IMG/VR virus record: IMGVR_UViG_3300013121_000046
Length of the DNA stretch: 64,000 nucleotides
DNA from: a virus
Lineage: Duplodnaviria > Caudoviricetes
Strand: one strand, 5' to 3'
Position 1 is the stretch's first letter, and each line of letters opens with the position of its first letter. Position numbers and translations under genes: made by a program. This document shows positions 1-64,000 of this stretch, one piece after another. The notes below the pieces were generated by a model that worked only from the letters and a program-made list of their open reading frames with translations, was not told the DNA's origin and ran no database searches.

Positions 1-41
1 CTTATTTGTATCCTCATAATAATCGGGCAACAAATCTCTCC

Positions 42-329
42 CTAGGATATCCCATCTAAAAACCAACGCGGGAGTTGTTTCACCAACTCTGGGGAATATA
101 GCGTACTACTCTTAGTCCGTGACCACATTTTTTCATTAAAAATAGCTACTACTACTGAACTAATGTACTGACCATTCATACCTTTGAATGAAGACCTATC
201 CTTTGATGGGCGTAGGGTCATAATTAAAGAGTAACCTTTATCATATCTTAAAGTCAAAACCTTCACATTTTTTACTCCAGCCTTACGTAAAAACTTCCTT
301 AGAACCCTCTTGGGGTACCGATCAAGCAT
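42..329 (-). CDS. small array protein (Y..DL..L..KL family)
   Basis: N-term RYPKRVLRKFLRK, C-term LPRWF motif; GGAGG RBS. Confidence 0.7.
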   Translation of the reverse strand: MLDRYPKRVLRKFLRKAGVKNVKVLTLRYDKGYSLIMTLRPSKDRSSFKGMNGQYISSVVVAIFNEKMWSRTKSSTLYSPELVKQLPRWFLDGIS

Positions 330-441
330 AATATCTTATCCCCTCCAGACCCTTTCAGACCACAAAGAATACTCAGGTTCAAGTCGATCTTACTGATTAT
401 CGCATTAAGATTCGTGCCGATGTATTTGGCTTTAGTATTTT

Positions 442-666
442 TCAGGATACTCCTTTCCAAAACCAAGCCGGGACCTTATTCTTAGCTTCACTTGAAGACC
501 ATAAATGCTCCCAGATGCCATCAAACCTAGATAGAACTATATAGATTTCATCTTGGTTATTAGGCATCCACCACGTTTCTTCCTCTTCTGAGTATAAGAA
601 GTATATCTGAACCCCGAGTACACTTAACTTCCTCAATAACTTAAGCATGTCAAAATATGAATACAT
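442..666 (-). CDS. small array protein
   Basis: MYSYFDMLKLLRKL; C-term VPAWF. Confidence 0.75.
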   Translation of the reverse strand: MYSYFDMLKLLRKLSVLGVQIYFLYSEEEETWWMPNNQDEIYIVLSRFDGIWEHLWSSSEAKNKVPAWFWKGVS

Positions 667-724
667 AACTTAAACTAACCCTCGCCTATGCCGGCAGAGA
701 AGTAGCCCTCGGAATAACTACACA

Positions 725-973
725 TCAAGGTACTAGACTGTTCCAAACCCAATCGGGACACTTCTTGCTCTTGGAACAACCTCGCGACCAGTGATCTCTC
801 CGCCTTACTGCTAATAAGCCGGAATCATTTGTATCTAATCGGGATCTCCCTACGGATACTAGAGTAGGGTAGAAAACCCCAGTAGATACTGTAACACTAA
901 GGATATTTTGGTTTAGGGCCTTGGCCATTAATCTGGCGATATCAGGTCTCGAATAATGTCTTCTCCTAGCCAT
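725..973 (-). CDS. small array protein
   Basis: HYSRPDIARLMAKAL; C-term CPDWVWNSL. Confidence 0.75.
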   Translation of the reverse strand: MARRRHYSRPDIARLMAKALNQNILSVTVSTGVFYPTLVSVGRSRLDTNDSGLLAVRRRDHWSRGCSKSKKCPDWVWNSLVP

Positions 974-976
974 AAT

Positions 977-1252
977 TTACCACAATCCCTCTAGCACCCA
1001 CTCTGGAACACCTCTAATACTGTGCATTTCTATATCAATCAGACGATGGGAGATATACCCCCAAATTTTTAACTCTCCTCTTGACTTTGGAAATAGAACA
1101 AAAGAGCCTTCGTCAATTAGAAAAAATACCCTTAAAACAAAAGGATTGTCATCAGGGTGGGAGGAATTACCAAAACCAGGGTAGATAAGCAGTTTCTCTC
1201 CCGTCACCCCCTCCATAAGCATCTTCAAATCCGAAAGACTGTACATACCCAT
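977..1252 (-). CDS. small array protein
   Basis: MYSLSDLKMLMEG; C-term VPEWVLEGL. Confidence 0.75.
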   Translation of the reverse strand: MGMYSLSDLKMLMEGVTGEKLLIYPGFGNSSHPDDNPFVLRVFFLIDEGSFVLFPKSRGELKIWGYISHRLIDIEMHSIRGVPEWVLEGLW

Positions 1253-1362
1253 CTTTCCGCTCGTTTCCTAGCCCACTCCGGGCATAGTATCCCCCTGAAA
1301 ATATATACCTAAAAAGAAATAGCCAGTGGGGGGAATTCCACTGGAGATTGCTAGAAAGCGTA

Positions 1363-1644
1363 TTAGAAATGTCGAAAGCTTTTCCCCCAAATATGGGGTA
1401 GCAAGCTTTCTATTTCCTCTAGGGAGGTCTGCGCCAGGACTCGCCAGGTCTTATGCGACTCCACCCACCGTATGCCCGTGCAACCGTCGATACCCAAAAA
1501 ATGTATGCAGATCATCTGTAAATCCGCTACGATTTTCAAGGAAAGGGTCGAGCAAAGGATATTGACAAACACATACCGAGACCTGGAACAACTCATCTTT
1601 ACACAGGCTGCTTTCAGATACTTCAAATTATACCTTGTTAACAT
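1363..1644 (-). CDS. small array protein
   Basis: MLTRYNLKYL; paralog of the adjacent 1664-1966 ORF (WR..A.T.L.E....LP..W..S). Confidence 0.7.
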   Translation of the reverse strand: MLTRYNLKYLKAACVKMSCSRSRYVFVNILCSTLSLKIVADLQMICIHFLGIDGCTGIRWVESHKTWRVLAQTSLEEIESLLPHIWGKSFRHF

Positions 1645-1663
1645 TCCACCACCTTGTATGCGA

Positions 1664-1966
1664 TTAAGCTCCTAAACCAAGGTTACAAAAGTACTGGAGA
1701 CTATTACTCCAGGTGTCGGGTAAAACTCTTTTAAGCTCATTCAGGGTAGTAGCAAAAACGGGTCGCCAGTAGGCCTCGGGCTGAGAAAGTCTCAACAGAA
1801 TATTCCAACCGCCTTCAGCAACTAAAATTCTAATTGAGGTCATATTCACAAATGGGTCCATATCCACATAAGAAAATACCGTCTCCACAATTACCTGGGG
1901 TGATCCCGGCTCACAGGCCTTCTCCACCAATCTACCTACATGCCTAAAATTATACTTAGTTAGCAT
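1664..1966 (-). CDS. small array protein
   Basis: MLTKYNFRHVGRLVEK; C-term LPDTWSNSL. Confidence 0.75.
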   Translation of the reverse strand: MLTKYNFRHVGRLVEKACEPGSPQVIVETVFSYVDMDPFVNMTSIRILVAEGGWNILLRLSQPEAYWRPVFATTLNELKRVLPDTWSNSLQYFCNLGLGA

Positions 1967-1985
1967 TTTACCTAAATCCTACTGC

Positions 1986-2228
1986 CTACGCCTCGACTTG
2001 CGTACTTACCCACACCCAAAAAAAGTCCCTAGAGAAAGCCCACTGATGTTTCTTACAAATCGCAGCCCCTGACCGACCCGGGACAGTACTATTTCCGCTA
2101 TTCCAAATGGCGACACATACCCCCCTATTATCCTGCCCAATTATTGCCTCAGAATCCCTCCATAATCTACCGCTACCTTCAATTGTTCGGAATAACCTAC
2201 TCAAATGCCGCATGGAGTATCTAGGCAT
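1986..2228 (-). CDS. small array protein
   Basis: MPRYSMRHLSRLFRTI; GGAGG RBS. Confidence 0.7.
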   Translation of the reverse strand: MPRYSMRHLSRLFRTIEGSGRLWRDSEAIIGQDNRGVCVAIWNSGNSTVPGRSGAAICKKHQWAFSRDFFWVWVSTQVEA

Positions 2229-2271
2229 CGGAAAAACCTCCCGTGTACTTAGACTATTTCGAGACTACATA

Positions 2272-2496
2272 CTATGATCCCACAAGCATCTCTGGCAATC
2301 TTCGTTCGATCACACTAATCTTCCAAAGACACCTTGGGTAACGTGCATTAGGATTTACCCAAACTTGATCGGACAGCGTATCTCTACAAGACAACCAGTA
2401 AGAATTTAATAGGTCGTCTTTCGTTAAGAAAACATTCCTACCTAGTAACTTTTTCAATAGCCTAACCAACACGTTTCTTGAGTACTTAGAGGACAT
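2272..2496 (-). CDS. small array protein
   Basis: KYSRNVLVRLLKKLLG. Confidence 0.7.
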   Translation of the reverse strand: MSSKYSRNVLVRLLKKLLGRNVFLTKDDLLNSYWLSCRDTLSDQVWVNPNARYPRCLWKISVIERRLPEMLVGS

Positions 2497-2573
2497 TCGA
2501 GGCGCACTCCACTGTTGTTTGATTAAGAAGAGTCTCTTTGGGTCAAAGCCCTGAAAGTACTTCCTTATCCATT

Positions 2574-2882
2574 TTAAGTATTTGTTCCGGCTCTTCTACG
2601 ATCTGCCCTGCGTCGAGACTTCTTAATTACAAAGCCTTCGGGGATCACCCAGAGGGTAAGGACCCTACCACTGGTGACAACTTCTCTTGGCCAAACTTTT
2701 AAGTGCAGATTTACTGCGGCATCGGCACAAGAGAGATTTTCGGGAGAGACTTTTTCTCGGGTAGCTAAGGTTGAAACTAACATATAACTTGTTAGCTTCT
2801 CGGGTAATATGTAAAATCTATACCCTCGCCGGATAAGCAGCTTATAAAAAAGCTTACTCAAATGTTCATAGGAGTACTGCAT
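2574..2882 (-). CDS. small array protein (start re-assigned to ATG 2882)
   Basis: MQYSYEHLSKLFYKLL matches the family N-terminus. Confidence 0.65.
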   Translation of the reverse strand: MQYSYEHLSKLFYKLLIRRGYRFYILPEKLTSYMLVSTLATREKVSPENLSCADAAVNLHLKVWPREVVTSGRVLTLWVIPEGFVIKKSRRRADRRRAGTNT

Positions 2883-2973
2883 AACCCAAAGGGGGCTGGA
2901 GGTAAAATATCCGGAGAGTGCTATAGGCAACCCGAGGCTGCAAGGCTGTAGATTAAACCGCCACAAAAACCTC

Positions 2974-3234
2974 CTAAGACGCTAGTCCCCGGTCACAAGT
3001 AAGACTATATATAAACCACTTCGGGTGGCTCTCTGCATGAAATGAACGCCAATAATAATTTCTCCAGTATAAAAATGGTCCAGATAAAGTAGGGGCGGAA
3101 GTAAACTCTAACCACCAACGGGAGGGAGAGTCTCCAAATCTGTCCCCGCAATTTAGAGGTGAAAATACTCCACACACTTTTTGGCGAAGTATCTTTTCCA
3201 TCAGAACATTCAAATCTAGATTAGTATACTTCAT
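2974..3234 (-). CDS. small array protein (start re-assigned to ATG 3234)
   Basis: MKYTNLDLNVLMEKIL; C-term HPKWFIYSL. Confidence 0.75.
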   Translation of the reverse strand: MKYTNLDLNVLMEKILRQKVCGVFSPLNCGDRFGDSPSRWWLEFTSAPTLSGPFLYWRNYYWRSFHAESHPKWFIYSLTCDRGLAS

Positions 3235-3244
3235 TTTTTGATGC

Positions 3245-3529
3245 CTATTCTTGTCGCCAAGACGGTCCAAGCTTGAAGTGGCTAAAACTTACCCTGGTCC
3301 AGAGGGGCAACTCTTCCAGACCCGGTACTAAGCCATCCGAACATTCAAGTCGCCACTCATTAGACCACCAACGTAAATCCCCATAAGCTTCCCCTGTATC
3401 GCTATGGATTCTCCAGAATCTCGGGGAGGGATAAATGTTTACGAAGGTAGAAAATCCTAACTGCGCAAAGAACTTACTACCCAAAATTTTTTCCGTCAAA
3501 GCATTTAAGGCTGCAACAGAGTATTTCAT
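3245..3529 (-). CDS. small array protein
   Basis: MKYSVAALNALTEKILG; LPLW; ATGA overlap with upstream gene. Confidence 0.75.
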   Translation of the reverse strand: MKYSVAALNALTEKILGSKFFAQLGFSTFVNIYPSPRFWRIHSDTGEAYGDLRWWSNEWRLECSDGLVPGLEELPLWTRVSFSHFKLGPSWRQE

Positions 3530-3798
3530 ACTAACTTCTTTACTATGTCTGGATAACTTAAACTAATTTTAGCCCAGTTAGGAAATACTCCAAACTTTGG
3601 TCCATAGGGTTGTAGACAACACTCAATACTACCCCAACCCAAAAATATATAACACTCGCTATCCGCAGACATACTCCAATGTGGAGGCACCCTCTCTGAG
3701 AACTCAACATATGGAAAAAGGTTCAACGTTCCGAACAGTTCCCTACGGAGTATCTTCTCCATCAGAAAAGTTATGTCTGCTAAAGAATACCATATCAT
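3526..3798 (-). CDS. small array protein
   Basis: WYSLADITFLMEKIL; FPNWAKISL. Confidence 0.75.
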   Translation of the reverse strand: MIWYSLADITFLMEKILRRELFGTLNLFPYVEFSERVPPHWSMSADSECYIFLGWGSIECCLQPYGPKFGVFPNWAKISLSYPDIVKKLV

Positions 3799-3827
3799 GT
3801 ACTAAGGACCTTCGCATTAAAAAATAG

Positions 3828-4145
3828 TTAAGAACGTGTCGGGTCATTACGCAATCGAGGGATGCTTGGGACAGCCCACAAGTGAAATATCCCATCAGAT
3901 TCCCACAGAAATTGCCGACCTCTGAGCCCTTCCAAATAACTAGTAAACACCCATTGCCCTCGAATGAAGTATAACATCAAAATATCTTCAGAAAAATTGT
4001 CCCTTACCCTAGAAAAGACATACCCTATTATATAAGAAGATGTATCAGAGGATCTACCATAGTAGGTACCGAGGTTCCTTATGGTTACCCCAGGCTTCCT
4101 AATGCTTCGCATCAGTTTCAGCACATCTATTTCAGAGTATCGCAT
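3828..4145 (-). CDS. small array protein
   Basis: MRYSEIDVLKLMRSI. Confidence 0.7.
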   Translation of the reverse strand: MRYSEIDVLKLMRSIRKPGVTIRNLGTYYGRSSDTSSYIIGYVFSRVRDNFSEDILMLYFIRGQWVFTSYLEGLRGRQFLWESDGIFHLWAVPSIPRLRNDPTRS

Positions 4146-4201
4146 CTATCAGTAAGCCTTCTCAATTTTGGATTTTACCGTAATCAGTAAGTGCCCAATA
4201 A

Positions 4202-4501
4202 TCAAATTGGGTTAAGTGTCCAATAGTCAAAATAATTTAAGCTTTGCTTAAACCACTCAGGAATACATTTTCGATCCAGCCGGTATGTCTTTTTAGCCCA
4301 AAGAGTTCCAGATACCCAGTAAGCTCCACCAAAAAGTAAAAAAGCGGTATCCGGTTTTACCGTTGTCGCTATACTCCATAACCAAGGGGAACCTGGAAGA
4401 TTATCAAAATCTCCCACTGAGATTTGTGCAAGACTCTCAGAACTTTGGACACGGCTCTTTTGTAGAAGCCCATTCAAATCTCGAAAAGAGTAGTATCGCA
4501 C
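4202..4501 (-). CDS. small array protein
   Basis: YYSFRDLNGLLQK; IPEWFKQSL. Confidence 0.75.
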   Translation of the reverse strand: MRYYSFRDLNGLLQKSRVQSSESLAQISVGDFDNLPGSPWLWSIATTVKPDTAFLLFGGAYWVSGTLWAKKTYRLDRKCIPEWFKQSLNYFDYWTLNPI

Positions 4502-4518
4502 TCATTATTCCTAGCTAA

Positions 4519-4815
4519 TTACGATTCCAGACTATCCACAAACCATTTAGGGATATCCACAGACTCTAAGTACAGCCCAAGGGTACGACAGTATATTCCC
4601 GCCAGTCCACAGATTGGCTCCAAGTAGATTTCTAAACTCTTACCATCACGGTAGCGAATAAGCTTCCATCTAATATCCTGCTTAAGCTTCTTTGCACTCC
4701 ACATTCCGGAAAAACCTCCTAGCGAATCTAAGTTAAAGATTTTTTCAAGGAGTCTACTCCTATCTGAATTAGAATATTTGATGTACATAACCCCCGGGGA
4801 TTGGGTGTTATTCAT
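4519..4815 (-). CDS. small array protein
   Basis: KYSNSDRSRLLEKIF; IPKWFVDSL. Confidence 0.75.
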   Translation of the reverse strand: MNNTQSPGVMYIKYSNSDRSRLLEKIFNLDSLGGFSGMWSAKKLKQDIRWKLIRYRDGKSLEIYLEPICGLAGIYCRTLGLYLESVDIPKWFVDSLES

Positions 4816-4823
4816 TGTATCCC

Positions 4824-5087
4824 TTAAATTTCACTCTCTATGGGAAATAGAGCCAAACTTTTTTTTATCCACTTGGCATACCGACTTGACCGACGACACC
4901 TGTACATGGGCAACCATTGCTTGTACTTTGTGTCCCAAGCCAAGAACAGGTCTCCTCGCCCTTTACCGACCAGCTTCTCCGGCCCTAGCAACAGGGTCTC
5001 AGGGGGCATTGGGATGATCTTGCTCCGCTGCTTAGCAATTCGGAACACAAATCTCTTAACATCTGTGAATTGATACCAAGGCTGCAT
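4824..5087 (-). CDS. small array protein
   Basis: WYQFTDVKRFVFRI; GGGGGTGGG RBS. Confidence 0.65.
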   Translation of the reverse strand: MQPWYQFTDVKRFVFRIAKQRSKIIPMPPETLLLGPEKLVGKGRGDLFLAWDTKYKQWLPMYRCRRSSRYAKWIKKSLALFPIESEI

Positions 5088-5117
5088 AAGCCCACCCCCC
5101 TTATCGAGGTATAGTAC

Positions 5118-5966
5118 CTACGGAGTATGGATGGCTCGAAACATAGGTCGAGTAGGCAGATTCTTCAAAATGGCCAATCCAGCCCTTTCTTGAGCAATAT
5201 CAACGTATTCACGGACGATATCAGCACCAGCCGCCCTCCGATTATGAAGCAAAGCCGCACAGAGGGCAGAGCCTACCCCCATATAAGGATCTAGAAGAAG
5301 TTCCCCGGGCCTAGTCATGGATAGTACTAATCTCTCGACAAGCTCTACCGGAAACTGGCATGGATGCTCTGTTTTCTCTATGTGATTATGCTTCACATTA
5401 GGAATGATCCAAACATCCCCAGGGTTCTTGCCCAATGGGTTGCAAGATAGTTCCCCCTTCCGAGGACCTTTGAAATACTTCTTACCTGGATACTTCTGAG
5501 GAACCCTTACAGGGTCTAAGTTAAAATAATACGAGTCAGACTTGGTAAACCAGAGAATAGTTTCGTACCTTCCAGAGAATCTCTTTGCGCAATGTAAGCC
5601 GTGTTCAAAATGCCACACTATCCGATTCCTAAGCTTCATACCCATATTATGTATGATCGGATGGAGGGCTATATCTAAAGGCAATATCTCACCCTTTGAA
5701 ACTAACATATTTCCTACTTGCCAGCATAAGTGTCCCGTGGGTGATAAAACCCTAACACATTCCCTTAAAACATCTGTTTGACGACGTAGGTACTCGCTCA
5801 AGTCAGAAACCACCTCATACCTTTTTCCTAAATTATAGGGCGGTGAAGTAACCACTAACTGAACTTCATTATCCGGTATATCCTTTAACAGGTCTAAACC
5901 CTCGCCAAAATGTAGATTAACTTTGGCCTCCCTAACATACTTCCTTGCTGCTTCTTCTTGTGACAT
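5118..5966 (-). CDS. orphan beta-class DNA methyltransferase (probably N4-cytosine)
   Basis: Motif IV TSPPY near N-term, HPCQFP, motif I DPYMGVGS near C-term; RBS GGAGAGG before ATG 5966. Confidence 0.92.
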   Translation of the reverse strand: MSQEEAARKYVREAKVNLHFGEGLDLLKDIPDNEVQLVVTSPPYNLGKRYEVVSDLSEYLRRQTDVLRECVRVLSPTGHLCWQVGNMLVSKGEILPLDIALHPIIHNMGMKLRNRIVWHFEHGLHCAKRFSGRYETILWFTKSDSYYFNLDPVRVPQKYPGKKYFKGPRKGELSCNPLGKNPGDVWIIPNVKHNHIEKTEHPCQFPVELVERLVLSMTRPGELLLDPYMGVGSALCAALLHNRRAAGADIVREYVDIAQERAGLAILKNLPTRPMFRAIHTP

Positions 5967-6124
5967 ATCTAAACCTCTCCCGTATGATCGCTGACAGTAG
6001 GAAATGTACATTGCCCCTGGAGAGTGTTCCCTTTTCCAAGAGGGTCAACCCTCGACAAGTCAAAAAATATATATATTCTGCTCCGGATCCTCGCTAGTTA
6101 CACCCCAGAAGACTAACCTGCGAT

Positions 6125-6463
6125 CTACGTATTGTAGGCTCTGAGAATAAGCCAAAGTCTTCTTAATGTATTTACTAACGAATCTCTGTAGGTCCTTCTT
6201 GGGGTACAGCATAAATGTTTCAGACTCTCCTGATCCAAAGGTACAAGCCCTGATAACATAGAAGCATCACCTTGATCGTACAACCAAATTCTCCAGGGCT
6301 TAAGAATATACTCTGGATGATAGTATATTAACGTGTGTCTTGATTTATTAGGTACAAAACAAAAATAGTAAAGAGCACTAGACGCATCCCCCCTATAAAG
6401 GCCACAATGACCAAACATCTTCGCCATTAAATTCAAAATATCTTTCGGGGGATAATATCGCAT
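6125..6463 (-). CDS. small array protein
   Basis: MRYYPPKDILNLMAKMFG. Confidence 0.75.
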   Translation of the reverse strand: MRYYPPKDILNLMAKMFGHCGLYRGDASSALYYFCFVPNKSRHTLIYYHPEYILKPWRIWLYDQGDASMLSGLVPLDQESLKHLCCTPRRTYRDSLVNTLRRLWLILRAYNT

Positions 6464-6487
6464 TTCTCTTATTGGCACTTAAAAATA

Positions 6488-6727
6488 CTAAACCAAAAAC
6501 CAAATAAGCCTTTCAGAGGTCTTTCCGACTCCCAAATCCGGCGACTCTTTGTATCCCCAAACAATGCGGAAGAAAGACCCCTTACACTCACCGAATACAG
6601 TAGCCGTAGCAGTAAACACTAATTTTAACGTTGGCGGTAATGCAAACGGATAGCTCTTAAAATTAGTCAAAGACATTCCAAAGTACTTACTTACAAGCAA
6701 TTTTACATCTTCACTTTGGTAGAACAT
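6488..6727 (-). CDS. small array protein
   Basis: MFYQSEDVKLLVSKYFG. Confidence 0.75.
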   Translation of the reverse strand: MFYQSEDVKLLVSKYFGMSLTNFKSYPFALPPTLKLVFTATATVFGECKGSFFRIVWGYKESPDLGVGKTSERLIWFLV

Positions 6728-6987
6728 AAGTACCCCAGAATGCTGCCACTCAAAACCTCAAATTCTTTCAGACCTTCCCCTCCCAGTCTAGTATACCACA
6801 ACCCATCCTCGGCTTTTATTAGTTTATCCAAACCTGGCAATTGATATAAAAAAATGGTCTGCCTACTCTGCACCGTAAAATAACACATAATCGCAAAATT
6901 ATCAAATTTCGGAGCACCCCTCTCTACCTGATAGCCTAAAAGTTTCTCAAGCAATTGCCTAATAATTTTTGGTGGGAAGTATTTCAT
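6703..6987 (-). CDS. small array protein
   Basis: MKYFPPKIIRQLLEKLLG. Confidence 0.75.
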   Translation of the reverse strand: MKYFPPKIIRQLLEKLLGYQVERGAPKFDNFAIMCYFTVQSRQTIFLYQLPGLDKLIKAEDGLWYTRLGGEGLKEFEVLSGSILGYLCSTKVKM

Positions 6988-7244
6988 ATGGGGTACTGCA
7001 AAACAGGAGAGTCGATTAATGGTCCCGAATATCGCAGCTTTCTCCTAAGATATACCTTAGCAAAATATGTGGTGCTAATAACTACTCCCTGTTGCTTAGG
7101 TAATTTATAAAATACATTACCCCAGTAGACATACGGCTCACACTGCTCATCCTGAAGCGTAATGTAATTCCCCTTTTGCTTCAAGCACAAAAGGGGAGCC
7201 CAAAGTTTACTCGTAAGCCTAAAAACATCTTCTAAAGAGTACAT
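6984..7244 (-). CDS. small array protein, amplified subfamily copy 1
   Basis: MYSLEDVFRLTSKLWAPL...PVLQYPI; near-identical to four neighbours. Confidence 0.8.
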   Translation of the reverse strand: MYSLEDVFRLTSKLWAPLLCLKQKGNYITLQDEQCEPYVYWGNVFYKLPKQQGVVISTTYFAKVYLRRKLRYSGPLIDSPVLQYPI

Positions 7245-7368
7245 CTCACCAAACCCGAGAAGGTTTACCTAATCTAGTATTACTCTTTTTAATAGCACTA
7301 GAAGCTCGCCAAATCTGTATCGCCTCTCTATTCCAAGCAGTAGGTTTTAGTTCTTTAGCTGTGCTGCT

Positions 7369-7644
7369 TCATAGAGGGTACCGCAAAACAGGAGAGAAGG
7401 TTGATGATCCCTGATCGTGCAGCTTTTCCCTAAGTTTGATTCTAGCCCAAAGTGAGACACCCATAACTAAATTAATACTATTCTGTCTCCCCTTAAAACA
7501 CCTAGAAGGGAAGTAAAAGATATTACCGCAGTAGCGACCCAGATCATCCTGAAGCCTAATATTACCTGTCATATTCCTCTTTGAACACAAAATGGGAGCC
7601 CAAAGTTTACCTGTAAGCCTAAGAAGATCTTCTGAAGAGTACAT
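7369..7644 (-). CDS. small array protein, amplified subfamily copy 2
   Basis: MYSSEDLLRLTGKLWAPI...PVLRYPL. Confidence 0.8.
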   Translation of the reverse strand: MYSSEDLLRLTGKLWAPILCSKRNMTGNIRLQDDLGRYCGNIFYFPSRCFKGRQNSINLVMGVSLWARIKLREKLHDQGSSTFSPVLRYPL

Positions 7645-7750
7645 CTCACCAAACCCGAGAGGGCCTACCTAATCTAAACTACGAAGGGTTGATTGCAATC
7701 TCCGCCTCTCTATTCCAAGCAGTAGGTTTCAGTTCTTTAGCTGTGCTGCT

Positions 7751-8026
7751 TCATAGAGGGTACTGCAAAACAGGAGAGAAAGTTGATGACCCCTGATCGT
7801 GCAGCTTGTCCCTAAGATATAGCCTAGCCGAAAATGAGACACCCATAACTAAATTAATACTATTCGGTCTCCTCTTAAAACACCTAGAAGGGACGTAAAA
7901 GATATTACCGCAGTAGCCACCCCGCTCATCCTGAAGCCTAATATTACCTGTCGTACTCCTCCTTGAGCACACAAGAGGAGCCCAAAGTTTACTCGTAAGC
8001 CTAAGAATATCTTCTGGAGAGTACAT
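7751..8026 (-). CDS. small array protein, amplified subfamily copy 3
   Basis: MYSPEDILRLTSKLWAPL...PVLQYPL. Confidence 0.8.
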   Translation of the reverse strand: MYSPEDILRLTSKLWAPLVCSRRSTTGNIRLQDERGGYCGNIFYVPSRCFKRRPNSINLVMGVSFSARLYLRDKLHDQGSSTFSPVLQYPL

Positions 8027-8134
8027 ATCACCAAACCCGAGAGGGTCTACCTAATCTACTAACTACGAAGGGTTAATTGCAATCTCCGTCTCTCTATTCC
8101 AAGCAGTAGATTTCAGTTCTTTAGCTGTGCTGCT

Positions 8135-8386
8135 TCATATAGGGTACTGCAAAACAGGAGAGAAAGTTGATGACCCCTGCTTTCGCAGCTTTTCCCTAAG
8201 ATATGTCCTAGCCAAATATGTGGTTTTAATAACTACTCCCCATTGCCCAGGTATTATATAATATACATCACCGCAATAGCCACCCCGCTCATCCTGAAGC
8301 ATAATGTAATTATCCTTTTGCTTCAAGCACACAAGAGGAGCCCAAAGTTTACCCGTAAGCCTAATAATATCTTCTGAAGAGTACAT
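8135..8386 (-). CDS. small array protein, amplified subfamily copy 4
   Basis: MYSSEDIIRLTGKLWAPL...PVLQYPI. Confidence 0.8.
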   Translation of the reverse strand: MYSSEDIIRLTGKLWAPLVCLKQKDNYIMLQDERGGYCGDVYYIIPGQWGVVIKTTYLARTYLREKLRKQGSSTFSPVLQYPI

Positions 8387-8492
8387 CTCACCAAACCCGA
8401 GAGGACCTACCTAATCTAAACTACGAAGGGCTAATTGCAATCTCCGTCTCTCTATTCCAAGCAGTAGATTTCAGTTCTTTAGCTGCGCTGCT

Positions 8493-8753
8493 TCATATGG
8501 GGTACTGCAAAACAGGAGGGTCGGTTAATGATCCCGAATCTCGCAGCTTTCTCCTAAGATATGCCTTAGCCGAATATGTGGTGCTAATAACTACTCCATG
8601 TTGCCCAGGTAATATAAAAGATACATTACCCCAGTAGCCATACTGCTCACCCCACTTACCCTGAAGCCTAATGCAATTCTTACTTTGCTTCAAGCACACA
8701 AGAGGAGCCCAAAGTTTACCCGTAAGCCTAAGAAGATCTTCTGGAGAGTACAT
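8493..8753 (-). CDS. small array protein, amplified subfamily copy 5
   Basis: MYSPEDLLRLTGKLWAPL...PVLQYPI. Confidence 0.8.
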   Translation of the reverse strand: MYSPEDLLRLTGKLWAPLVCLKQSKNCIRLQGKWGEQYGYWGNVSFILPGQHGVVISTTYSAKAYLRRKLRDSGSLTDPPVLQYPI

Positions 8754-8754
8754 C

Positions 8755-9015
8755 TCACCAAACCCGAGAGGGTCTACCTAATCTAGTATTACTCTTTTTA
8801 ATCGCACTAGAAGCTCGCCAAATCTGTATCGCCTCTCGATTCCTTCTCCCTAAAATTTTATTTACGTAGGTAACCTGCTCATCCACCCGACCCCAAGTCA
8901 AAATCCCAAATTGGGTTCGTACTTGATAAATATCTTCCAACGTAATGTGCATCCAAACATCCATTCCAAATAATCTCTCAACGAGCGATGCTAAATTCTC
9001 CTTAGAGTAAAACAT
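8755..9015 (-). CDS. small array protein
   Basis: MFYSKENLASLVERLFG; its 3' end is the source of part of the repeat spacer. Confidence 0.75.
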   Translation of the reverse strand: MFYSKENLASLVERLFGMDVWMHITLEDIYQVRTQFGILTWGRVDEQVTYVNKILGRRNREAIQIWRASSAIKKSNTRLGRPSRVW

Positions 9016-9028
9016 CTCAAGCCTCTAT

Positions 9029-9307
9029 CTATCTGCGAGGGGATATCTTAAACTTACCGTTAGAGTACTTGAGTCTGAATTCCATGTTGAGAAAATATGC
9101 GGAATTTACGGGAACTCCCAGGGGGCGAATCGCAATCTCCACCTCTCTATTCCCGGCAGCAGATTTCAGTTCACTAGTAGCAGATAGCCTGAAATAGAAA
9201 TCATTTCTAAAATGCACTACAAAAGTCGGCTCATCCAATTCCCAATCTATCTCGGGGAAGAGTTTGGTAGCCAACTGCACCAGAGATATTAGCGAGTAAC
9301 CTACCAT
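9029..9307 (-). CDS. small array protein
   Basis: GYSLISLVQLATKLFPEIDW; GGAGG RBS. Confidence 0.75.
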   Translation of the reverse strand: MVGYSLISLVQLATKLFPEIDWELDEPTFVVHFRNDFYFRLSATSELKSAAGNREVEIAIRPLGVPVNSAYFLNMEFRLKYSNGKFKISPRR

Positions 9308-9449
9308 CCATCCTCCCAGCTAGTTTATTTAGCTGAGTACATAGATACTACCTCTGAGGGGGGGGTAACATCCCGGGCCCTTCGGCTATACAGATATACC
9401 CTAAAATAGTCGGAGAGGCGTCTAGATAATACCAGAAATAGGTATACGC

Positions 9450-9752
9450 CTACAGAGCATCCAAACGGGGAACATCCTGGGAGATCCCGCCCCCGAAATA
9501 GATTTTCCCACCAAAGAGAAGTATGTCAGAGAGCTTTCGCTTAGAGAAATCCCCTGGAGTCACTTCCCAGGTCGCCTGAGACCATTGGTATTGAAATCCA
9601 TTAGAGAATACCTGGTCCCCTCGGTAGCGGATAAAGCAAAGCCGATACTGATAGCCCTCCCTGTAGCTCGCTACCAACCAATCAACGTGCGGGTGTAAAA
9701 TCCGCATAAGTCTAATTAGATCAGAAAAGTTAAACCTCTGAAGAATTCCCAT
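9450..9752 (-). CDS. small array protein
   Basis: RFNFSDLIRLMRILHPHVDW. Confidence 0.7.
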   Translation of the reverse strand: MGILQRFNFSDLIRLMRILHPHVDWLVASYREGYQYRLCFIRYRGDQVFSNGFQYQWSQATWEVTPGDFSKRKLSDILLFGGKIYFGGGISQDVPRLDAL

Positions 9753-9786
9753 TAGGGGGTACCTGTCGGATACGCTGTTCCCAGGA

Positions 9787-10128
9787 TCAGCCTACTACTA
9801 GAGGCGACTCTTGACTAACTATACCCCTACCCATAAAGAGTCTTCCCTGGAATCTTGGAAAGGACTCCATTAACCCGATACGAAGAAACTGGAATCTTGG
9901 CGAGGACTCCATTAACCCGATACGAAGAGAAGAGAGATTCTTAGGTTCTACTTTTTCACACAACTGGTCAAATAACAGGTCTGCATCCAAGGGGTGCATG
10001 TTCCGATCTGCCTTTAGCAGCAGATACCCAGGGGAATTCTTATCGTACACAGCACACCAATCCCGTGAATCAGTTAACTTATTACACAAGTTAATCAGTG
10101 TGTCAAAATTATATCGAGTATAGGGCAT
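9787..10128 (-). CDS. small array protein with internal 42-bp duplication
   Basis: RYNFDTLINLCNKL; LRIGLMES(S/F)PRFQ occurs twice. Confidence 0.7.
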   Translation of the reverse strand: MPYTRYNFDTLINLCNKLTDSRDWCAVYDKNSPGYLLLKADRNMHPLDADLLFDQLCEKVEPKNLSSLRIGLMESSPRFQFLRIGLMESFPRFQGRLFMGRGIVSQESPLVVG

Positions 10129-10379
10129 TATACCGGTACAAAATTTGAATCGCTACCAACTGCGGGTCGAATAAAGACGCGATAATAGAAAATTAAATAA
10201 GCATTGATGAGTCTCTCATATCTCAGAACGTGAGTCCCCTCCCCTTGTGATACAAAAAATGTAGCCTGGGGATCGGCTAGGCGGAGTAGGAAATCAAAAA
10301 ATGTACTCTGTAATTTCTCCCTGGGGACTGAAAGCAAAGCATCAGCAAGTGGGTACAAGTCCTTTCGTTCATAGAGCAT
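10128..10379 (-). CDS. small array protein
   Basis: MLYERKDLYPLADALL. Confidence 0.65.
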   Translation of the reverse strand: MLYERKDLYPLADALLSVPREKLQSTFFDFLLRLADPQATFFVSQGEGTHVLRYERLINAYLIFYYRVFIRPAVGSDSNFVPV

Positions 10380-10390
10380 GTTGATATTCC

Positions 10391-10735
10391 CTACTTCCAA
10401 AAGTCGGCCCAGAATTTTCTAAACTTACCTTTAGGGGAAGAGCATGACAAACGCTCAATCCCTGCCCCGTCTAAAAAGCTTGAGCATACCAAACCCTCAA
10501 TCCCTGCCCAATCCAAATCCAAAAAGCTTGGGCAGGGACCATTGGCCCACACCCTGAAAGATAACTGCCAAACTCTGTGTTTATATCTTTCATAAGACAC
10601 CCATCGCCAACTACGCCCGTAGCGCCCGACATAAATAAAGGAGTCTGCTTCCTCAGGTTCCAACCTATTAGGTTTTGGATTAGGGCAAAGCTTGAAGAAG
10701 AGGTTAACAATATCCTTTCTAGGGTAGTAGATCAT
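10391..10735 (-). CDS. small array protein
   Basis: YYPRKDIVNLFFKLCP; paralog of 10739-11101; internal SFLD..AGIE duplication. Confidence 0.75.
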   Translation of the reverse strand: MIYYPRKDIVNLFFKLCPNPKPNRLEPEEADSFIYVGRYGRSWRWVSYERYKHRVWQLSFRVWANGPCPSFLDLDWAGIEGLVCSSFLDGAGIERLSCSSPKGKFRKFWADFWK

Positions 10736-10738
10736 ATC

Positions 10739-11101
10739 CTACTTTCTGATAGCCCTTTTGTGTTCTCTTCGGCTCCAAACAACTTTACGCATTGTCCGCA
10801 TCTCCTCAGATGTGTGATTCAAGTATAGTACCCCTAAGGAATCAAAGAACAAATTGACGCCTATGCCCGGACTCCTCTTATAGTCTGGACAAATTCTCCA
10901 AGTATGTGGCCTAAAACCCCCATAGAAAAACCACTTCATATATCCTAAAGGATAGTAAGGCGATCCATGTTTACGGATGTAGGTACTGAGATAATCCTGC
11001 ATATCATTATCAAACTTAAGGGCCTCCGGACCCTCCCAATAAGGATCCGGACAAAGTTTGAAGAAGAAACTAACGATATCTTTCTTAGAGTAGTGACCCA
11101 T
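10739..11101 (-). CDS. small array protein
   Basis: HYSKKDIVSFFFKLCP. Confidence 0.75.
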   Translation of the reverse strand: MGHYSKKDIVSFFFKLCPDPYWEGPEALKFDNDMQDYLSTYIRKHGSPYYPLGYMKWFFYGGFRPHTWRICPDYKRSPGIGVNLFFDSLGVLYLNHTSEEMRTMRKVVWSRREHKRAIRK

Positions 11102-11104
11102 GAC

Positions 11105-11500
11105 TTACTTTATTTCTACTCCTGACATTTTAATAAAGGGGAACCTCGACCATTCCCCGTACTTCTTCCAAATCAAGGAATTCAATACCCAATCAGGGAT
11201 TGTATTCCAGGCCTCTTCTGTCGCCCTAAGAATCTCCCACCTAACAATCGTAGACAAATTACCATTAGCCAAAGGAGCCGGGGCAACTCGATATTCCAAA
11301 CAACAGGATGACCGGCCGTCCTCATTTACCAAAGAGGGTAAACCTAAAATAACACTTCCCGCATCCAACAAGGCCTTTCTATTAAAATAAAATGTTGTTC
11401 CACAGTTGGTCCAGCCTGTTGAAGTACCTGCTATAGTAGGATGCCAAGAGCCACCTAAGCACCCTCTAAGTAACGTTAACACGTCCGAGATTGAATACAC
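11105..11500 (-). CDS. small array protein
   Basis: MYSISDVLTLLRG; IPDWVLNSL. Confidence 0.75.
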   Translation of the reverse strand: MYSISDVLTLLRGCLGGSWHPTIAGTSTGWTNCGTTFYFNRKALLDAGSVILGLPSLVNEDGRSSCCLEYRVAPAPLANGNLSTIVRWEILRATEEAWNTIPDWVLNSLIWKKYGEWSRFPFIKMSGVEIK

Positions 11501-11562
11501 TACTAATCCCTTTTATTTTCAGGATACCTTAACCTGTATCTTAACTTTATACTGAAAGAGGT

Positions 11563-11844
11563 CTACGACTTCAAACTTTTAAGTACCCAATCTGGTATAT
11601 GGTTAAACAACCCTTTGTAATGATACATAATGCCCCATACCCTAGATGGGCCTAATAAACAAAGCCCTAAGCCCGCGAGAAGCTGCCCCTGCCTTTCAAC
11701 CCCCGAAACAATCTGCCTATCACCCAAATAAAGCCTTCCCAGGTCATCCGCACTCCACTCACAAAGAACCACTCCTCGATTACATGCCGCTCGCATCTTG
11801 TGAAAGAGCCTCTGTAGGTCTCTACCAGAATAGAAAGAACTCAT
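11563..11844 (-). CDS. small array protein
   Basis: FYSGRDLQRLFHKM; IPDWVLKSL. Confidence 0.75.
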   Translation of the reverse strand: MSSFYSGRDLQRLFHKMRAACNRGVVLCEWSADDLGRLYLGDRQIVSGVERQGQLLAGLGLCLLGPSRVWGIMYHYKGLFNHIPDWVLKSLKS

Positions 11845-12008
11845 GGAACAACCCGTAATAATTATTTCCTAAACTACTTGAGGCATAAAAACCAAGGCCC
11901 TAAAAATTTTTCACCTACCCCAATAAGAGGTATAGGCAAGCCTAAATAGGCCAGATTAAGCCAAAAGTAGGCTTCTTTTAAGCTCCTATATATACACTCA
12001 TCGGAGTC

Positions 12009-12524
12009 TTAATAAATCGCCCAAACAACCATCCTCACTAGGTAATCTAGCTTGGGTGATTTACTCTGTATCTCCGAAAGATTCTCAATCTCTACACCGG
12101 ACTCAAATATCATATCCCTGCAAACCCGGTCAAAAACTAATTTTCTATTACCCCCCGGCATGAAGAGAAAATAGACTCGATATGTAATATTAAGTTTCCC
12201 CTCTGTGTATAACCAAAAGGAATCCCCCAGATAGAGCAAAATCATCTTAGTCCGTTCAGGACTACTAATATCCTTACTTAATAGCACCGGAATTGATACC
12301 TTTCTCCATACCAAACCATCTCCCAATTTATTAACCAGGGCCTGAAAATCCTTCGGATGATACTTAGCTCGTTTGGGTAGGAAATACTTGATCTTCACCT
12401 TAAAAAACACATAAGAACAGATCAAAATCAAGAAGATCAGGCATAAACCGCAAAGAAATGATCCTAAGAAAATTACGGAGACTTCCCCGAGAATATCGAG
12501 AAAATCATTCCCATAGTTAGCCAT
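12009..12524 (-). CDS. array protein with N-terminal transmembrane helix
   Basis: Hydrophobic VIFLGSFLCGLCLIFLILICSYVFF followed by family motif KYHPKDFQALVNKL. Confidence 0.7.
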   Translation of the reverse strand: MANYGNDFLDILGEVSVIFLGSFLCGLCLIFLILICSYVFFKVKIKYFLPKRAKYHPKDFQALVNKLGDGLVWRKVSIPVLLSKDISSPERTKMILLYLGDSFWLYTEGKLNITYRVYFLFMPGGNRKLVFDRVCRDMIFESGVEIENLSEIQSKSPKLDYLVRMVVWAIY

Positions 12525-12963
12525 GATTCACCAGGGCTATTGGTAGGGTACCAAGGATTCGGGATACTGACCCCAAAGGGCCGGTCAGCTTATCGCCCAT
12601 AAAAATTGGGTATCTGACCGAATTATTTACTATGTGGTTTCCGGAGAATTTAGGATAATCATATTCATGGGATTTTAACATCAACCCCGCCATAAGCCAA
12701 ACTGTAAGCTGAGTCTTACGGATAAAAGTAGACTGCATCCCGACCTCTACAAGTGTGTTCCCGTAAATCACTAAGGGCTCCATTAGGAGAGTATTAAATG
12801 GCTCTGAGCAGCAGTCCGAACCCCTTTTTATACTATCCCCCAACAAATAGTAAGCTTCTGCATTACGCCAACCACACCGCCAAGAATACTTTGGCAGCAG
12901 CTTAGAGATTAGCTGTATTTGGTCTTGAGTGGAGTACTTAATTACTGAAGTACATTGCGCCAT
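12517..12963 (-). CDS. small array protein
   Basis: KYSTQDQIQLISKLLPKYSW. Confidence 0.7.
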   Translation of the reverse strand: MAQCTSVIKYSTQDQIQLISKLLPKYSWRCGWRNAEAYYLLGDSIKRGSDCCSEPFNTLLMEPLVIYGNTLVEVGMQSTFIRKTQLTVWLMAGLMLKSHEYDYPKFSGNHIVNNSVRYPIFMGDKLTGPLGSVSRILGTLPIALVNHG

Positions 12964-13252
12964 TTTTTATCCCTATCTTCCCAAGCTCACCTAAATCCTT
13001 ACTGCGTACATCTGCAAAATTATGTGAGTACCAAACTTGCCGACACCCCCGCCACTCAAACCCATGAATATTATTTTCATTTTTCGGATTAAGCTGATTC
13101 GTGTATACCAAAAGGACAATCCTAGACGAAAAAGATGTATGCCGGAAACACCCTCTAGTAAAAGAACAGTCGTCCTCAACTACCGCCCACTCATATCTCG
13201 GCCACAATTTATTCAAAAGTTCAAGCCGAGTCTTCACTGTATAGAATCGCAT
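12938..13252 (-). CDS. small array protein (first gene of the array)
   Basis: RFYTVKTRLELLNKLWPRYEW; directly after promoter motif, nearly leaderless. Confidence 0.7.
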   Translation of the reverse strand: MRFYTVKTRLELLNKLWPRYEWAVVEDDCSFTRGCFRHTSFSSRIVLLVYTNQLNPKNENNIHGFEWRGCRQVWYSHNFADVRSKDLGELGKIGIKNGAMYFSN

Positions 13253-13257
13253 ATACC

Positions 13258-13272
13258 TGTATACCCTAAAAA
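13258..13272 (-). promoter_or_regulatory. TTTT-N-GGGTATA promoter-like motif heading the small-gene array
   Basis: TTTTTTAGGGTATACA on minus strand, immediately after a terminator. Confidence 0.55.
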
Positions 13273-13313
13273 ATAAAGGCAGTCCCCCACAATTCAGGGG
13301 GACTGCCTTTATT
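13272..13313 (-). terminator. intrinsic terminator
   Basis: 17-bp perfect inverted repeat AATAAAGGCAGTCCCCC/GGGGGACTGCCTTTATT followed by T run on minus strand. Confidence 0.85.
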
Positions 13314-13336
13314 CTGATTCCACGGGCTTACCAACC

Positions 13337-13867
13337 CTAGATCCTAAAAGCTGCCCCGACCACGGACAAGGATCGAGCAGCCCGAGCTACAGCTATGTAG
13401 GAAGGTTTCCCTGGGGTCTCAGCAAACACAACCATCACTGTAGCCGCATACCCCTTGGGAAGAAATTCTGAAGCCTTGTTCGTAGCGTAGAAGAAAGCCC
13501 CAGAGGCATCTGGCCCAATTGGAGTCATCTGCACCCCAGGAATCATAAACTCGGGAGAGACCTCCTTTACTCCGATTTCTGGGGCTGATTTACCCATAAC
13601 CAGGGCTGTCTGAGCCGCCAAATTGATAGTCTGCAACTTCGTATCCTCAAGCCTTTCTGGCTTAAACACATACAGAGTCGCTTCCTTATATTGCCCTTGC
13701 CCCAACTCTACTCCTACTGACCAGGAGGACTCTGTTCCAGATTCATCTACCTGCTGATAGGTTTGCTGAACTACATCACACAAACATAATTCGTAGACTT
13801 GAGTCTCCGCAGTCAAACTATCCGGCTGAAACACCCGAGGAAACTGCGAAGCTGTCTTCAAAAGCAT
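13337..13867 (-). CDS. hypothetical protein
   Basis: 176-aa ORF with AGGAG RBS. Confidence 0.75.
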   Translation of the reverse strand: MLLKTASQFPRVFQPDSLTAETQVYELCLCDVVQQTYQQVDESGTESSWSVGVELGQGQYKEATLYVFKPERLEDTKLQTINLAAQTALVMGKSAPEIGVKEVSPEFMIPGVQMTPIGPDASGAFFYATNKASEFLPKGYAATVMVVFAETPGKPSYIAVARAARSLSVVGAAFRI

Positions 13868-13891
13868 GGGAACACTCCTATTGGTATATGA

Positions 13892-15337
13892 CTAATCCAC
13901 ACTCACACCCAGTCGATTCCAAAAATTCGTATTATTAGACCTTGTAAAACTATCCTCCAACTGAATACTCCCAGTATCCCAGTCCTTTGTAAACTCACTA
14001 ACCTCTCGATATCGCACAAAGAGAGCCTGCAACTGAGCGGCACTTAACTCTGTAGCATATGCGGAAACTCTACGAAAGATTTCTTGATGCTCAGAATCCT
14101 CCGAATCCACATAGAAATTTCTAATCATGGTCAGCAAAGATTCTCCCTGAGGAGGAAGCATAGCCAACCTAAAATCGCACCGCCCAGGCCTAATTAAAGC
14201 AGCATCCAGACGCTCAGGATAATTCGTGGTCATAATCAGGACACGACCCTCGGTAGCCACCACCCCATCCAGGGCATTCAAAAAAGCTGCAAGAGAAACA
14301 AACTGAGACCCTGACCCCACCTCCTGGGCTAATATCTCCCCCTCATCCGTAAAACCACTAAACTCTTCCTCCGAATGATTAGCCTCTACTCGTTTTCGAT
14401 CTCCATACAAACAATCTATGTCCTCAATCAAAAGGACCGCATTCACCGCCACATTCGACATTAGGTCCAAGAGGGCGGCTTCTGCCTTGACACTACTCAG
14501 AGGGAGAACATAAACCGGCCGCTTAAAATGCGAGGCAATGGCCAAGGCGAGACTCGATTTCCCATTTCCTGGGGGGCCATGTAACAGATAACCTCGACGA
14601 TACGGAATACCCAAATTCTGGTACCAATCCTTTTGGTTAAAGAAAGTCTCTAGATCTCTGACTAAATGGTCCTTATCCTCTTTAGGCATAACCACTGACT
14701 CCAATCGCCGCTCCGGAGTTTCCCTAAGGACCTGCCACCGATTTCCATAAGCCAAAAATACCGGAACAGTTCTCCCCATAGAGTGGGGCCTAAACTGAGT
14801 TAAATTAGACACAAATTCCTTAAAGTGGGCTCTTGACAGACCAAAACTCTTAATGTTAACACTCTTTCGCCGAGAGCCACTATTACCCTCCGGGGTTTCT
14901 TCCACCAGAGTAATCAACAAAGGTCGCTTTTTATACCAAAGGAGATGCCATCCCCAAGAGGGGACTAAACAAATCTTAGGCTCCAATTCCAGATCAGAAT
15001 CATCCATGTAGTTAGTATTCTGCGCAAACTCTTGTGCTATATTGCAGAATTTATCCCTACTAAACTGAGTGACCGTTAAATATCTCCGGGCTCTCTTCGC
15101 TGTATAAGGGTGCTCCGCCAACCAAATGCACATCCAACCAAACGAAGCATCATACTCATAGAGAGTAGCCTCGAAAGAAATCCTAGAGACAAACCAACGG
15201 TACAATTCTCCTGGAAACTTTCTCAGGGAAGCCAGAATCACCCCCAAGAACCCAAGCATCGCCCCCCCAGTGAAGAAGGCGTTACTCTTTAGGGCTACCG
15301 TAGCCTCATTCACCAACGGGGATAGTATTTCCCACAT
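13892..15337 (-). CDS. BCS1-like AAA+ ATPase with N-terminal TM helix
   Basis: TM segment FFTGGAMLGFLGVIL, BCS1_N-like GWHLLWYKKR, GIPYRRGYLLHGPPGNGKSS, LLIEDID, LNALDG, TTNYPERLDAALIRPGRCD. Confidence 0.9.
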   Translation of the reverse strand: MWEILSPLVNEATVALKSNAFFTGGAMLGFLGVILASLRKFPGELYRWFVSRISFEATLYEYDASFGWMCIWLAEHPYTAKRARRYLTVTQFSRDKFCNIAQEFAQNTNYMDDSDLELEPKICLVPSWGWHLLWYKKRPLLITLVEETPEGNSGSRRKSVNIKSFGLSRAHFKEFVSNLTQFRPHSMGRTVPVFLAYGNRWQVLRETPERRLESVVMPKEDKDHLVRDLETFFNQKDWYQNLGIPYRRGYLLHGPPGNGKSSLALAIASHFKRPVYVLPLSSVKAEAALLDLMSNVAVNAVLLIEDIDCLYGDRKRVEANHSEEEFSGFTDEGEILAQEVGSGSQFVSLAAFLNALDGVVATEGRVLIMTTNYPERLDAALIRPGRCDFRLAMLPPQGESLLTMIRNFYVDSEDSEHQEIFRRVSAYATELSAAQLQALFVRYREVSEFTKDWDTGSIQLEDSFTRSNNTNFWNRLGVSVD

Positions 15338-15378
15338 ACTTTTTTATTACTCCCTGAAAACTGCGTTATTCCCTAAAA

Positions 15379-15452
15379 TGAGCAATGAGGGACTCGAACC
15401 CCCGACCCCCACGGTGTAAACGTGGTGCTCTAACCAACTGAGCTAATCGCTC
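15379..15452 (-). tRNA. trnV: tRNA-Val(TAC)
   Basis: Cloverleaf GAGCGAT..TAGCTCAGTTGGTTAGAGC..CCACG-TTTACAC-CGTGG..GGTTCGAGTCC..ATTGCTC-A. Confidence 0.93.
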
Positions 15453-15493
15453 GATTCTTACTCTGCTCTTCTGCGTTATTCCCTACTAAGATA

Positions 15494-15727
15494 CTATCCT
15501 CGCCGGGGGGTTCCCCAGAAATTCTGTTCGTAATCTTCGACCTCCCACTGTTCTCGCTTCTGGATTTCTTGGCCCTGCCGAAAAATCCGATTCTCGATAG
15601 ACCCGGGTGGGTACGGGTTATTGGCCCGGGGGTGGTCTTTCCCCTCCTGACAAATACGGTCAAAATACCGCTCATTCTCCGTCAGATAGATAGAGCCACC
15701 CCGAGTATTGACGATGCGCCGACTCAT
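15494..15727 (-). CDS. hypothetical protein
   Basis: 77-aa ORF with GGAGGG RBS. Confidence 0.65.
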   Translation of the reverse strand: MSRRIVNTRGGSIYLTENERYFDRICQEGKDHPRANNPYPPGSIENRIFRQGQEIQKREQWEVEDYEQNFWGTPRRG

Positions 15728-15782
15728 CTTTCCCTCCCTGCGTGACTCGAACAGACCAGCGATTTCGGATTGTTGCCCAACT

Positions 15783-16010
15783 TCACACCGGCAAAGTTTC
15801 CGAGACAGACAGCTTCAGACTGAACTTGTCCGTCTCCGCTCCGTCCCGGTAAAAAGCCATGACTCCGTTCAGATAATCCACAAAGATGGACTCAACCTTC
15901 TCTCCCACCGGATATGGCCCTACCGGCTGTACCAAGGTGCAGCCGTAGAACTGATACCCACCCTCCCCCATGTCATCCCACCGTTCCCAGTCGAAAAGTT
16001 GCTTCTCCAT
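15783..16010 (-). CDS. hypothetical protein
   Basis: 75-aa ORF after promoter motif at 16062-16075. Confidence 0.65.
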   Translation of the reverse strand: MEKQLFDWERWDDMGEGGYQFYGCTLVQPVGPYPVGEKVESIFVDYLNGVMAFYRDGAETDKFSLKLSVSETLPV

Positions 16011-16165
16011 TTAATGAACCCCCAAGTTTGTGACCAAAGTTTGAATTCTCCCCGTTAAGGTGCTATACCCCAAAATAAACCTGGTTTGAAGAAGCTTTGT
16101 CAAAAATCCATAGGAATCACTAACACCTTTTTCAAAGATACGTATTTAGGCAACTCACAACTATA

Positions 16166-16318
16166 CTACGGCTTTCTCCCAAGGATCGGAGGTTTCTTCC
16201 TCCGCTGATCGGAAAGAACAAACCAATGATAAAGAACCCAAGAGAGTCCTGCGGTGAGTATCAGGGACACAATTGAGCAAAGCACAATCAAAAACAGCGC
16301 CATAAGTATCTCAGCCAT
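16166..16318 (-). CDS. small membrane protein (50 aa, not in ORF track)
   Basis: MAEILMALFLIVLCSIVSLILTAGLSWVLYHWFVLSDQRRKKPP...; GAGG RBS. Confidence 0.6.
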   Translation of the reverse strand: MAEILMALFLIVLCSIVSLILTAGLSWVLYHWFVLSDQRRKKPPILGRKP

Positions 16319-16320
16319 AA

Positions 16321-16758
16321 TCACACCTCTTCTTTGGTACAACTCCTGCCTACTACCTTAAAATACTCCTCCGGAGTGACGGAGACAAAAGCCTTAGCCG
16401 GATCAGATTGCTTGCCGAAAACCAAGTAGACATTAGACGGCTTAATATTACGCTTGTCCAGTAACTCCCGCATCTCGGTAATATTGGTAGCATAGGCGAC
16501 AAACTTGGCATCGACGGTAAAAGCAAAAACACCCGAATATGGGGCCACCAAGTCTGACACGTATTCGGATGGTCGGGCTCTTGCTCCAGTGTATTTGCCT
16601 TCCTCTTGAAAATCCTTCTCAGTCATTCGAGAAGAGCCCCTATCTGATCGCAACTGCAAATTATGACTCTCTCGTACCTGTGCATACACAATGAGATAAA
16701 TACCTAAGCTGAGTGACAGACCGATTCCGAATAAAAAAATTGTCAGACCTAAGAACAT
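16321..16758 (-). CDS. membrane-anchored hypothetical protein
   Basis: N-terminal hydrophobic helix; GGGAG RBS. Confidence 0.7.
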   Translation of the reverse strand: MFLGLTIFLFGIGLSLSLGIYLIVYAQVRESHNLQLRSDRGSSRMTEKDFQEEGKYTGARARPSEYVSDLVAPYSGVFAFTVDAKFVAYATNITEMRELLDKRNIKPSNVYLVFGKQSDPAKAFVSVTPEEYFKVVGRSCTKEEV

Positions 16759-16786
16759 ATGGCTTGCTCCCTAGATTATTTCAATA

Positions 16787-17059
16787 CTATCTGTCTTTCT
16801 TATCACCCCCAACAAAAAACTTCAAAATGTCGAGTATCATGCTCAGAATAGACAAAAAACTGCATATTACTACCACCACCCCAAGGTACACACACGCAGC
16901 AAAAAAGATTGAATAGCTTAAGATAAAGCCTAAAAACAGCAGGTTCTCAAAGCCTATTCTATAGCACCCCCAAGAGACGAGGCATATGACCACAGACCCA
17001 AACACCACACTTATCGTCGTCCAGAATTCTGACCGCATTCTTTCTTTATAATCCGGCAT
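16787..17059 (-). CDS. small membrane protein (2 TM)
   Basis: Two long hydrophobic segments. Confidence 0.7.
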   Translation of the reverse strand: MPDYKERMRSEFWTTISVVFGSVVICLVSWGCYRIGFENLLFLGFILSYSIFFAACVYLGVVVVICSFLSILSMILDILKFFVGGDKKDR

Positions 17060-17120
17060 ATTTTCCCTTTAACGCAACGACTACCCCGGATTAAGAATCG
17101 CCCCTATATACTGTATACCC

Positions 17121-17177
17121 AAAAAAAATCCCCACCAGGTTTCAAACTCCTAGAAGAGTCCTAAACCTGGTGGGGAT
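17121..17177 (-). terminator. intrinsic terminator-like hairpin
   Basis: 15-bp arms ATCCCCACCAGGTTT/AAACCTGGTGGGGAT plus T8 on minus strand. Confidence 0.8.
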
Positions 17178-17179
17178 CA

Positions 17180-17867
17180 AAAAAAGAATGGGCGGCTTTA
17201 GTTGGTTAGTCCGCCCGAGGGTGAAGTACTCCTTTCGGGAGTACCCTACACCGGTGTTTCAAGCCGTTCACCCTCTTGGTCCCTGTTATTGGATTTTAGG
17301 TCCGGGTAACAGCACCCAATTCAGGTTGGTCGCTTCTGACCTTAAACAATCGAAGCCGCTAAACTCCATTGCCATTAGTCAGGTGTCTTTTGCTTCGGGG
17401 GGAAGCGTCCAACACCTCTCTTTCGAGACTCTGCCTGACCTTTCGACCTGACAGATTAGACCCCTTCACAACTCAACCTGTGTACTTTGCCGTAGTAAAC
17501 GGCTTCCCCCAAACTACTATTTAGTATATAGTAATGGAGATTTCAAGTCTCCTCGTCAACCTAAACGCTCGATAAGTACAAATCCGAACGTCCCATAGCA
17601 GAATTCCCTAATTGACGTTAGGTATCTTGCACAGGGCTAACAGCAGGTTATACTCGCGTCACCGAGATTTACCCTGCACCGTAAGCAATCTTGTAAGAGT
17701 GGCTTAACACCCAACCCTTCGTTTCGGGGCTGTCCAAGATTCAGGCTTTACTCTATCCCCTCTAGGAGGGGCAACTTGGGTAGGTTGTTCCCAAAGTCGT
17801 TTTTTCGCCCGAGCACTAGGGGCGATTGGGAAGCATCCAAACTCTTTCGAGTATTGTCTGCTTCCCA
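17180..17867 (-). ncRNA. large highly structured non-coding RNA (~690 nt), GOLLD/ROOL-like size and context, family unassigned
   Basis: Own promoter motif at 17874-17887, terminal hairpin + U run, about 20 stems, several GAAA tetraloops, loop-loop complementarities; no credible ORF. Confidence 0.75.
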
Positions 17868-17873
17868 TGAACT

Positions 17874-17887
17874 AGTATACCCCAAAA
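17874..17887 (-). promoter_or_regulatory. TTTTGGGGTATACT promoter-like motif
   Basis: -10-like TATACT ~7 nt upstream of the first hairpin of the large RNA. Confidence 0.65.
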
Positions 17888-17926
17888 GATCACCTCCGTA
17901 GACCAAAAAAGGCCGAAAATTTTTTA

Positions 17927-18637
17927 CTAGCACAGCAGTTGAACTAACTCCCATATCCTATTGAGGTTACGACAATAAACCTCCGGATGAATCGCTTTCA
18001 GGTTATCCTGTGCAGTATGGATCCTAATTTTGCTCTGCGAACACCCATCCACAATCACAGTGGGAATATTGTGGTAACTAAAAACCAAACCATCACTGGG
18101 GCATCCCCAATACCTGGAACGAGGATCAGATAAACCCAAAGATATCCCCCATTCTTCTGGAAAATACTGAACAGCCAAATCTCCGCAGCCTAAACATTCC
18201 AAGTCTAAATTACAGAAAATTGTCTTCCGAATCTCAGGATCATCCAAATACTGTCTAGCTCCCCATCTCCCTTGTTCCTCTTGGGGAAACGAAACCAATC
18301 GGATATCTCTACGCGGAGCCCAGTCCCGAAGCTTCGACCATACTGCGGTCAAAGCAACTACTGAACTCCAATTATCCACGATCCCTTGACTAGGGGTACC
18401 CACGTAATCGTGATGGGCAGAAACTACCAAAGACTTTAACTCCGGGACTTTCCCAGGGAAAACCACCTCGATTATTGATCCACCATCCCGATCCTTCGCA
18501 CATTTAGTAACCGAGGGGGTTACCCCTAAGGATTCCCAGAAATCTATGAGGGCCCCTTGTCGGTAAAAAAGTGAGGCATCACTCGGCAGAGTCAGCCTAG
18601 GCAAAATCGTTTGGTAGTAGTCTTCCAGGGTTAGCAT
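17927..18637 (-). CDS. M28 family metallopeptidase
   Basis: SAHHD, GIVDNWSSV, QEEQG, NLDLE, SD, IHTAQD motifs. Confidence 0.85.
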   Translation of the reverse strand: MLTLEDYYQTILPRLTLPSDASLFYRQGALIDFWESLGVTPSVTKCAKDRDGGSIIEVVFPGKVPELKSLVVSAHHDYVGTPSQGIVDNWSSVVALTAVWSKLRDWAPRRDIRLVSFPQEEQGRWGARQYLDDPEIRKTIFCNLDLECLGCGDLAVQYFPEEWGISLGLSDPRSRYWGCPSDGLVFSYHNIPTVIVDGCSQSKIRIHTAQDNLKAIHPEVYCRNLNRIWELVQLLC

Positions 18638-19190
18638 TTGGCAGCAAAGTTCCTAAAAAATCCAAGATATGCAAATTTGCCTCAGGTAACCAGTTATGAC
18701 CTCCCGGGGGGAGCATAACAAACTTCCCCTTAGGTCCCCACCACTTCGCTAGTACCTCTCCACCATTTTCTTTTGGTGGTACCAAAGGATCGTCTGGGCT
18801 GCCCAAGAATAGAGCCGGGGGGCGTAATTCTACCGGGGTTTCTGGCATCTTTTCCGCCGCAGAATACTGCCCAGCGTACACAACTAAACCATCAATAGGT
18901 AGTCTAGCCAAGACTCGCTCAATCCCAATCCGCATAGCCATGTTAGCCCCAGCGGAGAAACCTAACGCTACCTTAGGAAGGAAACCCTCACACATTTGCT
19001 CGAATTTAGCCACGGTAGAGTGGACTGGCCAAGCCTCTGAGGCCCCAAAAAAATTCCAGAATCTCCAAGCAGATTTAGCAAACACCAATTCCCAGTCAGA
19101 GCCCTGTAAGGCCAGGTCCAATTGCGAATGTATTCGCAACAATCTAGCCGAACCACCCAACCCATGATAAGCCACCACACATCCACTCAT
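18597..19190 (-). CDS. alpha/beta hydrolase (esterase-like)
   Basis: YHGLGG oxyanion motif, GFSAG nucleophile elbow, DDPLV, GGHNW. Confidence 0.85.
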   Translation of the reverse strand: MSGCVVAYHGLGGSARLLRIHSQLDLALQGSDWELVFAKSAWRFWNFFGASEAWPVHSTVAKFEQMCEGFLPKVALGFSAGANMAMRIGIERVLARLPIDGLVVYAGQYSAAEKMPETPVELRPPALFLGSPDDPLVPPKENGGEVLAKWWGPKGKFVMLPPGGHNWLPEANLHILDFLGTLLPNANPGRLLPNDFA

Positions 19191-19369
19191 TCTGGAATCT
19201 CCCTATCCCCAGATACGGGTAAATCCAGAGCCAACGTTTCCAAATGCTCCACCAGTTTTCTAACATCCTCATAAATTGGTGCCTTGGAGAAGTTGTAGTC
19301 TCCCAGAATGCTATCTCCCAGGTAGTCCGTAAGATGCTCAAGTAGGGCAAAATAGGAAGAAAATCGCAT
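19187..19369 (-). CDS. hypothetical protein
   Basis: 60 aa, ATGA overlap with downstream gene, GGGGG RBS. Confidence 0.55.
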   Translation of the reverse strand: MRFSSYFALLEHLTDYLGDSILGDYNFSKAPIYEDVRKLVEHLETLALDLPVSGDREIPE

Positions 19370-19398
19370 AGAACACCCCCCAAATTAAAACTGGTTCC

Positions 19399-19659
19399 CT
19401 ACTCAATCTCAACCAAATAGGGCAAAATTTGCTTGTACTTTCGGAGACAGCTTTCGCCTACGGGAAAATAGCCCATATCCCCAGCAGGATCCATTACAGT
19501 CGCTTCCTCTTTCGTGACGATGCTACTCCCCCCATTGTGTACCCGAACCCATCGCATAGTGGTATTAGCCGTAGCCTTACCACAAATCAAACAAGGGGTG
19601 TAGCCTTCCGGACAGGTCGCATTGTGCTTATAGACAGCCGATCTAGGGACTGGCATCAT
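19399..19659 (-). CDS. small Zn-binding protein
   Basis: PCLICGK ... FPVGESC. Confidence 0.65.
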   Translation of the reverse strand: MMPVPRSAVYKHNATCPEGYTPCLICGKATANTTMRWVRVHNGGSSIVTKEEATVMDPAGDMGYFPVGESCLRKYKQILPYLVEIE

Positions 19660-20264
19660 TCCATGCTCTCCTCGACAGGAGTTTCCGCCTCATCCTCCGG
19701 AGGCAGAGCTTTGTACCGCCGTACCTCCACCTCCAGAAGTCGGTTAACCGCATCCAACTCAGCCTTGTACCGCTTCTGCGCCTCAAGAAGCCGAGTTAAA
19801 ATTCGAGCTTGCTGGTGCTTACTACGCATCCTAGGTGAGTACTTCTCAAACCTACTAGCTCGCTGCCCGGGAGTCTCTATATGCAAATCCCCGGATCTCC
19901 AATAAAAAAGAGATCCTACATCTTCTGGCTTTACCAGATAGTTTCCAGCCCCTAATCCCCCAATCGTATCCGAAACTCGTAAACCAATATCAGACTCCCG
20001 AATCTCATAGGGACTGATTTTGGTTTGTTTCGCCACATTTTCGAGGGTTGCTTTCTTCCCTAAGGCTCCACCTACCACTTCCTGCCTAGCATTTATCTCC
20101 GCAATAAATTTCTTCCCTACATCCGAGGGACCTACCACTCCTTTTTCTTGAATCTCACCCTGCTCAGTATAGGGTGGAAGGCTTAACCCAACGTCCTCTG
20201 GCTGAATAACATACAGTCGCGGAGAACCCAATTCCCTGATCCTATCTAGTAAAGACTCACTCAT
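19656..20264 (-). CDS. hypothetical protein with repeated Y.I..EDVG motifs and C-terminal coiled coil
   Basis: YVIQPEDVG / YEIRESDIG / YLVKPEDVG repeats; GGAG RBS before MSESLL. Confidence 0.7.
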   Translation of the reverse strand: MSESLLDRIRELGSPRLYVIQPEDVGLSLPPYTEQGEIQEKGVVGPSDVGKKFIAEINARQEVVGGALGKKATLENVAKQTKISPYEIRESDIGLRVSDTIGGLGAGNYLVKPEDVGSLFYWRSGDLHIETPGQRASRFEKYSPRMRSKHQQARILTRLLEAQKRYKAELDAVNRLLEVEVRRYKALPPEDEAETPVEESME

Positions 20265-20478
20265 AGTTAGGACTCCAGAAAATAGGCCCATTTACTGGGC
20301 AATGTCAAATAGGGGCACTCTTGGTAAATTCGGTACATTACTGCTAACCCTTCTGAAGACAGATTAGCCTGACTTTGCATCACTTCCCACAATAATCGCA
20401 AAGATTCTTGCGATAACCCCATACAAATGGGGGGTTCTTGAGTCAAAAGAACATCGCTAGCCATGAGGGTACCTCCCG

Positions 20479-21387
20479 TTAGTCCAGGCTCAAGGCCAAA
20501 GACCGCCAATCGGTTCCAGTAGCTCGCGTGTACTGCAACAAGGACTTGATATGCACCAAAAGACGCAAACTTAAGTCCCGAACGTTGTCAGCGTTCAAAT
20601 GGAGAAACTCAATCACCTCCTTTTGGGTGTCTTCCGTCTCCCCCTTAAGCATCTTGGGCACAAGCCCCACAATTCTCTCCAAAATCTCCTCCCGAGTTGA
20701 TCCAATCACCACCGTAAGGGCTCGACTCAGGACCGCCTTCAAGTGCGGAGACTCAATCTTCTCCCGCTCCAAGTTGGAGATGAAGATAACTTGGCCCCGA
20801 AAAATAAACTCCGGAACCTCGACAGCCGCCGAGCTAGACCGCCAAGCCACCTTGCGTTCCGGATATGTGTCCAATACCGATTTAAGAACATTCAAACCAG
20901 TCTGATCCTTCAACACTCCGTCACAATCGTCGAAAATGACCAGACTATGACGATGCTCATACAGAGCATTGTACAGCCCTAGGCTGGTAGCATGACCTTG
21001 GATAATGTGGTAGTCATACCCCTCCGTCTTATTGGCACGACTCAGCACCTCTCGCACCGTATAGGTCTTGCCGGTACCGCCGGGGCCTGCCACAAACAGA
21101 GAGTTGGAAAAACCAGCCGCCACAACCTGGGTAAGGTGGGCAAGATTTTCAAACTGTGTGTCCACCGGAAGACGAGACTTGGCCGAAGTCGCCTTCCCCG
21201 AGGTTTCAACCTCCGGGGTAAGAACCTTACCCCCCGGAAGCACAACCTGCTCCGAACAAACCTGCACCGTATGTGACGGCACATGAAAAATGGTCCCGTC
21301 CTCCGCGATCAATGAGGTGTTGAACTTGGCCTTACGACGAATCTGATACACACCTTCCTGTCCGATCACCTTGGCAAAACGAGACAT
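20479..21387 (-). CDS. AAA-family P-loop ATPase
   Basis: Walker A GPGGTGKT, Walker B LVIFDD, sensor IFISN, LSR; GAGG RBS. Confidence 0.85.
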   Translation of the reverse strand: MSRFAKVIGQEGVYQIRRKAKFNTSLIAEDGTIFHVPSHTVQVCSEQVVLPGGKVLTPEVETSGKATSAKSRLPVDTQFENLAHLTQVVAAGFSNSLFVAGPGGTGKTYTVREVLSRANKTEGYDYHIIQGHATSLGLYNALYEHRHSLVIFDDCDGVLKDQTGLNVLKSVLDTYPERKVAWRSSSAAVEVPEFIFRGQVIFISNLEREKIESPHLKAVLSRALTVVIGSTREEILERIVGLVPKMLKGETEDTQKEVIEFLHLNADNVRDLSLRLLVHIKSLLQYTRATGTDWRSLALSLD

Positions 21388-21401
21388 TTTAGTGTTCCTC
21401 G

Positions 21402-21448
21402 TATTTAGAATTCTGAAGACACTGAAGTATACCTCAGAATTCTAAATA
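21402..21448. promoter_or_regulatory. 15-bp perfect inverted repeat enclosing a -10-like GGTATACT
   Basis: TATTTAGAATTCTGA-N17-TCAGAATTCTAAATA. Confidence 0.7.
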
Positions 21449-21645
21449 GGAGGGAAAAAAACCCGAAAAATGGAAAAATAGTACAAAAAAAGCAAAAAAA
21501 CCGATATTTAGGCTACCTAGGTTACCTAGATTACCCAAAATAAAAACTACCCCATTCAAGCTCCCCCTTATACCCCCTATTTAGGGATATCAGAGTAGCC
21601 TGAATGGGGTAGTGAAGGTAACTGGCCCGTGTAAAACTTGGTATT

Positions 21646-22224
21646 CTAATCCTCAAACGGATTATCGAACGCTCGAACATACCCCTCCCGCTCAACCTGA
21701 CCCTGGGAACGCAATCGAGCAGCCCAATCCACAAGGTACTGGCGAGTAGTCACGTTAAGCTCCCCAGTACCTGGAGCAGTTTGGGACAGGGCAAAGTTGT
21801 ACCAATCGTCCAAATCTTTAGCCATGAACCCCTTACTGACCAAAAAATCATACCCCCGCTGCTGGTACTCCATATAAGCCAACTCGGCTCCCGAGGGGGC
21901 TCCCTCTTTAGATTCTTTGCGTTCCTTAGAAGACTCGTCCGAATCCTCTTCAGAATCCTCGTCAGAATCCTTTTTGGATTTCCCACTAACCGCTTCGTAA
22001 ACATCCTCCTCTAGGATGGAGGATACTCGATTTGATTCCTGAACCTCCCCAGAAACATCGAAATCCGGATACTGCTGAGCCCAGTAACCAAAGGAACCCA
22101 AGATAACCTGAACCACATGCTTCTCCCAGCCCTCGACTGTACTCTCCAGGACTGCTGCCGGAGAAGAAGTGTCGATGGGAAAAGTCTCCTTAACCTCTGC
22201 TGATTTTTCTTCCTCAGACATCAC
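21646..22224 (-). CDS. acidic hypothetical protein
   Basis: 192 aa, DSDEDSEEDSDE 12-bp repeats; GGAGG RBS. Confidence 0.75.
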   Translation of the reverse strand: MMSEEEKSAEVKETFPIDTSSPAAVLESTVEGWEKHVVQVILGSFGYWAQQYPDFDVSGEVQESNRVSSILEEDVYEAVSGKSKKDSDEDSEEDSDESSKERKESKEGAPSGAELAYMEYQQRGYDFLVSKGFMAKDLDDWYNFALSQTAPGTGELNVTTRQYLVDWAARLRSQGQVEREGYVRAFDNPFED

Positions 22225-22292
22225 AAACTTCCTCCAAACTCTAAAAACCGCATTTGTAGTAAAAAACCCTCAAATCAGTATCAGTACAACAG

Positions 22293-22366
22293 TGGGTAGG
22301 GCCTGAGTCGAACAGGCGCTGACTCGGTTTTTCAGGCCGACGCTCTACCGTCTGAGCTACCTACCC
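22293..22366 (-). tRNA. trnF: tRNA-Phe(GAA)
   Basis: GGGTAGG acceptor, GCTC/GAGC D-arm, anticodon loop CTGAAAA, GCCTG-TTCGACT-CAGGC T-arm; one C.A mismatch in the anticodon stem. Confidence 0.88.
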
Positions 22367-22594
22367 ACTATGATATACCCCAAAAATTTTATCTGGGACC
22401 TTTTTTCCCTTTCCAAGTTTTTGTACCCTTCGGATAACTACAAACCGGCTTCTTCTTTACTCCGATACTCTGTTGAACCAACAATCGCTGATAAATTAGG
22501 GCACCTAACTTTGGACCTAAAAGACTGCTCATTGCAAAACCTTACCCGAGAGGTAGTTAAGTCACTATACCCCTTGGTAAACACCTAATCAAAC

Positions 22595-22639
22595 AAAAGA
22601 GCCTGTTAGGGCCTAAAACTTTCCCTAACAGGCTCTTTT
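22595..22639 (-). terminator. intrinsic terminator (possibly bidirectional)
   Basis: AAAAGAGCCTGTTAGGG/CCCTAACAGGCTCTTTT. Confidence 0.85.
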
Positions 22640-22675
22640 AGATTATCACAAAGAAGCACCCACGCTCAAAACAAT

Positions 22676-23200
22676 TTACTCCTCACCAACCGTAGTAATC
22701 CCCAAGACACCGGTAGGATTAACCGGAGCAAAGGTATCCAACAGCACACCAGAGGCAGTCAGAGGCGTATCTGAGGGATTTCCGGCATCATCCACCCAGA
22801 CAAAGGACAGATCGACTGTGGAATTCTGCTCGCCAGACAAGCCCTCAACAACAGTTTGATCCTTCTGAGTGGAGATCACCGACTCTTGGTCCCCATTCTT
22901 CAGTGTGAGTTGACCACCAGCAATTTCAGCAGCGTCCGATTCCTTCTCAGGCAAAGCCGGGAGATTCACCACGTACTTAATTCCCATTTCAGATTCTCCA
23001 ACACAAGTGAGAGATAGCCCATTTTTTGGATTAGGGAGTCTACAAACAGCTTGGGCTATACGATGTATCTGTTTATAGACACCAACGAGGAGCAAATTTT
23101 GATACCGAAGTATGCGAATTTGCTCATCTAGTCTATCCAGAAATCTTCGCTCCTGAATAGATGGTTGATTAAAACTACGAAAAAAGGAAAAAAGACCCAA
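22676..23200 (-). CDS. FN3/Ig-like domain protein (paralog of 58571-59005)
   Basis: LSFVWVDDAGNPS...LLDTFAP; TTG start after GGAGG; second in-frame RBS+ATG at 22987. Confidence 0.7.
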   Translation of the reverse strand: MGLFSFFRSFNQPSIQERRFLDRLDEQIRILRYQNLLLVGVYKQIHRIAQAVCRLPNPKNGLSLTCVGESEMGIKYVVNLPALPEKESDAAEIAGGQLTLKNGDQESVISTQKDQTVVEGLSGEQNSTVDLSFVWVDDAGNPSDTPLTASGVLLDTFAPVNPTGVLGITTVGEE

Positions 23201-23204
23201 AGTC

Positions 23205-23408
23205 TTATCCCTCCAAAAGAGATACCCAAACAGCTTTGGGCCCTCGTTCTGAGGGCTCACATTCATACTCCACTTCATCCCCCTCCTGGAGAGCGTCAAA
23301 CTCAGAGTTTTTCACAATAGAAGCGTGAAAAAATATATCCTTTTGACCTTCAGCCCGGATGAAACCAAAACCTCGATCTGCTACAAGCTTTTTCACAGTA
23401 CCAGTCAC
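23205..23408 (-). CDS. cold-shock domain protein
   Basis: GTVKK..DRGFGFI (RNP1), DIFFH (RNP2), LQEGDEVEY, RGPKA; GTG start. Confidence 0.93.
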   Translation of the reverse strand: MTGTVKKLVADRGFGFIRAEGQKDIFFHASIVKNSEFDALQEGDEVEYECEPSERGPKAVWVSLLEG

Positions 23409-23643
23409 TCCGCACACCCTTTCAATTAAGGTCAATCATCCTTGAAAATAAACTTCCTACGATTACAAAGTCTGTTGTACTGCTGCCAGAGACTGGATGT
23501 GGGTTACTGGCAAACCGAAATCGAAGTAGAATTTTTCTAGTATACCCACAGAATCACTGAAAACACTAAATCAGTTTTACCGACTACAGCGAATGGACTC
23601 TCATTCACGGATTATACATACTTTGATTTATCTGCCTCTACTC

Positions 23644-23916
23644 CTACTCCCCATCATCTCCTAAATCATCAAATTCCTTGCGTATTTGATCTATAGAAAC
23701 TTCCTTACAGCTATCCCAAGGACTTGTAAATCTTGGGGGCCATCGGTGTTGCATATACTTTTTAAGTTGTGCAAGTTTAGCCTTCATACCGGAAATAAAT
23801 TCCTGAGAAGCCTCATCATCACAGCCTGCATAGGCAGCTATTAACCCTTCAATATCCTGAACTGCATGGGGGAGGGCCCATTGAAGCAAATCACTAACAG
23901 ACATTTTGGAATTCAT
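23644..23916 (-). CDS. hypothetical protein
   Basis: 90-aa ORF. Confidence 0.6.
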   Translation of the reverse strand: MNSKMSVSDLLQWALPHAVQDIEGLIAAYAGCDDEASQEFISGMKAKLAQLKKYMQHRWPPRFTSPWDSCKEVSIDQIRKEFDDLGDDGE

Positions 23917-24052
23917 TTAAGGCTGCCTATCTTCAATGATAGACTCTGCCTCAAGGTCGAAGAGAGTCTTGGTCAGTCTCCGGAGAAAGAGCTTATCTCT
24001 ATCCGCTCTTACACTAAACGGCCACCATTTCTTGAGGAAAAAGCTCAAAATG

Positions 24053-24255
24053 CTACCCTCCAATCAAAGAGACATAGGTCGCCTTAGGACCCTGCTCCAA
24101 GACTTGCATCTCGTACTCCACCGTATCTCCTACTTGAATGGAATCAAATTCCGCATTTTTAACCGCTGAGGCGTGGAAAAAATATCCTTTTAATTCTCCG
24201 CCCGAATGAACCCGAAACCACGATCTGATACCAGCTTCTTTACCGTACCAGTCAC
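24053..24255 (-). pseudogene. second cold-shock domain gene split by TAA (24190-24192) and a -1 frame change
   Basis: Frame 1 VTGTVKKLVSDRGFGFIRAEN*; frame 2 FFHASAVKNAEFDSIQVGDTVEYE...GPKA. Confidence 0.85.
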
Positions 24256-24307
24256 TCAACACCTTACTTTCAGAAAAAGATTCATCCATGAAAAAACTAT
24301 CCCAAAC

Positions 24308-24841
24308 TTAAATTGTCTGCATTATCATGGCTGGCTGTTTAATTTCTGCTGAAAAGCCAAAATCCTGGCAAAATTGCACCAAAGAAGCCAAGGAATCAGA
24401 CCAGAGAGTTAATTCAAGGGCGCCCCCGGCTTGATACGGTGATTCATTCACCCAGTATACGAAGTCCTGCTCCGCATCATTTCCCACTGGGGCAAATCCC
24501 GTACAATACACCGTAGCCCCTTGTCGCTCGACGGCAATAGCCTCCCCCATAACGCGCCAAGAAGATCCGGGGACATAACACGGGAAGTCATCCCCAGGCG
24601 ATCTAGGGCAGTCATCTTCTGGAATATCCCCAGAGATTGCTTCCTCTAAACGAAGAAGGCCGGGAGGTTTATTTGGCTCGCCTCCCCAAACTTTTGTTTT
24701 ACAACCAACAGATATCCCCCGAGTTGATCGACCCATTTTAAGCGGCCCCCTCCAACAAACCCCAACCCAATCGGGGGGTAGTAGCCGGGGCACCTCGCTG
24801 GGATGGCGGCAATAGATCGTATTGCCGTGGTCGAATGTCAA
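24308..24841 (-). CDS. hypothetical protein
   Basis: C-term NES...GG...LT.W......QFC.DFG shared with 25060-25278. Confidence 0.6.
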   Translation of the reverse strand: MTFDHGNTIYCRHPSEVPRLLPPDWVGVCWRGPLKMGRSTRGISVGCKTKVWGGEPNKPPGLLRLEEAISGDIPEDDCPRSPGDDFPCYVPGSSWRVMGEAIAVERQGATVYCTGFAPVGNDAEQDFVYWVNESPYQAGGALELTLWSDSLASLVQFCQDFGFSAEIKQPAMIMQTI

Positions 24842-25059
24842 TTTCAGCTAACGCTTCCGCCGCCTCAAGGGATCGCTCGAAGGCCTCACGATCAATCAAT
24901 GAATTGTTCTCAATAATTTTTTGATCTATCCCCAAACCCATCCCCCCCTTTAATCGCACTGCTTCCGCACCCAACTTAATGCTAGCTGGAACAATGGCAC
25001 TAATCCAAGAGTAACCCATAACCACATCCCCAGAACTGATGCCTATTTTAGCTGGACCC

Positions 25060-25278
25060 TTAAAGGGTCTGCCGGATAGATGCTGGACTCTGTATTTGAG
25101 ATTTATCGAGGCCAAAATCCGCACAGAACTGTTCCAAATTCTCTCGGGATTCAGCCCAATAAGTCAGTACAATATCTCCACCCGCCGCAAAGTCCGACTC
25201 ATTAAGTCGATATACGCTCTGGCCGGAAATTTTCCTCTCTAACATAACCACTACCACAGTATCGTCATTTTCCCCCAT
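25060..25278 (-). CDS. hypothetical protein, paralog of the 24308-24841 C-terminus
   Basis: YRLNESDFAAGGDIVLTYWAESRENLEQFCADFG. Confidence 0.6.
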   Translation of the reverse strand: MGENDDTVVVVMLERKISGQSVYRLNESDFAAGGDIVLTYWAESRENLEQFCADFGLDKSQIQSPASIRQTL

Positions 25279-25521
25279 TATGTGGGTTAACTCCGTTACC
25301 TCCCAAGAAGACTCTGCTACAGGTATCGGTAACTGTGGCTCCCGCTCCTTCCCACACCTCTCCCAAAAGCAACTCCAGGTTAACTATCTTTTCCGGTGCC
25401 GGAAAATCTTTAATTTCCCAGTATACACCGGAAAAAACTACTATCTTTGCCGACACCTGGATACCCCTCGTTCGCGTCCCCCATTTTATTCTTCCTGTCG
25501 CTGTCTATTTCTATTTTTCAG

Positions 25522-25879
25522 TGGAGGTGGCGGGAGTCGAACCCGCGTCTTGAAATAGTATCAATACTTGGCGTCTACGTGTGTGTCTCTGGGTCTATTT
25601 TCATTCTGGGTAGTGGGGCTCAGAGCGAAGCCGCCACTACCCCTATCTGGCTGTATCTCGACCCCCTAAAGTGCCAGCATACGGGGGATCACACCGAATT
25701 TAGCAACCAATTTTTGAACCCCTTCGGTTGGAGTCCGCAATTGGGACCGCCCAATCACTTAGGCAGCCAGAGCAAAAGTCTCAGCATCTGACGTTTGGTC
25801 GGCTTTTTACGTGGCCCGCTGACCAACCACGACACGCAACCAAATACTCTCACTATTCAATCGAAACCATTTCACCCCC
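25522..25879 (-). ncRNA. ssrA: tmRNA (one-piece), tag (A)AETFALAA
   Basis: 5' GGGGGTGAAATGGTTTCGA; 3' GACGCGGGTTCGACTCCCGCCACCTCCA with G3.U70 pair; tag ORF GCT GAG ACT TTT GCT CTG GCT GCC TAA at 25785-25759. Confidence 0.95.
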
Positions 25880-26152
25880 TAAAGCCGGTGAAGTACAGAA
25901 TGTGTAGTTTTTTCAGAATACCTTAGTCTAACCCCCGTCAACCCATTCCAGATCAACTGAGGTTTAATATCCCTTGTTGGGAAAACCCCAACCCCATAAA
26001 CATCAACTCCGCACTTCAAAAAAATATGACTACCTCTCCCTGGTATTACTGGTATTAAAAACCATCTGGGAGACAACAAAAGTAACAACAAAAGCAACAA
26101 GAAAAGCAACAATATCCATTCTTCACCTAGTTTCAGTAAAAAAATAATACAA

Positions 26153-26227
26153 TCGGGGCTGAGAGATTTGAACTCCCGACCCCCTGCTCCCAAAGCAGGT
26201 GATCTAGCCAAGCTGAGCTAAGCCCCG
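26153..26227 (-). tRNA. trnP: tRNA-Pro(TGG)
   Basis: CGGGGCT acceptor, CCTGC-TTTGGGA-GCAGG anticodon arm, GTTCAAATC T-loop. Confidence 0.93.
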
Positions 26228-26289
26228 ACAGACAAACCAAACGCGAGAGCCTCCCACCCTATTTACCTCAAAAATTTCAGTTGTGCAAA

Positions 26290-26916
26290 CTAAACTTTTC
26301 CGGCTACAAATCTCTGGTCATCATCCTCATCGTAGTCTTCATCATAGTCCGTTTCCGGACTTTTAAGCCCCAAATCCTCAGGAATCAATTCTTTCAAAAC
26401 CGATAAGTCCCAAGGATTGACTTGCTCATGGTCATCAAAGACCCACTTAGTCCCTGCTCCCAAAGGGGGTAAGGAAAACTCCCTGATTATAGACCTAATC
26501 GCCGTAGATTCTACCATCGGGGCATCATTTCCATGATAAATATTGTAACCTTTTGACAGAGGGATGGCTACTCGACCCCTTGGAAGAGCCGAATAGTGCC
26601 CAGACAATCTGCCCATCTGCGGCCCCCAAATTTCTTTCAGCATAGGGACTACAGATACCTCCCAAACATGCTGATGGAGACTATTCCCATCTGAATCAAA
26701 ATACGACCAAATATCCCAGAGTATCTGAGTATCTGAACCCTTACCCTTTCGACTGGGAACCCAGTAGAAGGCTCCTGTCTTTGGTCTGCCCGCCTTACGG
26801 GTCTTCCCTCGATGCTGCTTAGCTCTACGCGCAGCCTCCTGCATGTACGCTCCCCAATCTGCCTCATTACTGGAAAAAAATTCCACTGGTGTATTTTTCA
26901 TTTTTGTTGTCGCCAA
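26290..26916 (-). CDS. hypothetical protein (YWVP/PRGR family)
   Basis: GAFYWVP, HQHVW, YSALPRGRV, FDDHE; paralog of 30347-31210. Confidence 0.75.
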   Translation of the reverse strand: MATTKMKNTPVEFFSSNEADWGAYMQEAARRAKQHRGKTRKAGRPKTGAFYWVPSRKGKGSDTQILWDIWSYFDSDGNSLHQHVWEVSVVPMLKEIWGPQMGRLSGHYSALPRGRVAIPLSKGYNIYHGNDAPMVESTAIRSIIREFSLPPLGAGTKWVFDDHEQVNPWDLSVLKELIPEDLGLKSPETDYDEDYDEDDDQRFVAGKV

Positions 26917-29900
26917 ATACTGTTAGGGGCGGTCAACCCTGAAACTGTAATAGGGACTAAACTAGGCGAATTCCTTGGATACTTTAACCCTCTAGTCCCT
27001 GGGAGGGCAGGTAGCTGCACAGAAAAACTCACATCTCCCGTCTGCCTAATCCATACCCCAAAAGGACTAGCCGAATCCTCCGTCAAAACACTCCCCTGAG
27101 GAAACACCAGGGTATTACCATCACAAGTCATCACGGCTGCCGGAGAATAACTTACCACATGTGGAACCACTGGATCTGACAAATCTCGGGCTTCTCCCGC
27201 CGGTTGAAAGGTCAATCTCAGTATCCTTTTCCCCCCACCAGCCATGCCTGACAGGATATAGCGAGTCCCCCATCTATGTATATACTCAGATATTTGGGGG
27301 ATTGGGGCCATTCCCTGGTTTTCTGTTAAACTTGCCACCTCCGAAATAGCGTCATATATAGTTTTACTGGATAAAAAGTGATCCTCATCCCCCTGTACCC
27401 AAAGCTGAAGAAACTCCCCCTGCAAAAAAGTATGGAAAACTATCTCAGCTAACCATCCAGGAGAATCTTTCCAAAGCCAGGCCCAAGAAAGATTTGTGAT
27501 CGTACTCAAATTCGTTGAACCCGCGTCCGGTACCAACGTACCCCTCGAATAGGTGATACCCCCCGAAAAAGCTTGAAACTCCTGCGGGGACTCCAAATAA
27601 AGGTACGCTGCGGTAGTAGAAGTAGCCCGAGAAAGGAGGTTCTGCGAGGCTGCCCCCCTAGTTGGAGAGTATGGCTCTTGGTAAATTATCCTGTCCACAA
27701 AGTTGGTATAGCTCCAACTCCCACCAGAAGTGTAGCTACCGTTACCGGTACTACCTACCAATCGAAAATTATCAGCGTCTACCTTCGTAATTCGCCAGGA
27801 ACCGTTTGCCGCAGTATTACCCCCAACACCAGATATAACAACAGTCATACCACTAAACAAACCATGCGCAGCACTAGTAATCTGAATTGGGGAGGCATTA
27901 GTCGCCCCACTAATACTGCCTGTTATCGTCGCAGGAACATTGTACTCCACACTCTCGACAACAAACATATTAACATAACTGGCCGTGATGTTTCCAGAAA
28001 CATTCCCATCGAAAATTACGTGGACTTCTCCAGTGTACCAATTTATACTCCCAGGCTCAGCCACATCTCCCTCAAAGATACCAGCACCAGTATCAGAGGC
28101 TGTCTTTCCCCCTACCGTCAAAGACAGTCTTGTGGATGCCGCACCTACTTCAGACCCGGGATATATGGGCAAATCCGGCAATGTAAATGTGTACTCCGCC
28201 CCACCATTCGCCACCTCCACAACCTTACTCACCGTGGAAGACGCAAAACTAGCTCCATAAGATCCTGACGGAATAATCCTAATCATATCCCCAGTTTGGT
28301 AGCCAATAGCCCCTAAGTCATTTCCGGAGGCATAGGCAATCCCGGAGAGAGCCGATTCCGCTTGTCGAAAGATATCAACTGTAACTTTACCTTGGGCTGT
28401 GCGAGAAAGACTTCTAATTTTCAATTCAGATCTTGGGTAGGTACAACGTCTTGTAGAGCTTAAAGGTACTGTCCGATTATCCGAAAAAGCATTGGCTATA
28501 AAATCAATGTTATAGCCATAATTTCTAGGTTGGGATAAACTTCCGGAAGGACCATTCAAAGTAAAGAGATTAGCCTTCTTAAAAAATACATTGGGAGCAA
28601 TAGGAGAGGTGCTAGTATGAATAAGCTCATCAAAATTAGACCCCAATAGATTCATACCCACATAAACTTGCCAAGCGGAGAAAGTGGTTACATATCTAGA
28701 GGCCCTAGAATAGAACCCCAACACGGACTCAATGGCTAACTGCTGCGTACTAGACTGAGTAAAATTAGTAGTCGGGTTCTGAGAAAATTGATATTGGAGA
28801 TACCTACCACATACATCCTGAATACCCTGTTCGTTGTCCTGCCACAACTTAGAAGCCAATAAAACCGTATGAAAATTATCGGTTTGATTGGCCATTGCAG
28901 CCGCATCCGAGAGATACCTCCACTGCTCTTCTTCTTGAGTAGAGCTAATGATGGTCACAATTTTTTCATCAAATTCAGCATCTTGACTCACAGCATAATC
29001 ATGGAGTCGGTTAACCCAATCCCCAATTTGTCTTGTATGGTACTCTTTCAGATGTTCATAATTAGGTAGATGCAGATTCTGTCCTACCAAAACAGCCGAC
29101 ACCCCATTCCCTCCAGGCTCTCTTGTAAACGACCAATCTGACTCTCTTTGATCCTGATAGACATACCGATAGGCATTAGCGTCCGCTAATGTCGCGACTG
29201 AAGCTACCCCAGTCAGGGAAGAAATATTAACGTCTATTCTACGAAGTTGCTCAGCCCGCTCATATCTCCAGTTTTCTTCATCATCATTATAAAACATCAA
29301 GGTAAATGATCGAATTACCCCCGAGGATACAGTAATATCCCCAATCCAAACATGAGTCACATTACTGAGAGCCTCTACCGCATCGACAATTTGTTGAGCA
29401 GTAGCATTGTAGGGGATAGATGCAGTTGTCTGGGGATTACTGTTAGATACTGTCCGACCGTTATAAGGATCATACACCGTTAGGGTAAATGAACCCCCGG
29501 TGGGAGTGGCATTCCAAGTGAAAGAACGACAAGCTATCCGCACCCCGCCAAAACCCAAGGTTCCATATAGACCGCGACGATCCTCGGGTACCGCGATTAG
29601 AGTAGGATAAATATCCTCTACGGCTGGAAGAAGGTCCGCAGCCTCTGCGGCCATGTCAGCTATCCCATAACCAGCCTGCACCACATGCTCTCGCATGGGG
29701 TATATTTTTGGCATATGGACGATCTTTTCAGAGATATCATCAGCATATGCTAAAGTCTCAGCATTACTGTTAGCCCTTTCAGAGACACAGAAATAATTTC
29801 TATTATTATCGCTATGATCTGTGTCAAAAGCTACCGCAGCATCCCACCGCTCTTGAAGTGTTCCCCAACCTTCAGGAGGTGTTAAGCCAAAAAAATCACT

Positions 29901-30350
29901 TGAACGATTCAAAAAATGTGTCTGGAGAACCGCCATCAATCGTTCCCCATCAGATATCTGCGTCCCTAACCCATAACTCGAAAGAAAGCTTAAGTTCGGT
30001 ACCAATAAACAGGAATAAACCGGCTGAGCCGCTGAGTCCGGCTGCGAATTCATCCATGCAGGTTCAGTTCGTAAGATCAAACATAACCCTAAGATCCCTT
30101 CTCCTCGCAGTGTATTAACATCCAAGTTCTCAGAATGGTAGGTTGCAATCTCTGTACCCAATAGAGTAAGAAGCGAACTTCCTGAAGTATCTCCAACCAA
30201 ACTTGGGTATCCGGCTGTCGCCAAACTACTACCCGTCGCAGTATTGATATACCCGTAGGTAGACAGAAACTCACAAGTTTCCTGAGGAGCCATCAAATAC
30301 AAAAGGCCCCGTAAAGTCGGGGCCGTAACATCATAAGTTACTTCGGTCAT
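26898..30350 (-). CDS. large virion/tail-associated protein
   Basis: ~1150 aa; PTGGSFTLT...IPYNATAQQIVDAVEAL module and ISGATNASPIQITSAAHGL...ANGSWRIT module seen in phage tail and surface proteins. Confidence 0.7.
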   Translation of the reverse strand: MTEVTYDVTAPTLRGLLYLMAPQETCEFLSTYGYINTATGSSLATAGYPSLVGDTSGSSLLTLLGTEIATYHSENLDVNTLRGEGILGLCLILRTEPAWMNSQPDSAAQPVYSCLLVPNLSFLSSYGLGTQISDGERLMAVLQTHFLNRSSDFFGLTPPEGWGTLQERWDAAVAFDTDHSDNNRNYFCVSERANSNAETLAYADDISEKIVHMPKIYPMREHVVQAGYGIADMAAEAADLLPAVEDIYPTLIAVPEDRRGLYGTLGFGGVRIACRSFTWNATPTGGSFTLTVYDPYNGRTVSNSNPQTTASIPYNATAQQIVDAVEALSNVTHVWIGDITVSSGVIRSFTLMFYNDDEENWRYERAEQLRRIDVNISSLTGVASVATLADANAYRYVYQDQRESDWSFTREPGGNGVSAVLVGQNLHLPNYEHLKEYHTRQIGDWVNRLHDYAVSQDAEFDEKIVTIISSTQEEEQWRYLSDAAAMANQTDNFHTVLLASKLWQDNEQGIQDVCGRYLQYQFSQNPTTNFTQSSTQQLAIESVLGFYSRASRYVTTFSAWQVYVGMNLLGSNFDELIHTSTSPIAPNVFFKKANLFTLNGPSGSLSQPRNYGYNIDFIANAFSDNRTVPLSSTRRCTYPRSELKIRSLSRTAQGKVTVDIFRQAESALSGIAYASGNDLGAIGYQTGDMIRIIPSGSYGASFASSTVSKVVEVANGGAEYTFTLPDLPIYPGSEVGAASTRLSLTVGGKTASDTGAGIFEGDVAEPGSINWYTGEVHVIFDGNVSGNITASYVNMFVVESVEYNVPATITGSISGATNASPIQITSAAHGLFSGMTVVISGVGGNTAANGSWRITKVDADNFRLVGSTGNGSYTSGGSWSYTNFVDRIIYQEPYSPTRGAASQNLLSRATSTTAAYLYLESPQEFQAFSGGITYSRGTLVPDAGSTNLSTITNLSWAWLWKDSPGWLAEIVFHTFLQGEFLQLWVQGDEDHFLSSKTIYDAISEVASLTENQGMAPIPQISEYIHRWGTRYILSGMAGGGKRILRLTFQPAGEARDLSDPVVPHVVSYSPAAVMTCDGNTLVFPQGSVLTEDSASPFGVWIRQTGDVSFSVQLPALPGTRGLKYPRNSPSLVPITVSGLTAPNSIWRQQK

Positions 30351-31210
30351 AGTGAGTATTCCCCTACGGCTAACCAAACTAAAACTTTACTACCACCCCT
30401 AGATTTTACTTCTTCCACCCTCTCTTCTCCCCCAATAACGGAAAAAAACCCGTCCTTAAAATAGACTACCGGAAGACCCTTGAGCGTAGGTCTCGAATCA
30501 TTCTTTGAGTACTGTAAGTCTTCTACCTTTAACAGTTTATCTATGTACACCACTAAATCCTGAGACACATAGACCTTCTCGCCCGGAATAAAATGCTCAC
30601 CGGGCATCCCTTGTAGCTCCTCCAATTTTTCCATTTGCCTTGAAGTTAAGCCTACACCATAGGAGGAAAAAGTCTTTCTCTGCACATCACCTCTATTTGT
30701 ATGACCAATCTGATTCAACAAAGACATCAACTTTTCATACGCCTTCGGGGTAGGGTCCCAATGCTCATCGGTGATTACCCTAATATTTTCTTCCTTACGA
30801 TTAAAAGCAGTCAGAACTTTTCCTGGAGCATAGGGAATCAAACGGTTCTCTAAAGAACCTTTCCCCCAATTATTCCCGGAGATTCTCCCACGAGGAAAAG
30901 CACTAAAATGCAAAGCTAGAGCATCGGTACTGATTTCCCAAGTCGCTCTTACGAAAGCCAAGACCTCTGAAAATACATGCGGGTGCTTTAGCTGATTGAA
31001 TCGTAAATAACGACTCTCTTCTGATTCTCCTGGAATAGACTCCAAGAACCAAGACAACAGCCTCCAGCCCTCAGGGACTGGAACCCAATAATAAATACCA
31101 TCCAGAGGACTATCAGCATAGGCCAATCGCATCGCCGCCGCAATGCGAGTAATCTCATAAGCCCGCTCTCGATCCCCCGCAAGAGGAGCCCTCGTCGGGT
31201 ACAAAGACAT
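30347..31210 (-). CDS. YWVP/PRGR-family protein with degenerate ParB-like C-terminal domain
   Basis: Start MSLYP (longer ORF overlaps tRNA); GIYYWVP, FSAFPRGRI, DEHW; C-term LPVVY..DG.FSVIGGEERV....RG...V.V. Confidence 0.7.
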   Translation of the reverse strand: MSLYPTRAPLAGDRERAYEITRIAAAMRLAYADSPLDGIYYWVPVPEGWRLLSWFLESIPGESEESRYLRFNQLKHPHVFSEVLAFVRATWEISTDALALHFSAFPRGRISGNNWGKGSLENRLIPYAPGKVLTAFNRKEENIRVITDEHWDPTPKAYEKLMSLLNQIGHTNRGDVQRKTFSSYGVGLTSRQMEKLEELQGMPGEHFIPGEKVYVSQDLVVYIDKLLKVEDLQYSKNDSRPTLKGLPVVYFKDGFFSVIGGEERVEEVKSRGGSKVLVWLAVGEYSL

Positions 31211-31240
31211 AGGGGAAATCTCCGGCAAAAACCTATAAAG

Positions 31241-31313
31241 AGCTAACGGAGGGACTTGAACCCACAACCTACTGATTACAAATCAGTCGCTCTGCCAATT
31301 GAGCTACGCTAGC
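31241..31313 (-). tRNA. trnT: tRNA-Thr(TGT)
   Basis: GCTAGCG acceptor, ACTGA-TTTGTAA-TCAGT anticodon arm, GGTTCAAGTCC. Confidence 0.93.
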
Positions 31314-31379
31314 TTTAATTTTTCTCAGCGGGGTAACTACCCCAAGGGCAGACTGGCTGCTCCATCTGACGTGCCACAA

Positions 31380-31515
31380 TATCTTTTACATATCGGTACC
31401 CTACCCCATTCTTATGGGATATCTGCGAACCCCGATTCAATCATCTCCACCCGCCGGGCTTCTCGGACAATTGTAACAGGATTCTAGGCAAGTATCGCTT
31501 AGTATTCACAACAGA
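31380..31515 (-). ncRNA. candidate small structured RNA, copy B
   Basis: Shares TACTTGCC...AGAAGCCCGGCGGGTGGAGA core with copy A. Confidence 0.45.
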
Positions 31516-31595
31516 AAATTTATACAGTAGGTTGTTTTGCTAATCCATAAACACTACCCTCCTTATATCATCGACCAAACATTACCTCTAGATAC

Positions 31596-31629
31596 GAAAA
31601 CAGCCTGGTATAAACACCAGGCTGTTTTC
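31596..31629 (-). terminator. terminator-like hairpin between the two RNA copies
   Basis: 14-bp perfect arms GAAAACAGCCTGGT/ACCAGGCTGTTTTC. Confidence 0.75.
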
Positions 31630-31684
31630 AATGGTTTCATACTACCATCACGAACACTAACACTAACATTTAATTAATTTTTAT

Positions 31685-31818
31685 GTAACACTCCACCGGT
31701 CTCGGCCAGTCTCCACCCGCCGGGCTTCTTAGACCTTTCTACTCCGGTGTCCTTGTCTCGTGGCCCTCGATTCCAAGGGCGAGAGACTCGGCAAGTACCA
31801 TACGCTAAGACCTGGCAT
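31685..31818 (-). ncRNA. candidate small structured RNA, copy A
   Basis: Outer stem GCCAG.GTCTT/GAGACTGGC, inner TACTTGCC/GGCGGGTG, hairpin GTCTC..GCCCT/AGGGC..GAGAC, loop CACCGG pairs with downstream CCGGTG. Confidence 0.5.
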
Positions 31819-31937
31819 AATCACTCTAGCACGAAATTAGGCTTGCCTGAGAGTCAAAAAGTCGGCAAGTTACCCACATAGGAAGCTGTATATAACAGAC
31901 CTCGCTTAAAGTGGCCCCCTACTGGGTAACTTTAACC

Positions 31938-32285
31938 TTACTTCTCGTCAAACAGCTTGGCCCACTGAGTTAGAGCCGTCCGGGCGAAACTCACCGAACC
32001 AACCTCCCGGACGAAATTTCGAGCCGCCGTCAAGTGCAGCAACGACACCGCACCCTCTGTCGCATCCGCTGGCACAGCCAAGACCTGAACCTTCTTGGTC
32101 CGACGCCGCTTCAGCTTCGACTTCGCCAGGCACCGAATCTGCGAGACGTACGTCGGAGTGACCCCCAAATCCTTCAAGGCTTCCGCCACCTCCTTCGGAG
32201 TCGCCTTCGGATTCTGAGTCAAATACTCCCGAATCGCCTGCGAACGATTCGCCTTTTCCGTCTCCCGCACTTCCTTCGTAGCCAT
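31938..32285 (-). CDS. small basic DNA-binding protein of a type common in Planctomycetota
   Basis: NRSQAIREYLTQNPKATPKEVAEAL..GVTPTYVSQIR, basic linker, C-term L.AA..FV..VG....A..AL; GC-rich. Confidence 0.75.
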   Translation of the reverse strand: MATKEVRETEKANRSQAIREYLTQNPKATPKEVAEALKDLGVTPTYVSQIRCLAKSKLKRRRTKKVQVLAVPADATEGAVSLLHLTAARNFVREVGSVSFARTALTQWAKLFDEK

Positions 32286-32491
32286 TCCTATCTCCCAAAA
32301 AGTTTGACCTACTCGGGTACCAAGAGTACCGTACTCTCTATTTAAGCCAGAACTAGACTAGACGATTTTAACCTCACGTATCGTCTAGTTCTGTATCCCC
32401 TAAGTTGGTCGGTTGATACACTAGTATACCCGAAAAAAATTCCTTTTAACCCATAAGTAGAAAAATTTTTCAAATTACCCCAAAGGGGGGG

Positions 32492-33028
32492 CTACGCCAT
32501 GCACAAAAATTGTCCCCCCAACTGTGTATTGTACTCGGTATGATTCGTAATCCAAGTCCAGTAATCCCAAATAGATAGGATATCTCTGTACAGAGCCACC
32601 TCAACCTCCGAAAGCTGCCGTCGATGAGACCCTACCGAACCAATAATATCTGCCACTTCATAGGCTAACTTCGAGGCAGACACACCGGAAATGGGCGGCT
32701 GGCCACATTTATCCCAGAGCATGGCCTCGCCCAAGGGGCGAAGTAGGGGGTCCCCCACTGCCTGCATAGCCACCTCCCGAAAATGCCCACCACGTTCTTC
32801 CCACTGCCGCATTAGTTGGGGCCGAGATACCCTCGCAAAAGTCACCAGAGTGTCCAACAAGCTGGCCTGTAAATCCTCTACCTGTAGGGGAACCTCTGAA
32901 GCCTTGGTACAATTTTTCTGTGCGTTTTGCCACCACTCCTTTCGCAGGGACTCCAACATACTTTCTGTGTATTCGAGTGCCTCTGGAGCCAAAACAGCCG
33001 ATACCGTTACTTTAGGTGTAGTGAACAT
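32492..33028 (-). CDS. hypothetical protein
   Basis: 178-aa ORF. Confidence 0.7.
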   Translation of the reverse strand: MFTTPKVTVSAVLAPEALEYTESMLESLRKEWWQNAQKNCTKASEVPLQVEDLQASLLDTLVTFARVSRPQLMRQWEERGGHFREVAMQAVGDPLLRPLGEAMLWDKCGQPPISGVSASKLAYEVADIIGSVGSHRRQLSEVEVALYRDILSIWDYWTWITNHTEYNTQLGGQFLCMA

Positions 33029-33227
33029 TTAGGTACCCTAGCAACTATCTGCGACGAAGAGCCCAGGGAATCGTACTTCGCTGTTCAGACTGATTTGCAT
33101 TACCCGTGGGGGGTTTTTTTCCGGATCGCCAAAGCCCGGAATAATCTTGTGGTGAAAAAATAAAAGGTGGTACGAATCTTATCGGTGTTCTCTGTGTATT
33201 TCTCGCCCGCATATCCCCACCCCCTCC

Positions 33228-33434
33228 TTAACTTGCTACAGGAACTTTAGCCAAAAATTTCCTACAGATATGACAACGAAGAATCAGAGAGCCTGAATCA
33301 GGTTGAAATATCACATCCAATCCTCCCTCTCGATGTTCTTTGCACTCAATCGTGATCCCATCCCCAGAGTCTAGATCATACTGTGTACATAGAGAATTCA
33401 GAGTGCCTAAGAAAAGAACAGAAGAACTAGCCAT
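33228..33434 (-). CDS. small Zn-ribbon-like protein
   Basis: CKEH ... CHIC; GGAG RBS. Confidence 0.6.
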   Translation of the reverse strand: MASSSVLFLGTLNSLCTQYDLDSGDGITIECKEHREGGLDVIFQPDSGSLILRCHICRKFLAKVPVAS

Positions 33435-33445
33435 AGCTTCCGCTC

Positions 33446-33754
33446 CTAAGTATCTTCAATACCATCTCCATCACTGAAAATACCATTAAAGGGAGAATCC
33501 TCTACAGTATTAGCTGTCTTGATAATCTGAATAGTCTCAGACCAGTTTGAATTTTTAGGTATCGAAAACACTAAAGCAGGATTAACTGCTACAGAATTTT
33601 TATACCTAGCTGAAACCAACAGATTCCAACAATAACCCCCATCTCGTATCCCAGTAACTTTTCCGCCCCAATTTTGGCGGCTTCCCGAGAGACCATAAAC
33701 ATAATCCCCCACTTCAACCACCTCGGTTTTATTGCTTATCGTTCTGATTTCCAT
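33446..33754 (-). CDS. hypothetical protein (SH3-like beta fold possible)
   Basis: VEVGDYV...GKVTGI; probable start MEIRT. Confidence 0.5.
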   Translation of the reverse strand: MEIRTISNKTEVVEVGDYVYGLSGSRQNWGGKVTGIRDGGYCWNLLVSARYKNSVAVNPALVFSIPKNSNWSETIQIIKTANTVEDSPFNGIFSDGDGIEDT

Positions 33755-34134
33755 TCTTGGGTACTCGATAGAAGTTTTTGAGTATTCTTGTGCATACCTC
33801 GCTCTGAAAGTACAACCCCCCTTCGCCATTGATCGTAATGCAGCACCTCATGGCAGAGAGTCTCTTTTAAGTCATCCAGTATAGCTTCCTCTTCACCACT
33901 CCCAGGATAGATTATATCTATACCTAACCTGGGAGAAAAAACCTTACCCAAGAAGGTGTATTTCCTATCAATATAGAACAAACCTCGATAAGGCTTTTCT
34001 TTTGTTACTCGTAAAACCCGCACAAATATCCTGTGTGATATTTTCTTACACCGATTCAATTCCGCCCCATAGCTCTTAAAGAAAAAGACATGTTTTGTTG
34101 GGATGCTTCGGTCGATAGAGAATACCAAACCCAT
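33736..34134 (-). CDS. zincin-like (HExxH) domain protein
   Basis: ETLCHEVLHY motif. Confidence 0.65.
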   Translation of the reverse strand: MGLVFSIDRSIPTKHVFFFKSYGAELNRCKKISHRIFVRVLRVTKEKPYRGLFYIDRKYTFLGKVFSPRLGIDIIYPGSGEEEAILDDLKETLCHEVLHYDQWRRGVVLSERGMHKNTQKLLSSTQEWKSER

Positions 34135-34137
34135 CTA

Positions 34138-35808
34138 CTAACCTCCGGAATTTCTCCAAATTATATCAGAAGGCTCTCGTCGATTCTCCCCAACCTGATA
34201 CGGGTGGGCCTTATCCACCTTATACCGGCGATGTACGGAAGTTCCCTGCGAAGGAAATATCCAGTTTTGATTTCCACCTAAATCGGTACAGTTATCAAAG
34301 GCGAGAATTGAATTTCCCCCACTAGCATCACTGTCTTGAACGTTGACCCAGGCGACTGCTGACGTTCCCTCAACAATTAGCTCAAGGCCAGCACCAACCC
34401 ATTGAATAGTCTCACCAGAATTTCCCTGCGCCATAAATTCAGATGCTATAGTTAATGGGTTTCGATCAAGTCCAGTAGCCAAAAAGTCAAACTCTGAACT
34501 CTGTGTAACAGTTACTCCGGGTGCAACTGTCAAGTAGCCTATATTTCCACCCAGCAAGGTAACATCTGTTTGCAAAGAAACATTGGAAACAATATCTTCC
34601 GTAGCACTATAAAACTGGTTCGCAGCAATTCCTGGGTCATCTACATCCACAATTGTAACCATAGTACTTGGATTAGTCACAATAGAGTACGTCGTAGGAC
34701 TAAACCCATACCCCAGAACAAAATTAGAACTAGTTATGGCAGCCCCAGAGATATCTAATGTTACTGAGGGAGTATTCTCTGATGAAATTGCTAGGAAGGC
34801 TCTTGTGACTAAGCTTATCCCAGAAAAATCTAGCTCTCCCTTCCAATGATTTATCTGAAAATAATCAATCGTATACTCCCCATCCGCCCAACTCAGCACA
34901 TGTGGATCACTGCTGAATGCGTCGAAAACACTAACTACACCAGGATATACCCCGGGAGGGATAACAGTATCAATTACATACAAACCACCTGAGATAAGTA
35001 AATCCCCAAGATTAAATATCGAGGATTCTCCTCGGGTCATCGTACAACCCTGAGTCAAATACAACCCTGCACCAGAAAGAATATCCGGGTCTCTATCTTC
35101 CGGATCCGCTAGAGTCCCATCTAGTACAAAACTTGTCATTACCGAAAAAATTAAGTCCTGCCCAGAGTCTGCCCAATCCAAGCTAGGAGGGAGAAGGTAC
35201 AGAGTTGCCCCTTCAGCTATATACAGAGTCTGGGCACTGGCTAACCCAGCCTTACATGTGTACGAACCGAAGACATTCAAAGCATAAGGACCCGAACCAT
35301 CATTATCGGCATAGAGATACTTATCTATACCGTAGAGATTATAGTTTGCTGTAGAGGTTAGCTCACAATCATTAGTATCAATCGTAACATCGCCATAAAA
35401 ATTAAGCGTAGCATTCCCAGTACGAAGAGACACTGACCCGGAACTTCCACTAACCACCGGATCATATAAGAGTAGATTTCCTTGCACCGTAAGAACTGAA
35501 TCACCTAATTCAATTCTTACATCTTGCTGATCCTCTGCTGAGTCCACCCAATGGATATCTTCCGCCACATCAACAGAATACCCTAACGTAGTCAATACTA
35601 CATCTGTACCATGAACAAAAAGTATCTCATCTACAGAAATATCTGCTGTTAAAGAACATGTACCATTATCAGCCATTCGATACTCAAAGATTGCAACATC
35701 CCCTTCCTGAGGATACCTAGAGGCTGGCCCAGAACCCCCTGAAGATTCAGCCCAATTGGTAGCGTCCTGCCAAACACCACCGTTTACCGCCCAATAAAAA
35801 TTGGCCAT
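34138..35808 (-). CDS. acidic beta-solenoid virion/surface-type protein
   Basis: N-term YW..GG.W...NW..SSGG.G.AS.P..GD.AIF; C-term VQDSDASGG...DLGGNQNW.F. Confidence 0.65.
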   Translation of the reverse strand: MANFYWAVNGGVWQDATNWAESSGGSGPASRYPQEGDVAIFEYRMADNGTCSLTADISVDEILFVHGTDVVLTTLGYSVDVAEDIHWVDSAEDQQDVRIELGDSVLTVQGNLLLYDPVVSGSSGSVSLRTGNATLNFYGDVTIDTNDCELTSTANYNLYGIDKYLYADNDGSGPYALNVFGSYTCKAGLASAQTLYIAEGATLYLLPPSLDWADSGQDLIFSVMTSFVLDGTLADPEDRDPDILSGAGLYLTQGCTMTRGESSIFNLGDLLISGGLYVIDTVIPPGVYPGVVSVFDAFSSDPHVLSWADGEYTIDYFQINHWKGELDFSGISLVTRAFLAISSENTPSVTLDISGAAITSSNFVLGYGFSPTTYSIVTNPSTMVTIVDVDDPGIAANQFYSATEDIVSNVSLQTDVTLLGGNIGYLTVAPGVTVTQSSEFDFLATGLDRNPLTIASEFMAQGNSGETIQWVGAGLELIVEGTSAVAWVNVQDSDASGGNSILAFDNCTDLGGNQNWIFPSQGTSVHRRYKVDKAHPYQVGENRREPSDIIWRNSGG

Positions 35809-35846
35809 TAGTTCCACACCCCCCTGCACACAAAATTAGTAAAATC

Positions 35847-37928
35847 CTACACAGGGCTAAACGCTAAGGTACTAGGAATATTGGCCACCGGTACAATAAT
35901 GTCGCTAAATCCTGGTATAGACAGCACAGCCGTGATTCGATTTACCCTATTAAAAGGTATCCCTGTACCTGATAGCTTATCCAGAGCATAGCTAATAACT
36001 GGCACAGTTGTTTTCCCAGCAGAGTCTACGGTGAAAGGGTAAGTTTCCAGGTCCTGGAAAGCCCCTGGCCCAGCCGAAAACCGGATCGTTCCAGATTTGC
36101 CTGCTACATTAGTAGAGCAGGTTAGAGTTTTACTGGTACCTATTTTAATACTCCTTGGAGAATCCCTCAGATTTTCAGCCGTTATGGTACCCAGATCAAA
36201 GGTAACTCCGGAGGTAGAAATCGTATCCAGAATAGTAATGACCTCCTTCACTCCCCAGTAACCGGTATACACCGAAACCTTACGGTAGCTATCGTCAGAA
36301 AACATAATCTTCGATGCTACCACAGTCACAATTTCCCGCCACCGATCTCGAACAATCTGAGAGTCCGGGAAGTTATTATTTATCCAAGTTACCGCTGCCC
36401 CGGACCACTGGGCAAACGCTGGCTGTGCCCCCAACCAATCACACTGATTCCCGACTAACGGGGTAAGTTGATAACAGCAGCTATCCCCCCCAGAGATACT
36501 AATAATCACGTTATTAGAGATAAACTTATTGCTATTAATCAGGTCTGTAGCCCCAATGTTGTTACCGGGCTTACCCTGATCCTCAAGAGTGATGGCATTA
36601 GCCCGCTGATCGTGTGTAGTATCTCCCGAAAGAATACTATATGAAGTATTCTCAGTAATAGTGTTCTGAAATTCGTAGTTCCCAAAGTATAACCCCGAAG
36701 CAGAACACCTATCACCACCCCCTAGGGCGAGGATAGTATTCCCTTTCACCAAGTTGTTTTTACACTCATACCGCATTCGGATCCCGGCAGCGTTCAACCC
36801 CCAACCATACTCCTCATTAGGAGAATCCCAAGCGAGGATCACATTCGATAATACCTTATTACCCTCCCCGGCATTCAACATAATCCCTCTACCATTCAGT
36901 GGGACTATCAAATTGTTCTGGAAGGTACTGCCATTTGACCTATACTCACCGATTCCATAACCATTTGTCGCATACGAATTATGCGAGATAAAGTTATACT
37001 CCACGCGACAGTTCTCTACCACATTTACTGCTAGATTCCCACCAATCAAAATATTATGATGGACATATGAGCCTCCACCAACATTTAATGATCCTGGTTG
37101 TGTGTGTCGATCTGCGGTTGCTGTACACAAATTATTGACAAACGAATTACTTACCGTAGAAGAACCCCAACGGAAAAATACACCACTCGAATCCGTACCA
37201 GAAACCTCCAACCTACAATTGTCTATAACAGCCTCATTACCACGGTAACCATAGATCGCATGGCATTTGTAGGGTTGGGCTCCCTTCGGGCCAGCATACA
37301 CAATCGCACCATTGATAATCTTAGCCCGAAAAGCCTCTGAAGAATCGGATATAGCATCTCGGTCTGAATCTGCCCAGTTCAAGTATAGGTGGATTCCATG
37401 TGCCTCACTAGTACTATTCACACCGTAGAAAATGGCATAACCATTCAGATCAATAGTCACATCCGGTCCCGCAATATAAATACCATCTCTGTCAAAACTC
37501 AAATTCTCTTGTAAAACATACTTTCCAGACCGGACAACAATGGGCTCTGATTTTCTCGCCCCGGGCCCTGGTAAGGGTGGTGGGGGTGAAATCGGGCTGG
37601 GGGGAGGCGAGACCGGTACGGGGGGCGGAGGAGGTGGAGATATCGGGGGAGGTGGAGATATCGGAGGAGGTGGAGATATCGGGGGAGGTGGAGATATCGG
37701 GGGAGGTGGAATCTCTAGCACAGCCACACGCTCTGCTAAACTTTTCAACTCTAACTCTAACTTAGCTACCTGCGAACTGAGGACAGTAAACAAATCCTTA
37801 GTCGCTCGATCATTCACATCAACCTGACTCAAGAGACCCGATACAGATCCTTGAAGAGCCTGTAAAGATTCCCCTAAGCTCTTAGTCTGCTTCTCAAGAC
37901 TAGTTAATCGTTGAGCTACCGTAGCCAT
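35847..37928 (-). CDS. tailspike/depolymerase-like right-handed beta-helix protein with coiled coil and Pro-rich linker
   Basis: N-term coiled coil, (PPPPIS)n linker, SGKYVLQENL..DGIYI.G.DVTIDLNGY pectate-lyase-like start, Asn/Ile ladder repeats. Confidence 0.8.
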   Translation of the reverse strand: MATVAQRLTSLEKQTKSLGESLQALQGSVSGLLSQVDVNDRATKDLFTVLSSQVAKLELELKSLAERVAVLEIPPPPISPPPPISPPPPISPPPPISPPPPPPVPVSPPPSPISPPPPLPGPGARKSEPIVVRSGKYVLQENLSFDRDGIYIAGPDVTIDLNGYAIFYGVNSTSEAHGIHLYLNWADSDRDAISDSSEAFRAKIINGAIVYAGPKGAQPYKCHAIYGYRGNEAVIDNCRLEVSGTDSSGVFFRWGSSTVSNSFVNNLCTATADRHTQPGSLNVGGGSYVHHNILIGGNLAVNVVENCRVEYNFISHNSYATNGYGIGEYRSNGSTFQNNLIVPLNGRGIMLNAGEGNKVLSNVILAWDSPNEEYGWGLNAAGIRMRYECKNNLVKGNTILALGGGDRCSASGLYFGNYEFQNTITENTSYSILSGDTTHDQRANAITLEDQGKPGNNIGATDLINSNKFISNNVIISISGGDSCCYQLTPLVGNQCDWLGAQPAFAQWSGAAVTWINNNFPDSQIVRDRWREIVTVVASKIMFSDDSYRKVSVYTGYWGVKEVITILDTISTSGVTFDLGTITAENLRDSPRSIKIGTSKTLTCSTNVAGKSGTIRFSAGPGAFQDLETYPFTVDSAGKTTVPVISYALDKLSGTGIPFNRVNRITAVLSIPGFSDIIVPVANIPSTLAFSPV
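37630..37710. repeat. 18-bp tandem repeat x4.5 (Pro-rich linker)
   Basis: GGAGGTGGAGATATCGG(G/A). Confidence 0.9.
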
Positions 37929-37936
37929 AGTATATC

Positions 37937-38833
37937 CTAAATTTCATTGTTTATAACGATAACAGTATCATTTTTAGCTATATCTTGACCCAACAAGTAT
38001 TTCTCAAGCATGGAACCTAACATAATATTAAGTTGCTTATAAGCCCCACTACTCAACCACATCTTGGCATATCTAACACCAGCTATTTCTTGTAGCTCTA
38101 CAAACATATCTCTCAAGACAACTCCAGTTACAGTATTCCTGTGAATAACTAATTTTATTGAGGAAAGAGACAGGGTGAAATTAGTGTCTCCAGAATCCTG
38201 AGTAATATCATGCCCACTGTTTAAGTGTACCAAACCCTGGAATCTACCATGCACTTGCCCTTCCCAAAGCCTTCCGGGTCTTCCTAAAGCATCCAATAGA
38301 CTTTTCTGTATATAACCATCCCCCAGATAAAATTTACCCGATATATCAAAACCTAGGACTTTAACCTGAGCAGAACTATCAAAAGTTATTGGGTCAGACC
38401 CTTCTTCTCCAGGTTCTAAACCCCGTAACCCTAGAGAAACCCCTAAAACAGCCCCGGTACTATCGAGAGTAAGACCATCTACAAACTTAAAGTTTTTAAC
38501 AGTCCAATTCCCCCAACGATCATTAGTAATCCTCAATCCTGGGACAATGGCCTCCATCCAAGTTTTCGTTAATGGTGTATACCAGCCATTTGCCTCAAGA
38601 ATATACCTGTTGTTAGGCGTAATGGTAACAATGTCCGTAGCGTGCAACTGAAACACCATATTGCCGTCATCAAGCCTGAGTAGGCCATTAGTACCTAAAG
38701 GCTTACCCCGTTCTTTATTGCGAGCAGTTTTCCACAAAGCTTGGGCCTTTGACCAATTAAAAGGCCCAAGAGCCCGAACTGGGCCCCCATGCCAAGCTAA
38801 GCGTAAACTAGTATCTTCTGTAGCTCTAGGCAT
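37937..38833 (-). CDS. hypothetical phage protein
   Basis: LHATDIV...GWYTPLTK-type N-terminal domain. Confidence 0.7.
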   Translation of the reverse strand: MPRATEDTSLRLAWHGGPVRALGPFNWSKAQALWKTARNKERGKPLGTNGLLRLDDGNMVFQLHATDIVTITPNNRYILEANGWYTPLTKTWMEAIVPGLRITNDRWGNWTVKNFKFVDGLTLDSTGAVLGVSLGLRGLEPGEEGSDPITFDSSAQVKVLGFDISGKFYLGDGYIQKSLLDALGRPGRLWEGQVHGRFQGLVHLNSGHDITQDSGDTNFTLSLSSIKLVIHRNTVTGVVLRDMFVELQEIAGVRYAKMWLSSGAYKQLNIMLGSMLEKYLLGQDIAKNDTVIVINNEI

Positions 38834-39350
38834 TTTTAATCTTTCTATACGCTGCCCAAGTATCGCACCACTTAGTCCCCCACTCTGTTCCGGCCTCTAA
38901 ACAATCTACTTCAGCTATGTCCGAACAAAACTGAGGAAAACACCGCATTCCATCAGATAAGAATCGCCAGCAATCAATTGGGTGCTTATGTTCAGGTCCA
39001 CTGGCCGGTACTGTGATGAAAATAAGACCTTCGGGCTTAACAACACGAACCATCTCCCGCCAAACAGCCCAAGGATTCTCTGTGTGCTCTAACGTCTGAC
39101 CGGATATGACCAAGGAATAGGAGTCTGACGGTATCTCCAACCATCGAATAGGATTACCAACTACTAGGTCCACATTGGGTCCAGATCGCACATCGAGGCC
39201 CGTATAAGACCAATTATCAGTCTCAAATTCAGGTCTATGACAACCGTTAACCGAAAATGAACCTACATCAAGGATTCTTAGAGGAGTATCCCGACTAAGA
39301 TACTCATCCCGCATCTTAGTCATCTTTGCTAAAGCTGCTGCGTGCATCAT
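38826..39350 (-). CDS. class I SAM-dependent methyltransferase
   Basis: ILDVGS, YTGLD..GPNVD, SGQTLEH, RVVKPEG, HKHPIDCWRF. Confidence 0.9.
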   Translation of the reverse strand: MMHAAALAKMTKMRDEYLSRDTPLRILDVGSFSVNGCHRPEFETDNWSYTGLDVRSGPNVDLVVGNPIRWLEIPSDSYSLVISGQTLEHTENPWAVWREMVRVVKPEGLIFITVPASGPEHKHPIDCWRFLSDGMRCFPQFCSDIAEVDCLEAGTEWGTKWCDTWAAYRKIKNA

Positions 39351-40015
39351 CCCCCCCATTTTTTCTTATAATAGGCTAAGGATCTCTCATTACGATCCGA
39401 ACTATCTGGAAGTGTCCCAGCCGTTGAGTGAATAAAGTGATGGACAATTGCATTAGTAATTCTTTTTGCTGGATGACCTAACTGACTCAACCTATTTCCA
39501 TAGTCATACTCAGAGAACCACAGGTCAAAATTTTCGTCATATCCACCAACAGTTTCCCAGGCAACTCGACTAAGCATAAAGCAACACCCGAGAATACCCC
39601 CTTCAGCATATTCTTGCGGCTTTTCTGATACTTCTTTTGCTAGCAAGTCCCAATTAGGCGGTGGGACCCAATCTGAAACCTGGGGGCTAACACACCATAG
39701 TTCGGAGTCAGCCTTCATCGCCGCTAACAGGTTATCCATAGCCCGATAACCAACCAAAATATCATTATTAACACAGACTACATAGGGAGTATCCGTCGAG
39801 TTTATACCAATATTAATACTTTCATTGATATTAGCGGTTTCCCGGGTAATCACTCTAGCCGGATGATCCGGAAGTTCTGTGTACGGATCATCTGAGGGGT
39901 TTTCTACAATCACTAAGTCATACTCACAAGCTGTTGAAGCTTTTAGGGTTCGCATCATTTGATGCGTTAAGCTTGTTTTCCCCCGCATTAACGTAACTAC
40001 AGAGAGTTCTGCCAT
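39347..40015 (-). CDS. GT2 family glycosyltransferase
   Basis: IVENPSDD, NIGI, VNND, GCCFM, VGGYDENF, EYDY, HH. Confidence 0.88.
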   Translation of the reverse strand: MAELSVVTLMRGKTSLTHQMMRTLKASTACEYDLVIVENPSDDPYTELPDHPARVITRETANINESINIGINSTDTPYVVCVNNDILVGYRAMDNLLAAMKADSELWCVSPQVSDWVPPPNWDLLAKEVSEKPQEYAEGGILGCCFMLSRVAWETVGGYDENFDLWFSEYDYGNRLSQLGHPAKRITNAIVHHFIHSTAGTLPDSSDRNERSLAYYKKKWGG

Positions 40016-40740
40016 TGCATATGTCCCCACTTCTCAGGTACTGTGCTCATTGAACCCCGCATACTAAACATTTTTTGATACTCCTCTCGCATTACAATCT
40101 GTAACGGAGATCTTACTGCCTGATCTACCATAATATTTTCTGAATCCGTACTCCCAAAAAAATTAAGATTTGCTTGATAGGAACTATACCGCCCAGTTTT
40201 TTCCCTCCATACCCTATGTTGCAGATGCGGAGCATCCGAATAACAATAAGGCACAGTTTTAGGAACCACTCTTAAACGATTTTGAGGTAAAGCATAACCT
40301 TCCTCAGGCCAACTAGCGAACATTTGATCCTCATAGGGGTACCGTACAATTCCAACCCTATCTTTATGACTCATCAAGAAAGATACTTCCTCGAAAAGCC
40401 CTGTAATAGAGCCTACTGGAAAATAGTCATCCTGGATATAAAAAACCACATCGGCCAATTTATAAGACTGGTCCAGGGCAAAGTTCAGGTGATTTCCTAA
40501 ATGCGCCGGAGCTTTATGCTCAATTACTGTGTAACCGAAATCCCTCGCTAAAGCAGCCACCGGAGCAAACCTCTCAACAGTCTCCCCTTGAGTCTCAATG
40601 GAAAGTAACCTGTGGACTCTTAAATCAGTAAAATCAACCCGATCCTTGACCGTCTTAAAATTATTTTCAAGGTACTCCTTCCGCTCAGGAAAACGACCCC
40701 AATAAGTGGTGAGAAGAACCAAGTCCAGAGGGGAATTCAT
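39997..40740 (-). CDS. GT-A fold glycosyltransferase-like protein
   Basis: LTTY..R...L, LG.HLN.AL, FYIQDDY, SDAPHL. Confidence 0.7.
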   Translation of the reverse strand: MNSPLDLVLLTTYWGRFPERKEYLENNFKTVKDRVDFTDLRVHRLLSIETQGETVERFAPVAALARDFGYTVIEHKAPAHLGNHLNFALDQSYKLADVVFYIQDDYFPVGSITGLFEEVSFLMSHKDRVGIVRYPYEDQMFASWPEEGYALPQNRLRVVPKTVPYCYSDAPHLQHRVWREKTGRYSSYQANLNFFGSTDSENIMVDQAVRSPLQIVMREEYQKMFSMRGSMSTVPEKWGHMQWQNSL

Positions 40741-40751
40741 GCTAACCCCAT

Positions 40752-40787
40752 AAAAAAACCCCAGGAGAGTGAGTCACTCTCCTGGGG
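40752..40787 (-). terminator. intrinsic terminator
   Basis: CCCCAGGAGAGTGA/TCACTCTCCTGGGG plus T7 on minus strand. Confidence 0.85.
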
Positions 40788-40825
40788 AAACGGATTAAAC
40801 TAGACCCCTCACGGGGCTACAACAT

Positions 40826-41269
40826 CTATGGCGAAGGGGCGGGGCCTATATCTGAAGTCCAAGGTGGGCACGGCTCTTCGCCGGCTGCCTTGAAACAATT
40901 TATCCCCAAAGTCACCCAATAGACTTCCCGAGCCTCCGGAGGAAGCCCCAGGGAAATAGGGTAAAGATTATGGTTAAAAGCATTTGCTGAAGCCATTTGA
41001 GCCCGCATTACCTCTTGCGTAAACTCTATGGGGGAGGAAAAAAGTTTAGCTACATTCTGTGGCAAGCTAAGGAAACCCCCTATAATCTGGTGATCTTCAC
41101 CCTCTGTTGGGGGGGATAAACCTATCTTGCCAGAAGATTTTTCAGCTAAAAACTTAGCCAAATCTTTAGCTGAACCCGACTTTTTCTCAGGTGCCGGAGC
41201 ATCAGTAACCAAGGAGAGGTCAGCTAGAGTCTTTCGAGCAGCCTGAATCTGCAACTCCAGATTCTCCAA
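40826..41269 (-). CDS. hypothetical protein
   Basis: 147-aa ORF; frame stays open upstream to 41338, true start uncertain. Confidence 0.65.
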   Translation of the reverse strand: MENLELQIQAARKTLADLSLVTDAPAPEKKSGSAKDLAKFLAEKSSGKIGLSPPTEGEDHQIIGGFLSLPQNVAKLFSSPIEFTQEVMRAQMASANAFNHNLYPISLGLPPEAREVYWVTLGINCFKAAGEEPCPPWTSDIGPAPSP

Positions 41270-41338
41270 CAGTTGCTTTTTAAGACTTAACTCTTGATAC
41301 AGCAGATCTTTTGGAACACTAATGGTACAACCCCCCCT

Positions 41339-41629
41339 TTATTCCTCGTCAGCGAAGTCATCTCCGCTATCTTCCCAATCATCCTCATCTTCTTCGTCTA
41401 ACCAATCCCCGTCTTCATCTTCCTCATCATCCCAATCCTCTTCTTCGTCATCCCAATCTTCGTCGTCCCCATCCTCATCCTCGTCTTCACCATCCCCGGC
41501 TTCGTCTTCCTCATCTTCATCCGCACCCTGATTCCACATATTTGGAAAACCCGGAATAGTTGTATCCGAGTTTTCCAAAGTCGCTGAATCAGAAAGAACT
41601 ACTTGAAAATCAGTAAAAATCACAGACAT
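41339..41629 (-). CDS. highly acidic small protein
   Basis: C-terminal ~60 aa almost only D/E punctuated by W; AGGAGG RBS. Confidence 0.75.
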   Translation of the reverse strand: MSVIFTDFQVVLSDSATLENSDTTIPGFPNMWNQGADEDEEDEAGDGEDEDEDGDDEDWDDEEEDWDDEEDEDGDWLDEEDEDDWEDSGDDFADEE

Positions 41630-41654
41630 AGAACCCTCCTAGGTTTAATCTACC

Positions 41655-41855
41655 TCAAGATTGATGAACCACTTCTGGGTGCGCTAAAACTTTCTCAACC
41701 AACTTACCCAACTCTGATCGACTCAAAATCACATGGGCTACATACCCCTGACTCTCCGTAGTCAACACCGCTCCGCGAGGATTTAACGAAAAGAAAAAAT
41801 CCCCGGAAATAACACGTTGCCTACCTGTATCCATAGACTTCTGAATTACACGCAC
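41655..41855 (-). CDS. hypothetical protein
   Basis: 66 aa, AGGAG RBS. Confidence 0.6.
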   Translation of the reverse strand: MRVIQKSMDTGRQRVISGDFFFSLNPRGAVLTTESQGYVAHVILSRSELGKLVEKVLAHPEVVHQS

Positions 41856-41869
41856 AAAACACTCCTGTC

Positions 41870-42625
41870 TTAAAGTAAAATCCCAAAGTTAACTCCAGTA
41901 TCCTCCAAAGGGGGCTTCCGATACCGATTATCACAAGCTTGCTGAAACTCACACTGAGAACATACCCCGGAAGCGGGGGTAGCCTCCCTATTGCCCAAAC
42001 TCCAAGCTGCTAGTACCTGGGGTATTGTACCCCAAAATCCAGAAGCCATAGCTTTTTCGTGGGTGATAAATCGAACATCCCCCGTCCGCACCCAGAAATA
42101 CCCACCCCGACAGGGGGTGGAATTAACCAAGCCTAACAAATACTGTAACTGGGTATTACCCCCAGGGCGAGGCCTTAATGACGTACGACAAAGCCATACG
42201 CTCACTCCGTCGTCCTCCTCCAGAACAAAATCGGCTGTTCCCGACAACCAGCAGCCCTCAACCTCTCGTTGATAGGTTGTAACCCCTCGATACTTCCGCT
42301 CAAGCAAAAACGATTGGAGATTCTTAATTCCAACTGCTACTTCTCCGACTAAAATAGAACTACTTAAAGAACAAATAGCTCCCGTGTAGGCCTTAGCTAA
42401 CACCAAACTCTGGTCAACCAAAACCTCCAATTCATTTGTCTTTACTGGAGTACATAAATCCTGATCTCGGGACTTCAACCACTCTTTCAGCAAAAAACGA
42501 TAAGCTAGATACTTCGCATCTGCTCCCCTAGAAGGTCGTACCTGTATTTTATTCTCAAACCTAAATTGATATTTTTTAGGGCAAGTTAAGTACTCTTCTA
42601 ATTGATCCCAATCTATTGAGGGCAT
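41870..42625 (-). CDS. PD-(D/E)XK Cas4/AddB-like nuclease homolog, catalytic motif degenerate
   Basis: YLTCPKKY, LSGTADFV, QLQY, C-x2-C-x5-C C-terminus; VWLCRT where D/E-x-K is expected. Confidence 0.75.
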   Translation of the reverse strand: MPSIDWDQLEEYLTCPKKYQFRFENKIQVRPSRGADAKYLAYRFLLKEWLKSRDQDLCTPVKTNELEVLVDQSLVLAKAYTGAICSLSSSILVGEVAVGIKNLQSFLLERKYRGVTTYQREVEGCWLSGTADFVLEEDDGVSVWLCRTSLRPRPGGNTQLQYLLGLVNSTPCRGGYFWVRTGDVRFITHEKAMASGFWGTIPQVLAAWSLGNREATPASGVCSQCEFQQACDNRYRKPPLEDTGVNFGILL

Positions 42626-43713
42626 TCAACCAACTCCCGCTCTATGCTAGGAAGCTCCGCCTCTGCCCTAAGTAAAAGCTTCTGTGTCATATCTAACACT
42701 TTTTGCGGTGTTGTTCCCTGCGACCTAAGATTACTAAGAATATCTTCCACGGAAACTACCTCAGAACTCATTTTTTTAAGTTCTGATACAAACCGTTCCT
42801 CACGCACTGTTGCCTCTTTTACTCTTCTATGTTCGGCCAAGTCAAAAACTTCCTCATACGGTTGATGAGGAAGTTTCACATTCAAAACCTCATGTACCCC
42901 GGATGAATGAAAGCAGCATAAAGACACTTTTGGTTCACGATTTATATCTACAGAGCCTAGAGTCCCTCTAATCATCGCTCCGGGCTCGGAAATATAGTGC
43001 GGACCATCCTCATCGTGAACACAAACAATCCCACCATCCCTATGGGGGTGCCCAGATACCACAATATCAACCCCAGTCCCCTTAACAACATTATGCCCAA
43101 CTACAGGGTCCGAACCCTGATATTCCCCCTCCTGAGGACCCCAAAAACAGTGAGTTAGGGCCAAAGCCTTGGTCGCCCCCGTTTCCTTTTTTAACCTACT
43201 TATCTCTTTAGTAACAGATAATACCTTAAACCAGTTTCCAGGCCCTTCCGAAGTATACTCCTTCCCTAATAATAAAACCTTCGGAGAATCCTTTGTTGGC
43301 CCTTGAATCACGGCATACTCAGGCCAATGGATAGTTTGGATAGTACCACTAGCCACTAAAATACCAAAGGGATGCGTCTCTAAATCTGAGATTCTATTAT
43401 ACTCCATATCGTGATTACCGGCGATAGCAAAAACAGGACAAGGAAATTCCCTTAACTTTTGGATCAAGAGTCTAGTCAAAGAGTGTGATACTGATTTACC
43501 CCTTGGATGATGGAACAAATCTCCCGCAATCAAAAGCCCTGCCACCGGAGTCTTTTCTGTAGCATCGGCTGGCCAACGAACACCCTCAGTTAACTTTCTA
43601 ACCGCTTCGATCTTAGCTAACTGAGTCTCTAAGAAGTCTCGATCTTTTCTGGAAGCGGGTTTACGATCCGAGAAATGTGGATCACAGATTGCTAATAAGT
43701 AGGTGCCAGACAT
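42613..43713 (-). CDS. sbcD: Mre11/SbcD-like DNA repair nuclease (gp47-like)
   Basis: DPH, AGDLFH, GNHD, TH, GHPH, PGA metallophosphoesterase motifs. Confidence 0.9.
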   Translation of the reverse strand: MSGTYLLAICDPHFSDRKPASRKDRDFLETQLAKIEAVRKLTEGVRWPADATEKTPVAGLLIAGDLFHHPRGKSVSHSLTRLLIQKLREFPCPVFAIAGNHDMEYNRISDLETHPFGILVASGTIQTIHWPEYAVIQGPTKDSPKVLLLGKEYTSEGPGNWFKVLSVTKEISRLKKETGATKALALTHCFWGPQEGEYQGSDPVVGHNVVKGTGVDIVVSGHPHRDGGIVCVHDEDGPHYISEPGAMIRGTLGSVDINREPKVSLCCFHSSGVHEVLNVKLPHQPYEEVFDLAEHRRVKEATVREERFVSELKKMSSEVVSVEDILSNLRSQGTTPQKVLDMTQKLLLRAEAELPSIERELVECPQ

Positions 43714-43724
43714 AAGAAATTCCC

Positions 43725-43979
43725 TTAAAGGGTCACACCCAATTCCGCCCGACGATCTAGGGAGGATATCATAAATCTTCTCTGATCTTTGCTCGTAACA
43801 GTCATTGCGGATAGTCCAATAGTCGTTAATACCTCGAAAGTCTTGCCCATATCTGGGTGTGCCATACCATCTTTAATTGCTTCTAACTTAGCCCAGACAG
43901 TCGAAGGTAAAGTCACAAACCTAGTATCCAGTTCCGCACTATCTGCTGATTCAGTCATTATTTTTTCCTTGTTTTCCAC
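43725..43979 (-). CDS. small hypothetical protein (RHH-like possible)
   Basis: TRFVTLP..VW.KLE. Confidence 0.5.
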   Translation of the reverse strand: MENKEKIMTESADSAELDTRFVTLPSTVWAKLEAIKDGMAHPDMGKTFEVLTTIGLSAMTVTSKDQRRFMISSLDRRAELGVTL

Positions 43980-45090
43980 AGACAGGGCAATACCCCAAAG
44001 TCTGGAGAGTTGCTCTAGTTTCTCTTTCCGTCTTTGCTAGATCTACTCGGGCTTCATCAGATTCCCGAAATAATTTTTCTTTTTCTTTCAGGATGCCCCT
44101 TCGCCTATCTCGTAACCGAGTGAGACAACTCAACCGGTTGGTGCTCAATTGGATAGTCGGTATTTCACACTTGGGCGAAGATAGCCCAGAAACCTTTCCC
44201 AGTCTATTAGAGATACCCTTTACCTTGAAGTACCGGCCTCCCACACCCAAGGGTGAAGGTACTGTCCATGTACTTACCTGAGCTTGTACTCTAAGACCTA
44301 CTTGCACCCTTAGGTATCTTTTTAGTATACTGACTCGCATCCAAGATCGGTCAAAATCTACCTTAGCCGGAACCCTCTGGGTCTTCACAGCCATAAGAAT
44401 TGTCTGACTACGCAGAGCCTCTCGCATTCTACCTTTGAGCACACGTAATTTTTCTAACCGATTTCTACTGACTTTAATCCTATCCCCCAATTCCTGGAGG
44501 GTCTTTAACCTCTCAGACAGACTGCCAGAAAAAGTCTGAAGAGCAGATAACCTAACTGTCACTGAATCCAGTTGTTCATTCAATACCCTTAACTCAACTT
44601 TTCTATCTCGCAAATCTTTCTGGCCTACTTTGACTGCGAGGGACACTTTCTGAGAAGCCTGTGTCGCAGCCAATAGCTCAGCCGTTACCGCAGGTGAATC
44701 CTCACCAAGAATGAACAAAGAGTCATGCTGCCTAGCAACTTGAGGATAGTACTTTTTACCTCCTACCGACAAACTTTGAATTCCCAAGGACTCAACTTCC
44801 CTTGGGATGGTCCTACCAATTTTTTCTATAGTTTTCCCATCCACATCATACTGCACCCCAGCCGAAGTTCTAGCCCACCGTACCTGTTTTCCCGGAACGG
44901 ATAGAACAACGTCAGCAAAAGACTCCCCCTTTTTAATACAGGAACTGCCCCCGGAATTTAATAGTGCAGATCGAATAGCTCTGAGAATTGCAGACTTACC
45001 TCGATTACTCTCCCCTGTAATCGCTGTGAATCCAGAAATATCTAATTCTGCGGATTCAATAGCCTGGTAATTTCTAATCTTAACTTTCAC
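43951..45090 (-). CDS. sbcC: Rad50/SbcC-like ATPase, N-terminal half only
   Basis: IRNYQAI, Walker A GESNRGKS, Q-loop ARQHD, coiled coil, ends at zinc hook CPVCG; no signature motif or Walker B. Confidence 0.85.
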   Translation of the reverse strand: MKVKIRNYQAIESAELDISGFTAITGESNRGKSAILRAIRSALLNSGGSSCIKKGESFADVVLSVPGKQVRWARTSAGVQYDVDGKTIEKIGRTIPREVESLGIQSLSVGGKKYYPQVARQHDSLFILGEDSPAVTAELLAATQASQKVSLAVKVGQKDLRDRKVELRVLNEQLDSVTVRLSALQTFSGSLSERLKTLQELGDRIKVSRNRLEKLRVLKGRMREALRSQTILMAVKTQRVPAKVDFDRSWMRVSILKRYLRVQVGLRVQAQVSTWTVPSPLGVGGRYFKVKGISNRLGKVSGLSSPKCEIPTIQLSTNRLSCLTRLRDRRRGILKEKEKLFRESDEARVDLAKTERETRATLQTLGYCPVCGKQGKNND

Positions 45091-45329
45091 TGGAAAGCTT
45101 CTCCGTAAATATACAACCTGCTTTTTTCATTGCAGTGTAAACCGAAAGAGCTACCGAAGTTCTATGTAACTCAACCTGCGTAACTATTCCTGACCATTCA
45201 TCCTGTGATACTGGGGGTAAACCACAAGAGGCTAATACTCGATCTATTACCCTCTTCGCCTCATCTCGATCCCCCGGGGTTTTAGCCACTACACCGTAGT
45301 GTAGAAGAATAATCTCTCTTCTTGTCAAG

Positions 45330-46217
45330 CTATTGAGAGTCATGTCCGGATTTTTCTTCTTTCGGAACACTAGAAACAAAGAAGGTCTTTTTTCTACCCC
45401 CTTCACCATAGATGGTTATCGGTCGATGCTTAGAGTCTGGGGCCTCATACTTTTGTTGCTTAACTGGACGAAGATCCTCAAAAGACCTAACATCCAACTT
45501 TGTTTGATGTTCAGCATAGACAGTATCATCCCCAACATGTTTACCCTGAAAGTAAGTTTTCTGCCAGGATTGCTGTGCCGCCTCACTACCTGGAATAGTC
45601 AAATCCGAATTGAACTTATCCCGAGACTTACTCCATGTCTTGTACTGCTTTGCTAAAACTGGATCGTCCTCCACCAACCTTAGTTCCGGTTTTAGAGATT
45701 CTGATAGACCTCGGGTCATCGGCACAATAACACACATAGGCTCCCCTGCCTCGAATATCACCTCTCCTGGTCGAGTGAACTTCCAGTTCATAGTAAAAGA
45801 ACTGGAAGCCCAGTCTGTTTCCACAACCCCTTCTAAGGCAGCTATACCATCCTTTGGAGAATTAGCCGGCCCCTTAACCCAAAGATTTACATTTTTGGGG
45901 GTCCGAAAAACATAACCAATGGAAAAGGTCAATACACCCCCACCGAAATGCGAAGTAGGTAGCTGAGATGCCTTATCCCAAAACCGTATCTTGATAGCCC
46001 CCTTATCCATCTTACCATTCCAATGGGCGGTGAAACTAGCCGGATTTAGTATCTCCCACCCTTCGAGGTTTGCTATATTCAACGGCAAACACCGATAGGG
46101 AACCCTCTCGTGAAATGCTTCCATCCAATATCGAGAAAGTTGGGCTGGACGAACCACCGGTGGTTCAGAGATCACCGCATAGGCAAATATTTTTTGCTCT
46201 CCGGAGGCATCAGACAT
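45330..46217 (-). CDS. DUF6065-like protein
   Basis: YRCLPLNIAN..GWEIL.P, SHFGGGVLTF, GP.N.PKDGI..LEGVVETDW...FTMNW. Confidence 0.8.
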   Translation of the reverse strand: MSDASGEQKIFAYAVISEPPVVRPAQLSRYWMEAFHERVPYRCLPLNIANLEGWEILNPASFTAHWNGKMDKGAIKIRFWDKASQLPTSHFGGGVLTFSIGYVFRTPKNVNLWVKGPANSPKDGIAALEGVVETDWASSSFTMNWKFTRPGEVIFEAGEPMCVIVPMTRGLSESLKPELRLVEDDPVLAKQYKTWSKSRDKFNSDLTIPGSEAAQQSWQKTYFQGKHVGDDTVYAEHQTKLDVRSFEDLRPVKQQKYEAPDSKHRPITIYGEGGRKKTFFVSSVPKEEKSGHDSQ

Positions 46218-47685
46218 TGAGTAGTTCCTTACTGGGGGCTTCTTCCTTAGACTTACTGACTTCCTCAGACTCCAATTTCTCCAATCGCTTAATCAATCTA
46301 GTTACCTCATCCACCAAGTACTTTTTATCCGCAACACTAACCCTTAATTCAAACTTCTCCAATTCTCTGACCCGATAGGTATCCTCTTCCCCATCGAAGG
46401 TGTACCCAGTGCCGGACTCTTCCTCGATCAAACCCAGAAGTAAACCCTGCTCATAGATCGAACTAGCCTGGCTCAACTGCGCCAAAGTTAGTCCCTTACC
46501 CAGCTTAAGCTCGAACTTTGTATCATTACTCATCATCCCAGTATCTATATCCAGAGTAACCACATTTAGCTGCTCCTTACCGATGGCTTCCGCCGAATCC
46601 CATTGTAGTACCTTCTTAAGGTACTCCTGGGCCTCTCGATCATCTCTCAAAGCGTCAATAAATTTCTTCTCCCCCTGAGATTTAAGCACCCGATGAGGCA
46701 TTTCTATCGAGTAGTAACCACCTCTTGCAGACTTCTGGATAAGAAACTTGCCCCCACCCAGGTCTTTAATTAGGGCTAACTCTACCAAAGTTCTCAGGGA
46801 ATCAATCCCTCGACCAAACTCAATGTAGAACAGCGCACTACGATAGGGCTCAGCACATTTGTTTTTCCAGGTTATAGCTCGTACCACACTAGCAAAAGGC
46901 CGAGACTCAATTTCCCCAGACATGGGGTTGGCAACCTCAGCAGCTAAGACTTTCTTTACCGCTAAACGAATTCGTAAAGAGCAATAGAAGGGTAGTGCTC
47001 TACCGCCAGGAGTAACATCCTTATCAGATCCGGGCAGGCCTGGGATTCCCTTATTATGATCGAACTTATTCATCGAGATATAGGCTCGAAGCTGATTCAA
47101 AAGTAAGAAAGTGGTATTATGATCTGCCGCATACTTCGACCACCGAGGCAACAGATCAGCAATTCCCCGAGCCTGTAGTCCTGGTTGTGGACTTGAATCT
47201 TCATCTCGTGACTCAAAGGCCTTCATCGGAGTCATGGCTGGAACAGAATCTACCACAATAATAGCCGGGCAAAGTTTCTTAGCGAACATCTCCCGAACAA
47301 CTTCGTCTCCCTGACCAATAGTATCCGGCCTAAAGACTAAAAAACGATTTTCAACTACGTACTTAGCCAACTGAAGAGTCTCTAAGTACTCTTTTGTGAT
47401 GGTTCTCTCATAATCCAAAATGACACAGAGAGAATCTGGGTTACGAGATAGCTCCTTTTCGCACAACTGTAAAGCAACGGTCGTCTTTCCAGACGACTCA
47501 TGCCCCGACAACTCCACAATCCGACCCCTAGGTATCCCCCCAACCCCGGTTATATAATCTAAGGGGGGACAATCCGTGGAAATCACCTCAACTTTTGTCG
47601 AGTTGATATCATGGAATATCTTCTGCTTGCCATAGAAGGAAATAAAGCTATCCAAGGCATTTCTATCAATCATTATTTTCCCCAA
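46210..47685 (-). CDS. recA: RecA/UvsX recombinase with C-terminal extension
   Basis: GGIPRGRIVELSGHESSGKTT, VVDSV, GLQAR, NQLR, TPGGRAL.FY, KNK. Confidence 0.95.
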   Translation of the reverse strand: MGKIMIDRNALDSFISFYGKQKIFHDINSTKVEVISTDCPPLDYITGVGGIPRGRIVELSGHESSGKTTVALQLCEKELSRNPDSLCVILDYERTITKEYLETLQLAKYVVENRFLVFRPDTIGQGDEVVREMFAKKLCPAIIVVDSVPAMTPMKAFESRDEDSSPQPGLQARGIADLLPRWSKYAADHNTTFLLLNQLRAYISMNKFDHNKGIPGLPGSDKDVTPGGRALPFYCSLRIRLAVKKVLAAEVANPMSGEIESRPFASVVRAITWKNKCAEPYRSALFYIEFGRGIDSLRTLVELALIKDLGGGKFLIQKSARGGYYSIEMPHRVLKSQGEKKFIDALRDDREAQEYLKKVLQWDSAEAIGKEQLNVVTLDIDTGMMSNDTKFELKLGKGLTLAQLSQASSIYEQGLLLGLIEEESGTGYTFDGEEDTYRVRELEKFELRVSVADKKYLVDEVTRLIKRLEKLESEEVSKSKEEAPSKELLNV

Positions 47686-49045
47686 GAATCGGCGTGACTA
47701 GTCCATTAAGAATAAAAGTTTCCCCCACTAGCCCAGACAAGACGGCATTGGGGGTACTATTTTTCTTTTTCTCTGTACCAATAACTCGATCAGTACTCAC
47801 CCCTGGAACACCCATATGATACAGAGTTTCCCAAGCTGCAATTGCATTCTTTGTTTTAGCCCAAGGTCGGATTTGTGCTGCCGCAGCACTTAAGTTCTCT
47901 GGAGAAATGTCCTCAGAATCAAAATCAACTCGGATTCCCAAAGACACTAGTAAATCTCTACCCTCTCGTAAGGGATTTACTAGTGTGGGGTGTGTAGGAA
48001 GTTCTTCCTTAACTGACCTTCCCCCCCAAAAGGGTGGGAGTTTAATACTTGAAAAGAATATCTTTAGCAGACTCTGATAATCTGCTTGCGACCTTAGGAA
48101 GAGTTTCCATCGAGGTTCCCCGAAAGTATTCAGGGTCGCATATCGACCCCACCGAACTCCAAAGTTCGCACAAACCAATTGGACCGTCTCACTAACTTCA
48201 CTATTTTCCAGTTCCAACTCAAAATCCCTAACCGTCCATTGACCATTGGCAAGCACTAATCCGGTAATCCAAGCTTTCTGAATTTCTTCTGTAGCCTCTC
48301 GAATGTACCGAGGAATTTTGTGGTTAGCCTCATGTACCAAAAACCTCATTTCAGAACGAATAACAGCTAGACCAGTGAACTTCATGTAGGCAGAGTTTGC
48401 AGCAAAAATAGATTGCTTTGTGGCGTCCAAAGCCCATTGGCGGACTCGGTTTCTCTGGATCGCGCTACTCGTAGGAAGGACGAGCTTATCACCCCGCAAT
48501 TCAGCCCCCACCAGAGCCCCGTAGAGGCTAGCCTCAGCCTCCGACACCTCGTCCCCCTCACCAAAGCACCGATGCCCCGCCTTGACTACCACGATCATAC
48601 CAGGGCGTAGGCTCTGGGCCTGGCACCAAGATCCATGCCCGGTCTTATTAAGGGTGAGTATCCGACTATCCGGAGTGGCCAAAATATTATGCCCACACTC
48701 CGTTCGCACCTGAGTCAGAAAACTATCGTTATAATGCAAACCTAAAGCCAGGGTCCGGGAATCCATACTCTGAATTGGTATTGCTGTAGGTCGCTTATCC
48801 GCAGTCAAAAATCGACCCAATTGGCCCTTAAGAATTTCTCCTTCAGAATTTCTAACCCAATAGGCCTCTGAAACTAGGTCTGACAATTTCAGTATTCCCC
48901 GATCAGGTGAAAACACATAGCTATCCAAGCTAAAGCCGGCTATTTTGAGTGTCGGACCCACCTGGACTCCCTTCCAAACTATGGGTGAAGGAAACTGATT
49001 ACCACTCTGAAGCACGCTTAGGCTTCGGACAAACTTTTTTACCAT
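47666..49045 (-). CDS. free-standing degenerate intein (Hint + LAGLIDADG) protein
   Basis: Block A-like FSLDSYVFSPDRGILKLSDL, block B-like TECGHNILATPDSRIL, SLRPGM, LYGALVGAE, AWITGLVLANG, block G-like TFILNGLVT without HN. Confidence 0.75.
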   Translation of the reverse strand: MVKKFVRSLSVLQSGNQFPSPIVWKGVQVGPTLKIAGFSLDSYVFSPDRGILKLSDLVSEAYWVRNSEGEILKGQLGRFLTADKRPTAIPIQSMDSRTLALGLHYNDSFLTQVRTECGHNILATPDSRILTLNKTGHGSWCQAQSLRPGMIVVVKAGHRCFGEGDEVSEAEASLYGALVGAELRGDKLVLPTSSAIQRNRVRQWALDATKQSIFAANSAYMKFTGLAVIRSEMRFLVHEANHKIPRYIREATEEIQKAWITGLVLANGQWTVRDFELELENSEVSETVQLVCANFGVRWGRYATLNTFGEPRWKLFLRSQADYQSLLKIFFSSIKLPPFWGGRSVKEELPTHPTLVNPLREGRDLLVSLGIRVDFDSEDISPENLSAAAAQIRPWAKTKNAIAAWETLYHMGVPGVSTDRVIGTEKKKNSTPNAVLSGLVGETFILNGLVTPILGENND

Positions 49046-49277
49046 TGGAGTCTACTCGATGCTGCTTCACCGGGAAACCACAAGTAGTGCAAACGTCTAA
49101 GGTTTCCTCGGAACTTGCCTTAACCGGCTCTATTACTTTCTTACGAAGCATTGTTCTGGACCCAGGAACCGGACATATTTTTCTACCTCGTACTGATTTA
49201 TGAAGCTTTCCGGGAAACCCACAGGACATACAGATATGCTGGTCAGCTTCATTCCCTGGGGCTGGTTTAGGAGGCAT
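48999..49277 (-). CDS. tandem CCHC zinc-finger protein
   Basis: CMSCGFPGKLH..GRKICP and CTTCGFPVKQH..GKKVCP. Confidence 0.75.
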   Translation of the reverse strand: MPPKPAPGNEADQHICMSCGFPGKLHKSVRGRKICPVPGSRTMLRKKVIEPVKASSEETLDVCTTCGFPVKQHRVDSNGKKVCPKPKRASEW

Positions 49278-49491
49278 TGAAATTCCTATCTTGCCACGAT
49301 TTCCAAGCCAAGGAGGCTCGAATTATTAGGTAGCACGACAAAGGGATTAACCCCCAAAGATTATTCTGGTAGGCCATCTGCAAATAAAAAATTTGGCCTA
49401 AAACACAAACCAACCAGCCGGAAGCTTTGTGCCTAGCTGTTAACTCCATTGAAAGGACTGTGCAAATAGCTGCTAACCAACTTATTAACAT
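49267..49491 (-). CDS. PnuC-like small membrane protein
   Basis: Three hydrophobic helices with L.A.K..GW..G...Y......WG...W..W pattern. Confidence 0.6.
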   Translation of the reverse strand: MLISWLAAICTVLSMELTARHKASGWLVCVLGQIFYLQMAYQNNLWGLIPLSCYLIIRASLAWKSWQDRNFNAS

Positions 49492-49492
49492 C

Positions 49493-49780
49493 CTAAAAAT
49501 TCCGAGCTATAAATCTACGCAATAAACGAGGATGCCTAACATTAGTTGACTCATCTAAAATGATTGCTGTGAGTAGCTTACGGTAGTCAGGCCCCAATTT
49601 TTTCTTGACATAGATAAAAAACTTTTTACGGAGTTTAGGGTTCTCACTCATCTCAGAGAGGAAGGGTCCCACGAAAGTATCCAAAAATTCCTCGGGAGGA
49701 TCCTTAAATATCTCGGGGTCTAAACCAAAGAGGGAGGCTAAAGGGGGATTCATTAGAAATTTTCTAGAGAAAAGCTTCAA
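49493..49780 (-). CDS. hypothetical protein
   Basis: 95-aa ORF. Confidence 0.55.
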   Translation of the reverse strand: MKLFSRKFLMNPPLASLFGLDPEIFKDPPEEFLDTFVGPFLSEMSENPKLRKKFFIYVKKKLGPDYRKLLTAIILDESTNVRHPRLLRRFIARNF

Positions 49781-50053
49781 ACTGGCCCAAATTTTGAACT
49801 ATCACAGGTAATCCTTCCCACGAACCACTTCCTACTAAGTCTCGAAAAATAACTGCCGCTTTACCCCGAGGGGTTCTCCTTAGATATACTACCAGAACTA
49901 ATAGCTTTCTACCACTTACTTGACAGAAATTTACCCCTAAGTTGTAGAACCAACCATACGGAGCGAGTATCCCCAATAATCGAGAGATGCTCTCAGCATC
50001 TTTCTTGGAAACACAGGGAACAGTTTTTTTTGACACAGGATCAAACCCAGGGG

Positions 50054-50470
50054 TTACTGCAATAGATGTAGAACCCAATCTACTGCCTCTCGGAGAACTG
50101 AAGTTTGAAACCAAGCTATTTCTCCAAGGATTTCTTGATCGTAGGGATTTCCTCCTAACTCTCTGCACACCACTATAGGTTTTCCTAAAGACTTAGCTAA
50201 AGAAATCTCTAATACGGTCCAGAGATCAATCTTTTTAGCCCCCAACAAATTAACAAGAAAGGCATCACATTTAGATATTTGCCATTGAGATACTCGGAGA
50301 AGACTACCGATTAAGGGGGAAGACCCCTCCTCATCCTCAACTTTTCCATAGGGCGAGACACAATTAAAATACTCTGGAACTAAACTTTCGACTTCTTCCT
50401 TCCAACCAGTAAGACCTGAGGGGTCTTTTATGTTTAATCCAGCTAGGTAAACAGTATATCCATGAGACAT
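50054..50470 (-). CDS. nucleoside 2-deoxyribosyltransferase-like protein
   Basis: VYLAG, CDAFLVNL, TVLEI.LA..LGKPIVV. Confidence 0.75.
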   Translation of the reverse strand: MSHGYTVYLAGLNIKDPSGLTGWKEEVESLVPEYFNCVSPYGKVEDEEGSSPLIGSLLRVSQWQISKCDAFLVNLLGAKKIDLWTVLEISLAKSLGKPIVVCRELGGNPYDQEILGEIAWFQTSVLREAVDWVLHLLQ

Positions 50471-50847
50471 AACACTAACTACCCTTTCTCAAGATAACTA
50501 AAATATTAGGTTAAGCCAAGGGTCATTGCAGGATTATGCTTAGACACTAATCCTCTGAGGTAGGCCAGGTCTCAGAGGAGATAAAATACATATATATGTT
50601 TGTGTTCTTCTTTTTTTCTGGAATTGATTGTTGAGGTTTTGGATAGGGTTGAGGTGGTGAGTGTTATAGCTACTAGGGTAAGCAAAGGCTGTCCAGCCAC
50701 GGTGGACTTCAGAATCCTTAATTTCTAGGTTACTCTGGAATAAAGATTCTGAAGGCTCTATAGGGTTTTTTTGCCTCCTGTCTGTGAGGCGGTTCTTTGG
50801 TCGATTGTCGAGTCGTTCTCCCGCTCGCCTAAAACGAAGTCAGAAAG

Positions 50848-51387
50848 TTAAGCTTTTTCTGAGAGTCTTAGGTATTCAGCGATTAGTAAGGCGTCGGCTA
50901 TCCCTTTCTGCTTGGCTTGAGCGAAGTTTGACCATGTGACTGATGGAAATCGGTTAAGAGCAACTCTTAAGCTCTCCTCCTTACCCAGGCCGGTTCCGGC
51001 TAGGAATTTTTTTTGCCAAGCTTGAGGTGTAACTTCTTGAAAAGGTATGTCGCAGCAGATCAGACCCATTTTTAATGCGACATAATTTCCCCCAAAGTTG
51101 AACATAGCAGTTACACCCTGCTTAGGCATGGCGTGAACTTTTTCAACACAGGCTCGAACTCTGTATCTTACTCGAAGTTCCCTTAGGGAGTCTCTTATCG
51201 CCAGTAAGTCCAGGGTACTTTTGTCTGACTTATTAGTTCGGATTTGTAGCGTTGGCATAGGAAGTACAAAAATGGCTGTACCCGCTCTATCCACCCCGGC
51301 TAGGGCACCACTTAGACCCGGGTCTAACCCCAAGTAAAGTTCCGAGGAGGGACTCTCGGGTAGAACCTCTGCTTGACCGGAAGTCAT
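50848..51387 (-). CDS. ruvC: RuvC-like Holliday junction resolvase
   Basis: GLDPGLSGA, VEKVHAMPKQGV, VTPQAWQK, ADALLIAEY. Confidence 0.9.
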   Translation of the reverse strand: MTSGQAEVLPESPSSELYLGLDPGLSGALAGVDRAGTAIFVLPMPTLQIRTNKSDKSTLDLLAIRDSLRELRVRYRVRACVEKVHAMPKQGVTAMFNFGGNYVALKMGLICCDIPFQEVTPQAWQKKFLAGTGLGKEESLRVALNRFPSVTWSNFAQAKQKGIADALLIAEYLRLSEKA

Positions 51388-51389
51388 TT

Positions 51390-51653
51390 TTATCCCTCAA
51401 GATTTCTTTCTTTTGTCTGATCCTTAACTCCCACCTTGTCTCGATCCGCAGCTAGTTTTATGGCTTGTGTAAAACACGCCCCAAACCAACCTATAGAGCC
51501 TATCAGCATAGCTAGCAGTACTATTACGGCCATACCCTTATCTAACTCATTCTCAAAATCCCTTTGGAGAATGATGAGTATTCCACTACTCAGGATACCG
51601 CAAATACTTAAACTTAAGATAGTCCCAGATACTAACAATTTGAATTGATTCAT
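51390..51653 (-). CDS. small 2-TM membrane protein
   Basis: Two hydrophobic helices and charged C-terminus. Confidence 0.65.
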   Translation of the reverse strand: MNQFKLLVSGTILSLSICGILSSGILIILQRDFENELDKGMAVIVLLAMLIGSIGWFGACFTQAIKLAADRDKVGVKDQTKERNLEG

Positions 51654-52080
51654 CTGATTAGTCCTATCCTTTTCCTTTAAGGAAATTTATGAAGCAGGTT
51701 TGCTGTGTTTTGCCAGAATTTTTTGAGCTAATGACAAACTGTAGCCGGTTCTGCTTGCAAAATTTTGACTGGAAAATAAACAATATTTGGGTTGTCATCA
51801 CTGGTCGGCTCTTGGGTATTTGTTTTGGTAATAAGGATCATATTTGGCAAAATATACTATGATTAATATACCTAACAACAACCCCAATATTACGTCTAAC
51901 ATAGTGTCTCCTTATGTAGTATACCACTATATGTTGTGGTTTTACCTATTTTAACATCACATGATGGGTTTGAGCGGTATTATGGTATACTCCTTAGTAG
52001 TAAAACTTTATTAACCTCCTATACATCTGAAAATCTTCATAATTGGGAAAATGGCCAAAAAACGTCAAATGTAATTAAAA

Positions 52081-52122
52081 AAATAAGAAGTAGCCTCGGT
52101 GAACCAAGACTACTTCTTATTT
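52081..52122 (-). terminator. intrinsic terminator
   Basis: AAATAAGAAGTAG.CT.GGT/ACC.AG.CTACTTCTTATTT. Confidence 0.8.
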
Positions 52123-52141
52123 ATTACTCACTTTGATCCCA

Positions 52142-52972
52142 CTAGATATTCAGTAAGGAACCATAGTCTTCCTCTGAACGACCTGGAGGGGTGCCTTGCC
52201 CAAATAAGGTGGCAATTTCTGGTACAGAGTAATCCTTCTGGGCCAACCCACGATAGATTTTCGCAAAAAGAGGTAAACCCTCACGAATAATCCTCCGCTG
52301 AACCTCCAAACCCCGAGATCTCCATAGACATTTGGGGGTATTGGAAACCTTCAGCCTTTCCATCTTACCAGAGGGTTCCATCCCCACGATATAGTCACTG
52401 AAAATAGGGGGGTACTGACTGTGTGATTCTTTGAAGGCCCTCATCTTAGCCTCTGTCAAATTCCAAATTTGAAGAGAGTAGTTGAAATCCAGCTTCCCAT
52501 CCGCAGTCACCTCAGGATTTGCCCTAGCTACCGGGTCCCCGTTTACATCCGTTTGATAGACAATGGCAATCAGACCGTATGCCATTGCTTTCTCTTTCGA
52601 CGAACGTTCGCAGCAACAAGCGCCCTCTGTCGCCTTGCAGAAGAACGGCCCAGAGTCATGCCAATGGATGTAGGCGGCCTCTACCTTGGAGTAAAGGTAC
52701 CCCTCTTCACCCTTATCGTTCGTCCACTTCTGTGTAGAGGGGGCTTCTCTCTCCAAGCCCTTTTGGATCAACTCGTGCATTCGCTTCCGTTGGGCAGCCT
52801 CTGCGGCAACCTTAGGGTCCTTCTTAGCCAATTCCTCCATTTCAGGGGAAACAGTCAAATCTGCTAAGCTAATGAAGCCTGGCAGAATAGATATCCGATT
52901 CTTAACATTCAGGGCCGGCTTAAACCAACCCGAACCACCACTACCAACTGTCGGATCATCAAGAATATACAT
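52142..52972 (-). CDS. probable single-stranded DNA-binding protein (gp32-like)
   Basis: WFKP..NRISILP, H/C zinc cluster IHWH...FC...CCC, IVY.TD..G; position in the replication block. Confidence 0.55.
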   Translation of the reverse strand: MYILDDPTVGSGGSGWFKPALNVKNRISILPGFISLADLTVSPEMEELAKKDPKVAAEAAQRKRMHELIQKGLEREAPSTQKWTNDKGEEGYLYSKVEAAYIHWHDSGPFFCKATEGACCCERSSKEKAMAYGLIAIVYQTDVNGDPVARANPEVTADGKLDFNYSLQIWNLTEAKMRAFKESHSQYPPIFSDYIVGMEPSGKMERLKVSNTPKCLWRSRGLEVQRRIIREGLPLFAKIYRGLAQKDYSVPEIATLFGQGTPPGRSEEDYGSLLNI

Positions 52973-53121
52973 AACTTACTCCCAAAAAGGTATTAGACCC
53001 TCATTTTTAGTCGGAGACTGAATCTAATTAGATTCTTTGTCTTTGACCCACATCTGATGCCAAGGGCAAACATCAAAAGTGTACTGAGTCTCAACCTATT
53101 AAGTTGAGTTATCTGTTATAG

Positions 53122-53766
53122 CTATTCCCGAAAGTTTCCAGTGTCTAACGCACTAAAAACGGCTGGGGAAATATCTTCAGAAGAGTGGGTGGGCTTCTTC
53201 TTAGGGGGTCTACCTGGGCCTCGACTAAGACCTAGGGCCTTAAGCTCTAATCCAATAGCAGCATTCTGAAGCCGTATGGCTGAATCTTTCTTACCCAAAG
53301 TTTCAATTTTTGTTTGAATAGCCTTATCTAAAAGACTAAGCTCTACTAACTCATTCTCAGTCTTCAACATTCTTTGTTCAAATGTATCCTGAGCCTGCTC
53401 TAACTCAGCAACGGTCTTACCCTCATTACTTGCTATATTCTGTGTTAAGTAAGTATTGGCTTGAAGTTCTGCCTTTGCCCATAATAATCTTTGGGTCAAC
53501 CCTACACGATCCGCTGTAGGCATATTAACAGCGAAGTGACGTACTGCCTCTTCCCACATAGTTTTCAACTGAATCTTCAATACTTTTCTGGCGGCTAACT
53601 CCTTTTTAACTTCTACATTAAGGCTATTGCAACTTTCTAAGGATGCCTGAACCTGAGCTATTTTTTCACAGATATAAGTAGCAGACTGTGTTCGAGGATC
53701 TGAGTGAAGGGGCACATCAACAGAGGTTAAAGCTTGGTATATCTCAGCAACTCGTTCTGGTGTCAT
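53122..53766 (-). CDS. coiled-coil protein with AT-hook-like C-terminus
   Basis: Long heptad helices; RGPGRPPKKK. Confidence 0.65.
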   Translation of the reverse strand: MTPERVAEIYQALTSVDVPLHSDPRTQSATYICEKIAQVQASLESCNSLNVEVKKELAARKVLKIQLKTMWEEAVRHFAVNMPTADRVGLTQRLLWAKAELQANTYLTQNIASNEGKTVAELEQAQDTFEQRMLKTENELVELSLLDKAIQTKIETLGKKDSAIRLQNAAIGLELKALGLSRGPGRPPKKKPTHSSEDISPAVFSALDTGNFRE

Positions 53767-54076
53767 CTTGGGACTCCAAAGGCTTGCGGGTCAGACTGGA
53801 GATAATTACATCATACTCGACGATGGCTAATTTCTCCCGATCCGGTGGGGCAATCCCCCTGGCAGCTAAATCTGCCATTAATAGCTGTTGCAAATTCTTA
53901 CGGACTTTGACCGCAACAAGCTTAGCCTCTTCCGGTGACCAAACTTCGCCCTGATTACTCGGGACAACAGTCATGCTGACCTTAGACCCGGAAGATTCCC
54001 CTGAGATATCTTGAGATCGCCAACCCTTATATTCAGCAGATACCTCAATTTGTTGTACTGAAAAACCATTTGTCAT
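53744..54076 (-). CDS. hypothetical protein
   Basis: 110 aa, ATGA coupling to groES. Confidence 0.65.
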   Translation of the reverse strand: MTNGFSVQQIEVSAEYKGWRSQDISGESSGSKVSMTVVPSNQGEVWSPEEAKLVAVKVRKNLQQLLMADLAARGIAPPDREKLAIVEYDVIISSLTRKPLESQDDTRTSC

Positions 54077-54492
54077 CCTGTGAAATCCCCAGATAACAGT
54101 CTTTCCTTTAACTCCGCATCTATGATTCTACAGACCACATCCCGCTCTCGAATTAAATAAATCTTACCAAGATCGTCCCCAATATCCCGTAACCCCAACT
54201 CCCGATAAAATTCACTAGTCAACTCTAGCCCAGCAGCGCCAGAGAATAGCACAATATCTCCCGGAATTACATCCATCTTCTTCTGTGACCCATCATCAAA
54301 GTACCGCCCTTCTCCTACCGCCAAAACGTATCCTTTGGTAACCAACTTCGCTCTCTTTTCATCCGAGGCTAAAATAATTCCTCCAGCAGTCTTACGAGTT
54401 TCGATATGCCGAATCAATAAAGAGTCATCACAGCACTTAAGTTTTCCGGAGAAAACGCTGATTTCCTCAAGGTAGCCATCTTTCTTAGCCAT
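54073..54492 (-). CDS. groES: co-chaperonin GroES (gp31-like)
   Basis: KTAGGIIL, GYVLAVGEGR, V.PGDIVLF, LIRERDVV. Confidence 0.92.
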   Translation of the reverse strand: MAKKDGYLEEISVFSGKLKCCDDSLLIRHIETRKTAGGIILASDEKRAKLVTKGYVLAVGEGRYFDDGSQKKMDVIPGDIVLFSGAAGLELTSEFYRELGLRDIGDDLGKIYLIRERDVVCRIIDAELKERLLSGDFTG

Positions 54493-54509
54493 CAGATTGT
54501 CCTTGGTTT

Positions 54510-54929
54510 CTACGGTTCAGGTATTAACTGAAGTTTGTCTTTAGGTATAAAACCCATCAAGAATCTTGGGGGTGTTCCATTATACTGAGCATCGGGAATC
54601 AAGACGGGAACTTCGTCCTCGCTTTGAGGTAATGCCCGATACAAATTTTGACCTATGGTGAATACATGTCCAGAAGAAAACTTCTTTGGGGTACAACCAA
54701 CCATAATCTCAACATCTTCAAGTAGAGTCACCCTACTCTGATAGCAAAACAGTTCCCCTCGACTCTCTTGTCTGGTAACTATAGCTACCGAGTATAAAGT
54801 GCGACACAGTGGACAGCGAAAAGAGTTCCCAGAAATACTTACCGAAGACTGCTGTCCACAACAAGAAAAAGTAATCGTCCCCTCTACATTTGGGGGTATT
54901 ACAGTGGTAGAATTAGGATCTTTTGGCAC
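54510..54929 (-). CDS. Zn-ribbon protein
   Basis: CCG ... CPLC. Confidence 0.6.
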   Translation of the reverse strand: MPKDPNSTTVIPPNVEGTITFSCCGQQSSVSISGNSFRCPLCRTLYSVAIVTRQESRGELFCYQSRVTLLEDVEIMVGCTPKKFSSGHVFTIGQNLYRALPQSEDEVPVLIPDAQYNGTPPRFLMGFIPKDKLQLIPEP

Positions 54930-55404
54930 GAGATTTTGTTGCCTTTGAAGATTTCACAGTTGAAGTCTTCTTTGCTTTTACCTTAGAGGCCGACTTAGTT
55001 TCCCTTGTAGTCTTAGTTACTTTTTTCGTGACCTTCTTGTCCTTAGCCTTCTCTGAAAACTTTCGCAAATTATCCTCAATAACTTTCTGCTCCTCTCTAA
55101 GAGCCAGCATTCCACTCAACACACCCTCTACTCGACCTAAGGAGATGAGGCTCTTGTGAAAAACCTCCATTGTTTGTTGAGTACAATTCGCTGTCCAATC
55201 CTTACCGGCCTCAACAACCCTGGATCTTAGCATTATATACAAAGGGATAATGTATTGAAGAATCTCAGGGGAATTCTCTATGTCCTTCTGGGTCTCTGCA
55301 ATTAAATCTGAGATATCATCTGTCACACGTTTCTTGTATACGGCTTCCGCCGCATTGAAAAATTGAGTCATCGAAGGGTAAACAAGTAACAACTTTTCAG
55401 ACAT
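54913..55404 (-). CDS. hypothetical protein with Lys/Thr/Ser-rich basic tail
   Basis: KKVTKKVTKTTRETKSASKVKAKK... Confidence 0.7.
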   Translation of the reverse strand: MSEKLLLVYPSMTQFFNAAEAVYKKRVTDDISDLIAETQKDIENSPEILQYIIPLYIMLRSRVVEAGKDWTANCTQQTMEVFHKSLISLGRVEGVLSGMLALREEQKVIEDNLRKFSEKAKDKKVTKKVTKTTRETKSASKVKAKKTSTVKSSKATKSRAKRS

Positions 55405-56182
55405 TACCAAATTCCTTTTGTACTACCGTGTCTCCCCAGAATTTACCACCTGTGACAGTCAATCTTATCGAGGAATCTCCCGCAACCAATAACTCCTCCC
55501 GAAGCACCTGAAACAACTCATCTGTAGTGTCGGAAACTTGAAGCAGCACTCCCCGAGGCAATACGGCAAGGATTCTTCCCCGTAAACGCTTAAAATTTTC
55601 TGAGTGCCACAAGTTCAAAATTCCGGAGTAACAAACTCCGCCAATATCCTTGGAAGGTTGCGGGAGTATCTCTACAATACCAAGGTGGGAAGAAATTCCG
55701 GAGAATATTTTCCCACCCTCAAATCCCAAGAATTCACACATCAGGATATTTTGATCGGGAATTCGGATCAGAGGCCAAAGATGCGATTTCCAGAAAAAAA
55801 CAGCACTAGCCGGACATTCTCCGAGGGAATCTAAGGAGCGAATAACTGCCCTAACCTCCCGTAGCTGTATGGTTAGATTTCGCAGAGACCAAAGCTCAGC
55901 CATAGCTGAGGAGGCTACATTCGGTAACTGCTCAGGTAGCACCAGCCTCCCTGAGACCGTTCTAGGGAGTATAACCCCAGCCTCTTGCGTCAGTTTCTCC
56001 CAACTCTCGATACTCAGGGGATTTAGATATCGACCCTGACTCTGAGCCAATCGGCTACTTCCCTCAGCAAGGTTCTTGGCTAATTTAGTATCTAGCTGAG
56101 CCCCAAAATGCAAAGAACACCTCAATTTTTGACGATTGAGGTGTTCCAGAATGTGCCGAATTTGACCCAGTACTGAGGTCAA
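55397..56182 (-). CDS. degenerate family-A DNA polymerase-like protein (thumb + palm remnant)
   Basis: LNPLS..WEKL, LPRTVSGR, LWSLR.L, RILAVL..GVLLQV, IRLTVTGGKFWGD parallel PolA motifs; catalytic Asp residues absent. Confidence 0.55.
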   Translation of the reverse strand: MTSVLGQIRHILEHLNRQKLRCSLHFGAQLDTKLAKNLAEGSSRLAQSQGRYLNPLSIESWEKLTQEAGVILPRTVSGRLVLPEQLPNVASSAMAELWSLRNLTIQLREVRAVIRSLDSLGECPASAVFFWKSHLWPLIRIPDQNILMCEFLGFEGGKIFSGISSHLGIVEILPQPSKDIGGVCYSGILNLWHSENFKRLRGRILAVLPRGVLLQVSDTTDELFQVLREELLVAGDSSIRLTVTGGKFWGDTVVQKEFGNV

Positions 56183-56796
56183 TACCTCTTCAGAGTCACG
56201 GTCTGATTGAAGCCCATCTCGGTCAGCGACAGGGCCGCTTCGGGATTTTTCCAAACCCATTTAGCGAGATCCTTCTTCGCCGTAATACTCCGAGTGTAGG
56301 AGAAAATCTCCTGAAATCGCTCTTGACCCAATGCGGTGGCTAACTCGGCCACCAGCTTCAAAAGGGCTGTCTCATCTTCCAACAGAGGGGGCTTAACCGT
56401 GAGAGAGGAAACCTCACAAAAAAATTCTGAATACGCTTCCTCACCCACCGCCTCAACCAAGGCTTCCCTCTGATTCTCCCCCATTACGGGGTACCGAGCC
56501 TGAAACTGAACCTGAGCCTTTTCCCCATTTGGGGTTAGCAGGTCTACGGTTCGACAATACTCCTCTTGCTTATCCCGAAATACTTCTGCGAGCATCTTCA
56601 CCGGCGGCTTGGTTTTCTCACAAGCAGTATTAGCAGTCTTCAGCTTTTTATCCGCTGCCAAAAATTGATTCACAACCGCTAACTGCTTGTCGGACAAATC
56701 AGAAACTACCAGGGTCTCAGAGACTTCCTTTTCTACTGCGGCATCCTCTTTTACAGAGTTGAGCAACTTCGCAGCTTTTGCAAGAGAGACCGCCAT
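56179..56796 (-). CDS. hypothetical protein
   Basis: 205 aa, AGGAGG RBS, promoter motif at 56841-56855. Confidence 0.75.
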   Translation of the reverse strand: MAVSLAKAAKLLNSVKEDAAVEKEVSETLVVSDLSDKQLAVVNQFLAADKKLKTANTACEKTKPPVKMLAEVFRDKQEEYCRTVDLLTPNGEKAQVQFQARYPVMGENQREALVEAVGEEAYSEFFCEVSSLTVKPPLLEDETALLKLVAELATALGQERFQEIFSYTRSITAKKDLAKWVWKNPEAALSLTEMGFNQTVTLKRY

Positions 56797-57045
56797 GATA
56801 TCTTCCCTCCTATCCTGTTGGAGAATTTTTCTGCTAGGTTAATATACCCCAAAAATGTTTCTTCTGGTACCCCCTACCTAAAATTTTCTCTAGTTTTGGG
56901 TTGAATGACTAGATTCATCCCCCCCACTACTTGGGGGTGGATATATTGGATGGATAGCTGCGTCGTTGTCTCGCAGCCGGAGCAAAAAATCAAAAAGCAT
57001 CCTACCCATTTCCACATATCAAATCCTTTTTCGAGTCAAAGCTTC

Positions 57046-57264
57046 CTATCTAAAACCAACTGACTCCAAATACTTCTTAGCCTGAATACAGGCGCTAGTT
57101 CTACTCTGTTCCGGTGCTTCCAATAGTACCTTCTCACCACACATAGGACAGTATGCAACGACCTCTGAAACCATCGGTGCTGATTCTTCGAGTTGTCCTC
57201 CATGACAACTTGGGCAAGAAAAGATGTACACCTGTTTGACTTGAACTAATCGCCCAGCGACCAT
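57046..57264 (-). CDS. small Zn-ribbon protein
   Basis: CPSC ... CPMCG. Confidence 0.7.
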   Translation of the reverse strand: MVAGRLVQVKQVYIFSCPSCHGGQLEESAPMVSEVVAYCPMCGEKVLLEAPEQSRTSACIQAKKYLESVGFR

Positions 57265-57354
57265 AAAAATCTCCCATTAGACAGAGGACCTTGGGATCAT
57301 TCGCCCCCAATCTACCAGAGCCATCTACTACGAAGAGCCGAAATTTTGAACTCT

Positions 57355-58500
57355 TTAACAGCAATAGTAGAGCTTACTCTCTGCCCTAGTTACAGCAGTA
57401 TACCGCCACCTAATGGGATCCCAGGAATTTCTCTTTCTACCTAATTCGTCAAAAACTAATACAGACTTGAATGAATCTGCTTGCGCCTTATGACAGGTTA
57501 TTGCATAACCATAATCGCATTGAACCATCTCTTTTCCAACTTCATCCAAAGTCTTGGGGCTATTGAATTGCGCCTTCCAAAGGGGCAAATCACCAACTGC
57601 TACACCTAACTCATCCACAGCCTTAATTACCACAACTTCGTCATTCTCAAAAATTTTATCCTCGACAAACAATATCTGCCCATTATAAACCTGATAAGTA
57701 GAGTTATTTCTCAAGCAAACCAAACGTTCCCCAATGGAGACGGAGCCACTGAATCCTTTTGCCTTTCGTATTTCGTAATTGAACCTCTGCCTCGTTGTAT
57801 TATAGGCACAAATAATCTGGTCTACCTCTAAAGCTATTGATCGAATTCCACCAGAATATGGCAGAACCTTACTTGCCTCCAGTATCTTAATGTCTTGGGC
57901 TTTTCGCCATCGGTCTGGCTTAAACAAACCCCACCGAATTTCACAGGAGAGTTTTATGATCTCAGAGTCTTTTGCCTGACGAAAAATGGTCTCTAAGCGA
58001 AAGTCCGGATTTTCCATTAAGGAAACATGTTCACCGATAGGCTGAAGCTGTCCATGATCCCCTACATACAGTACGGGCCGATTGAAGGAAATTAAATCCT
58101 GATAATTCCTGCGGGAAATCATAGAGGCTTCGTCAACAATTATTCTTACATCCTCAGGAAGGTACGGAACCTTCACAAACACTGGTTCCCTTAACCGCTT
58201 AGTTTCCTCAGCATCTAAGTAATAAATTAGTTGATGGACTGTACTGGCCCGAAAGACACCTTTTCTTTTAAGCACTGACACAGCTTTCCCTGTATAGGCA
58301 ATAACCCGAACATCCCCTTCTATTTTTTTAAGCAAAGCCTTAATTACATGTGTCTTTCCGGTACCTGCATAACCCCCCAAAACAAACTGACTGTATTCAT
58401 TTTGTTTAGTCCTATCAAACCAATCCATTATCTCTGTCTGTGCGGCCATTTGAGCCTCAGACAATTCAATCTGTTCCGTTGGCCGAGACACCTCTTCCAT
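57355..58500 (-). CDS. SF1B RecD/Dda-like DNA helicase
   Basis: GYAGTGKT, AYTGKA, TVH, VDEASM, GDHGQLQP, IFRQ, YAITCHKAQ, YTAVTRA. Confidence 0.92.
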   Translation of the reverse strand: MEEVSRPTEQIELSEAQMAAQTEIMDWFDRTKQNEYSQFVLGGYAGTGKTHVIKALLKKIEGDVRVIAYTGKAVSVLKRKGVFRASTVHQLIYYLDAEETKRLREPVFVKVPYLPEDVRIIVDEASMISRRNYQDLISFNRPVLYVGDHGQLQPIGEHVSLMENPDFRLETIFRQAKDSEIIKLSCEIRWGLFKPDRWRKAQDIKILEASKVLPYSGGIRSIALEVDQIICAYNTTRQRFNYEIRKAKGFSGSVSIGERLVCLRNNSTYQVYNGQILFVEDKIFENDEVVVIKAVDELGVAVGDLPLWKAQFNSPKTLDEVGKEMVQCDYGYAITCHKAQADSFKSVLVFDELGRKRNSWDPIRWRYTAVTRAESKLYYCC

Positions 58501-58513
58501 CCTATCCCCCTAT

Positions 58514-58549
58514 AAAAAAACCTCGGAGAGACTGGAATCCCCCCGAGGT
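58514..58549 (-). terminator. intrinsic terminator
   Basis: ACCTCGG..CCGAGGT hairpin with T7 on minus strand. Confidence 0.7.
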
Positions 58550-58570
58550 CCTGTGGTTGAGTAAACTCAA

Positions 58571-59005
58571 CTATGGCGAAGTTTCACTCACGACTCGAAT
58601 ACCCAATTCCCCCGGATTCGGAGGGGGGATAGTGTCAGTCAGCACGCCGGAAAGTACCGAAGGAATTTTTGAACGATTCCCAGCGTCGTCGATGTAGACA
58701 AATGATAACTGGTACTTGGCTCCCTGCGGACCAGTTAAACCAGTTACCTCAGTCTGCTCGGGCGTAGTGGGGAATATCTGCTCTTCTCCAGTACCGATTT
58801 TAACCCTAAGTTCACCCCCAACAATATCCGATCCCGGAGCCCTAGGCACACTCACTTCAAAACCAAGTTGATCCATGTTTTCTCCCTTGACGGTTAAAGA
58901 AATACTAGTAGGGTTAGGCGTTCGGTAGGAGAACAACTTCTTTATTAGTCGTTCCAAATGATCCAATCTACTTCCTAGAGGGGGTGAGATATCTTTTTTA
59001 GGCAT
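58571..59005 (-). CDS. FN3/Ig-like domain protein (paralog of 22676-23200)
   Basis: LSFVYIDDAGNRS...LTDTIPP; second RBS+ATG at 58876. Confidence 0.75.
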   Translation of the reverse strand: MPKKDISPPLGSRLDHLERLIKKLFSYRTPNPTSISLTVKGENMDQLGFEVSVPRAPGSDIVGGELRVKIGTGEEQIFPTTPEQTEVTGLTGPQGAKYQLSFVYIDDAGNRSKIPSVLSGVLTDTIPPPNPGELGIRVVSETSP

Positions 59006-59067
59006 CTCAATCCTCCCAAGGCGGTAGGTTGGTAAATTTTTCCACCCTACTATTATACTGGATAGAT

Positions 59068-60348
59068 TCAGACCGCCACAGGAAAATACTTTCCGTATTT
59101 CAACTGCACCAAGATTTTAGCCAAAACAGCCTTAGTGCCCTTAGCGCACCCTCCCAGACTCAGCACGGCATTCTGCAATTCTTGCTTGCTAGCCTTTACC
59201 AACTGATCTTCCAAATCCTCAGGAGACTCCAAAATGGCTACCCTCTTCAGCAGGGTGGACTTGACCCCTCGGTATTCCCGATGCTGAGAAACCTTACCAT
59301 AGAGCAGAAAAACATCCCCAATCTTTTTGTTCTCGGGGATATCATAGGAAGAGAAGACATTCCCTTCAGGGGATTCAAAAAGGTAGATACACCCGAACGT
59401 TGTACCAAGGATCTTTTTCAGCGTGACTTGATTCAGAAGATTTTCCCCAAGGGTCCCCTGCCACTCACTCACAGAAACTACCGCAGCTTCCTGCTCAAAA
59501 TTGTAAGCGACCGGGATTGATACCGCCAGACCCATCTGCCGACAAGGTACCACTCCATTTTGTACCACCGTAGAGATATTGTGCTGATACTCATTTAGGG
59601 TCATCCGACTCTTCAACTCCATCGCCCAAGCTAGGATTTTTTCAGCCTGAGCATACTCAGTTGGATGAGTCTCACGAGTTATCGACTGACCTGTATAGCG
59701 ATCCCCCGAAGCAATACAGCATCGAACATCGCTCACCGTGGAATTTTCTTGGGTACTTTTCCGAAAACCATACCGAGAAATACTCAGCACAGCAACGGCC
59801 AAGACCTGCAAAATATCCCACCCAAGGTACTCTTGATTCCGGGACAACCCAGCAGGCTTCTGATTAAAGGTCTCCAAATCGTCGAGGAGGTCAAAAACTG
59901 AGAGGACTTTCTCAGGATCTGTGCCAGGAAGAAAATCCTTCACACATCCTGCCCCAATCTGCCGGTAACCTTCCTCGGGATTAAACACGATGTAGGAACT
60001 TTTCCGCCTACGGAGTGTATGGCAATGGTCACAGTTGTCCCCGGAACAGTGCCGGAACTTGGAAGGCAACTCCGCTATTCCGGGAGCCTTCCGTATGATA
60101 TTACCCTCTGGGGTATGGTCAACCTTTGCCTCAAAGGTCCAATTCTCTAACTTCAAGGGCTCAAATTCCACATCGAAGGGGGTCACTTCCACATACTCTG
60201 CTCCGGAACCGCTCTTAACCCAGCCCTTGGGCCCTTCCTTGACCGAGAACCGCAGGTCTAGCTTTTCGGCCTTTCGAGTCAAAGTAGCTACCAAACGGCG
60301 AAAAGCCAACAAATTCCCAGAGTAGATTTGGTAGGTGACCGTATTCAT
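59068..60348 (-). CDS. conserved phage protein with Zn-binding motif and OB-like C-terminus
   Basis: CDHCHTLRRR...QIGAGCVKDF; C-term V..HREYRGVKST; GGAG RBS before MNTV. Confidence 0.75.
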   Translation of the reverse strand: MNTVTYQIYSGNLLAFRRLVATLTRKAEKLDLRFSVKEGPKGWVKSGSGAEYVEVTPFDVEFEPLKLENWTFEAKVDHTPEGNIIRKAPGIAELPSKFRHCSGDNCDHCHTLRRRKSSYIVFNPEEGYRQIGAGCVKDFLPGTDPEKVLSVFDLLDDLETFNQKPAGLSRNQEYLGWDILQVLAVAVLSISRYGFRKSTQENSTVSDVRCCIASGDRYTGQSITRETHPTEYAQAEKILAWAMELKSRMTLNEYQHNISTVVQNGVVPCRQMGLAVSIPVAYNFEQEAAVVSVSEWQGTLGENLLNQVTLKKILGTTFGCIYLFESPEGNVFSSYDIPENKKIGDVFLLYGKVSQHREYRGVKSTLLKRVAILESPEDLEDQLVKASKQELQNAVLSLGGCAKGTKAVLAKILVQLKYGKYFPVAV

Positions 60349-60487
60349 TTTTCGCTCCAAAAAGAAAAATCGCCCTAACCCTGGAGTCACTAATCGCAGT
60401 TAGGCTGGACTTTTACCCTCAAAAGTTTGAGCAAGTACCTGATTATAGATTATATACCTCAAAAGTTGGAAGAAACACAAAAATAAT

Positions 60488-60532
60488 AAAAAAACCCACC
60501 ATACCCAGCTAAAGAGTGGGTATGGTGGGTTT
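60488..60532 (-). terminator. intrinsic terminator
   Basis: 16-bp arms AAACCCACCATACCCA/TGGGTATGGTGGGTTT with T run. Confidence 0.85.
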
Positions 60533-60548
60533 AGCTGTTAGAGATAAA

Positions 60549-60592
60549 GTTGACTATTCCGCCAAAACTGGTTGACTATTCCGCCAAAACTG
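60549..60592. repeat. 22-bp perfect tandem duplication at gene 3' end
   Basis: GTTGACTATTCCGCCAAAACTG x2. Confidence 0.9.
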
Positions 60593-61052
60593 TTTGTGAG
60601 ACTCCGGTGGCCTGGGGGGCCATTACGGTCACTGGGGGGGTGCTTGAAACCGGTACCGGCTCAGCGACAGCATCCGTAGCCACAGAGTCTGTAGGAGCCG
60701 GAGTATCCATCAGCAACCGTACATCTTTCGGGTGGGCTCGGTATTCAGAGCCGTCCGCCCGAGTCGCCAACACCCAATAATTACCACCGCGAGCCCGCTT
60801 CGCCCGGGAAATGGTATACTCGTGTCTTCGACAAGTGAAGGTTTGGCCAATCTCGAACCCGTCTCTCTTCAGCCACTCATCCACCAGACCCTGACGCACT
60901 GCCCGCACTGAAAATCGCACACCATCCTCACCACGAGACCCGGTAATACTACCGTCCAAAGTCAAACCAAACTCCGCCAACACCGGCCCAATTTGAGCCG
61001 CAATTTTCTGCGACAACTCCACCGCTTGCTGCAACGAGAGCATAGCTTCCAT
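60576..61052 (-). CDS. hypothetical protein
   Basis: GC-rich ORF, probable start MEAM after GGAG; low-complexity C-terminal tail. Confidence 0.7.
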   Translation of the reverse strand: MEAMLSLQQAVELSQKIAAQIGPVLAEFGLTLDGSITGSRGEDGVRFSVRAVRQGLVDEWLKRDGFEIGQTFTCRRHEYTISRAKRARGGNYWVLATRADGSEYRAHPKDVRLLMDTPAPTDSVATDAVAEPVPVSSTPPVTVMAPQATGVSQTVLAE

Positions 61053-61182
61053 CGGATTCTCCACACCAAAAAATAAGTTAAAAACCTCGGATTGTCCTCC
61101 AACCGAGATACACCCTATTATACCGTATTTTCGGTAGACCCAACTGGGAATTTTCCAAAAATTATCTTTTATCACCCCCCCA

Positions 61183-63864
61183 CTATGGGTTAGGTATTAC
61201 CCCCCGATAATGGATTCGCCGAAATAGGTCAAAGAAATCCAGGCTTCGAGCCCGCCAATCCCAGGATTGTATTCTCTTCTGCATGTTGGAGGTGAGTCTA
61301 TCAAAGTCCTCAATTGATGCCTGAATCGCAGAAAAGAAGGCCTCAACTGTTCGATCCACCAAATACCCATTTTCCCCTGGAACAATAAGTTCTGGCATAT
61401 TACCCACTGGAGTAGAGATAACCACACAACCGCAAGCAGCAGACTCTAAAGCGGGGTTGGGAGTACCTTCTGATTCAGAAGCGCAAACATATATCGTCCC
61501 AGAATTGTACCACTCTCGCATTTGAGCGGAAGTCAAAATATGTGGGGAGTGCGAGTCTACAAGCTTCAAATCAGTTTCTACCCCAATTTCCTTTAATCTC
61601 TCTGCCAAAGGCTTCAAAATTGATTTATATCCTTTCAACTCAGCATGGTAGATTGAACCGGTCCAAAGAACCTTGTGCTTTCTTCCTTGGGGTGGCCTAG
61701 TGCAATAAAATGTTGAAAGGTCTACACCATTTGCTAGGGGGACTGTGTTGTTAAGCTTTCCTGACCGCTCCCAACAGTCGAGATTGTTTATTACCACCAA
61801 ATCAGAAGAGTGAATACTTTGTTTAAGATACTCCATCCTTCTGCCATAACCTACATTATAGGAGGTAATAAGCTTTGCTTCTGGGTTTTTAGCCCTAATC
61901 GCGTCTCTTGCTCCAGGAGAATTGCCGTAAGGTAGGAGAAATACAACATCACTCGGGTAATTACCTACATCAGACCCAATGGTAACAAAAAAATCCTCGG
62001 GAGCGTACTTTTGCAGAGCCAAAGCTCGTTTATGGTAAGCCCACCCAGGTACATCATACACTATATGGAGTCTGATCTTATCCGAAGTCTTGAGGGGAGA
62101 ACCCCCTAAACTTTCTACGTATCGGTTTGGATTTCCATAAGTCTTGCGACTCAAATCTGCCAATTTACTAAGTTCAGAGTTAGACAATCTCATATACTTA
62201 GTAAGCAGATTATAATTCATCTTCACCGCCCAATCTTCTTCTGGATTACCTCGTGGGTGCCAAAGATGGTACAGCCCAGGATCTATACCCTTAAAGCTTG
62301 CCACTTTCCCAAGTCGAGTGATTTTCCAAAAGAAAGCATCATCCTCAGCCCCCCAGCCCTCAAATCGCTCATCAAAACCACCAACATGGTCAAAAAAGTC
62401 TCGTCGTATTAACAAGGAACCTCCATGCACATTCAAACTGGTATAGACCAAGGTGCAATTATATTTATCAGAGGGCCATTCTGTAGAAGTCTCTTCGTCT
62501 AAATAGTGGATTTTGCTCCAAGGTTTAACTGCATCAAAACCATTTATTCTTCGGAGACCCCAGGTTAAGTACTGAGAAGGGACACAAATATCATTGTCAT
62601 GCAGTAAAAGATACTCTGTCTTCGCCCTACGAGAACCTACATTAAATGCCCAACCCCGATTGTAGGGTCTATTCGAGTGACAAAATACGTAATCATCTAC
62701 TTGATCCGCTATATCTGCAACTTTCGGCGTCTCGTCCTGCTCAACCAGGACAACATAAACATCTTCTGTCTGGGACCATATATGTCTTAACACCTTCTCT
62801 AAGTTTCTTCTCCGAGGGCCCTCTCCCCGATGCCCAATAATAACCGTGACCTTAGCTTCTGTTGTTCTCTCCTTAGGGACTACTGCGGACATAAAAGTAA
62901 ATTCCTGGTCCGGGAACAGACTGTGTTGATTACGAAATCTTCTATATGAAGATTTCCCATGCGCTGGAATCCTTGAGCAACTTACATCACATTCTATTAG
63001 ACCCGATTGCCAGTTTGTTTGATCTTTTTTTTCTGCGTAGCTTTTTCTTATGCTACGTTCTACCGGAGTTTCTTGCAACCTATCTAAGGAGACTATCTCA
63101 CCAATAGTGGAAGCATCTAAAAAAAAGTACTCTTTACCCCACTTAAAATGCCTATATGCTCGCTGAATAAAAAGAGGTATGGCCTTATCTAACTCTATCT
63201 TTGGATCAAAGTATCCCACCTGTGAAAAAACTTCCCGGGTACCCCATAAACATGGGAGGGAGGCCACTTCGGTGCTCGTTGAATAGCTACCCCCACTTAC
63301 TACTTTCTCTGACCCTAAAGCAGTTCCAAAAAGACCTATCCCAGTCTCTCGATAACTTTCCCGAATACTCCTTCGCCACCCAGGATTCAAAAAAACTGAT
63401 CCTGAAGATATGAATAGTATCTCAGATAGTGCAGTCTCACCTAAAAAATACTTTACACCCCGGTTCCAATTTATGCTCCCCCCTTGACTTGGGCCACTTA
63501 TGCAAGTTACAGCTAGAGCTTGATTCTTTACTAAAGATTTCTGAATGTCAGAAATCTTAGAGACTTCTGTGGGATTGCTCTGATCTAAAACTAAAGTCAG
63601 AGCTAGTTTACTCAGATCCACATCTGCTAAACAGTCAAGAAGGGTATCCACCGTCCCCCTAATATTTACAAGCTCTCGACCACAAATGACTACCAGTAGC
63701 TTGGGGAACTCCTGGATAGGGCTGATTGCCGGAGCCGTTGGAACACTGACAAAAGTTGGTTTGACCGGAGTAAAAATTTCCGGTGGGATTCTTCGGGCCT
63801 CAATGGGGAGTTTTGTCTGCGGGATGCGAGATCGAGACTTAGGATATTCACTAGGTTTCCTCAT
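61183..63864 (-). CDS. tri-modular glycosyltransferase (degenerate GT2 + GT2/GT7C + GT4)
   Basis: VLVEQD, LLHDND, GGFDERFEGWGAEDD, HLWH; C-term NGVD, SESEGTPNPALESAACG, TPVG. Confidence 0.9.
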   Translation of the reverse strand: MRKPSEYPKSRSRIPQTKLPIEARRIPPEIFTPVKPTFVSVPTAPAISPIQEFPKLLVVICGRELVNIRGTVDTLLDCLADVDLSKLALTLVLDQSNPTEVSKISDIQKSLVKNQALAVTCISGPSQGGSINWNRGVKYFLGETALSEILFISSGSVFLNPGWRRSIRESYRETGIGLFGTALGSEKVVSGGSYSTSTEVASLPCLWGTREVFSQVGYFDPKIELDKAIPLFIQRAYRHFKWGKEYFFLDASTIGEIVSLDRLQETPVERSIRKSYAEKKDQTNWQSGLIECDVSCSRIPAHGKSSYRRFRNQHSLFPDQEFTFMSAVVPKERTTEAKVTVIIGHRGEGPRRRNLEKVLRHIWSQTEDVYVVLVEQDETPKVADIADQVDDYVFCHSNRPYNRGWAFNVGSRRAKTEYLLLHDNDICVPSQYLTWGLRRINGFDAVKPWSKIHYLDEETSTEWPSDKYNCTLVYTSLNVHGGSLLIRRDFFDHVGGFDERFEGWGAEDDAFFWKITRLGKVASFKGIDPGLYHLWHPRGNPEEDWAVKMNYNLLTKYMRLSNSELSKLADLSRKTYGNPNRYVESLGGSPLKTSDKIRLHIVYDVPGWAYHKRALALQKYAPEDFFVTIGSDVGNYPSDVVFLLPYGNSPGARDAIRAKNPEAKLITSYNVGYGRRMEYLKQSIHSSDLVVINNLDCWERSGKLNNTVPLANGVDLSTFYCTRPPQGRKHKVLWTGSIYHAELKGYKSILKPLAERLKEIGVETDLKLVDSHSPHILTSAQMREWYNSGTIYVCASESEGTPNPALESAACGCVVISTPVGNMPELIVPGENGYLVDRTVEAFFSAIQASIEDFDRLTSNMQKRIQSWDWRARSLDFFDLFRRIHYRGVIPNP

Positions 63865-64000
63865 GTCTGACTCAAAACTAAAACCTGACCTTGAGGTTTT
63901 TCTCCCACTCGTAGTGCCACACGAATCAGCTTTGCCAACACTCTAAAATTTTCTTTACTTTCCATATCCAAAACAATGTCTCCAGGTCTCGCGAAACGAC

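Follow-up and report, generated by a model that had tools for sequence, protein, structure and literature searches.

What kind of gene family fills positions 42 to 13,252 of this phage DNA, and what could its products do? An earlier note on the window (the whole 64,000-nucleotide stretch analyzed here) described the interval as about 36 small paralogous genes interrupted only by a DNA methyltransferase, co-oriented, frequently coupled, and headed by a terminator and a promoter, and it regarded the family as undescribed. These points are upheld by our analysis, and the count rises by one.

Layout of the array and its neighbors

The array holds 36 co-oriented open reading frames (ORFs) of 74–171 aa, all on the minus strand (ORF listing and alignment A1), plus a 37th family copy of 50 aa. 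Together with the embedded methyltransferase, the 36 ORFs cover 87% of positions 42–13252. Six gene junctions overlap and 13 more measure 30 nt or less, for 19 of 36 in all. The main features are as follows.

42–13252, minus strand: in-window array of 36 full-length YS-DL genes, the 50-aa copy and the methyltransferase (ORF list, alignment, motif HMM)
42–5087, minus strand: 'head plus tail' block of 16 genes with the N-terminal YS-DL helix, a conserved Trp and a C-terminal P-x-W-F-x-x-S-L helix (alignment and two AlphaFold models)
5118–6011, minus strand: DNA methyltransferase, the sole non-member within the array (phrog_67, E 5e-59)
6060–6212, minus strand: 37th copy, 50 aa, overlapping the 3′ end of 6125–6478 out of frame (held-out motif score and ORF list)
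6125–13252, minus strand: block of 20 genes, mostly with the head motif alone and with bodies lacking detectable likeness (alignment, body profiles)
6984–8753, minus strand: five recent tandem copies with a period of 358–384 bp and dN/dS of 0.9 to 4.8 (repeat analysis and dN/dS)
9394–9406, minus strand: second copy of the promoter-like motif, in a 142-nt gap inside the array (motif search)
12009–12524, minus strand: membrane-anchored member with an acidic N-terminus, a TM helix, a Lys/Arg-rich stretch and the YS-DL domain (sequence; motif site at 12365)
13259–13271, minus strand: promoter-like motif TTTTAGGGTATAC, 6 nt 5′ of the first ATG of the array (motif search)
13277–13308, minus strand: terminator-like hairpin at the end of the upstream unit, with a 12-bp stem, an 8-nt loop and a T run after it (sequence inspection)
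13892–15337, minus strand: BCS1-like AAA+ ATPase with a BCS1_N domain, the upstream neighbor, given as context (PF08740 1.1e-21, PF00004; phrog_7485)

Codon statistics show that the array genes are real and evidently translated in the annotated frame: all 36 frames are best fitted by the codon model of the window's large conserved genes, with equal third-position composition. The 50-aa copy may have arisen through an old frameshift or truncation. Promoter-like motifs number only two to three across the 13-kb array, and the first array mRNA would be leaderless or almost so. Upstream of the array, some 640 bp away and past one intervening 176-aa gene, is the BCS1-like ATPase, which shares 27–32% identity with jumbo-phage homologues; the terminator puts it in a different transcription unit.

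The family has no match in Pfam, PHROGs, NCBIfam or PDB sequences, and among 1.84 billion (1.84e9) representative proteins every match was the window's own, with no relative. No related phage was found in any collection searched. The source contig measures 236,349 bp (protein database), above 200 kb. The array is a multigene family confined to one lineage, an uncultured jumbo phage of some 236 kb, with at least 37 copies in the window.

A shared N-terminal motif and hypervariable bodies

The consensus Y-S-x-x-D-[LIV]-x-x-L-x-x-K-[LIM] is carried by all 36 ORFs, the methyltransferase excepted, as had been claimed. Its positions differ in strictness: Tyr or Phe occurs in 36 of 36, Ser in 22, Asp in 24, Leu or Phe at +8 in 35, and Lys in 28. 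The motif Tyr is residue 2–7 in 34 of the 36 proteins and residue 10 in another; in the single TM-anchored member (12009–12524) it is residue 55, behind the TM helix. Because codons at the motif positions vary synonymously (Tyr TAC/TAT 19/15; Leu by six codons; Lys AAG/AAA 16/12), conservation is at the protein level, and by this codon evidence the N-terminal motif has been kept through selection on the protein.

The motif is also specific to the array. Searched with the motif HMM at a cutoff of 8 bits or higher, the array's minus strand yields 36 sites; its plus strand and the window's other 50.7 kb, read in six frames, yield none, and 1.08 Mb of control sequence from unrelated viral and metagenome loci yields one. 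Leave-one-out scores have a median of 7 bits, with 18 of 36 at 7 or more, well above the background of about one per Mb. The 50-aa copy at 6060–6212, which stood outside the HMM training set, scores 12.1 bits.

Beyond the motif, the picture of a constant framework with hypervariable bodies is confirmed. A profile of the bodies alone recognizes about 6 of 36 left-out members, most copies have diverged past pairwise detection apart from the 13-residue head, and in the right-hand half of the array body profiles give no statistical support for homology between bodies. Alignment A3 shows one invariant Trp. The C-terminal tail, [LIV]-P-x-W-[FV]-x-x-[SG]-[LIV], had been put at about a third of the proteins, a fair estimate: it is strict in seven copies, relaxed in 11–12 and recognizable in about 17, occurring in all 16 genes of 42–5087 and in two exceptions within the second block (11105–11500 and 11563–11844). 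The proteins are mostly basic, with pI above 7.5 in 30 of 36 and the other six acidic or neutral. Aromatic residues are enriched (W at twice and Y at 1.5 times the level in control genes), amino-acid composition is shifted toward the random-sequence expectation (Ala, Glu and Thr low; Cys and Arg high), and the language-model recognition score of the family is low.

Structure prediction covered two members. AlphaFold models 442–666 as a small alpha/beta domain (pLDDT 83, pTM 0.66; elements H4-16, E20-24, E42-48, E51-57, H59-64, H67-73), and in 42–329, modelled with less confidence (pLDDT 65), the elements come in the same order. The earlier note had looked to models of all members for a common fold; the two modelled agree in element order. 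The alpha/beta model has no match in PDB, BFVD or the ESM Atlas.

One earlier proposal, that the shared helix serves docking or targeting, is not borne out in that form. Y-S-x-x-D-L reads as a textbook hydrophobic-staple and capping-box start of an amphipathic helix, the motif is modelled as helix 1 of a compact domain, and the exposed x positions of this helix differ even between close paralogs whereas the motif positions are fixed. The motif is therefore more simply taken, on these models, as part of the fold core than as a detachable docking tag. Y-S-x-x-D-L-x-x-L-x-x-K-L would supply the N-cap, the hydrophobic staple and the buried face of helix 1. Helix 1 and one beta-strand Trp would make up the invariant core, joined in about a third to half of the copies by the C-terminal P-x-W-F helix, and the surface outside it would be free, or driven, to change.

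Tandem duplication and recent divergence

Repeated local duplication had been suggested from neighboring sub-families, and two observations substantiate it. For 13 of 36 genes the best body match lies no more than two genes away (expected 3.9; p = 6e-4). In the five-copy repeat at 6984–8753, the spacers consist of remains of two genes, 8755–9015 (its 3′ end) and 9029–9307. These traces show that the array evidently expanded via repeated local tandem duplication.

Comparison of close pairs, a check that the earlier note had proposed, shows how the copies have since changed. The youngest pair, 6984 and 8493, differs by 31 non-synonymous and two synonymous changes (NG86 dN/dS 4.8; binomial p = 0.014; p = 3.5e-4 in simulation with the observed ts:tv), and 8135 and 8493 give a dN/dS of 2.6. 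By these counts the youngest copies gained far more amino-acid than silent changes. The signal of positive selection comes from a single small subfamily and might be distorted by gene conversion; in several recent pairs dN/dS is near 1, which relaxed constraint also fits. The adenine-specific pattern of a diversity-generating retroelement is not seen: the 33 differences between 6984 and 8493 fall on all bases (T>C 8, A>G 7, T>G 5, others).

Possible functions and comparison with known systems

The best explanation, which we hold tentatively, is that these are mostly basic, Trp/Tyr/Phe-rich, cytoplasmic small proteins built on one alpha/beta domain that has been duplicated and diversified, forming a putative repertoire of binders in host conflict. 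Such a repertoire of binding proteins would be deployed in the host cytoplasm in phage–host conflict (host takeover or counter-defence), and the individual copies would be matched to different or rapidly changing targets. This functional part, the most likely role, is drawn from the evolutionary pattern only. The cytoplasmic placement is consistent with the membrane-anchored member, in which the Lys/Arg-rich stretch following the TM helix would, by the positive-inside rule, put the YS-DL domain on the cytoplasmic side. The genomic context also counts toward a role in conflict: the array encloses an orphan DNA methyltransferase, a typical counter-restriction gene.

The proteins might instead be packaged in the virion and ejected, the N-terminal helix acting as a targeting signal that loads small basic proteins into the head for injection, perhaps via the adjacent BCS1-like AAA+ translocase. 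The motif does lie within the first seven residues of 34 of 36 copies, the 30 of 36 proteins with pI above 7.5 resemble the T4 internal proteins, which are largely basic, and the ATPase is close upstream. In T4 the leader, the capsid-targeting sequence (CTS), is nearly identical between proteins, spans about 10 residues and is removed at L/I-x-E by the prohead protease. The T-even internal proteins are moreover a highly diverse counter-defence set whose only common feature is the conserved CTS (PMC3012670). Here, however, the motif is not followed by a conserved protease site (8 of 36 copies have L-x-E at +8 to +10, and 10 of 36 have [LI]-x-E anywhere from +8 to +25). The motif is degenerate and, in the AlphaFold model, a structural helix cap within a compact domain; the conserved Trp and C-terminal helix mean that more than a tag is held in common; one member has its domain behind a TM anchor, probably on the cytoplasmic side; and adjacency alone is a weak link to an ATPase that sits behind a terminator in another transcription unit. 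We consider virion packaging unlikely. A more specific version seems to us very unlikely: the proteins would be diversified clients of the upstream translocase, acting on folded proteins, which would recognize dozens of different small folded cargoes by their N-terminal helix, alone or together with the C-terminal P-x-W-F helix, and either load them into a membrane-proximal prohead for injection or move them across the host inner membrane. If true, it would amount to a phage-encoded effector delivery route with a germline cargo library. Export as leader-bearing peptides is barely plausible. The double-glycine-type leader of class II bacteriocins and ComC, with the consensus L-S-x-x-E-L-x-x-I-x-G-G, resembles S-x-x-D-L-x-x-L over the first nine positions of the motif, and the variable bodies are cationic and aromatic, as a cleaved and exported core might be. 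But Gly-Gly or Gly-Ala is absent at the required distance (G-[GAS] in 3 of 36, and Lys at +11 in 28 of 36), Pfam bacteriocin and leader families give no match at E up to 0.1, and no C39-peptidase ABC exporter was found among the window's larger ORFs scanned. The motif also falls within the modelled folded domain, and the inferred topology of the TM-anchored member places that domain in the cytoplasm.

Two further readings dispense with conflict. In one, the array is largely neutral cargo: tandem duplication, which Hua et al. (2017; PMC5646251) propose as a way in which jumbo-phage genomes grow, inflated the genome and most copies drift with little function of their own, the motif being kept for translation start or residual folding. 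A dN/dS of about 1 in several to most recent pairs, the near-random composition, the low language-model recognition, the decayed gene remnants in spacers and the truncated copy all fit. Against it, all 36 full-length frames of 74–171 codons remain open with the genome's codon preferences, and the motif, Trp and C-terminal helix survive saturated synonymous divergence. The youngest pair, too, has fewer silent changes than neutrality predicts (the simulation cited above), which is not drift, and we regard neutral cargo as improbable. In the other, the proteins are small basic nucleic-acid-binding proteins, either specific transcription factors or DNA- or RNA-coating proteins. Their basic, aromatic-rich composition is in keeping with this, and a similar suggestion was made for the zinc-ribbon expansion of phage G (PMC7824862). 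Yet no DNA- or RNA-binding fold or family was matched, Cys pairs are absent, six members are acidic or neutral, and the extreme surface variability would be unexpected for proteins binding a common backbone, so that this role appears quite unlikely.

Several known systems offer comparisons. Large eukaryotic DNA viruses amplify K3L in genomic accordions (poxviruses) or carry the multigene families MGF110, MGF360 and MGF505 (ASFV), with a role in host range and immune evasion shown experimentally. They resemble our array in that genes with a presumed anti-host role were duplicated in tandem and then diverged quickly in amino-acid sequence; the proteins are unrelated. In PeSL (promoter-early stem-loop) cassettes, genes are as a rule mutually unrelated and each has its own promoter and stem-loop. 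Arbiol and colleagues reportedly described these cassettes in 2010 from hyperplastic regions of T4-type phages. They resemble our array as many small genes without assigned function in a large phage; unlike them, the YS-DL genes are paralogs, packed with the short or overlapping junctions and sparse promoter-like motifs noted above. The T-even internal proteins IPI, IPII and IPIII (PMC3012670) likewise combine a short conserved N-terminal segment with diverse small proteins in a counter-defence repertoire. The YS-DL motif differs from the T4 CTS in being degenerate and modelled as helix 1, accompanied by the conserved Trp and C-terminal helix.

Jumbo phages themselves offer the remaining parallels. 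Hua et al. (2017; PMC5646251) describe arrays of over 30 tandem genes in phage G and coliphage 121Q, and Iyer et al. (2021; PMC7824862) a ~35-copy zinc-ribbon expansion in phage G. The YS-DL family is unrelated to these in sequence and lacks a zinc ribbon: two CxxC pairs occur in none of its members, and Pfam gives no match. The copies in phage G and 121Q are described as very similar to one another, whereas those of the YS-DL family have mostly diverged beyond pairwise detection. The arrays are alike in comprising dozens of co-oriented small paralogs, arisen by tandem duplication in phages of more than 200 kb, with function not established; ours likewise numbers more than 30 such genes (37 copies in 13.2 kb) and comes from a phage of over 200 kb. 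With its common first helix and fast-changing remainder, the YS-DL array, an undescribed family in itself, is a new instance of the tandem gene arrays known from giant phages.

Setting and gene content of the array

The window is all-minus-strand phage DNA, with a GC content of 41-49% and a strongly negative GC skew on the plus strand. Since the protein database puts the window's proteins all on a single 236,349-bp contig, the source virus is a jumbo phage. The array of small proteins (42-13252, -) consists of 36 consecutive minus-strand ORFs of 74-171 aa (ORF list) and one DNA methyltransferase gene, which together cover 87% of the interval; six of the junctions overlap and 13 have at most 30 nt. 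The ORFs are real genes, because a codon model built from the window's large conserved genes prefers the annotated frame to shifted frames in 36/36 cases, and because their third-position base composition is that of the same conserved genes. Their products are mostly basic (pI > 7.5 in 30 of 36) and, compared with those of control genes, enriched in W (twofold), Y (1.5-fold), F, C, M and R and depleted in A, E and T. We count a 50-aa ORF at 6060-6212 as a 37th, truncated copy because it scores 12.1 bits with the profile HMM of the N-terminal motif described below, though the model was trained without it. Its start shares 88 nt, out of frame, with the 3' end of gene 6125-6478 (-), probably as the result of an old indel that lengthened one gene or truncated the other.

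Features of the array and its upstream flank
5118-6011 (-): DNA methyltransferase (phrog_67, E 5e-59)
6060-6212 (-): truncated 37th copy, 50 aa, outside the HMM training set
9394-9406 (-): promoter-like motif, copy inside the array
9847-9928 (-): internal 42-nt (14-aa) tandem duplication in gene 9787-10128, 95% identity
10440-10517 (-): internal 42-nt (14-aa) tandem duplication in gene 10391-10735, 83% identity
13259-13271 (-): promoter-like motif TTTTAGGGTATAC, after the hairpin and 6 nt before the array's first ATG
13277-13308 (-): terminator-like hairpin seen in the sequence, 12-bp stem plus T run, ending the upstream unit
13892-15337 (-): BCS1-like AAA+ ATPase with full BCS1_N domain (BCS1_N 1.1e-21, AAA 3.8e-18)
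15379-15452 (-): tRNA gene (Rfam RF00005, 68.5 bits), immediately upstream of the promoter-like motif that precedes the BCS1-like gene
17180-17867 (-): ORF-free stretch, with a promoter-like motif at 17875-17887
22373-22385 (-): promoter-like motif, 7 nt before a tRNA-5'-end-like sequence (GGGTAGGTAGCTCAGACGGTAGAGCG...) in the region ~22300-22385

Upstream of the array lie the genes for a 176-aa uncharacterised protein and the BCS1-like ATPase. The array and the BCS1-like gene belong to different transcription units, and their adjacency is suggestive, proving nothing alone. Because the promoter-like motif ends 6 nt before the ATG, the array's first mRNA would have little or no leader. Allowing up to two mismatches, TTTTRGGGTATAY occurs at 19 sites window-wide, 18 of them on the minus strand, against 4.7 expected; other copies precede the BCS1-like gene, the long ORF-free stretch, the tRNA-like sequence and uncharacterised ORFs. 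It is plausibly the phage's own promoter consensus, and its placement in the sequence suggests that it may drive tRNA genes too. An Rfam scan of 1-18500 returned no family at the gathering threshold in the ORF-free stretch.

The N-terminal signature and the protein bodies

When the array proteins are aligned on the near-invariant tyrosine of their N-terminal heads (alignment A1, n=36), the first position is Y in 34 and F in 2, followed by S (22), x-x, D (24), [LIV] (31), x-x, L (32, with F in 3), h-x, K (28) and [LIM...]. In 34 members the tyrosine falls among residues 2-7; in one it is residue 10, and in the TM-anchored member 12009-12524 (-) it is residue 55 and follows the TM helix. Codons at the conserved residues vary synonymously (TAC/TAT 19/15 for Tyr, all six Leu codons for Leu at +8, AAG/AAA 16/12 for Lys), so the conservation acts on the protein; the same synonymous differences rule out a DNA-level repeat or a head homogenised by recombination.

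A 15-column HMM of the head, trained on the array sites themselves, scores 8 bits or more at 36 places on the minus strand of the array. At that threshold it has no match on the array's plus strand or in any of the six frames of the other 50.7 kb, and 1.08 Mb of unrelated viral and metagenome loci contain a single one. Because the model had been trained on the same sites, we also ran a leave-one-out test in which each member was omitted together with its close paralogs; the median score was 7 bits, and 18 of the 36 scored at least 7 bits, compared with roughly one site per Mb as background. A helix-turn-helix with a MerR/Xis-like first helix, a candidate prompted by M-Y-[ST]-x-x-[ED]-L-x-x-L-T-G, was rejected: it has no Pfam match, and beta-strands come next in the model.

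The bodies, that is, the proteins beyond the head, are literally hypervariable, because few pairs can be linked by phmmer and a body profile recovers few members. With the heads removed, all-vs-all phmmer at E < 1e-3 makes no links beyond those within the five-copy subfamily 6984-8753 (-) and between 1363 and 1664, and E < 1e-2 adds three pairs; for shuffled sequences the numbers of pairs at these two thresholds are 0-1 and 0-2. With a leave-one-out body profile, the omitted member outranks all 246 negative ORFs in only 6/36 cases. Some features beyond the head are nevertheless common to members: one Trp is invariant in a 22-sequence alignment (A3), with a hydrophobic strand before it. The C-terminal tail [LIV]-P-x-W-[FV]-x-x-[SG]-[LIV] is present in strict form in 7 members, in relaxed form in 11-12, and recognisably in about 17; those bearing it are all 16 genes of 42-5087, plus 11105 and 11563.

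No match to the family was found in Pfam, PHROGs or NCBIfam, or by profile against PDB sequences. A megablast search with the array as query returned nothing from 50,697 phage records. The A1 profile retrieved only two proteins from a word-limited search of 5.8e9, both the window's own, and full HMMER against 1.84e9 representatives gave 17 matches, again all the window's own; the profile's sensitivity for unseen members is limited, and these searches do not prove the family absent elsewhere. A back-translated M-Y-S...D...L...K pattern hits 75 loci in IMG/VR, one match each and no clusters, which looks like chance, and patterns of the five-copy subfamily match nothing in IMG/VR or GTDB genomes. 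These results bear out two claims of the earlier note: that the bodies are hypervariable, and that the family is undescribed.

The phage itself is an orphan lineage, because its BCS1-like ATPase, whose best matches are 30-36% identical, has no relative above ~36% in 5.8e9 proteins; used as an anchor, the gene likewise found none above that level in IMG/VR or JGI metagenomes, and the motif is absent from all loci reached through it. Queries with the RecA/UvsX-like gene and a 693-aa protein found no relatives, and no close relative of the phage turned up among the 50,697 phage records, IMG/VR, JGI metagenomes or the 5.8e9-protein set.

Growth by duplication, and selection

The repeated local duplication proposed in the earlier note is evident in the order of the genes: the best body match lies at most two genes away for 13/36 members, against 3.9 expected by permutation (p = 6e-4). 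Genes 6984-8753 are five copies with a period of 358-384 bp. Their spacers of 106-124 nt (7245-7368, 7645-7750, 8027-8134 and 8387-8492) are decayed remnants of the 3' end of 8755-9015 and the interior of 9029-9307, including a 55-nt block 84% identical to coding sequence 9123-9177. Since the spacers hold remnants of neighbouring genes, whole segments were duplicated by unequal recombination and the extra pieces then decayed. The internal 42-nt repeats in two genes show that duplication acts within genes too.

In old pairs dS is saturated. NG86 estimates of dN/dS for the young five-copy subfamily lie between 0.87 and 4.8. Between 6984 and 8493, the youngest pair, there are 33 nucleotide differences: 31 replace an amino acid and 2 are silent (binomial test, p = 0.014). 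When 33 substitutions were placed randomly at the observed ts:tv of 21:12, a mean of 9.6 synonymous changes was expected, with p = 3.5e-4 for two or fewer. This excess of replacements points to diversifying selection, at least for the latest burst; the values near 1 found elsewhere are compatible with relaxed constraint as well as with purifying and positive selection acting together. A diversity-generating retroelement (DGR) is ruled out as the source of variation, the substitutions between 6984 and 8493 having no adenine specificity.

Predicted fold and possible role

Two members were modelled with AlphaFold. For the minimal member 442-666 (74 aa), AlphaFold2 with A3 gives a mean pLDDT of 83 and a pTM of 0.66, with a helix (4-16), a strand (20-24), a loop, a hairpin (42-48/51-57) and two helices (59-64 and 67-73); the model of 42-329 has the same element order at pLDDT 65. 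Foldseek with the low-confidence model found no match in PDB at E < 1e-3. With the pLDDT-83 model, VIA-align against 48,161 PDB representatives gave no match (best Z 3.8), BFVD none, and an ESM Atlas shape search only generic small alpha/beta rows; an ESM Atlas feature search, in which recognition was low, had no usable match. A homodimer prediction for 442-666 scored 0.00, which is neutral on oligomerisation.

By the established rules of helix capping, Y-S-x-x-D-L reads as a hydrophobic staple, with Y at N' and L at N4, joined to a capping box, with S at N-cap and D at N3. L+5, L+8, h+9 and L+12 line up along one side of an amphipathic helix, a face that we infer to be buried. On the model, the simplest reading of the constant helix is that it forms the structural core of the domain. 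The earlier note had offered a shared docking or targeting helix. Five close paralogs agree at every motif position and differ at the helix's x positions (residues 4, 7, 8 and 12), which is not how a conserved docking surface behaves, and that proposal is not upheld. In the TM-anchored member an acidic N-terminus and a TM helix come first, followed by the stretch K-V-K-I-K-Y-F-L-P-K-R-A-K and then the motif; because the K/R-rich stretch sits after the TM helix, the positive-inside rule predicts that its YS-DL domain (the domain carrying the motif) faces the cytoplasm.

Taken as a whole, with somewhat less than an even chance, we favour a lineage-specific tandem family of small alpha/beta proteins of the cytoplasm, whose core is invariant and whose surface evolves fast, and which would form a repertoire of binders deployed in phage-host conflict; the description apart from this function is much more secure. 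That the proteins are packaged or ejected under a T4-CTS-like signal is unlikely, since they have no conserved cleavage site, the motif is set in a folded domain and one member is TM-anchored. Near-neutral filler from genome inflation is equally improbable, given that the frames are open, the core is retained and silent changes are too few. We give a lower chance to nucleic-acid-binding proteins, and exported peptides with a double-glycine leader are very improbable, the Gly-Gly being missing.

Jumbo phages repeatedly give 5-10% of the genome to arrays of tiny, fast-evolving paralogs, and we know of no such array with an established role. The present array is a clean case: its signature of 13 residues is strict, its minimal domain of 74 residues is modelled with confidence, and its very recent five-copy burst, with a significant excess of replacements, shows the pattern expected of arms-race proteins. 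Should the members turn out to target host defence or housekeeping proteins, the family would be a naturally occurring library of binders on a small scaffold, from which new counter-defence proteins could be drawn; if the members are cargo of the neighbouring BCS1-like ATPase, they would be the first substrates for phage BCS1 homologues, which are widespread. Phages G and 121Q carry tandem arrays of more than 30 genes (PMC5646251), and phage G an expansion of roughly 35 copies (PMC7824862). Those arrays are of the same kind as the one described here: the YS-DL family is new, whereas the kind of array is known already.

Follow-up and report, generated by a model that had tools for sequence, protein, structure and literature searches.

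The candidate non-coding RNA is an ORF-free segment of ~685 nt on the minus strand (positions 17183-17868) of the window, by which is meant the whole 64-kb stretch of jumbo-phage DNA that was analysed. It is the longest stretch without an ORF in this otherwise tightly packed window, and its GC content is 0.49 for a window mean of 0.45. The upstream gene (17927-18637) encodes an M28 peptidase (Pfam PF04389) whose domain is complete (positions 8-190 of the 193 of the profile) and whose stop (17927) is followed, after 40 nt, by the promoter motif of the candidate. The downstream gene (16787-17059) has its own promoter copy and encodes a 90-aa protein for which an exact look-up returned no record; it was considered as a possible RNA-binding partner encoded next door and was rejected, as it is a hydrophobic membrane protein for which no informative look-alike was found. 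Genes for tRNA-Val, tRNA-Phe, tmRNA, tRNA-Pro and tRNA-Thr all lie within 15379-31313 (~16 kb). Measured from the candidate, tRNA-Val is located 1.7 kb downstream, and tRNA-Phe and the tmRNA 4.4 kb and 7.7 kb upstream, respectively. The tmRNA (25519-25879, minus strand) is complete and in one piece (Rfam 130 bits, E 1e-50), with the tag AETFALAA* according to ARAGORN, and it is adjoined by tRNA-Pro (26152-26228).

The source is an orphan jumbo phage of ~236 kb. All nine of the nine proteins looked up were singleton 90% clusters, seen on one 236,349-bp JGI/IMG contig. The phage genes include those for a UvsX/RecA-like recombinase, a Dda-like helicase, an SbcC-like protein and a BCS1-like AAA ATPase. 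For the genes surrounding the RNA (16321-19190, comprising a 145-aa gene, a 197-aa gene and the M28 peptidase), homologs were not detectable: the M28 peptidase had no relative in IMG/VR or among 5.8 billion protein clusters, the 197-aa gene matched only itself, and the 145-aa downstream gene gave just two weak partial matches (HMMER, 1.84 billion representatives). The neighbouring genes being orphans too, this region of the genome is considered as evolutionarily young or fast-evolving, and synteny with flanking genes that lack homologs therefore gives no route to homologs of the RNA. No close relative of the UvsX-like protein was found in IMG/VR. The BCS1-like ATPase (13892-15337, minus strand; BCS1_N and AAA domains, phrog_7485, 1e-79) is ~25-32% identical to proteins of many jumbo phages, including CcrColossus, CcrPW, SCTP-2 and Brevundimonas phages; its best matches among isolates come from Caulobacter and Brevundimonas jumbo phages (~30% identity), the highest identity among 1,940 metagenomic relatives is 36%, and the closest kin of nearby proteins are at ~35%. 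A homolog of this ATPase is labelled "major head protein" in Erythrobacter phage XM05 and Tunturiibacter phage Tunturi_5, which looks like a mis-annotation. A DUF6065 protein (45330-46217, minus strand; Pfam 1.6e-94) was, for its part, very strongly matched in Pfam, yet none of 50,697 phage records matched it in tblastn; its gene may be derived from the host, and hence be a clue to it.

No protein-coding gene was recognized in the candidate region. TAA, TAG and TGA are all present in each of the six frames of 17183-17868; the minus-strand frames contain 11-19 stops each, with a longest open stretch of 66 codons. Since no frame is free of any of the three stops, reassignment of a stop codon rescues no gene, and recoding was ruled out as an explanation. 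The small ORFs of the region were compared with Pfam and no family was matched.

The promoter motif TTTTGGGGTATACT, which combines a T-run, GGGG and a -10-like TATACT, is located at 17874-17887 on the minus strand, as had been described in an earlier sequence-only reading of this DNA. Searching the window for TTTGGGKTATAC with at most one mismatch gave nine matches, every one of them on the minus strand, where virtually all genes are encoded; 0.73 were expected, a 12-fold enrichment over the 64-kb window, and none of 100 shuffles reached nine. In the form TTTT(G/A)GGGTATA(C/T) the motif occurs only on the minus strand, at 1061, 9402, 13267, 16071, 17121, 17883, 22381 and 56850. The copies with an upstream T-run are intergenic and stand ahead of genes, one of them ahead of tRNA-Phe, and the other genes behind this motif have leaders with Shine-Dalgarno-like sequences. 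The tRNA-Phe copy (22381-22373) ends 7 nt ahead of the first tRNA base, so that tRNA-Phe may have little or no 5' leader; the distance from the T of TATA (22377) to the first base of tRNA-Phe (22366) is 11 nt. Transposed to the candidate, this offset would put the transcription start at 17868, and the usual -10-to-start spacing would put it at 17867, within a putative start site of 17866-17868 on the minus strand, 6-7 nt past the motif. The first predicted helix begins at 17867/17866. As the start derived from spacing coincides with the start of the helix, the foot of the 5' hairpin would form the very beginning of the RNA.

At its other end, the candidate is followed by two adjoining hairpins on the minus strand. 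The putative terminator 1 (17179-17216) comprises the terminal GGGCGG/CCGCCC stem (17216-17211 / 17195-17190) and the U-rich run that the sequence-only reading had pointed out, and both are present, with a pair probability of 1.00 for the stem; the length of ~685 nt is counted to this terminator and would be ~748 nt if it were read through. The putative terminator 2 (17121-17177) is a long hairpin of ~20 pairs followed by eight T, and its T-run also opens the next promoter-motif copy (TTTTTGGGTATAC, 17113-17125, minus strand), which serves the gene for the 90-aa membrane protein. From their sequence, the two hairpins are read as tandem intrinsic terminators, which would insulate the candidate from the next gene.

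Folding energy was compared with that of dinucleotide shuffles, a check proposed in the sequence-only reading and passed by the candidate in both tests performed. The MFE of the candidate was -247.6 kcal/mol, compared with -211.6 kcal/mol (sd 6.6) for the shuffles (z -5.4), and a second shuffle test on the 685-nt transcript gave z -6.4. Controls taken from the window comprised 11 coding windows as long as the candidate (z +1.0 to -3.7, mostly near 0), the window's own tmRNA (z -3.2) and eight other ORF-free gaps (z +0.6 to -4.3, minus strand), and the whole-length z of the candidate was the most extreme among the 20 regions tested in the window. The eight 150-nt sub-windows of the candidate were all negative, at -4.6 for the first and -0.5 to -2.5 for the others. 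The plus strand of the region reached a z of only -3.0; 31 of the 221 predicted pairs are G.U, and when the fold is mirrored onto the plus strand its energy worsens by 35 kcal/mol. Such a strand-specific fold with 31 G.U pairs argues for a minus-strand RNA and against a DNA element. GAAA tetraloops closed by a stem number three in the candidate and 33 on the whole 64-kb minus strand, an enrichment of ~8-fold. The folding of a single sequence, even when it differs significantly from shuffles, is not in itself evidence of a conserved functional structure (PMC8250186).

Three other regions of the window also gave negative values. A segment inside the AAA_16/phrog_1250 gene (20591-21275, minus strand; GC 0.53) had a z of -3.7, unusually strong for coding sequence, and this genome thus yields fairly negative z values without an RNA gene. 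An ORF-free segment upstream of tRNA-Thr (31320-31937) reached -4.3 on the minus strand and -5.0 on the plus strand, with no Rfam match at gathering score, and an ORF-free segment of 290 nt upstream of the tRNA-Phe promoter (22386-22675) reached -3.2 and -3.9 on the minus and plus strands, respectively.

The predicted fold of the candidate begins with a 5' domain of four consecutive hairpins (17757-17867; pair probabilities 0.82-0.99), of which the first (17827-17867) comprises 9+3+4 bp and a GAAA cap and is followed by hairpins at 17805-17825, 17772-17799 and 17757-17771. The central region (17489-17686) is predicted to form hairpins at 17636-17686, 17592-17635, 17565-17591, 17505-17540 and 17489-17503, with probabilities of 0.3-0.97, and nowhere is the fold less certain than in this central third. 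Next comes a closed multi-helix domain (17322-17480; 0.71-0.93), in which a 12-bp closing helix would surround four hairpins, two of them GAAA-capped. The 3' region (17220-17319) comprises a predicted hairpin at 17276-17319 and a GAGGGUGAA...UUCACCCUC element enclosing a 9-bp hairpin (17224-17246). All these features are on the minus strand, and the best-defined units are the 17757-17867 and 17322-17480 domains, the 9-bp hairpin at 17224-17246 and the terminator.

The helices listed in the sequence-only reading all exist in the sequence, and eight of the eleven are part of the MFE structure, most of them with probabilities of 0.73-1.00; the remaining three occur as alternatives only. In the partition function of the 685-nt RNA, the probabilities were 0.98 for the 5' hairpin, 0.96 for UCGCCC/GGGCGA, 0.99 for CCCCUC/GAGGGG, 0.97 for CUCG/CGAG, 0.73 for CAGGUUG/CAACCUG, 0.79 for UCUC-GAAA-GAGA, 0.90 for the GUACUCC hairpin and 1.00 for the terminator. 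Forcing AAUCUUG/CAAGAUU together with GAGGGUGAA/UUCACCCUC costs 0.7 kcal/mol, forcing CCUGUG/CACAGG costs 4.6 kcal/mol, and forcing all three costs 8 kcal/mol. The 5' strand of the GAGGGUGAA...UUCACCCUC element can instead pair with 17695-17711, and in the MFE structure 17695-17711 is paired with 17253-17275 through a long-range helix of 17 bp in three blocks. As these alternatives are 0.7 kcal/mol apart, the 3' region has two near-isoenergetic predicted states.

Three pseudoknots had also been proposed from the sequence, and their partner sequences do exist, but the loop matches are at chance level (P ~0.2). Among the 19 hairpin loops of the MFE structure, five have an exact Watson-Crick partner of at least 6 nt, compared with 3.4 (sd 1.4) in shuffles (P 0.20), and for partners of at least 7 nt P was 0.15. 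The tertiary loop contacts proposed for the candidate are thus at chance level. The CGUCAA loop, one of those invoked, sits in the central hairpin at 17592-17635. In the same segment, CCUAAC ... UAUGG (17622-17593) is one position off the consensus of the 11-nt GAAA tetraloop receptor, and it competes with a more stable local hairpin; this near-match is retained as a lead only. A repeat search identified a module of the shared form CUCGAAAGAG-N3/7-UUGGAYGCUUCCC in two copies inside the candidate on the minus strand, namely CUCGAAAGAG-N3-UUGGAUGCUUCCC at 17828-17851 and CUCGAAAGAG-N7-UUGGACGCUUCCC at 17400-17427. Either copy would be a possible pairing partner of the 5' strand GGGAAGC.

Known RNA families were searched using Rfam 15 and cmscan. 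With all 4227 families at gathering score, the window gave the tmRNA (130 bits) and four tRNAs, and nothing was matched at the candidate. At E<=10 with lax filters, on segments of 1201 nt and 688 nt, the matches at the candidate were noise only: miRNA models on the hairpin of terminator 2, bxd_3, MtlS and a 25-nt plant-virus pseudoknot. Terminator 2, matched only by miRNA-hairpin models, is a plain long hairpin. Models for GOLLD, ROOL, OLE, HEARO, group I and II introns and RNase P had no match at E<=10, in agreement with the absence of RNase P, group I and group II signatures noted earlier, and inspection by eye for RNase P CR-I and group II domain V motifs was negative too; a GGGUGAA stretch bears a resemblance, and no more than that, to the P10/11 region of RNase P. 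An intron was rejected, given the absence of an Rfam match and the presence of the candidate's own promoter and terminators; the domain of the upstream M28 peptidase is complete and there is no split host gene, so the candidate is not an intron. OLE and HEARO were likewise rejected, with no Rfam match and with an M28 peptidase and orphan proteins as neighbours instead of proteins of the IscB/OapA type. In the literature searched, no described RNA family was found to which the candidate could be assigned.

Homologs of the RNA were searched by sequence, by exact pattern and by structure model. Using blastn with 11-nt words, no match to the candidate was obtained in 50,697 phage records. Pattern scans were performed on IMG/VR, JGI metagenomes and GTDB genomes. 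A junction 18-mer returned nothing in IMG/VR; a 19-base gapped pattern returned four matches, all in GC-rich coding DNA; the internal duplicated module returned nothing in IMG/VR or the JGI metagenomes and one chance match in GTDB genomes, within a Labilibaculum MAG and in what appears to be coding DNA. With a junction-plus-GAAA pattern, 22 metagenome matches were obtained. Two covariance models were built from the single sequence, R1 (159 nt, the 17322-17480 domain) and R2 (111 nt), and none of the 22 matches scored with R1 at the site of the pattern. The two models revealed no paralog within the window, noise only in the five jumbo phages CcrPW, CcrColossus, Bajun, SCTP-2 and Tunturi_5 (best E 0.5 and 0.2), and nothing that rose above noise in three large records of IMG/VR. 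Scans for exact patterns and domain models built from a single sequence are of low sensitivity, and these searches, which are far from exhaustive, are to be read as "none found" only. The candidate was also considered as an antisense regulator of genes of the window, and this was rejected, as the longest complementarity (13 nt; one found, 0.65 expected) is that of chance.

Four other explanations were weighed against the same data. The one that deserves most attention, although we consider it unlikely, is a non-functional spacer or the remnant of a decayed gene between transcription units, in which a few strong hairpins and the base composition would give the fold signal. The concentration of the strongest local signal in the first 150 nt, the z of -3.7 reached by a coding window, the orphan state of the neighbouring genes and the lack of any conservation shown in the homolog searches are what such a spacer would look like; against it stand a dedicated promoter copy at the foot of the first helix with two terminators behind, in the longest ORF-free stretch of a tightly packed window, as well as a whole-length z that exceeds all others tested and a fold that is strongly strand-specific, and a gain of GAAA-capped hairpins is not expected of a decayed gene. 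The segment might instead belong to an mRNA, either as a leaderless 54-codon gene (or another small ORF) with a structured 3' UTR or as the 3' UTR of the M28 gene, and this we regard as improbable. An ATG at 17868-17866 does coincide with the start deduced from spacing, and a frame of 54 codons begins there (17704-17868), and there is no strong terminator between the M28 stop (17927) and the promoter motif; but the frame spans just the first 165 nt, through the most stable helices, which leaves ~520 nt unexplained, its 54-aa product has no Pfam match, and the other genes with the motif have Shine-Dalgarno-like leaders.

Membership in a known class, as a GOLLD, ROOL, OLE, HEARO, ORF-less group I or II intron or RNase P RNA so divergent that it lies beyond the Rfam models, is considered very improbable. 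Size, phage origin and proximity to tRNA genes are as in ROOL and GOLLD, and many GNRA loops are found as in introns and RNase P, but the 688-nt segment had no match at E<=10 even with lax filters, the negative inspection for CR-I and domain V speaks against RNase P and group II, and a complete M28 domain and the candidate's own promoter and terminators take the place of flanking exons. The suggestion made in the sequence-only reading of a divergent GOLLD/ROOL-type member accordingly finds no support, whereas its other suggestion, a new large phage non-coding RNA, fits the tests of frames, promoter, terminators, fold and tRNA/tmRNA context that were applied to this one sequence. Equally slight is the probability given to a DNA element such as a replication origin or a packaging or recombination site: an ORF-free stretch rich in inverted repeats would be in keeping with it, but the region contains neither iterons nor arrays of direct repeats, its only repeats being short two-copy matches, it is not AT-rich (GC 0.49, window 0.45), it is bracketed by a promoter and terminators, and its 31 G.U pairs favour one strand and are not needed in duplex DNA.

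The candidate is probably, at a modest level of confidence, a real stand-alone structured non-coding RNA gene of a new family. This interpretation is preferred because it brings together a promoter, tandem terminators, the absence of a reading frame, a strand-specific fold that is the strongest of the window, the enrichment of GAAA tetraloops and the tRNA/tmRNA setting. Such a gene would be transcribed on the minus strand from a phage promoter that shares its class with that of tRNA-Phe, giving one discrete and stable transcript of ~685 nt that would end at the tandem terminators. GAAA tetraloops and long-range helices could then hold together a compact architectural RNA, which may act as an RNA-only or RNA-protein particle, made during infection with the phage's set of tRNAs and tmRNA. 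It is possible, although we put it forward tentatively, that the candidate founds a new class of large ornate phage RNAs, with no relation in sequence or fold to GOLLD and ROOL and sharing with them a place in the tRNA/tmRNA region of a phage; it would fold into a large particle of RNA only, perhaps by self-assembly, or else be a new ribozyme acting on the phage RNA set. To our knowledge, only a handful of intricately folded bacterial and phage RNAs of >500 nt are known. Known as a singleton from an uncultured orphan phage, the candidate has boundaries and statistics that are unusually clean, and would offer a new target of ~0.7 kb for cryo-EM and structure prediction.

Several known RNAs can be compared with the candidate. 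The tmRNA of the same phage (25519-25879) is, like the candidate, structured and encoded on the same strand, and differs from it by a 130-bit family match, a tRNA-like domain and a tag reading frame, none of which the candidate has. The tRNA cluster of phage T4 contains stable RNAs, species 1 and 2, of ~140 nt, which have no assigned function and are processed from a tRNA precursor. The candidate resembles them as a phage-encoded RNA among phage tRNA genes, and differs from them in being about five times longer and in having its own promoter and terminators.

The closest parallels are the large phage RNAs. In phages and prophages, ROOL occurs as a large RNA of ~600 nt that stands alone and is densely structured; its size class and genomic setting match those of the candidate. 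The candidate did not match the Rfam ROOL model at any of the thresholds used, and nothing in its sequence or predicted fold points to a common helix topology, to conserved kissing loops or to oligomerization. Its hosts are mainly Firmicutes-type bacteria, whereas the phage of the candidate is an orphan from a metagenome. ROOL is often found near tRNA islands and has no known protein partner (PMC12286853). GOLLD is also a phage and prophage RNA near tRNA genes, with many members of >800 nt and an architecture rich in GNRA and A-minor elements (PMC12286853); the candidate is shorter, has no Rfam match to it, and the conserved 3' region of GOLLD is not detectable in it. Homo-oligomeric nanocages, stabilized by conserved kissing loops between molecules and by A-minor contacts, are characteristic of ROOL and GOLLD; the loop complementarities of the candidate are at chance level. 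Among the intricately folded bacterial and phage RNAs of >500 nt, each one solved (OLE, ROOL and GOLLD) turned out to have an unexpected quaternary architecture built of RNA only, and none has an established function yet (PMC12286853). An architectural mode of action, with the lifestyle of ROOL and GOLLD and without membership in either family, may be suggested for the candidate as the likeliest one, with low confidence. A further large RNA, unrelated to these and in the same genomic niche of a phage tRNA/tmRNA region, would suggest that phages reached such RNAs more than once, and would sharpen the question of what large RNAs do for a phage.

Follow-up and report, generated by a model that had tools for sequence, protein, structure and literature searches.

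In this study, which was based on a 64-kb window (the whole stretch of DNA that was analysed, a part of the 236-kb contig of a large phage), two copies of an exactly duplicated 20-mer were found to form one common long hairpin with a kink-turn-like tip. The common hairpin and its tip are new compared with the first-pass annotation, which had proposed a duplicated, unassigned ncRNA or ribozyme family; what stands of that proposal is a duplicated, structured minus-strand ncRNA that matches no Rfam family, while neither the ribozyme nor the term family could be upheld. The two units probably represent a real, duplicated, strand-specific structured RNA module, the kink-turn tip of which would be self-folding. 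We lean, though not strongly, towards reading them as paralogous copies of one minus-strand RNA module with a kink-turn tip, for which we infer a leader or recognition role.

A Common Hairpin in Both Copies

The region that holds both copies contains no credible ORF, as had been noted before (none longer than 62 aa in 31314-31937). The exact duplication of the 20-mer AGAAGCCCGGCGGGUGGAGA, on the minus strand only, was confirmed (Table 1), and a search at up to 3 mismatches gave 2 matches in 64 kb compared with 0 expected. Around the 20-mer, the block common to both copies reaches 32 nt at 84% identity. A second common block, TACTTGCCNAG, also written UACUUGCCNAG, lies at 31797-31787 in copy A and at 31494-31484 in copy B, and its spacing to the first block varies (62 nt in copy A compared with 25 nt in copy B). 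In both copies, the 20-mer is preceded, just as the first-pass annotation had it, by AGCG.. and the 8-mer UACUUGCC, and a local alignment added two further upstream boxes common to the copies, GUGAWUA and CUWAGCG. The previously described complementarity of the 8-mer to GGCGGGUG inside the 20-mer is complete and includes three G.U pairs, because of which the 8-bp pairing is possible on the minus strand only. Merely 0.9% of the 8-mers of the window pair as fully with the block (p=0.009).

An ungapped alignment of the two copies, anchored on the 20-mer and spanning 64 columns, showed that the flanks differ in sequence and yet pair in the same register. In this alignment, 82% of the cells pair, compared with 18-50% when the partners were slid by 1-3 columns, and five pairs are changed on both sides, a covariation that rests on a single pair because there are two sequences from one genome. 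Column shuffling never reproduced the ten stacked pairs that the copies have in common on one diagonal (0 of 20,000 shuffles), and the same kind of shuffle gave p=0.003 for a run of six common pairs. The distance from stem Ia to the tip is equal in both copies with zero indels. RNAalifold, which was given the alignment alone, returned stems Ia and Ib, a 4-bp tip stem GCCC/GGGU with a GGC triloop and an asymmetric 6/3 internal loop. Moreover, the flanks close the hairpin around the block better than 98% of the shuffles for each copy (p=0.019 and p=0.013). The hairpin of copy B folds on the minus strand only (-16.2 compared with -6.0 kcal/mol), which makes a double-stranded DNA site or a plus-strand RNA unlikely. 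It is the minimum-free-energy fold of copy B, and that of copy A as well if folding is started at the 8-mer; the folding z-scores of the whole units are modest (-0.55 to -1.8). That both copies share an in-register, covarying long hairpin is thus supported.

The nested P1/P2 fold that had been drawn for the copies did not survive this comparison, since its energy is close to that of the hairpin fold in copy A (-50.4 compared with -47.0 kcal/mol) and 10 kcal/mol worse in copy B (-17.6 compared with -27.3 kcal/mol). Two further proposals of the first-pass annotation held in part. The outer stems exist in both copies, but their positions are not equivalent between them, and the one of copy B competes with a better helix. 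The loop-to-3' pairing CACCGG/CCGGUG of copy A is real, whereas in copy B the pairing that corresponds to it in register is GAAUCCUG/CGGGGUUC and not UUACA/UGUAA. It is worth mentioning that copy A has a near-repeat, GGAGACUGGCC / GAGACCGGUGGAG (31698-31735, minus strand), from which the kink-turn can be drawn in an alternative way (GGUC ... GA GACC) and the outer stem gains a second partner; no counterpart of this near-repeat is present in copy B.

Taken as a whole, each copy would be a long irregular hairpin that is built of P0, a junction (with an extra hairpin in copy A), Ia, a symmetric internal loop, Ib and the tip. P0 would stack under Ia, which would give a three-way junction with the extra hairpin at 31755-31787 in copy A and just a 3-nt bulge in copy B.

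Table 1. Positions of the two RNA units, their parts and the neighbouring elements in the window.
Feature	Position	Strand	Remarks
tRNA-Thr(UGU)	31240..31313	minus	110 nt downstream of copy B
Copy A, module	31686..31824	minus	Boxes GUGAUUA and CUUAGCG, b1, optional hairpin P3, long hairpin Ia-Ib, kink-turn tip, 3' strand of P0
Copy A, b1 (8-mer UACUUGCC)	31790..31797	minus	Can pair with GGCGGGUG of the tip (P2) or with the P0 strand
Copy A, P0	31686..31693 (3' strand)	minus	b1 and the 3 nt before it, UGGUACUU, with GAGUGUUA; predicted basal helix
Copy A, P3	31755..31787	minus	Copy A only; GUCUC...GAGAC around GCCCUUG/CGAGGGC; between b1 and Ia
Copy A, long hairpin	31694..31749	minus	Encloses the kink-turn tip
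Copy A, stem Ia	31749-31744 with 31699-31694	minus	CACCGG with CCGGUG; followed by an 8x8 internal loop
Copy A, C-stem Ib	31735-31732 with 31711-31708	minus	GGUC with GACU
Copy A, 20-mer	31710..31729	minus	With the two preceding bases gives the bulge U-A-A and the tip pairs
Copy B, module	31418..31510	minus	Boxes GUGAAUA and CUAAGCG, b1, hairpin Ia-Ib, kink-turn tip, 3' strand of P0; no P3
Copy B, b1 (8-mer UACUUGCC)	31487..31494	minus	Can pair with the tip (P2) or with the P0 strand
Copy B, P0	31418..31426 (3' strand)	minus	GAUACUUGC with GCAGAUAUC; one mismatch
Copy B, long hairpin	31427..31484	minus	Folds on the minus strand only
Copy B, stem Ia	31484-31477 with 31434-31427	minus	GAAUCCUG with CGGGGUUC; followed by a 3x3 internal loop
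Copy B, C-stem Ib	31473-31466 with 31445-31438	minus	CAAUUGUC with GAUGAUUG
Copy B, 20-mer	31444..31463	minus	Identical kink-turn tip, bulge C-G-A
Intrinsic-terminator-like hairpin	31596..31629	minus	U-rich tail; about 85 AU-rich nt after copy A; dG -25.2, z -5.45
Hairpin S0	31867..31932	minus	Just past the stop codon of the HTH gene; followed by GCCGAC and a U5 run; dG -29.8, z -3.0

Features of the Invariant Tip

A kink-turn is a duplex with a three-nucleotide bulge, a C-helix on its 5' side and tandem G:A/A:G pairs following (PMC8191799). In both copies, the Watson-Crick stem Ib covaries and ends, after its last C:G pair, at a bulge of three nucleotides (U-A-A in copy A and C-G-A in copy B). 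The bulge is followed in both by G-A opposite G-A, i.e., the tandem G1b:A1n and A2b:G2n, for which sequence compatibility only was established and the sheared pairing is predicted. The tip continues with A:G at 3b:3n, G:U at 4b:4n, a CCC/GGG stem of three C:G pairs and a GGC triloop. Read from the sequence according to the rules and Table 1 of PMC8191799, the tip has C:G at -1b:-1n, G at 3n and G:U at 4b:4n, all of which favour the folding of a kink-turn in magnesium alone (PMC8191799). The invariant tip therefore reads as a standard kink-turn that should be able to fold in Mg2+ without protein. A loose kink-turn pattern is common by chance, with 21 matches in the window compared with 17.7 in the shuffles, and the assignment gains weight only because the tip is placed at the end of a covarying stem and is invariant. 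Kink-turns usually bind proteins or mediate tertiary contacts (PMC4316175). In Mg2+ or together with a protein of the L7Ae type, a kink-turn adopts a tight kink of about 50 degrees. No protein of the L7Ae family (PF01248) was detected among the 90 small ORFs of the window.

Pairing Alternatives and Transcription

The invariant 8-mer has two possible partners, the invariant tip, with which it can form an 8-bp helix, and the sequence directly 3' of Ia (P0). Pairing with the variable 3' flank would close the hairpin, while pairing with the invariant 3' strand and the loop of the tip would unfold the stem of the kink-turn. In the case of copy B, a linker of 2 nt leads to the base of a 19-layer hairpin, and on geometric grounds the two pairings should not be able to coexist. 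Since the 8-mer of copy B would be unable to reach the tip in cis, either the pairings are alternatives or the tip pairing takes place between molecules. Within the window, other targets of the invariant tip were found at chance level only. A separate observation concerns 17201-17250 (minus strand) in the ORF-free stretch 17180-17867, where GUACUUCACCCUCGGGCGG could form 14 bp with the tip, interrupted by one bulge (-26.4 kcal/mol, which is in the chance range across the window); it starts like the 8-mer (UACUU).

The strong terminator-like hairpin that separates the copies and the further long hairpin S0, both of which had been pointed out earlier, were borne out by their folding energies (Table 1). 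With a terminator of its own, copy A has the look of an independent small RNA. Downstream of copy B lie further hairpins, tRNA-Thr and three protein genes without a promoter motif of their own, and copy B looks like the leader of the tRNA-Thr transcript. Between the terminator and copy B lies a mini-ORF of two codons, AUG GAU UAG (31540-31562, minus strand), with a perfect AAGGAGG 8 nt before it. S0 is probably the terminator of the HTH gene because GCCGAC and the U5 run follow it. It also carries a third, partial AAGCG...UAACUUGCCGA, and the complementary GGCAAG occurs 16 nt downstream (31836-31866); S0 could be the degenerate remainder of a third unit, although the statistics do not support this, and it was rejected as a full third copy because its local alignment to copy A is not significant.

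Strong occurrences of a recurrent promoter-like motif, TTTTnGGGTATAnT, precede the HTH gene (32440) and tRNA-Phe; at the latter, the motif ends 6 nt before the mature 5' end. Written as (A/T)TTTTTnGGGTATAnT, it has 33 matches at up to 3 mismatches compared with 9.4 expected, and it lies on the coding strand; sites on the minus strand are 32423-32440, 22372-22389, 56841-56858, 17874-17891, 13258-13275, 17112-17129, 9393-9410 and 16062-16079. No phage-type promoter was detected between 32440 and tRNA-Thr, the best position-weight-matrix score in 31314-31960 being about 3 compared with more than 16 at real sites, and a sigma-70 scan gave no minus-strand promoter upstream of either copy. Both copies are preceded by weak candidates for extended -10 elements, TGCTAGAGT and TGTATAAAT; the starts and ends of the transcripts are predicted.

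In the favoured reading, the module would be a 5'-proximal recognition or architecture element of two untranslated transcripts, of which one would be a short RNA ended by the terminator at 31596-31629 and the other a precursor with tRNA-Thr and probably three genes behind it. The kink-turn would present the tip to a partner, i.e., a protein, another RNA or the 8-mer of a second molecule, and this partner would act on processing, stability or read-through.

Occurrence and Phage Background

No Rfam 15 family matched either copy when the 851-nt region and each copy alone (141 nt and 106 nt) were searched at the gathering thresholds and at E<=10; the families covered include drum, RAGATH-18, GOLLD, ROOL, riboswitches, HDV-like, pistol and hatchet. 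The matches obtained in the region were tRNA-Thr and weak, terminator-driven ones to GibS and ncr1015 at 31592-31693. Exact and gapped patterns gave only chance coding matches in IMG/VR, 41 matches in the JGI metagenomes, all of which were coding, and 5 chance matches in 185,579 species genomes. The pattern matches were GC-rich coding sequences (EARRVE-type peptide) or unrelated hairpins, and one low-GC match (L063) did not have the other blocks. A covariance model (R1) revealed no third copy in the window, only weak GC-rich matches in 156 Planctomycetota genomes and no copy beside the Planctomycetota homologues of the HTH gene. These scans consisted of exact patterns and a genome sample and can miss distant relatives. 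As homologues outside this genome were not found, two paralogues make up the whole of the evidence, and the module would so far be unique to an orphan phage.

The minus strand carries all long ORFs of the window, which has a steady GC skew. Besides tRNA-Val, tRNA-Phe, tRNA-Pro and tRNA-Thr, the window encodes a tmRNA, which is located just downstream of tRNA-Pro (25521-25879, minus strand, 130 bits, tag AETFALAA), as well as RecA, a Dda-like helicase, glycosyltransferases and a methylase. Among its 90 small ORFs, Pfam matches were obtained for two cold-shock-domain proteins, a Cpn10 co-chaperonin, an M28 peptidase and an NMN-transporter-like protein. Downstream of the RNA pair, the products of the 287-aa and 1159-aa genes are both singletons in a set of 5.8 billion proteins. 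No relatives of the HTH, 287-aa and helicase proteins were found in IMG/VR, and RecA is at most 33% identical to that of any INPHARED phage. The phage appears to belong to an orphan lineage without a close relative. Directly upstream of the RNA pair lies the gene of a 115-aa HTH protein (31938-32285, minus strand) that resembles Planctomycetota proteins. Homologues that are 33-43% identical were found in 7 of 401 Planctomycetota genomes, often in multiple copies and up to 8 per genome, and the family is possibly mobile or paralogous. Such a protein is a clue to the host, and the phage lineage is probably one of Planctomycetota.

Discussion

The rival explanations are weighed here from the more to the less probable. 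Intermolecular pairing of the tip with the 8-mer, either of copy A RNA with the leader of copy B or in a homo-oligomer, is unlikely; under this reading, the tRNA-Thr precursor would be the trans target of the short RNA of copy A, or else the RNAs would multimerize. The 8-bp complementarity is improbable by chance, copy B should not be able to form the tip pairing in cis with the full hairpin, judging by its 2-nt linker, and copy A has the appearance of a free-standing small RNA with a terminator. However, the tip pairing must melt the kink-turn's own stem, and the window holds no other target above chance complementarity. It is quite unlikely that the units are riboswitch-like aptamers, in which, as in SAM-I, the kink-turn would build a ligand pocket by bending the hairpin; switching would then occur between the two pairings of the 8-mer. 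About 30 invariant nucleotides, variable stems, an optional hairpin insert in one copy and the two alternative partners of the 8-mer would suit an aptamer, and kink-turns are architectural in at least seven riboswitch classes (PMC4316175). Against this, neither copy has an adjacent expression platform, since the terminator is located about 85 nt past copy A and a tRNA instead of an ORF follows copy B; moreover, no Rfam riboswitch scores, and no gene association hints at a ligand.

A site that acts at the DNA level, with the 20-bp block as an operator or recombination site, e.g., for the adjacent HTH protein, would account for the exact 20-bp identity, the core of which is a 9-bp palindrome, CCCGGCGGG, and for the small HTH protein gene directly upstream. 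This reading is very unlikely because the flanking stems show in-register covariation and depend on G.U pairs and the hairpin of copy B is absent on the plus strand. In addition, the second conserved block stands at a variable distance (25 compared with 62 nt), both sites are downstream of the HTH gene and not at a promoter, and no copy was found with the RNA model beside the bacterial homologues of this gene. A self-cleaving ribozyme, twister-like or of a new class, that would trim the 5' ends of two transcripts would fit an invariant core between variable stems with an optional stem, and ribozymes often occur in pairs in phage DNA, which counts in its favour. ACUUGCC, AAGCCCGG and GUGGAG, in which the first-pass annotation had seen an echo of twister, resemble, as we presume, segments of one rice twister. 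The echo could nevertheless not be substantiated: the twister, twister-sister, pistol, hatchet, hammerhead and HDV-like models were all silent at E<=10 when either copy was searched alone, and the defining twister geometry is absent (PMC5408937), which together exclude a twister identity. The kink-turn hairpin also explains the invariant block better, and terminator-followed motifs similar to copy A did not cleave when tested (PMC5737381); the probability of a ribozyme is accordingly very low indeed. Least likely of all, with a very low probability, is a decaying tandem duplication without present function. The occurrence of just two adjacent copies in an orphan genome, with no homologues outside it, is what decay would leave, but the flanks are near-random while 20 of 20 and 8 of 8 bases are identical, 58 nt are free of indels, and the stems have changed in a compensatory manner.

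The reading as two paralogous copies of one RNA module with a kink-turn tip can be extended, tentatively and with more doubt than confidence, to a broader habit of large phages. The pair would then be an instance of kink-turn RNA modules placed inside or beside tRNA genes, with one common kink-turn-reading partner that acts on tRNA precursors or on the host's tRNA-directed defence or processing enzymes, here with the 8-mer as a built-in switch. The case is limited by itself to two copies in one genome. If the fold and the expression are confirmed, it would be a compact new RNA module on a self-folding kink-turn, together with a sequence that is able to undo it, and hence a simple natural RNA switch or docking site in a barely known phage lineage. 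It would also add a data point to a question that has been asked since T4 species 1 and 2, i.e., what role small stable RNAs play in phage tRNA clusters.

Species 1 and 2 of T4 (rnaC and rnaD) are small stable ncRNAs that are encoded beside the T4 tRNA genes and are probably co-transcribed and processed together with them. The likeness to the present pair consists in an ncRNA encoded next to a phage tRNA gene, a relation in sequence is not expected, and to our knowledge they are neither paralogues nor carriers of kink-turns. Paralogous cis-acting RNA sites within one phage are represented by nutL/nutR of lambda and putL/putR of HK022. As in our case, these are two related RNA elements upstream of terminators, with a conserved linear part and a hairpin with a conserved loop; however, the copies have no similarity to boxA/boxB or put, their hairpin is much longer and kink-turn-tipped, and no N-like protein was identified. 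An antitermination role by analogy would be pure conjecture. Several other candidates were rejected: a tRNA remnant, as only a 7-mer is common with tRNA-Thr; a retron msr and a TnpB reRNA, with no reverse transcriptase and no TnpB nearby; a T-box, which had no model match; and an HDV-like fold, in which the strand order differs.

In twister (twister-P1/P3/P5), P2 has 4 bp, the terminal loop L4 of a short P4 forms two pseudoknots, T1 with L1 and T2 with a conserved GC of L2, and cleavage takes place at a U-A site of J1-2 (PMC5408937). The likeness to it lies in the three short segments and in an optional stem after GCC. In contrast, the helix of b1 is a continuous 8 bp where twister has the 4-bp P2 plus T2, and the copies have no short P4 with an 8-nt L4 in common, no T1 partner (GAGA and not GAGGG) and no U-A site. 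[quoted passage not shown] (2017; PMC5737381) combine, like copy A, an intricate conserved core that lies outside the 5' UTRs of protein genes with an intrinsic terminator behind it. Those RNAs form wide families in which many members are known and a protein gene is associated, whereas here two copies were found in one phage and no associated protein was identified. A further difference is that, behind copy B, a fused tRNA precursor takes the place of the terminator.

The kink-turns Kt-7 of H. marismortui, of the 5' stem-loop of U4 snRNA, of drum and of RAGATH-18 show the same order as the tip, i.e., C-stem, 3-nt bulge, G:A, A:G, non-canonical stem, small loop and back. In the case of drum, the kink-turn of which folds well in Mg2+, the key positions are identical (C:G at -1b:-1n, A:G at 3b:3n and G:U at 4b:4n; PMC8191799). 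Unlike drum and RAGATH-18, the module has no sequence or model match to those or to other Rfam families. Compared with known kink-turn hairpins, the whole tip of the candidate kink-turn including the stem and the triloop is invariant here and an upstream 8-mer is complementary to it. The nearest known systems are kink-turn hairpins as a motif and the orphan RNAs with a conserved core plus terminator as a kind.
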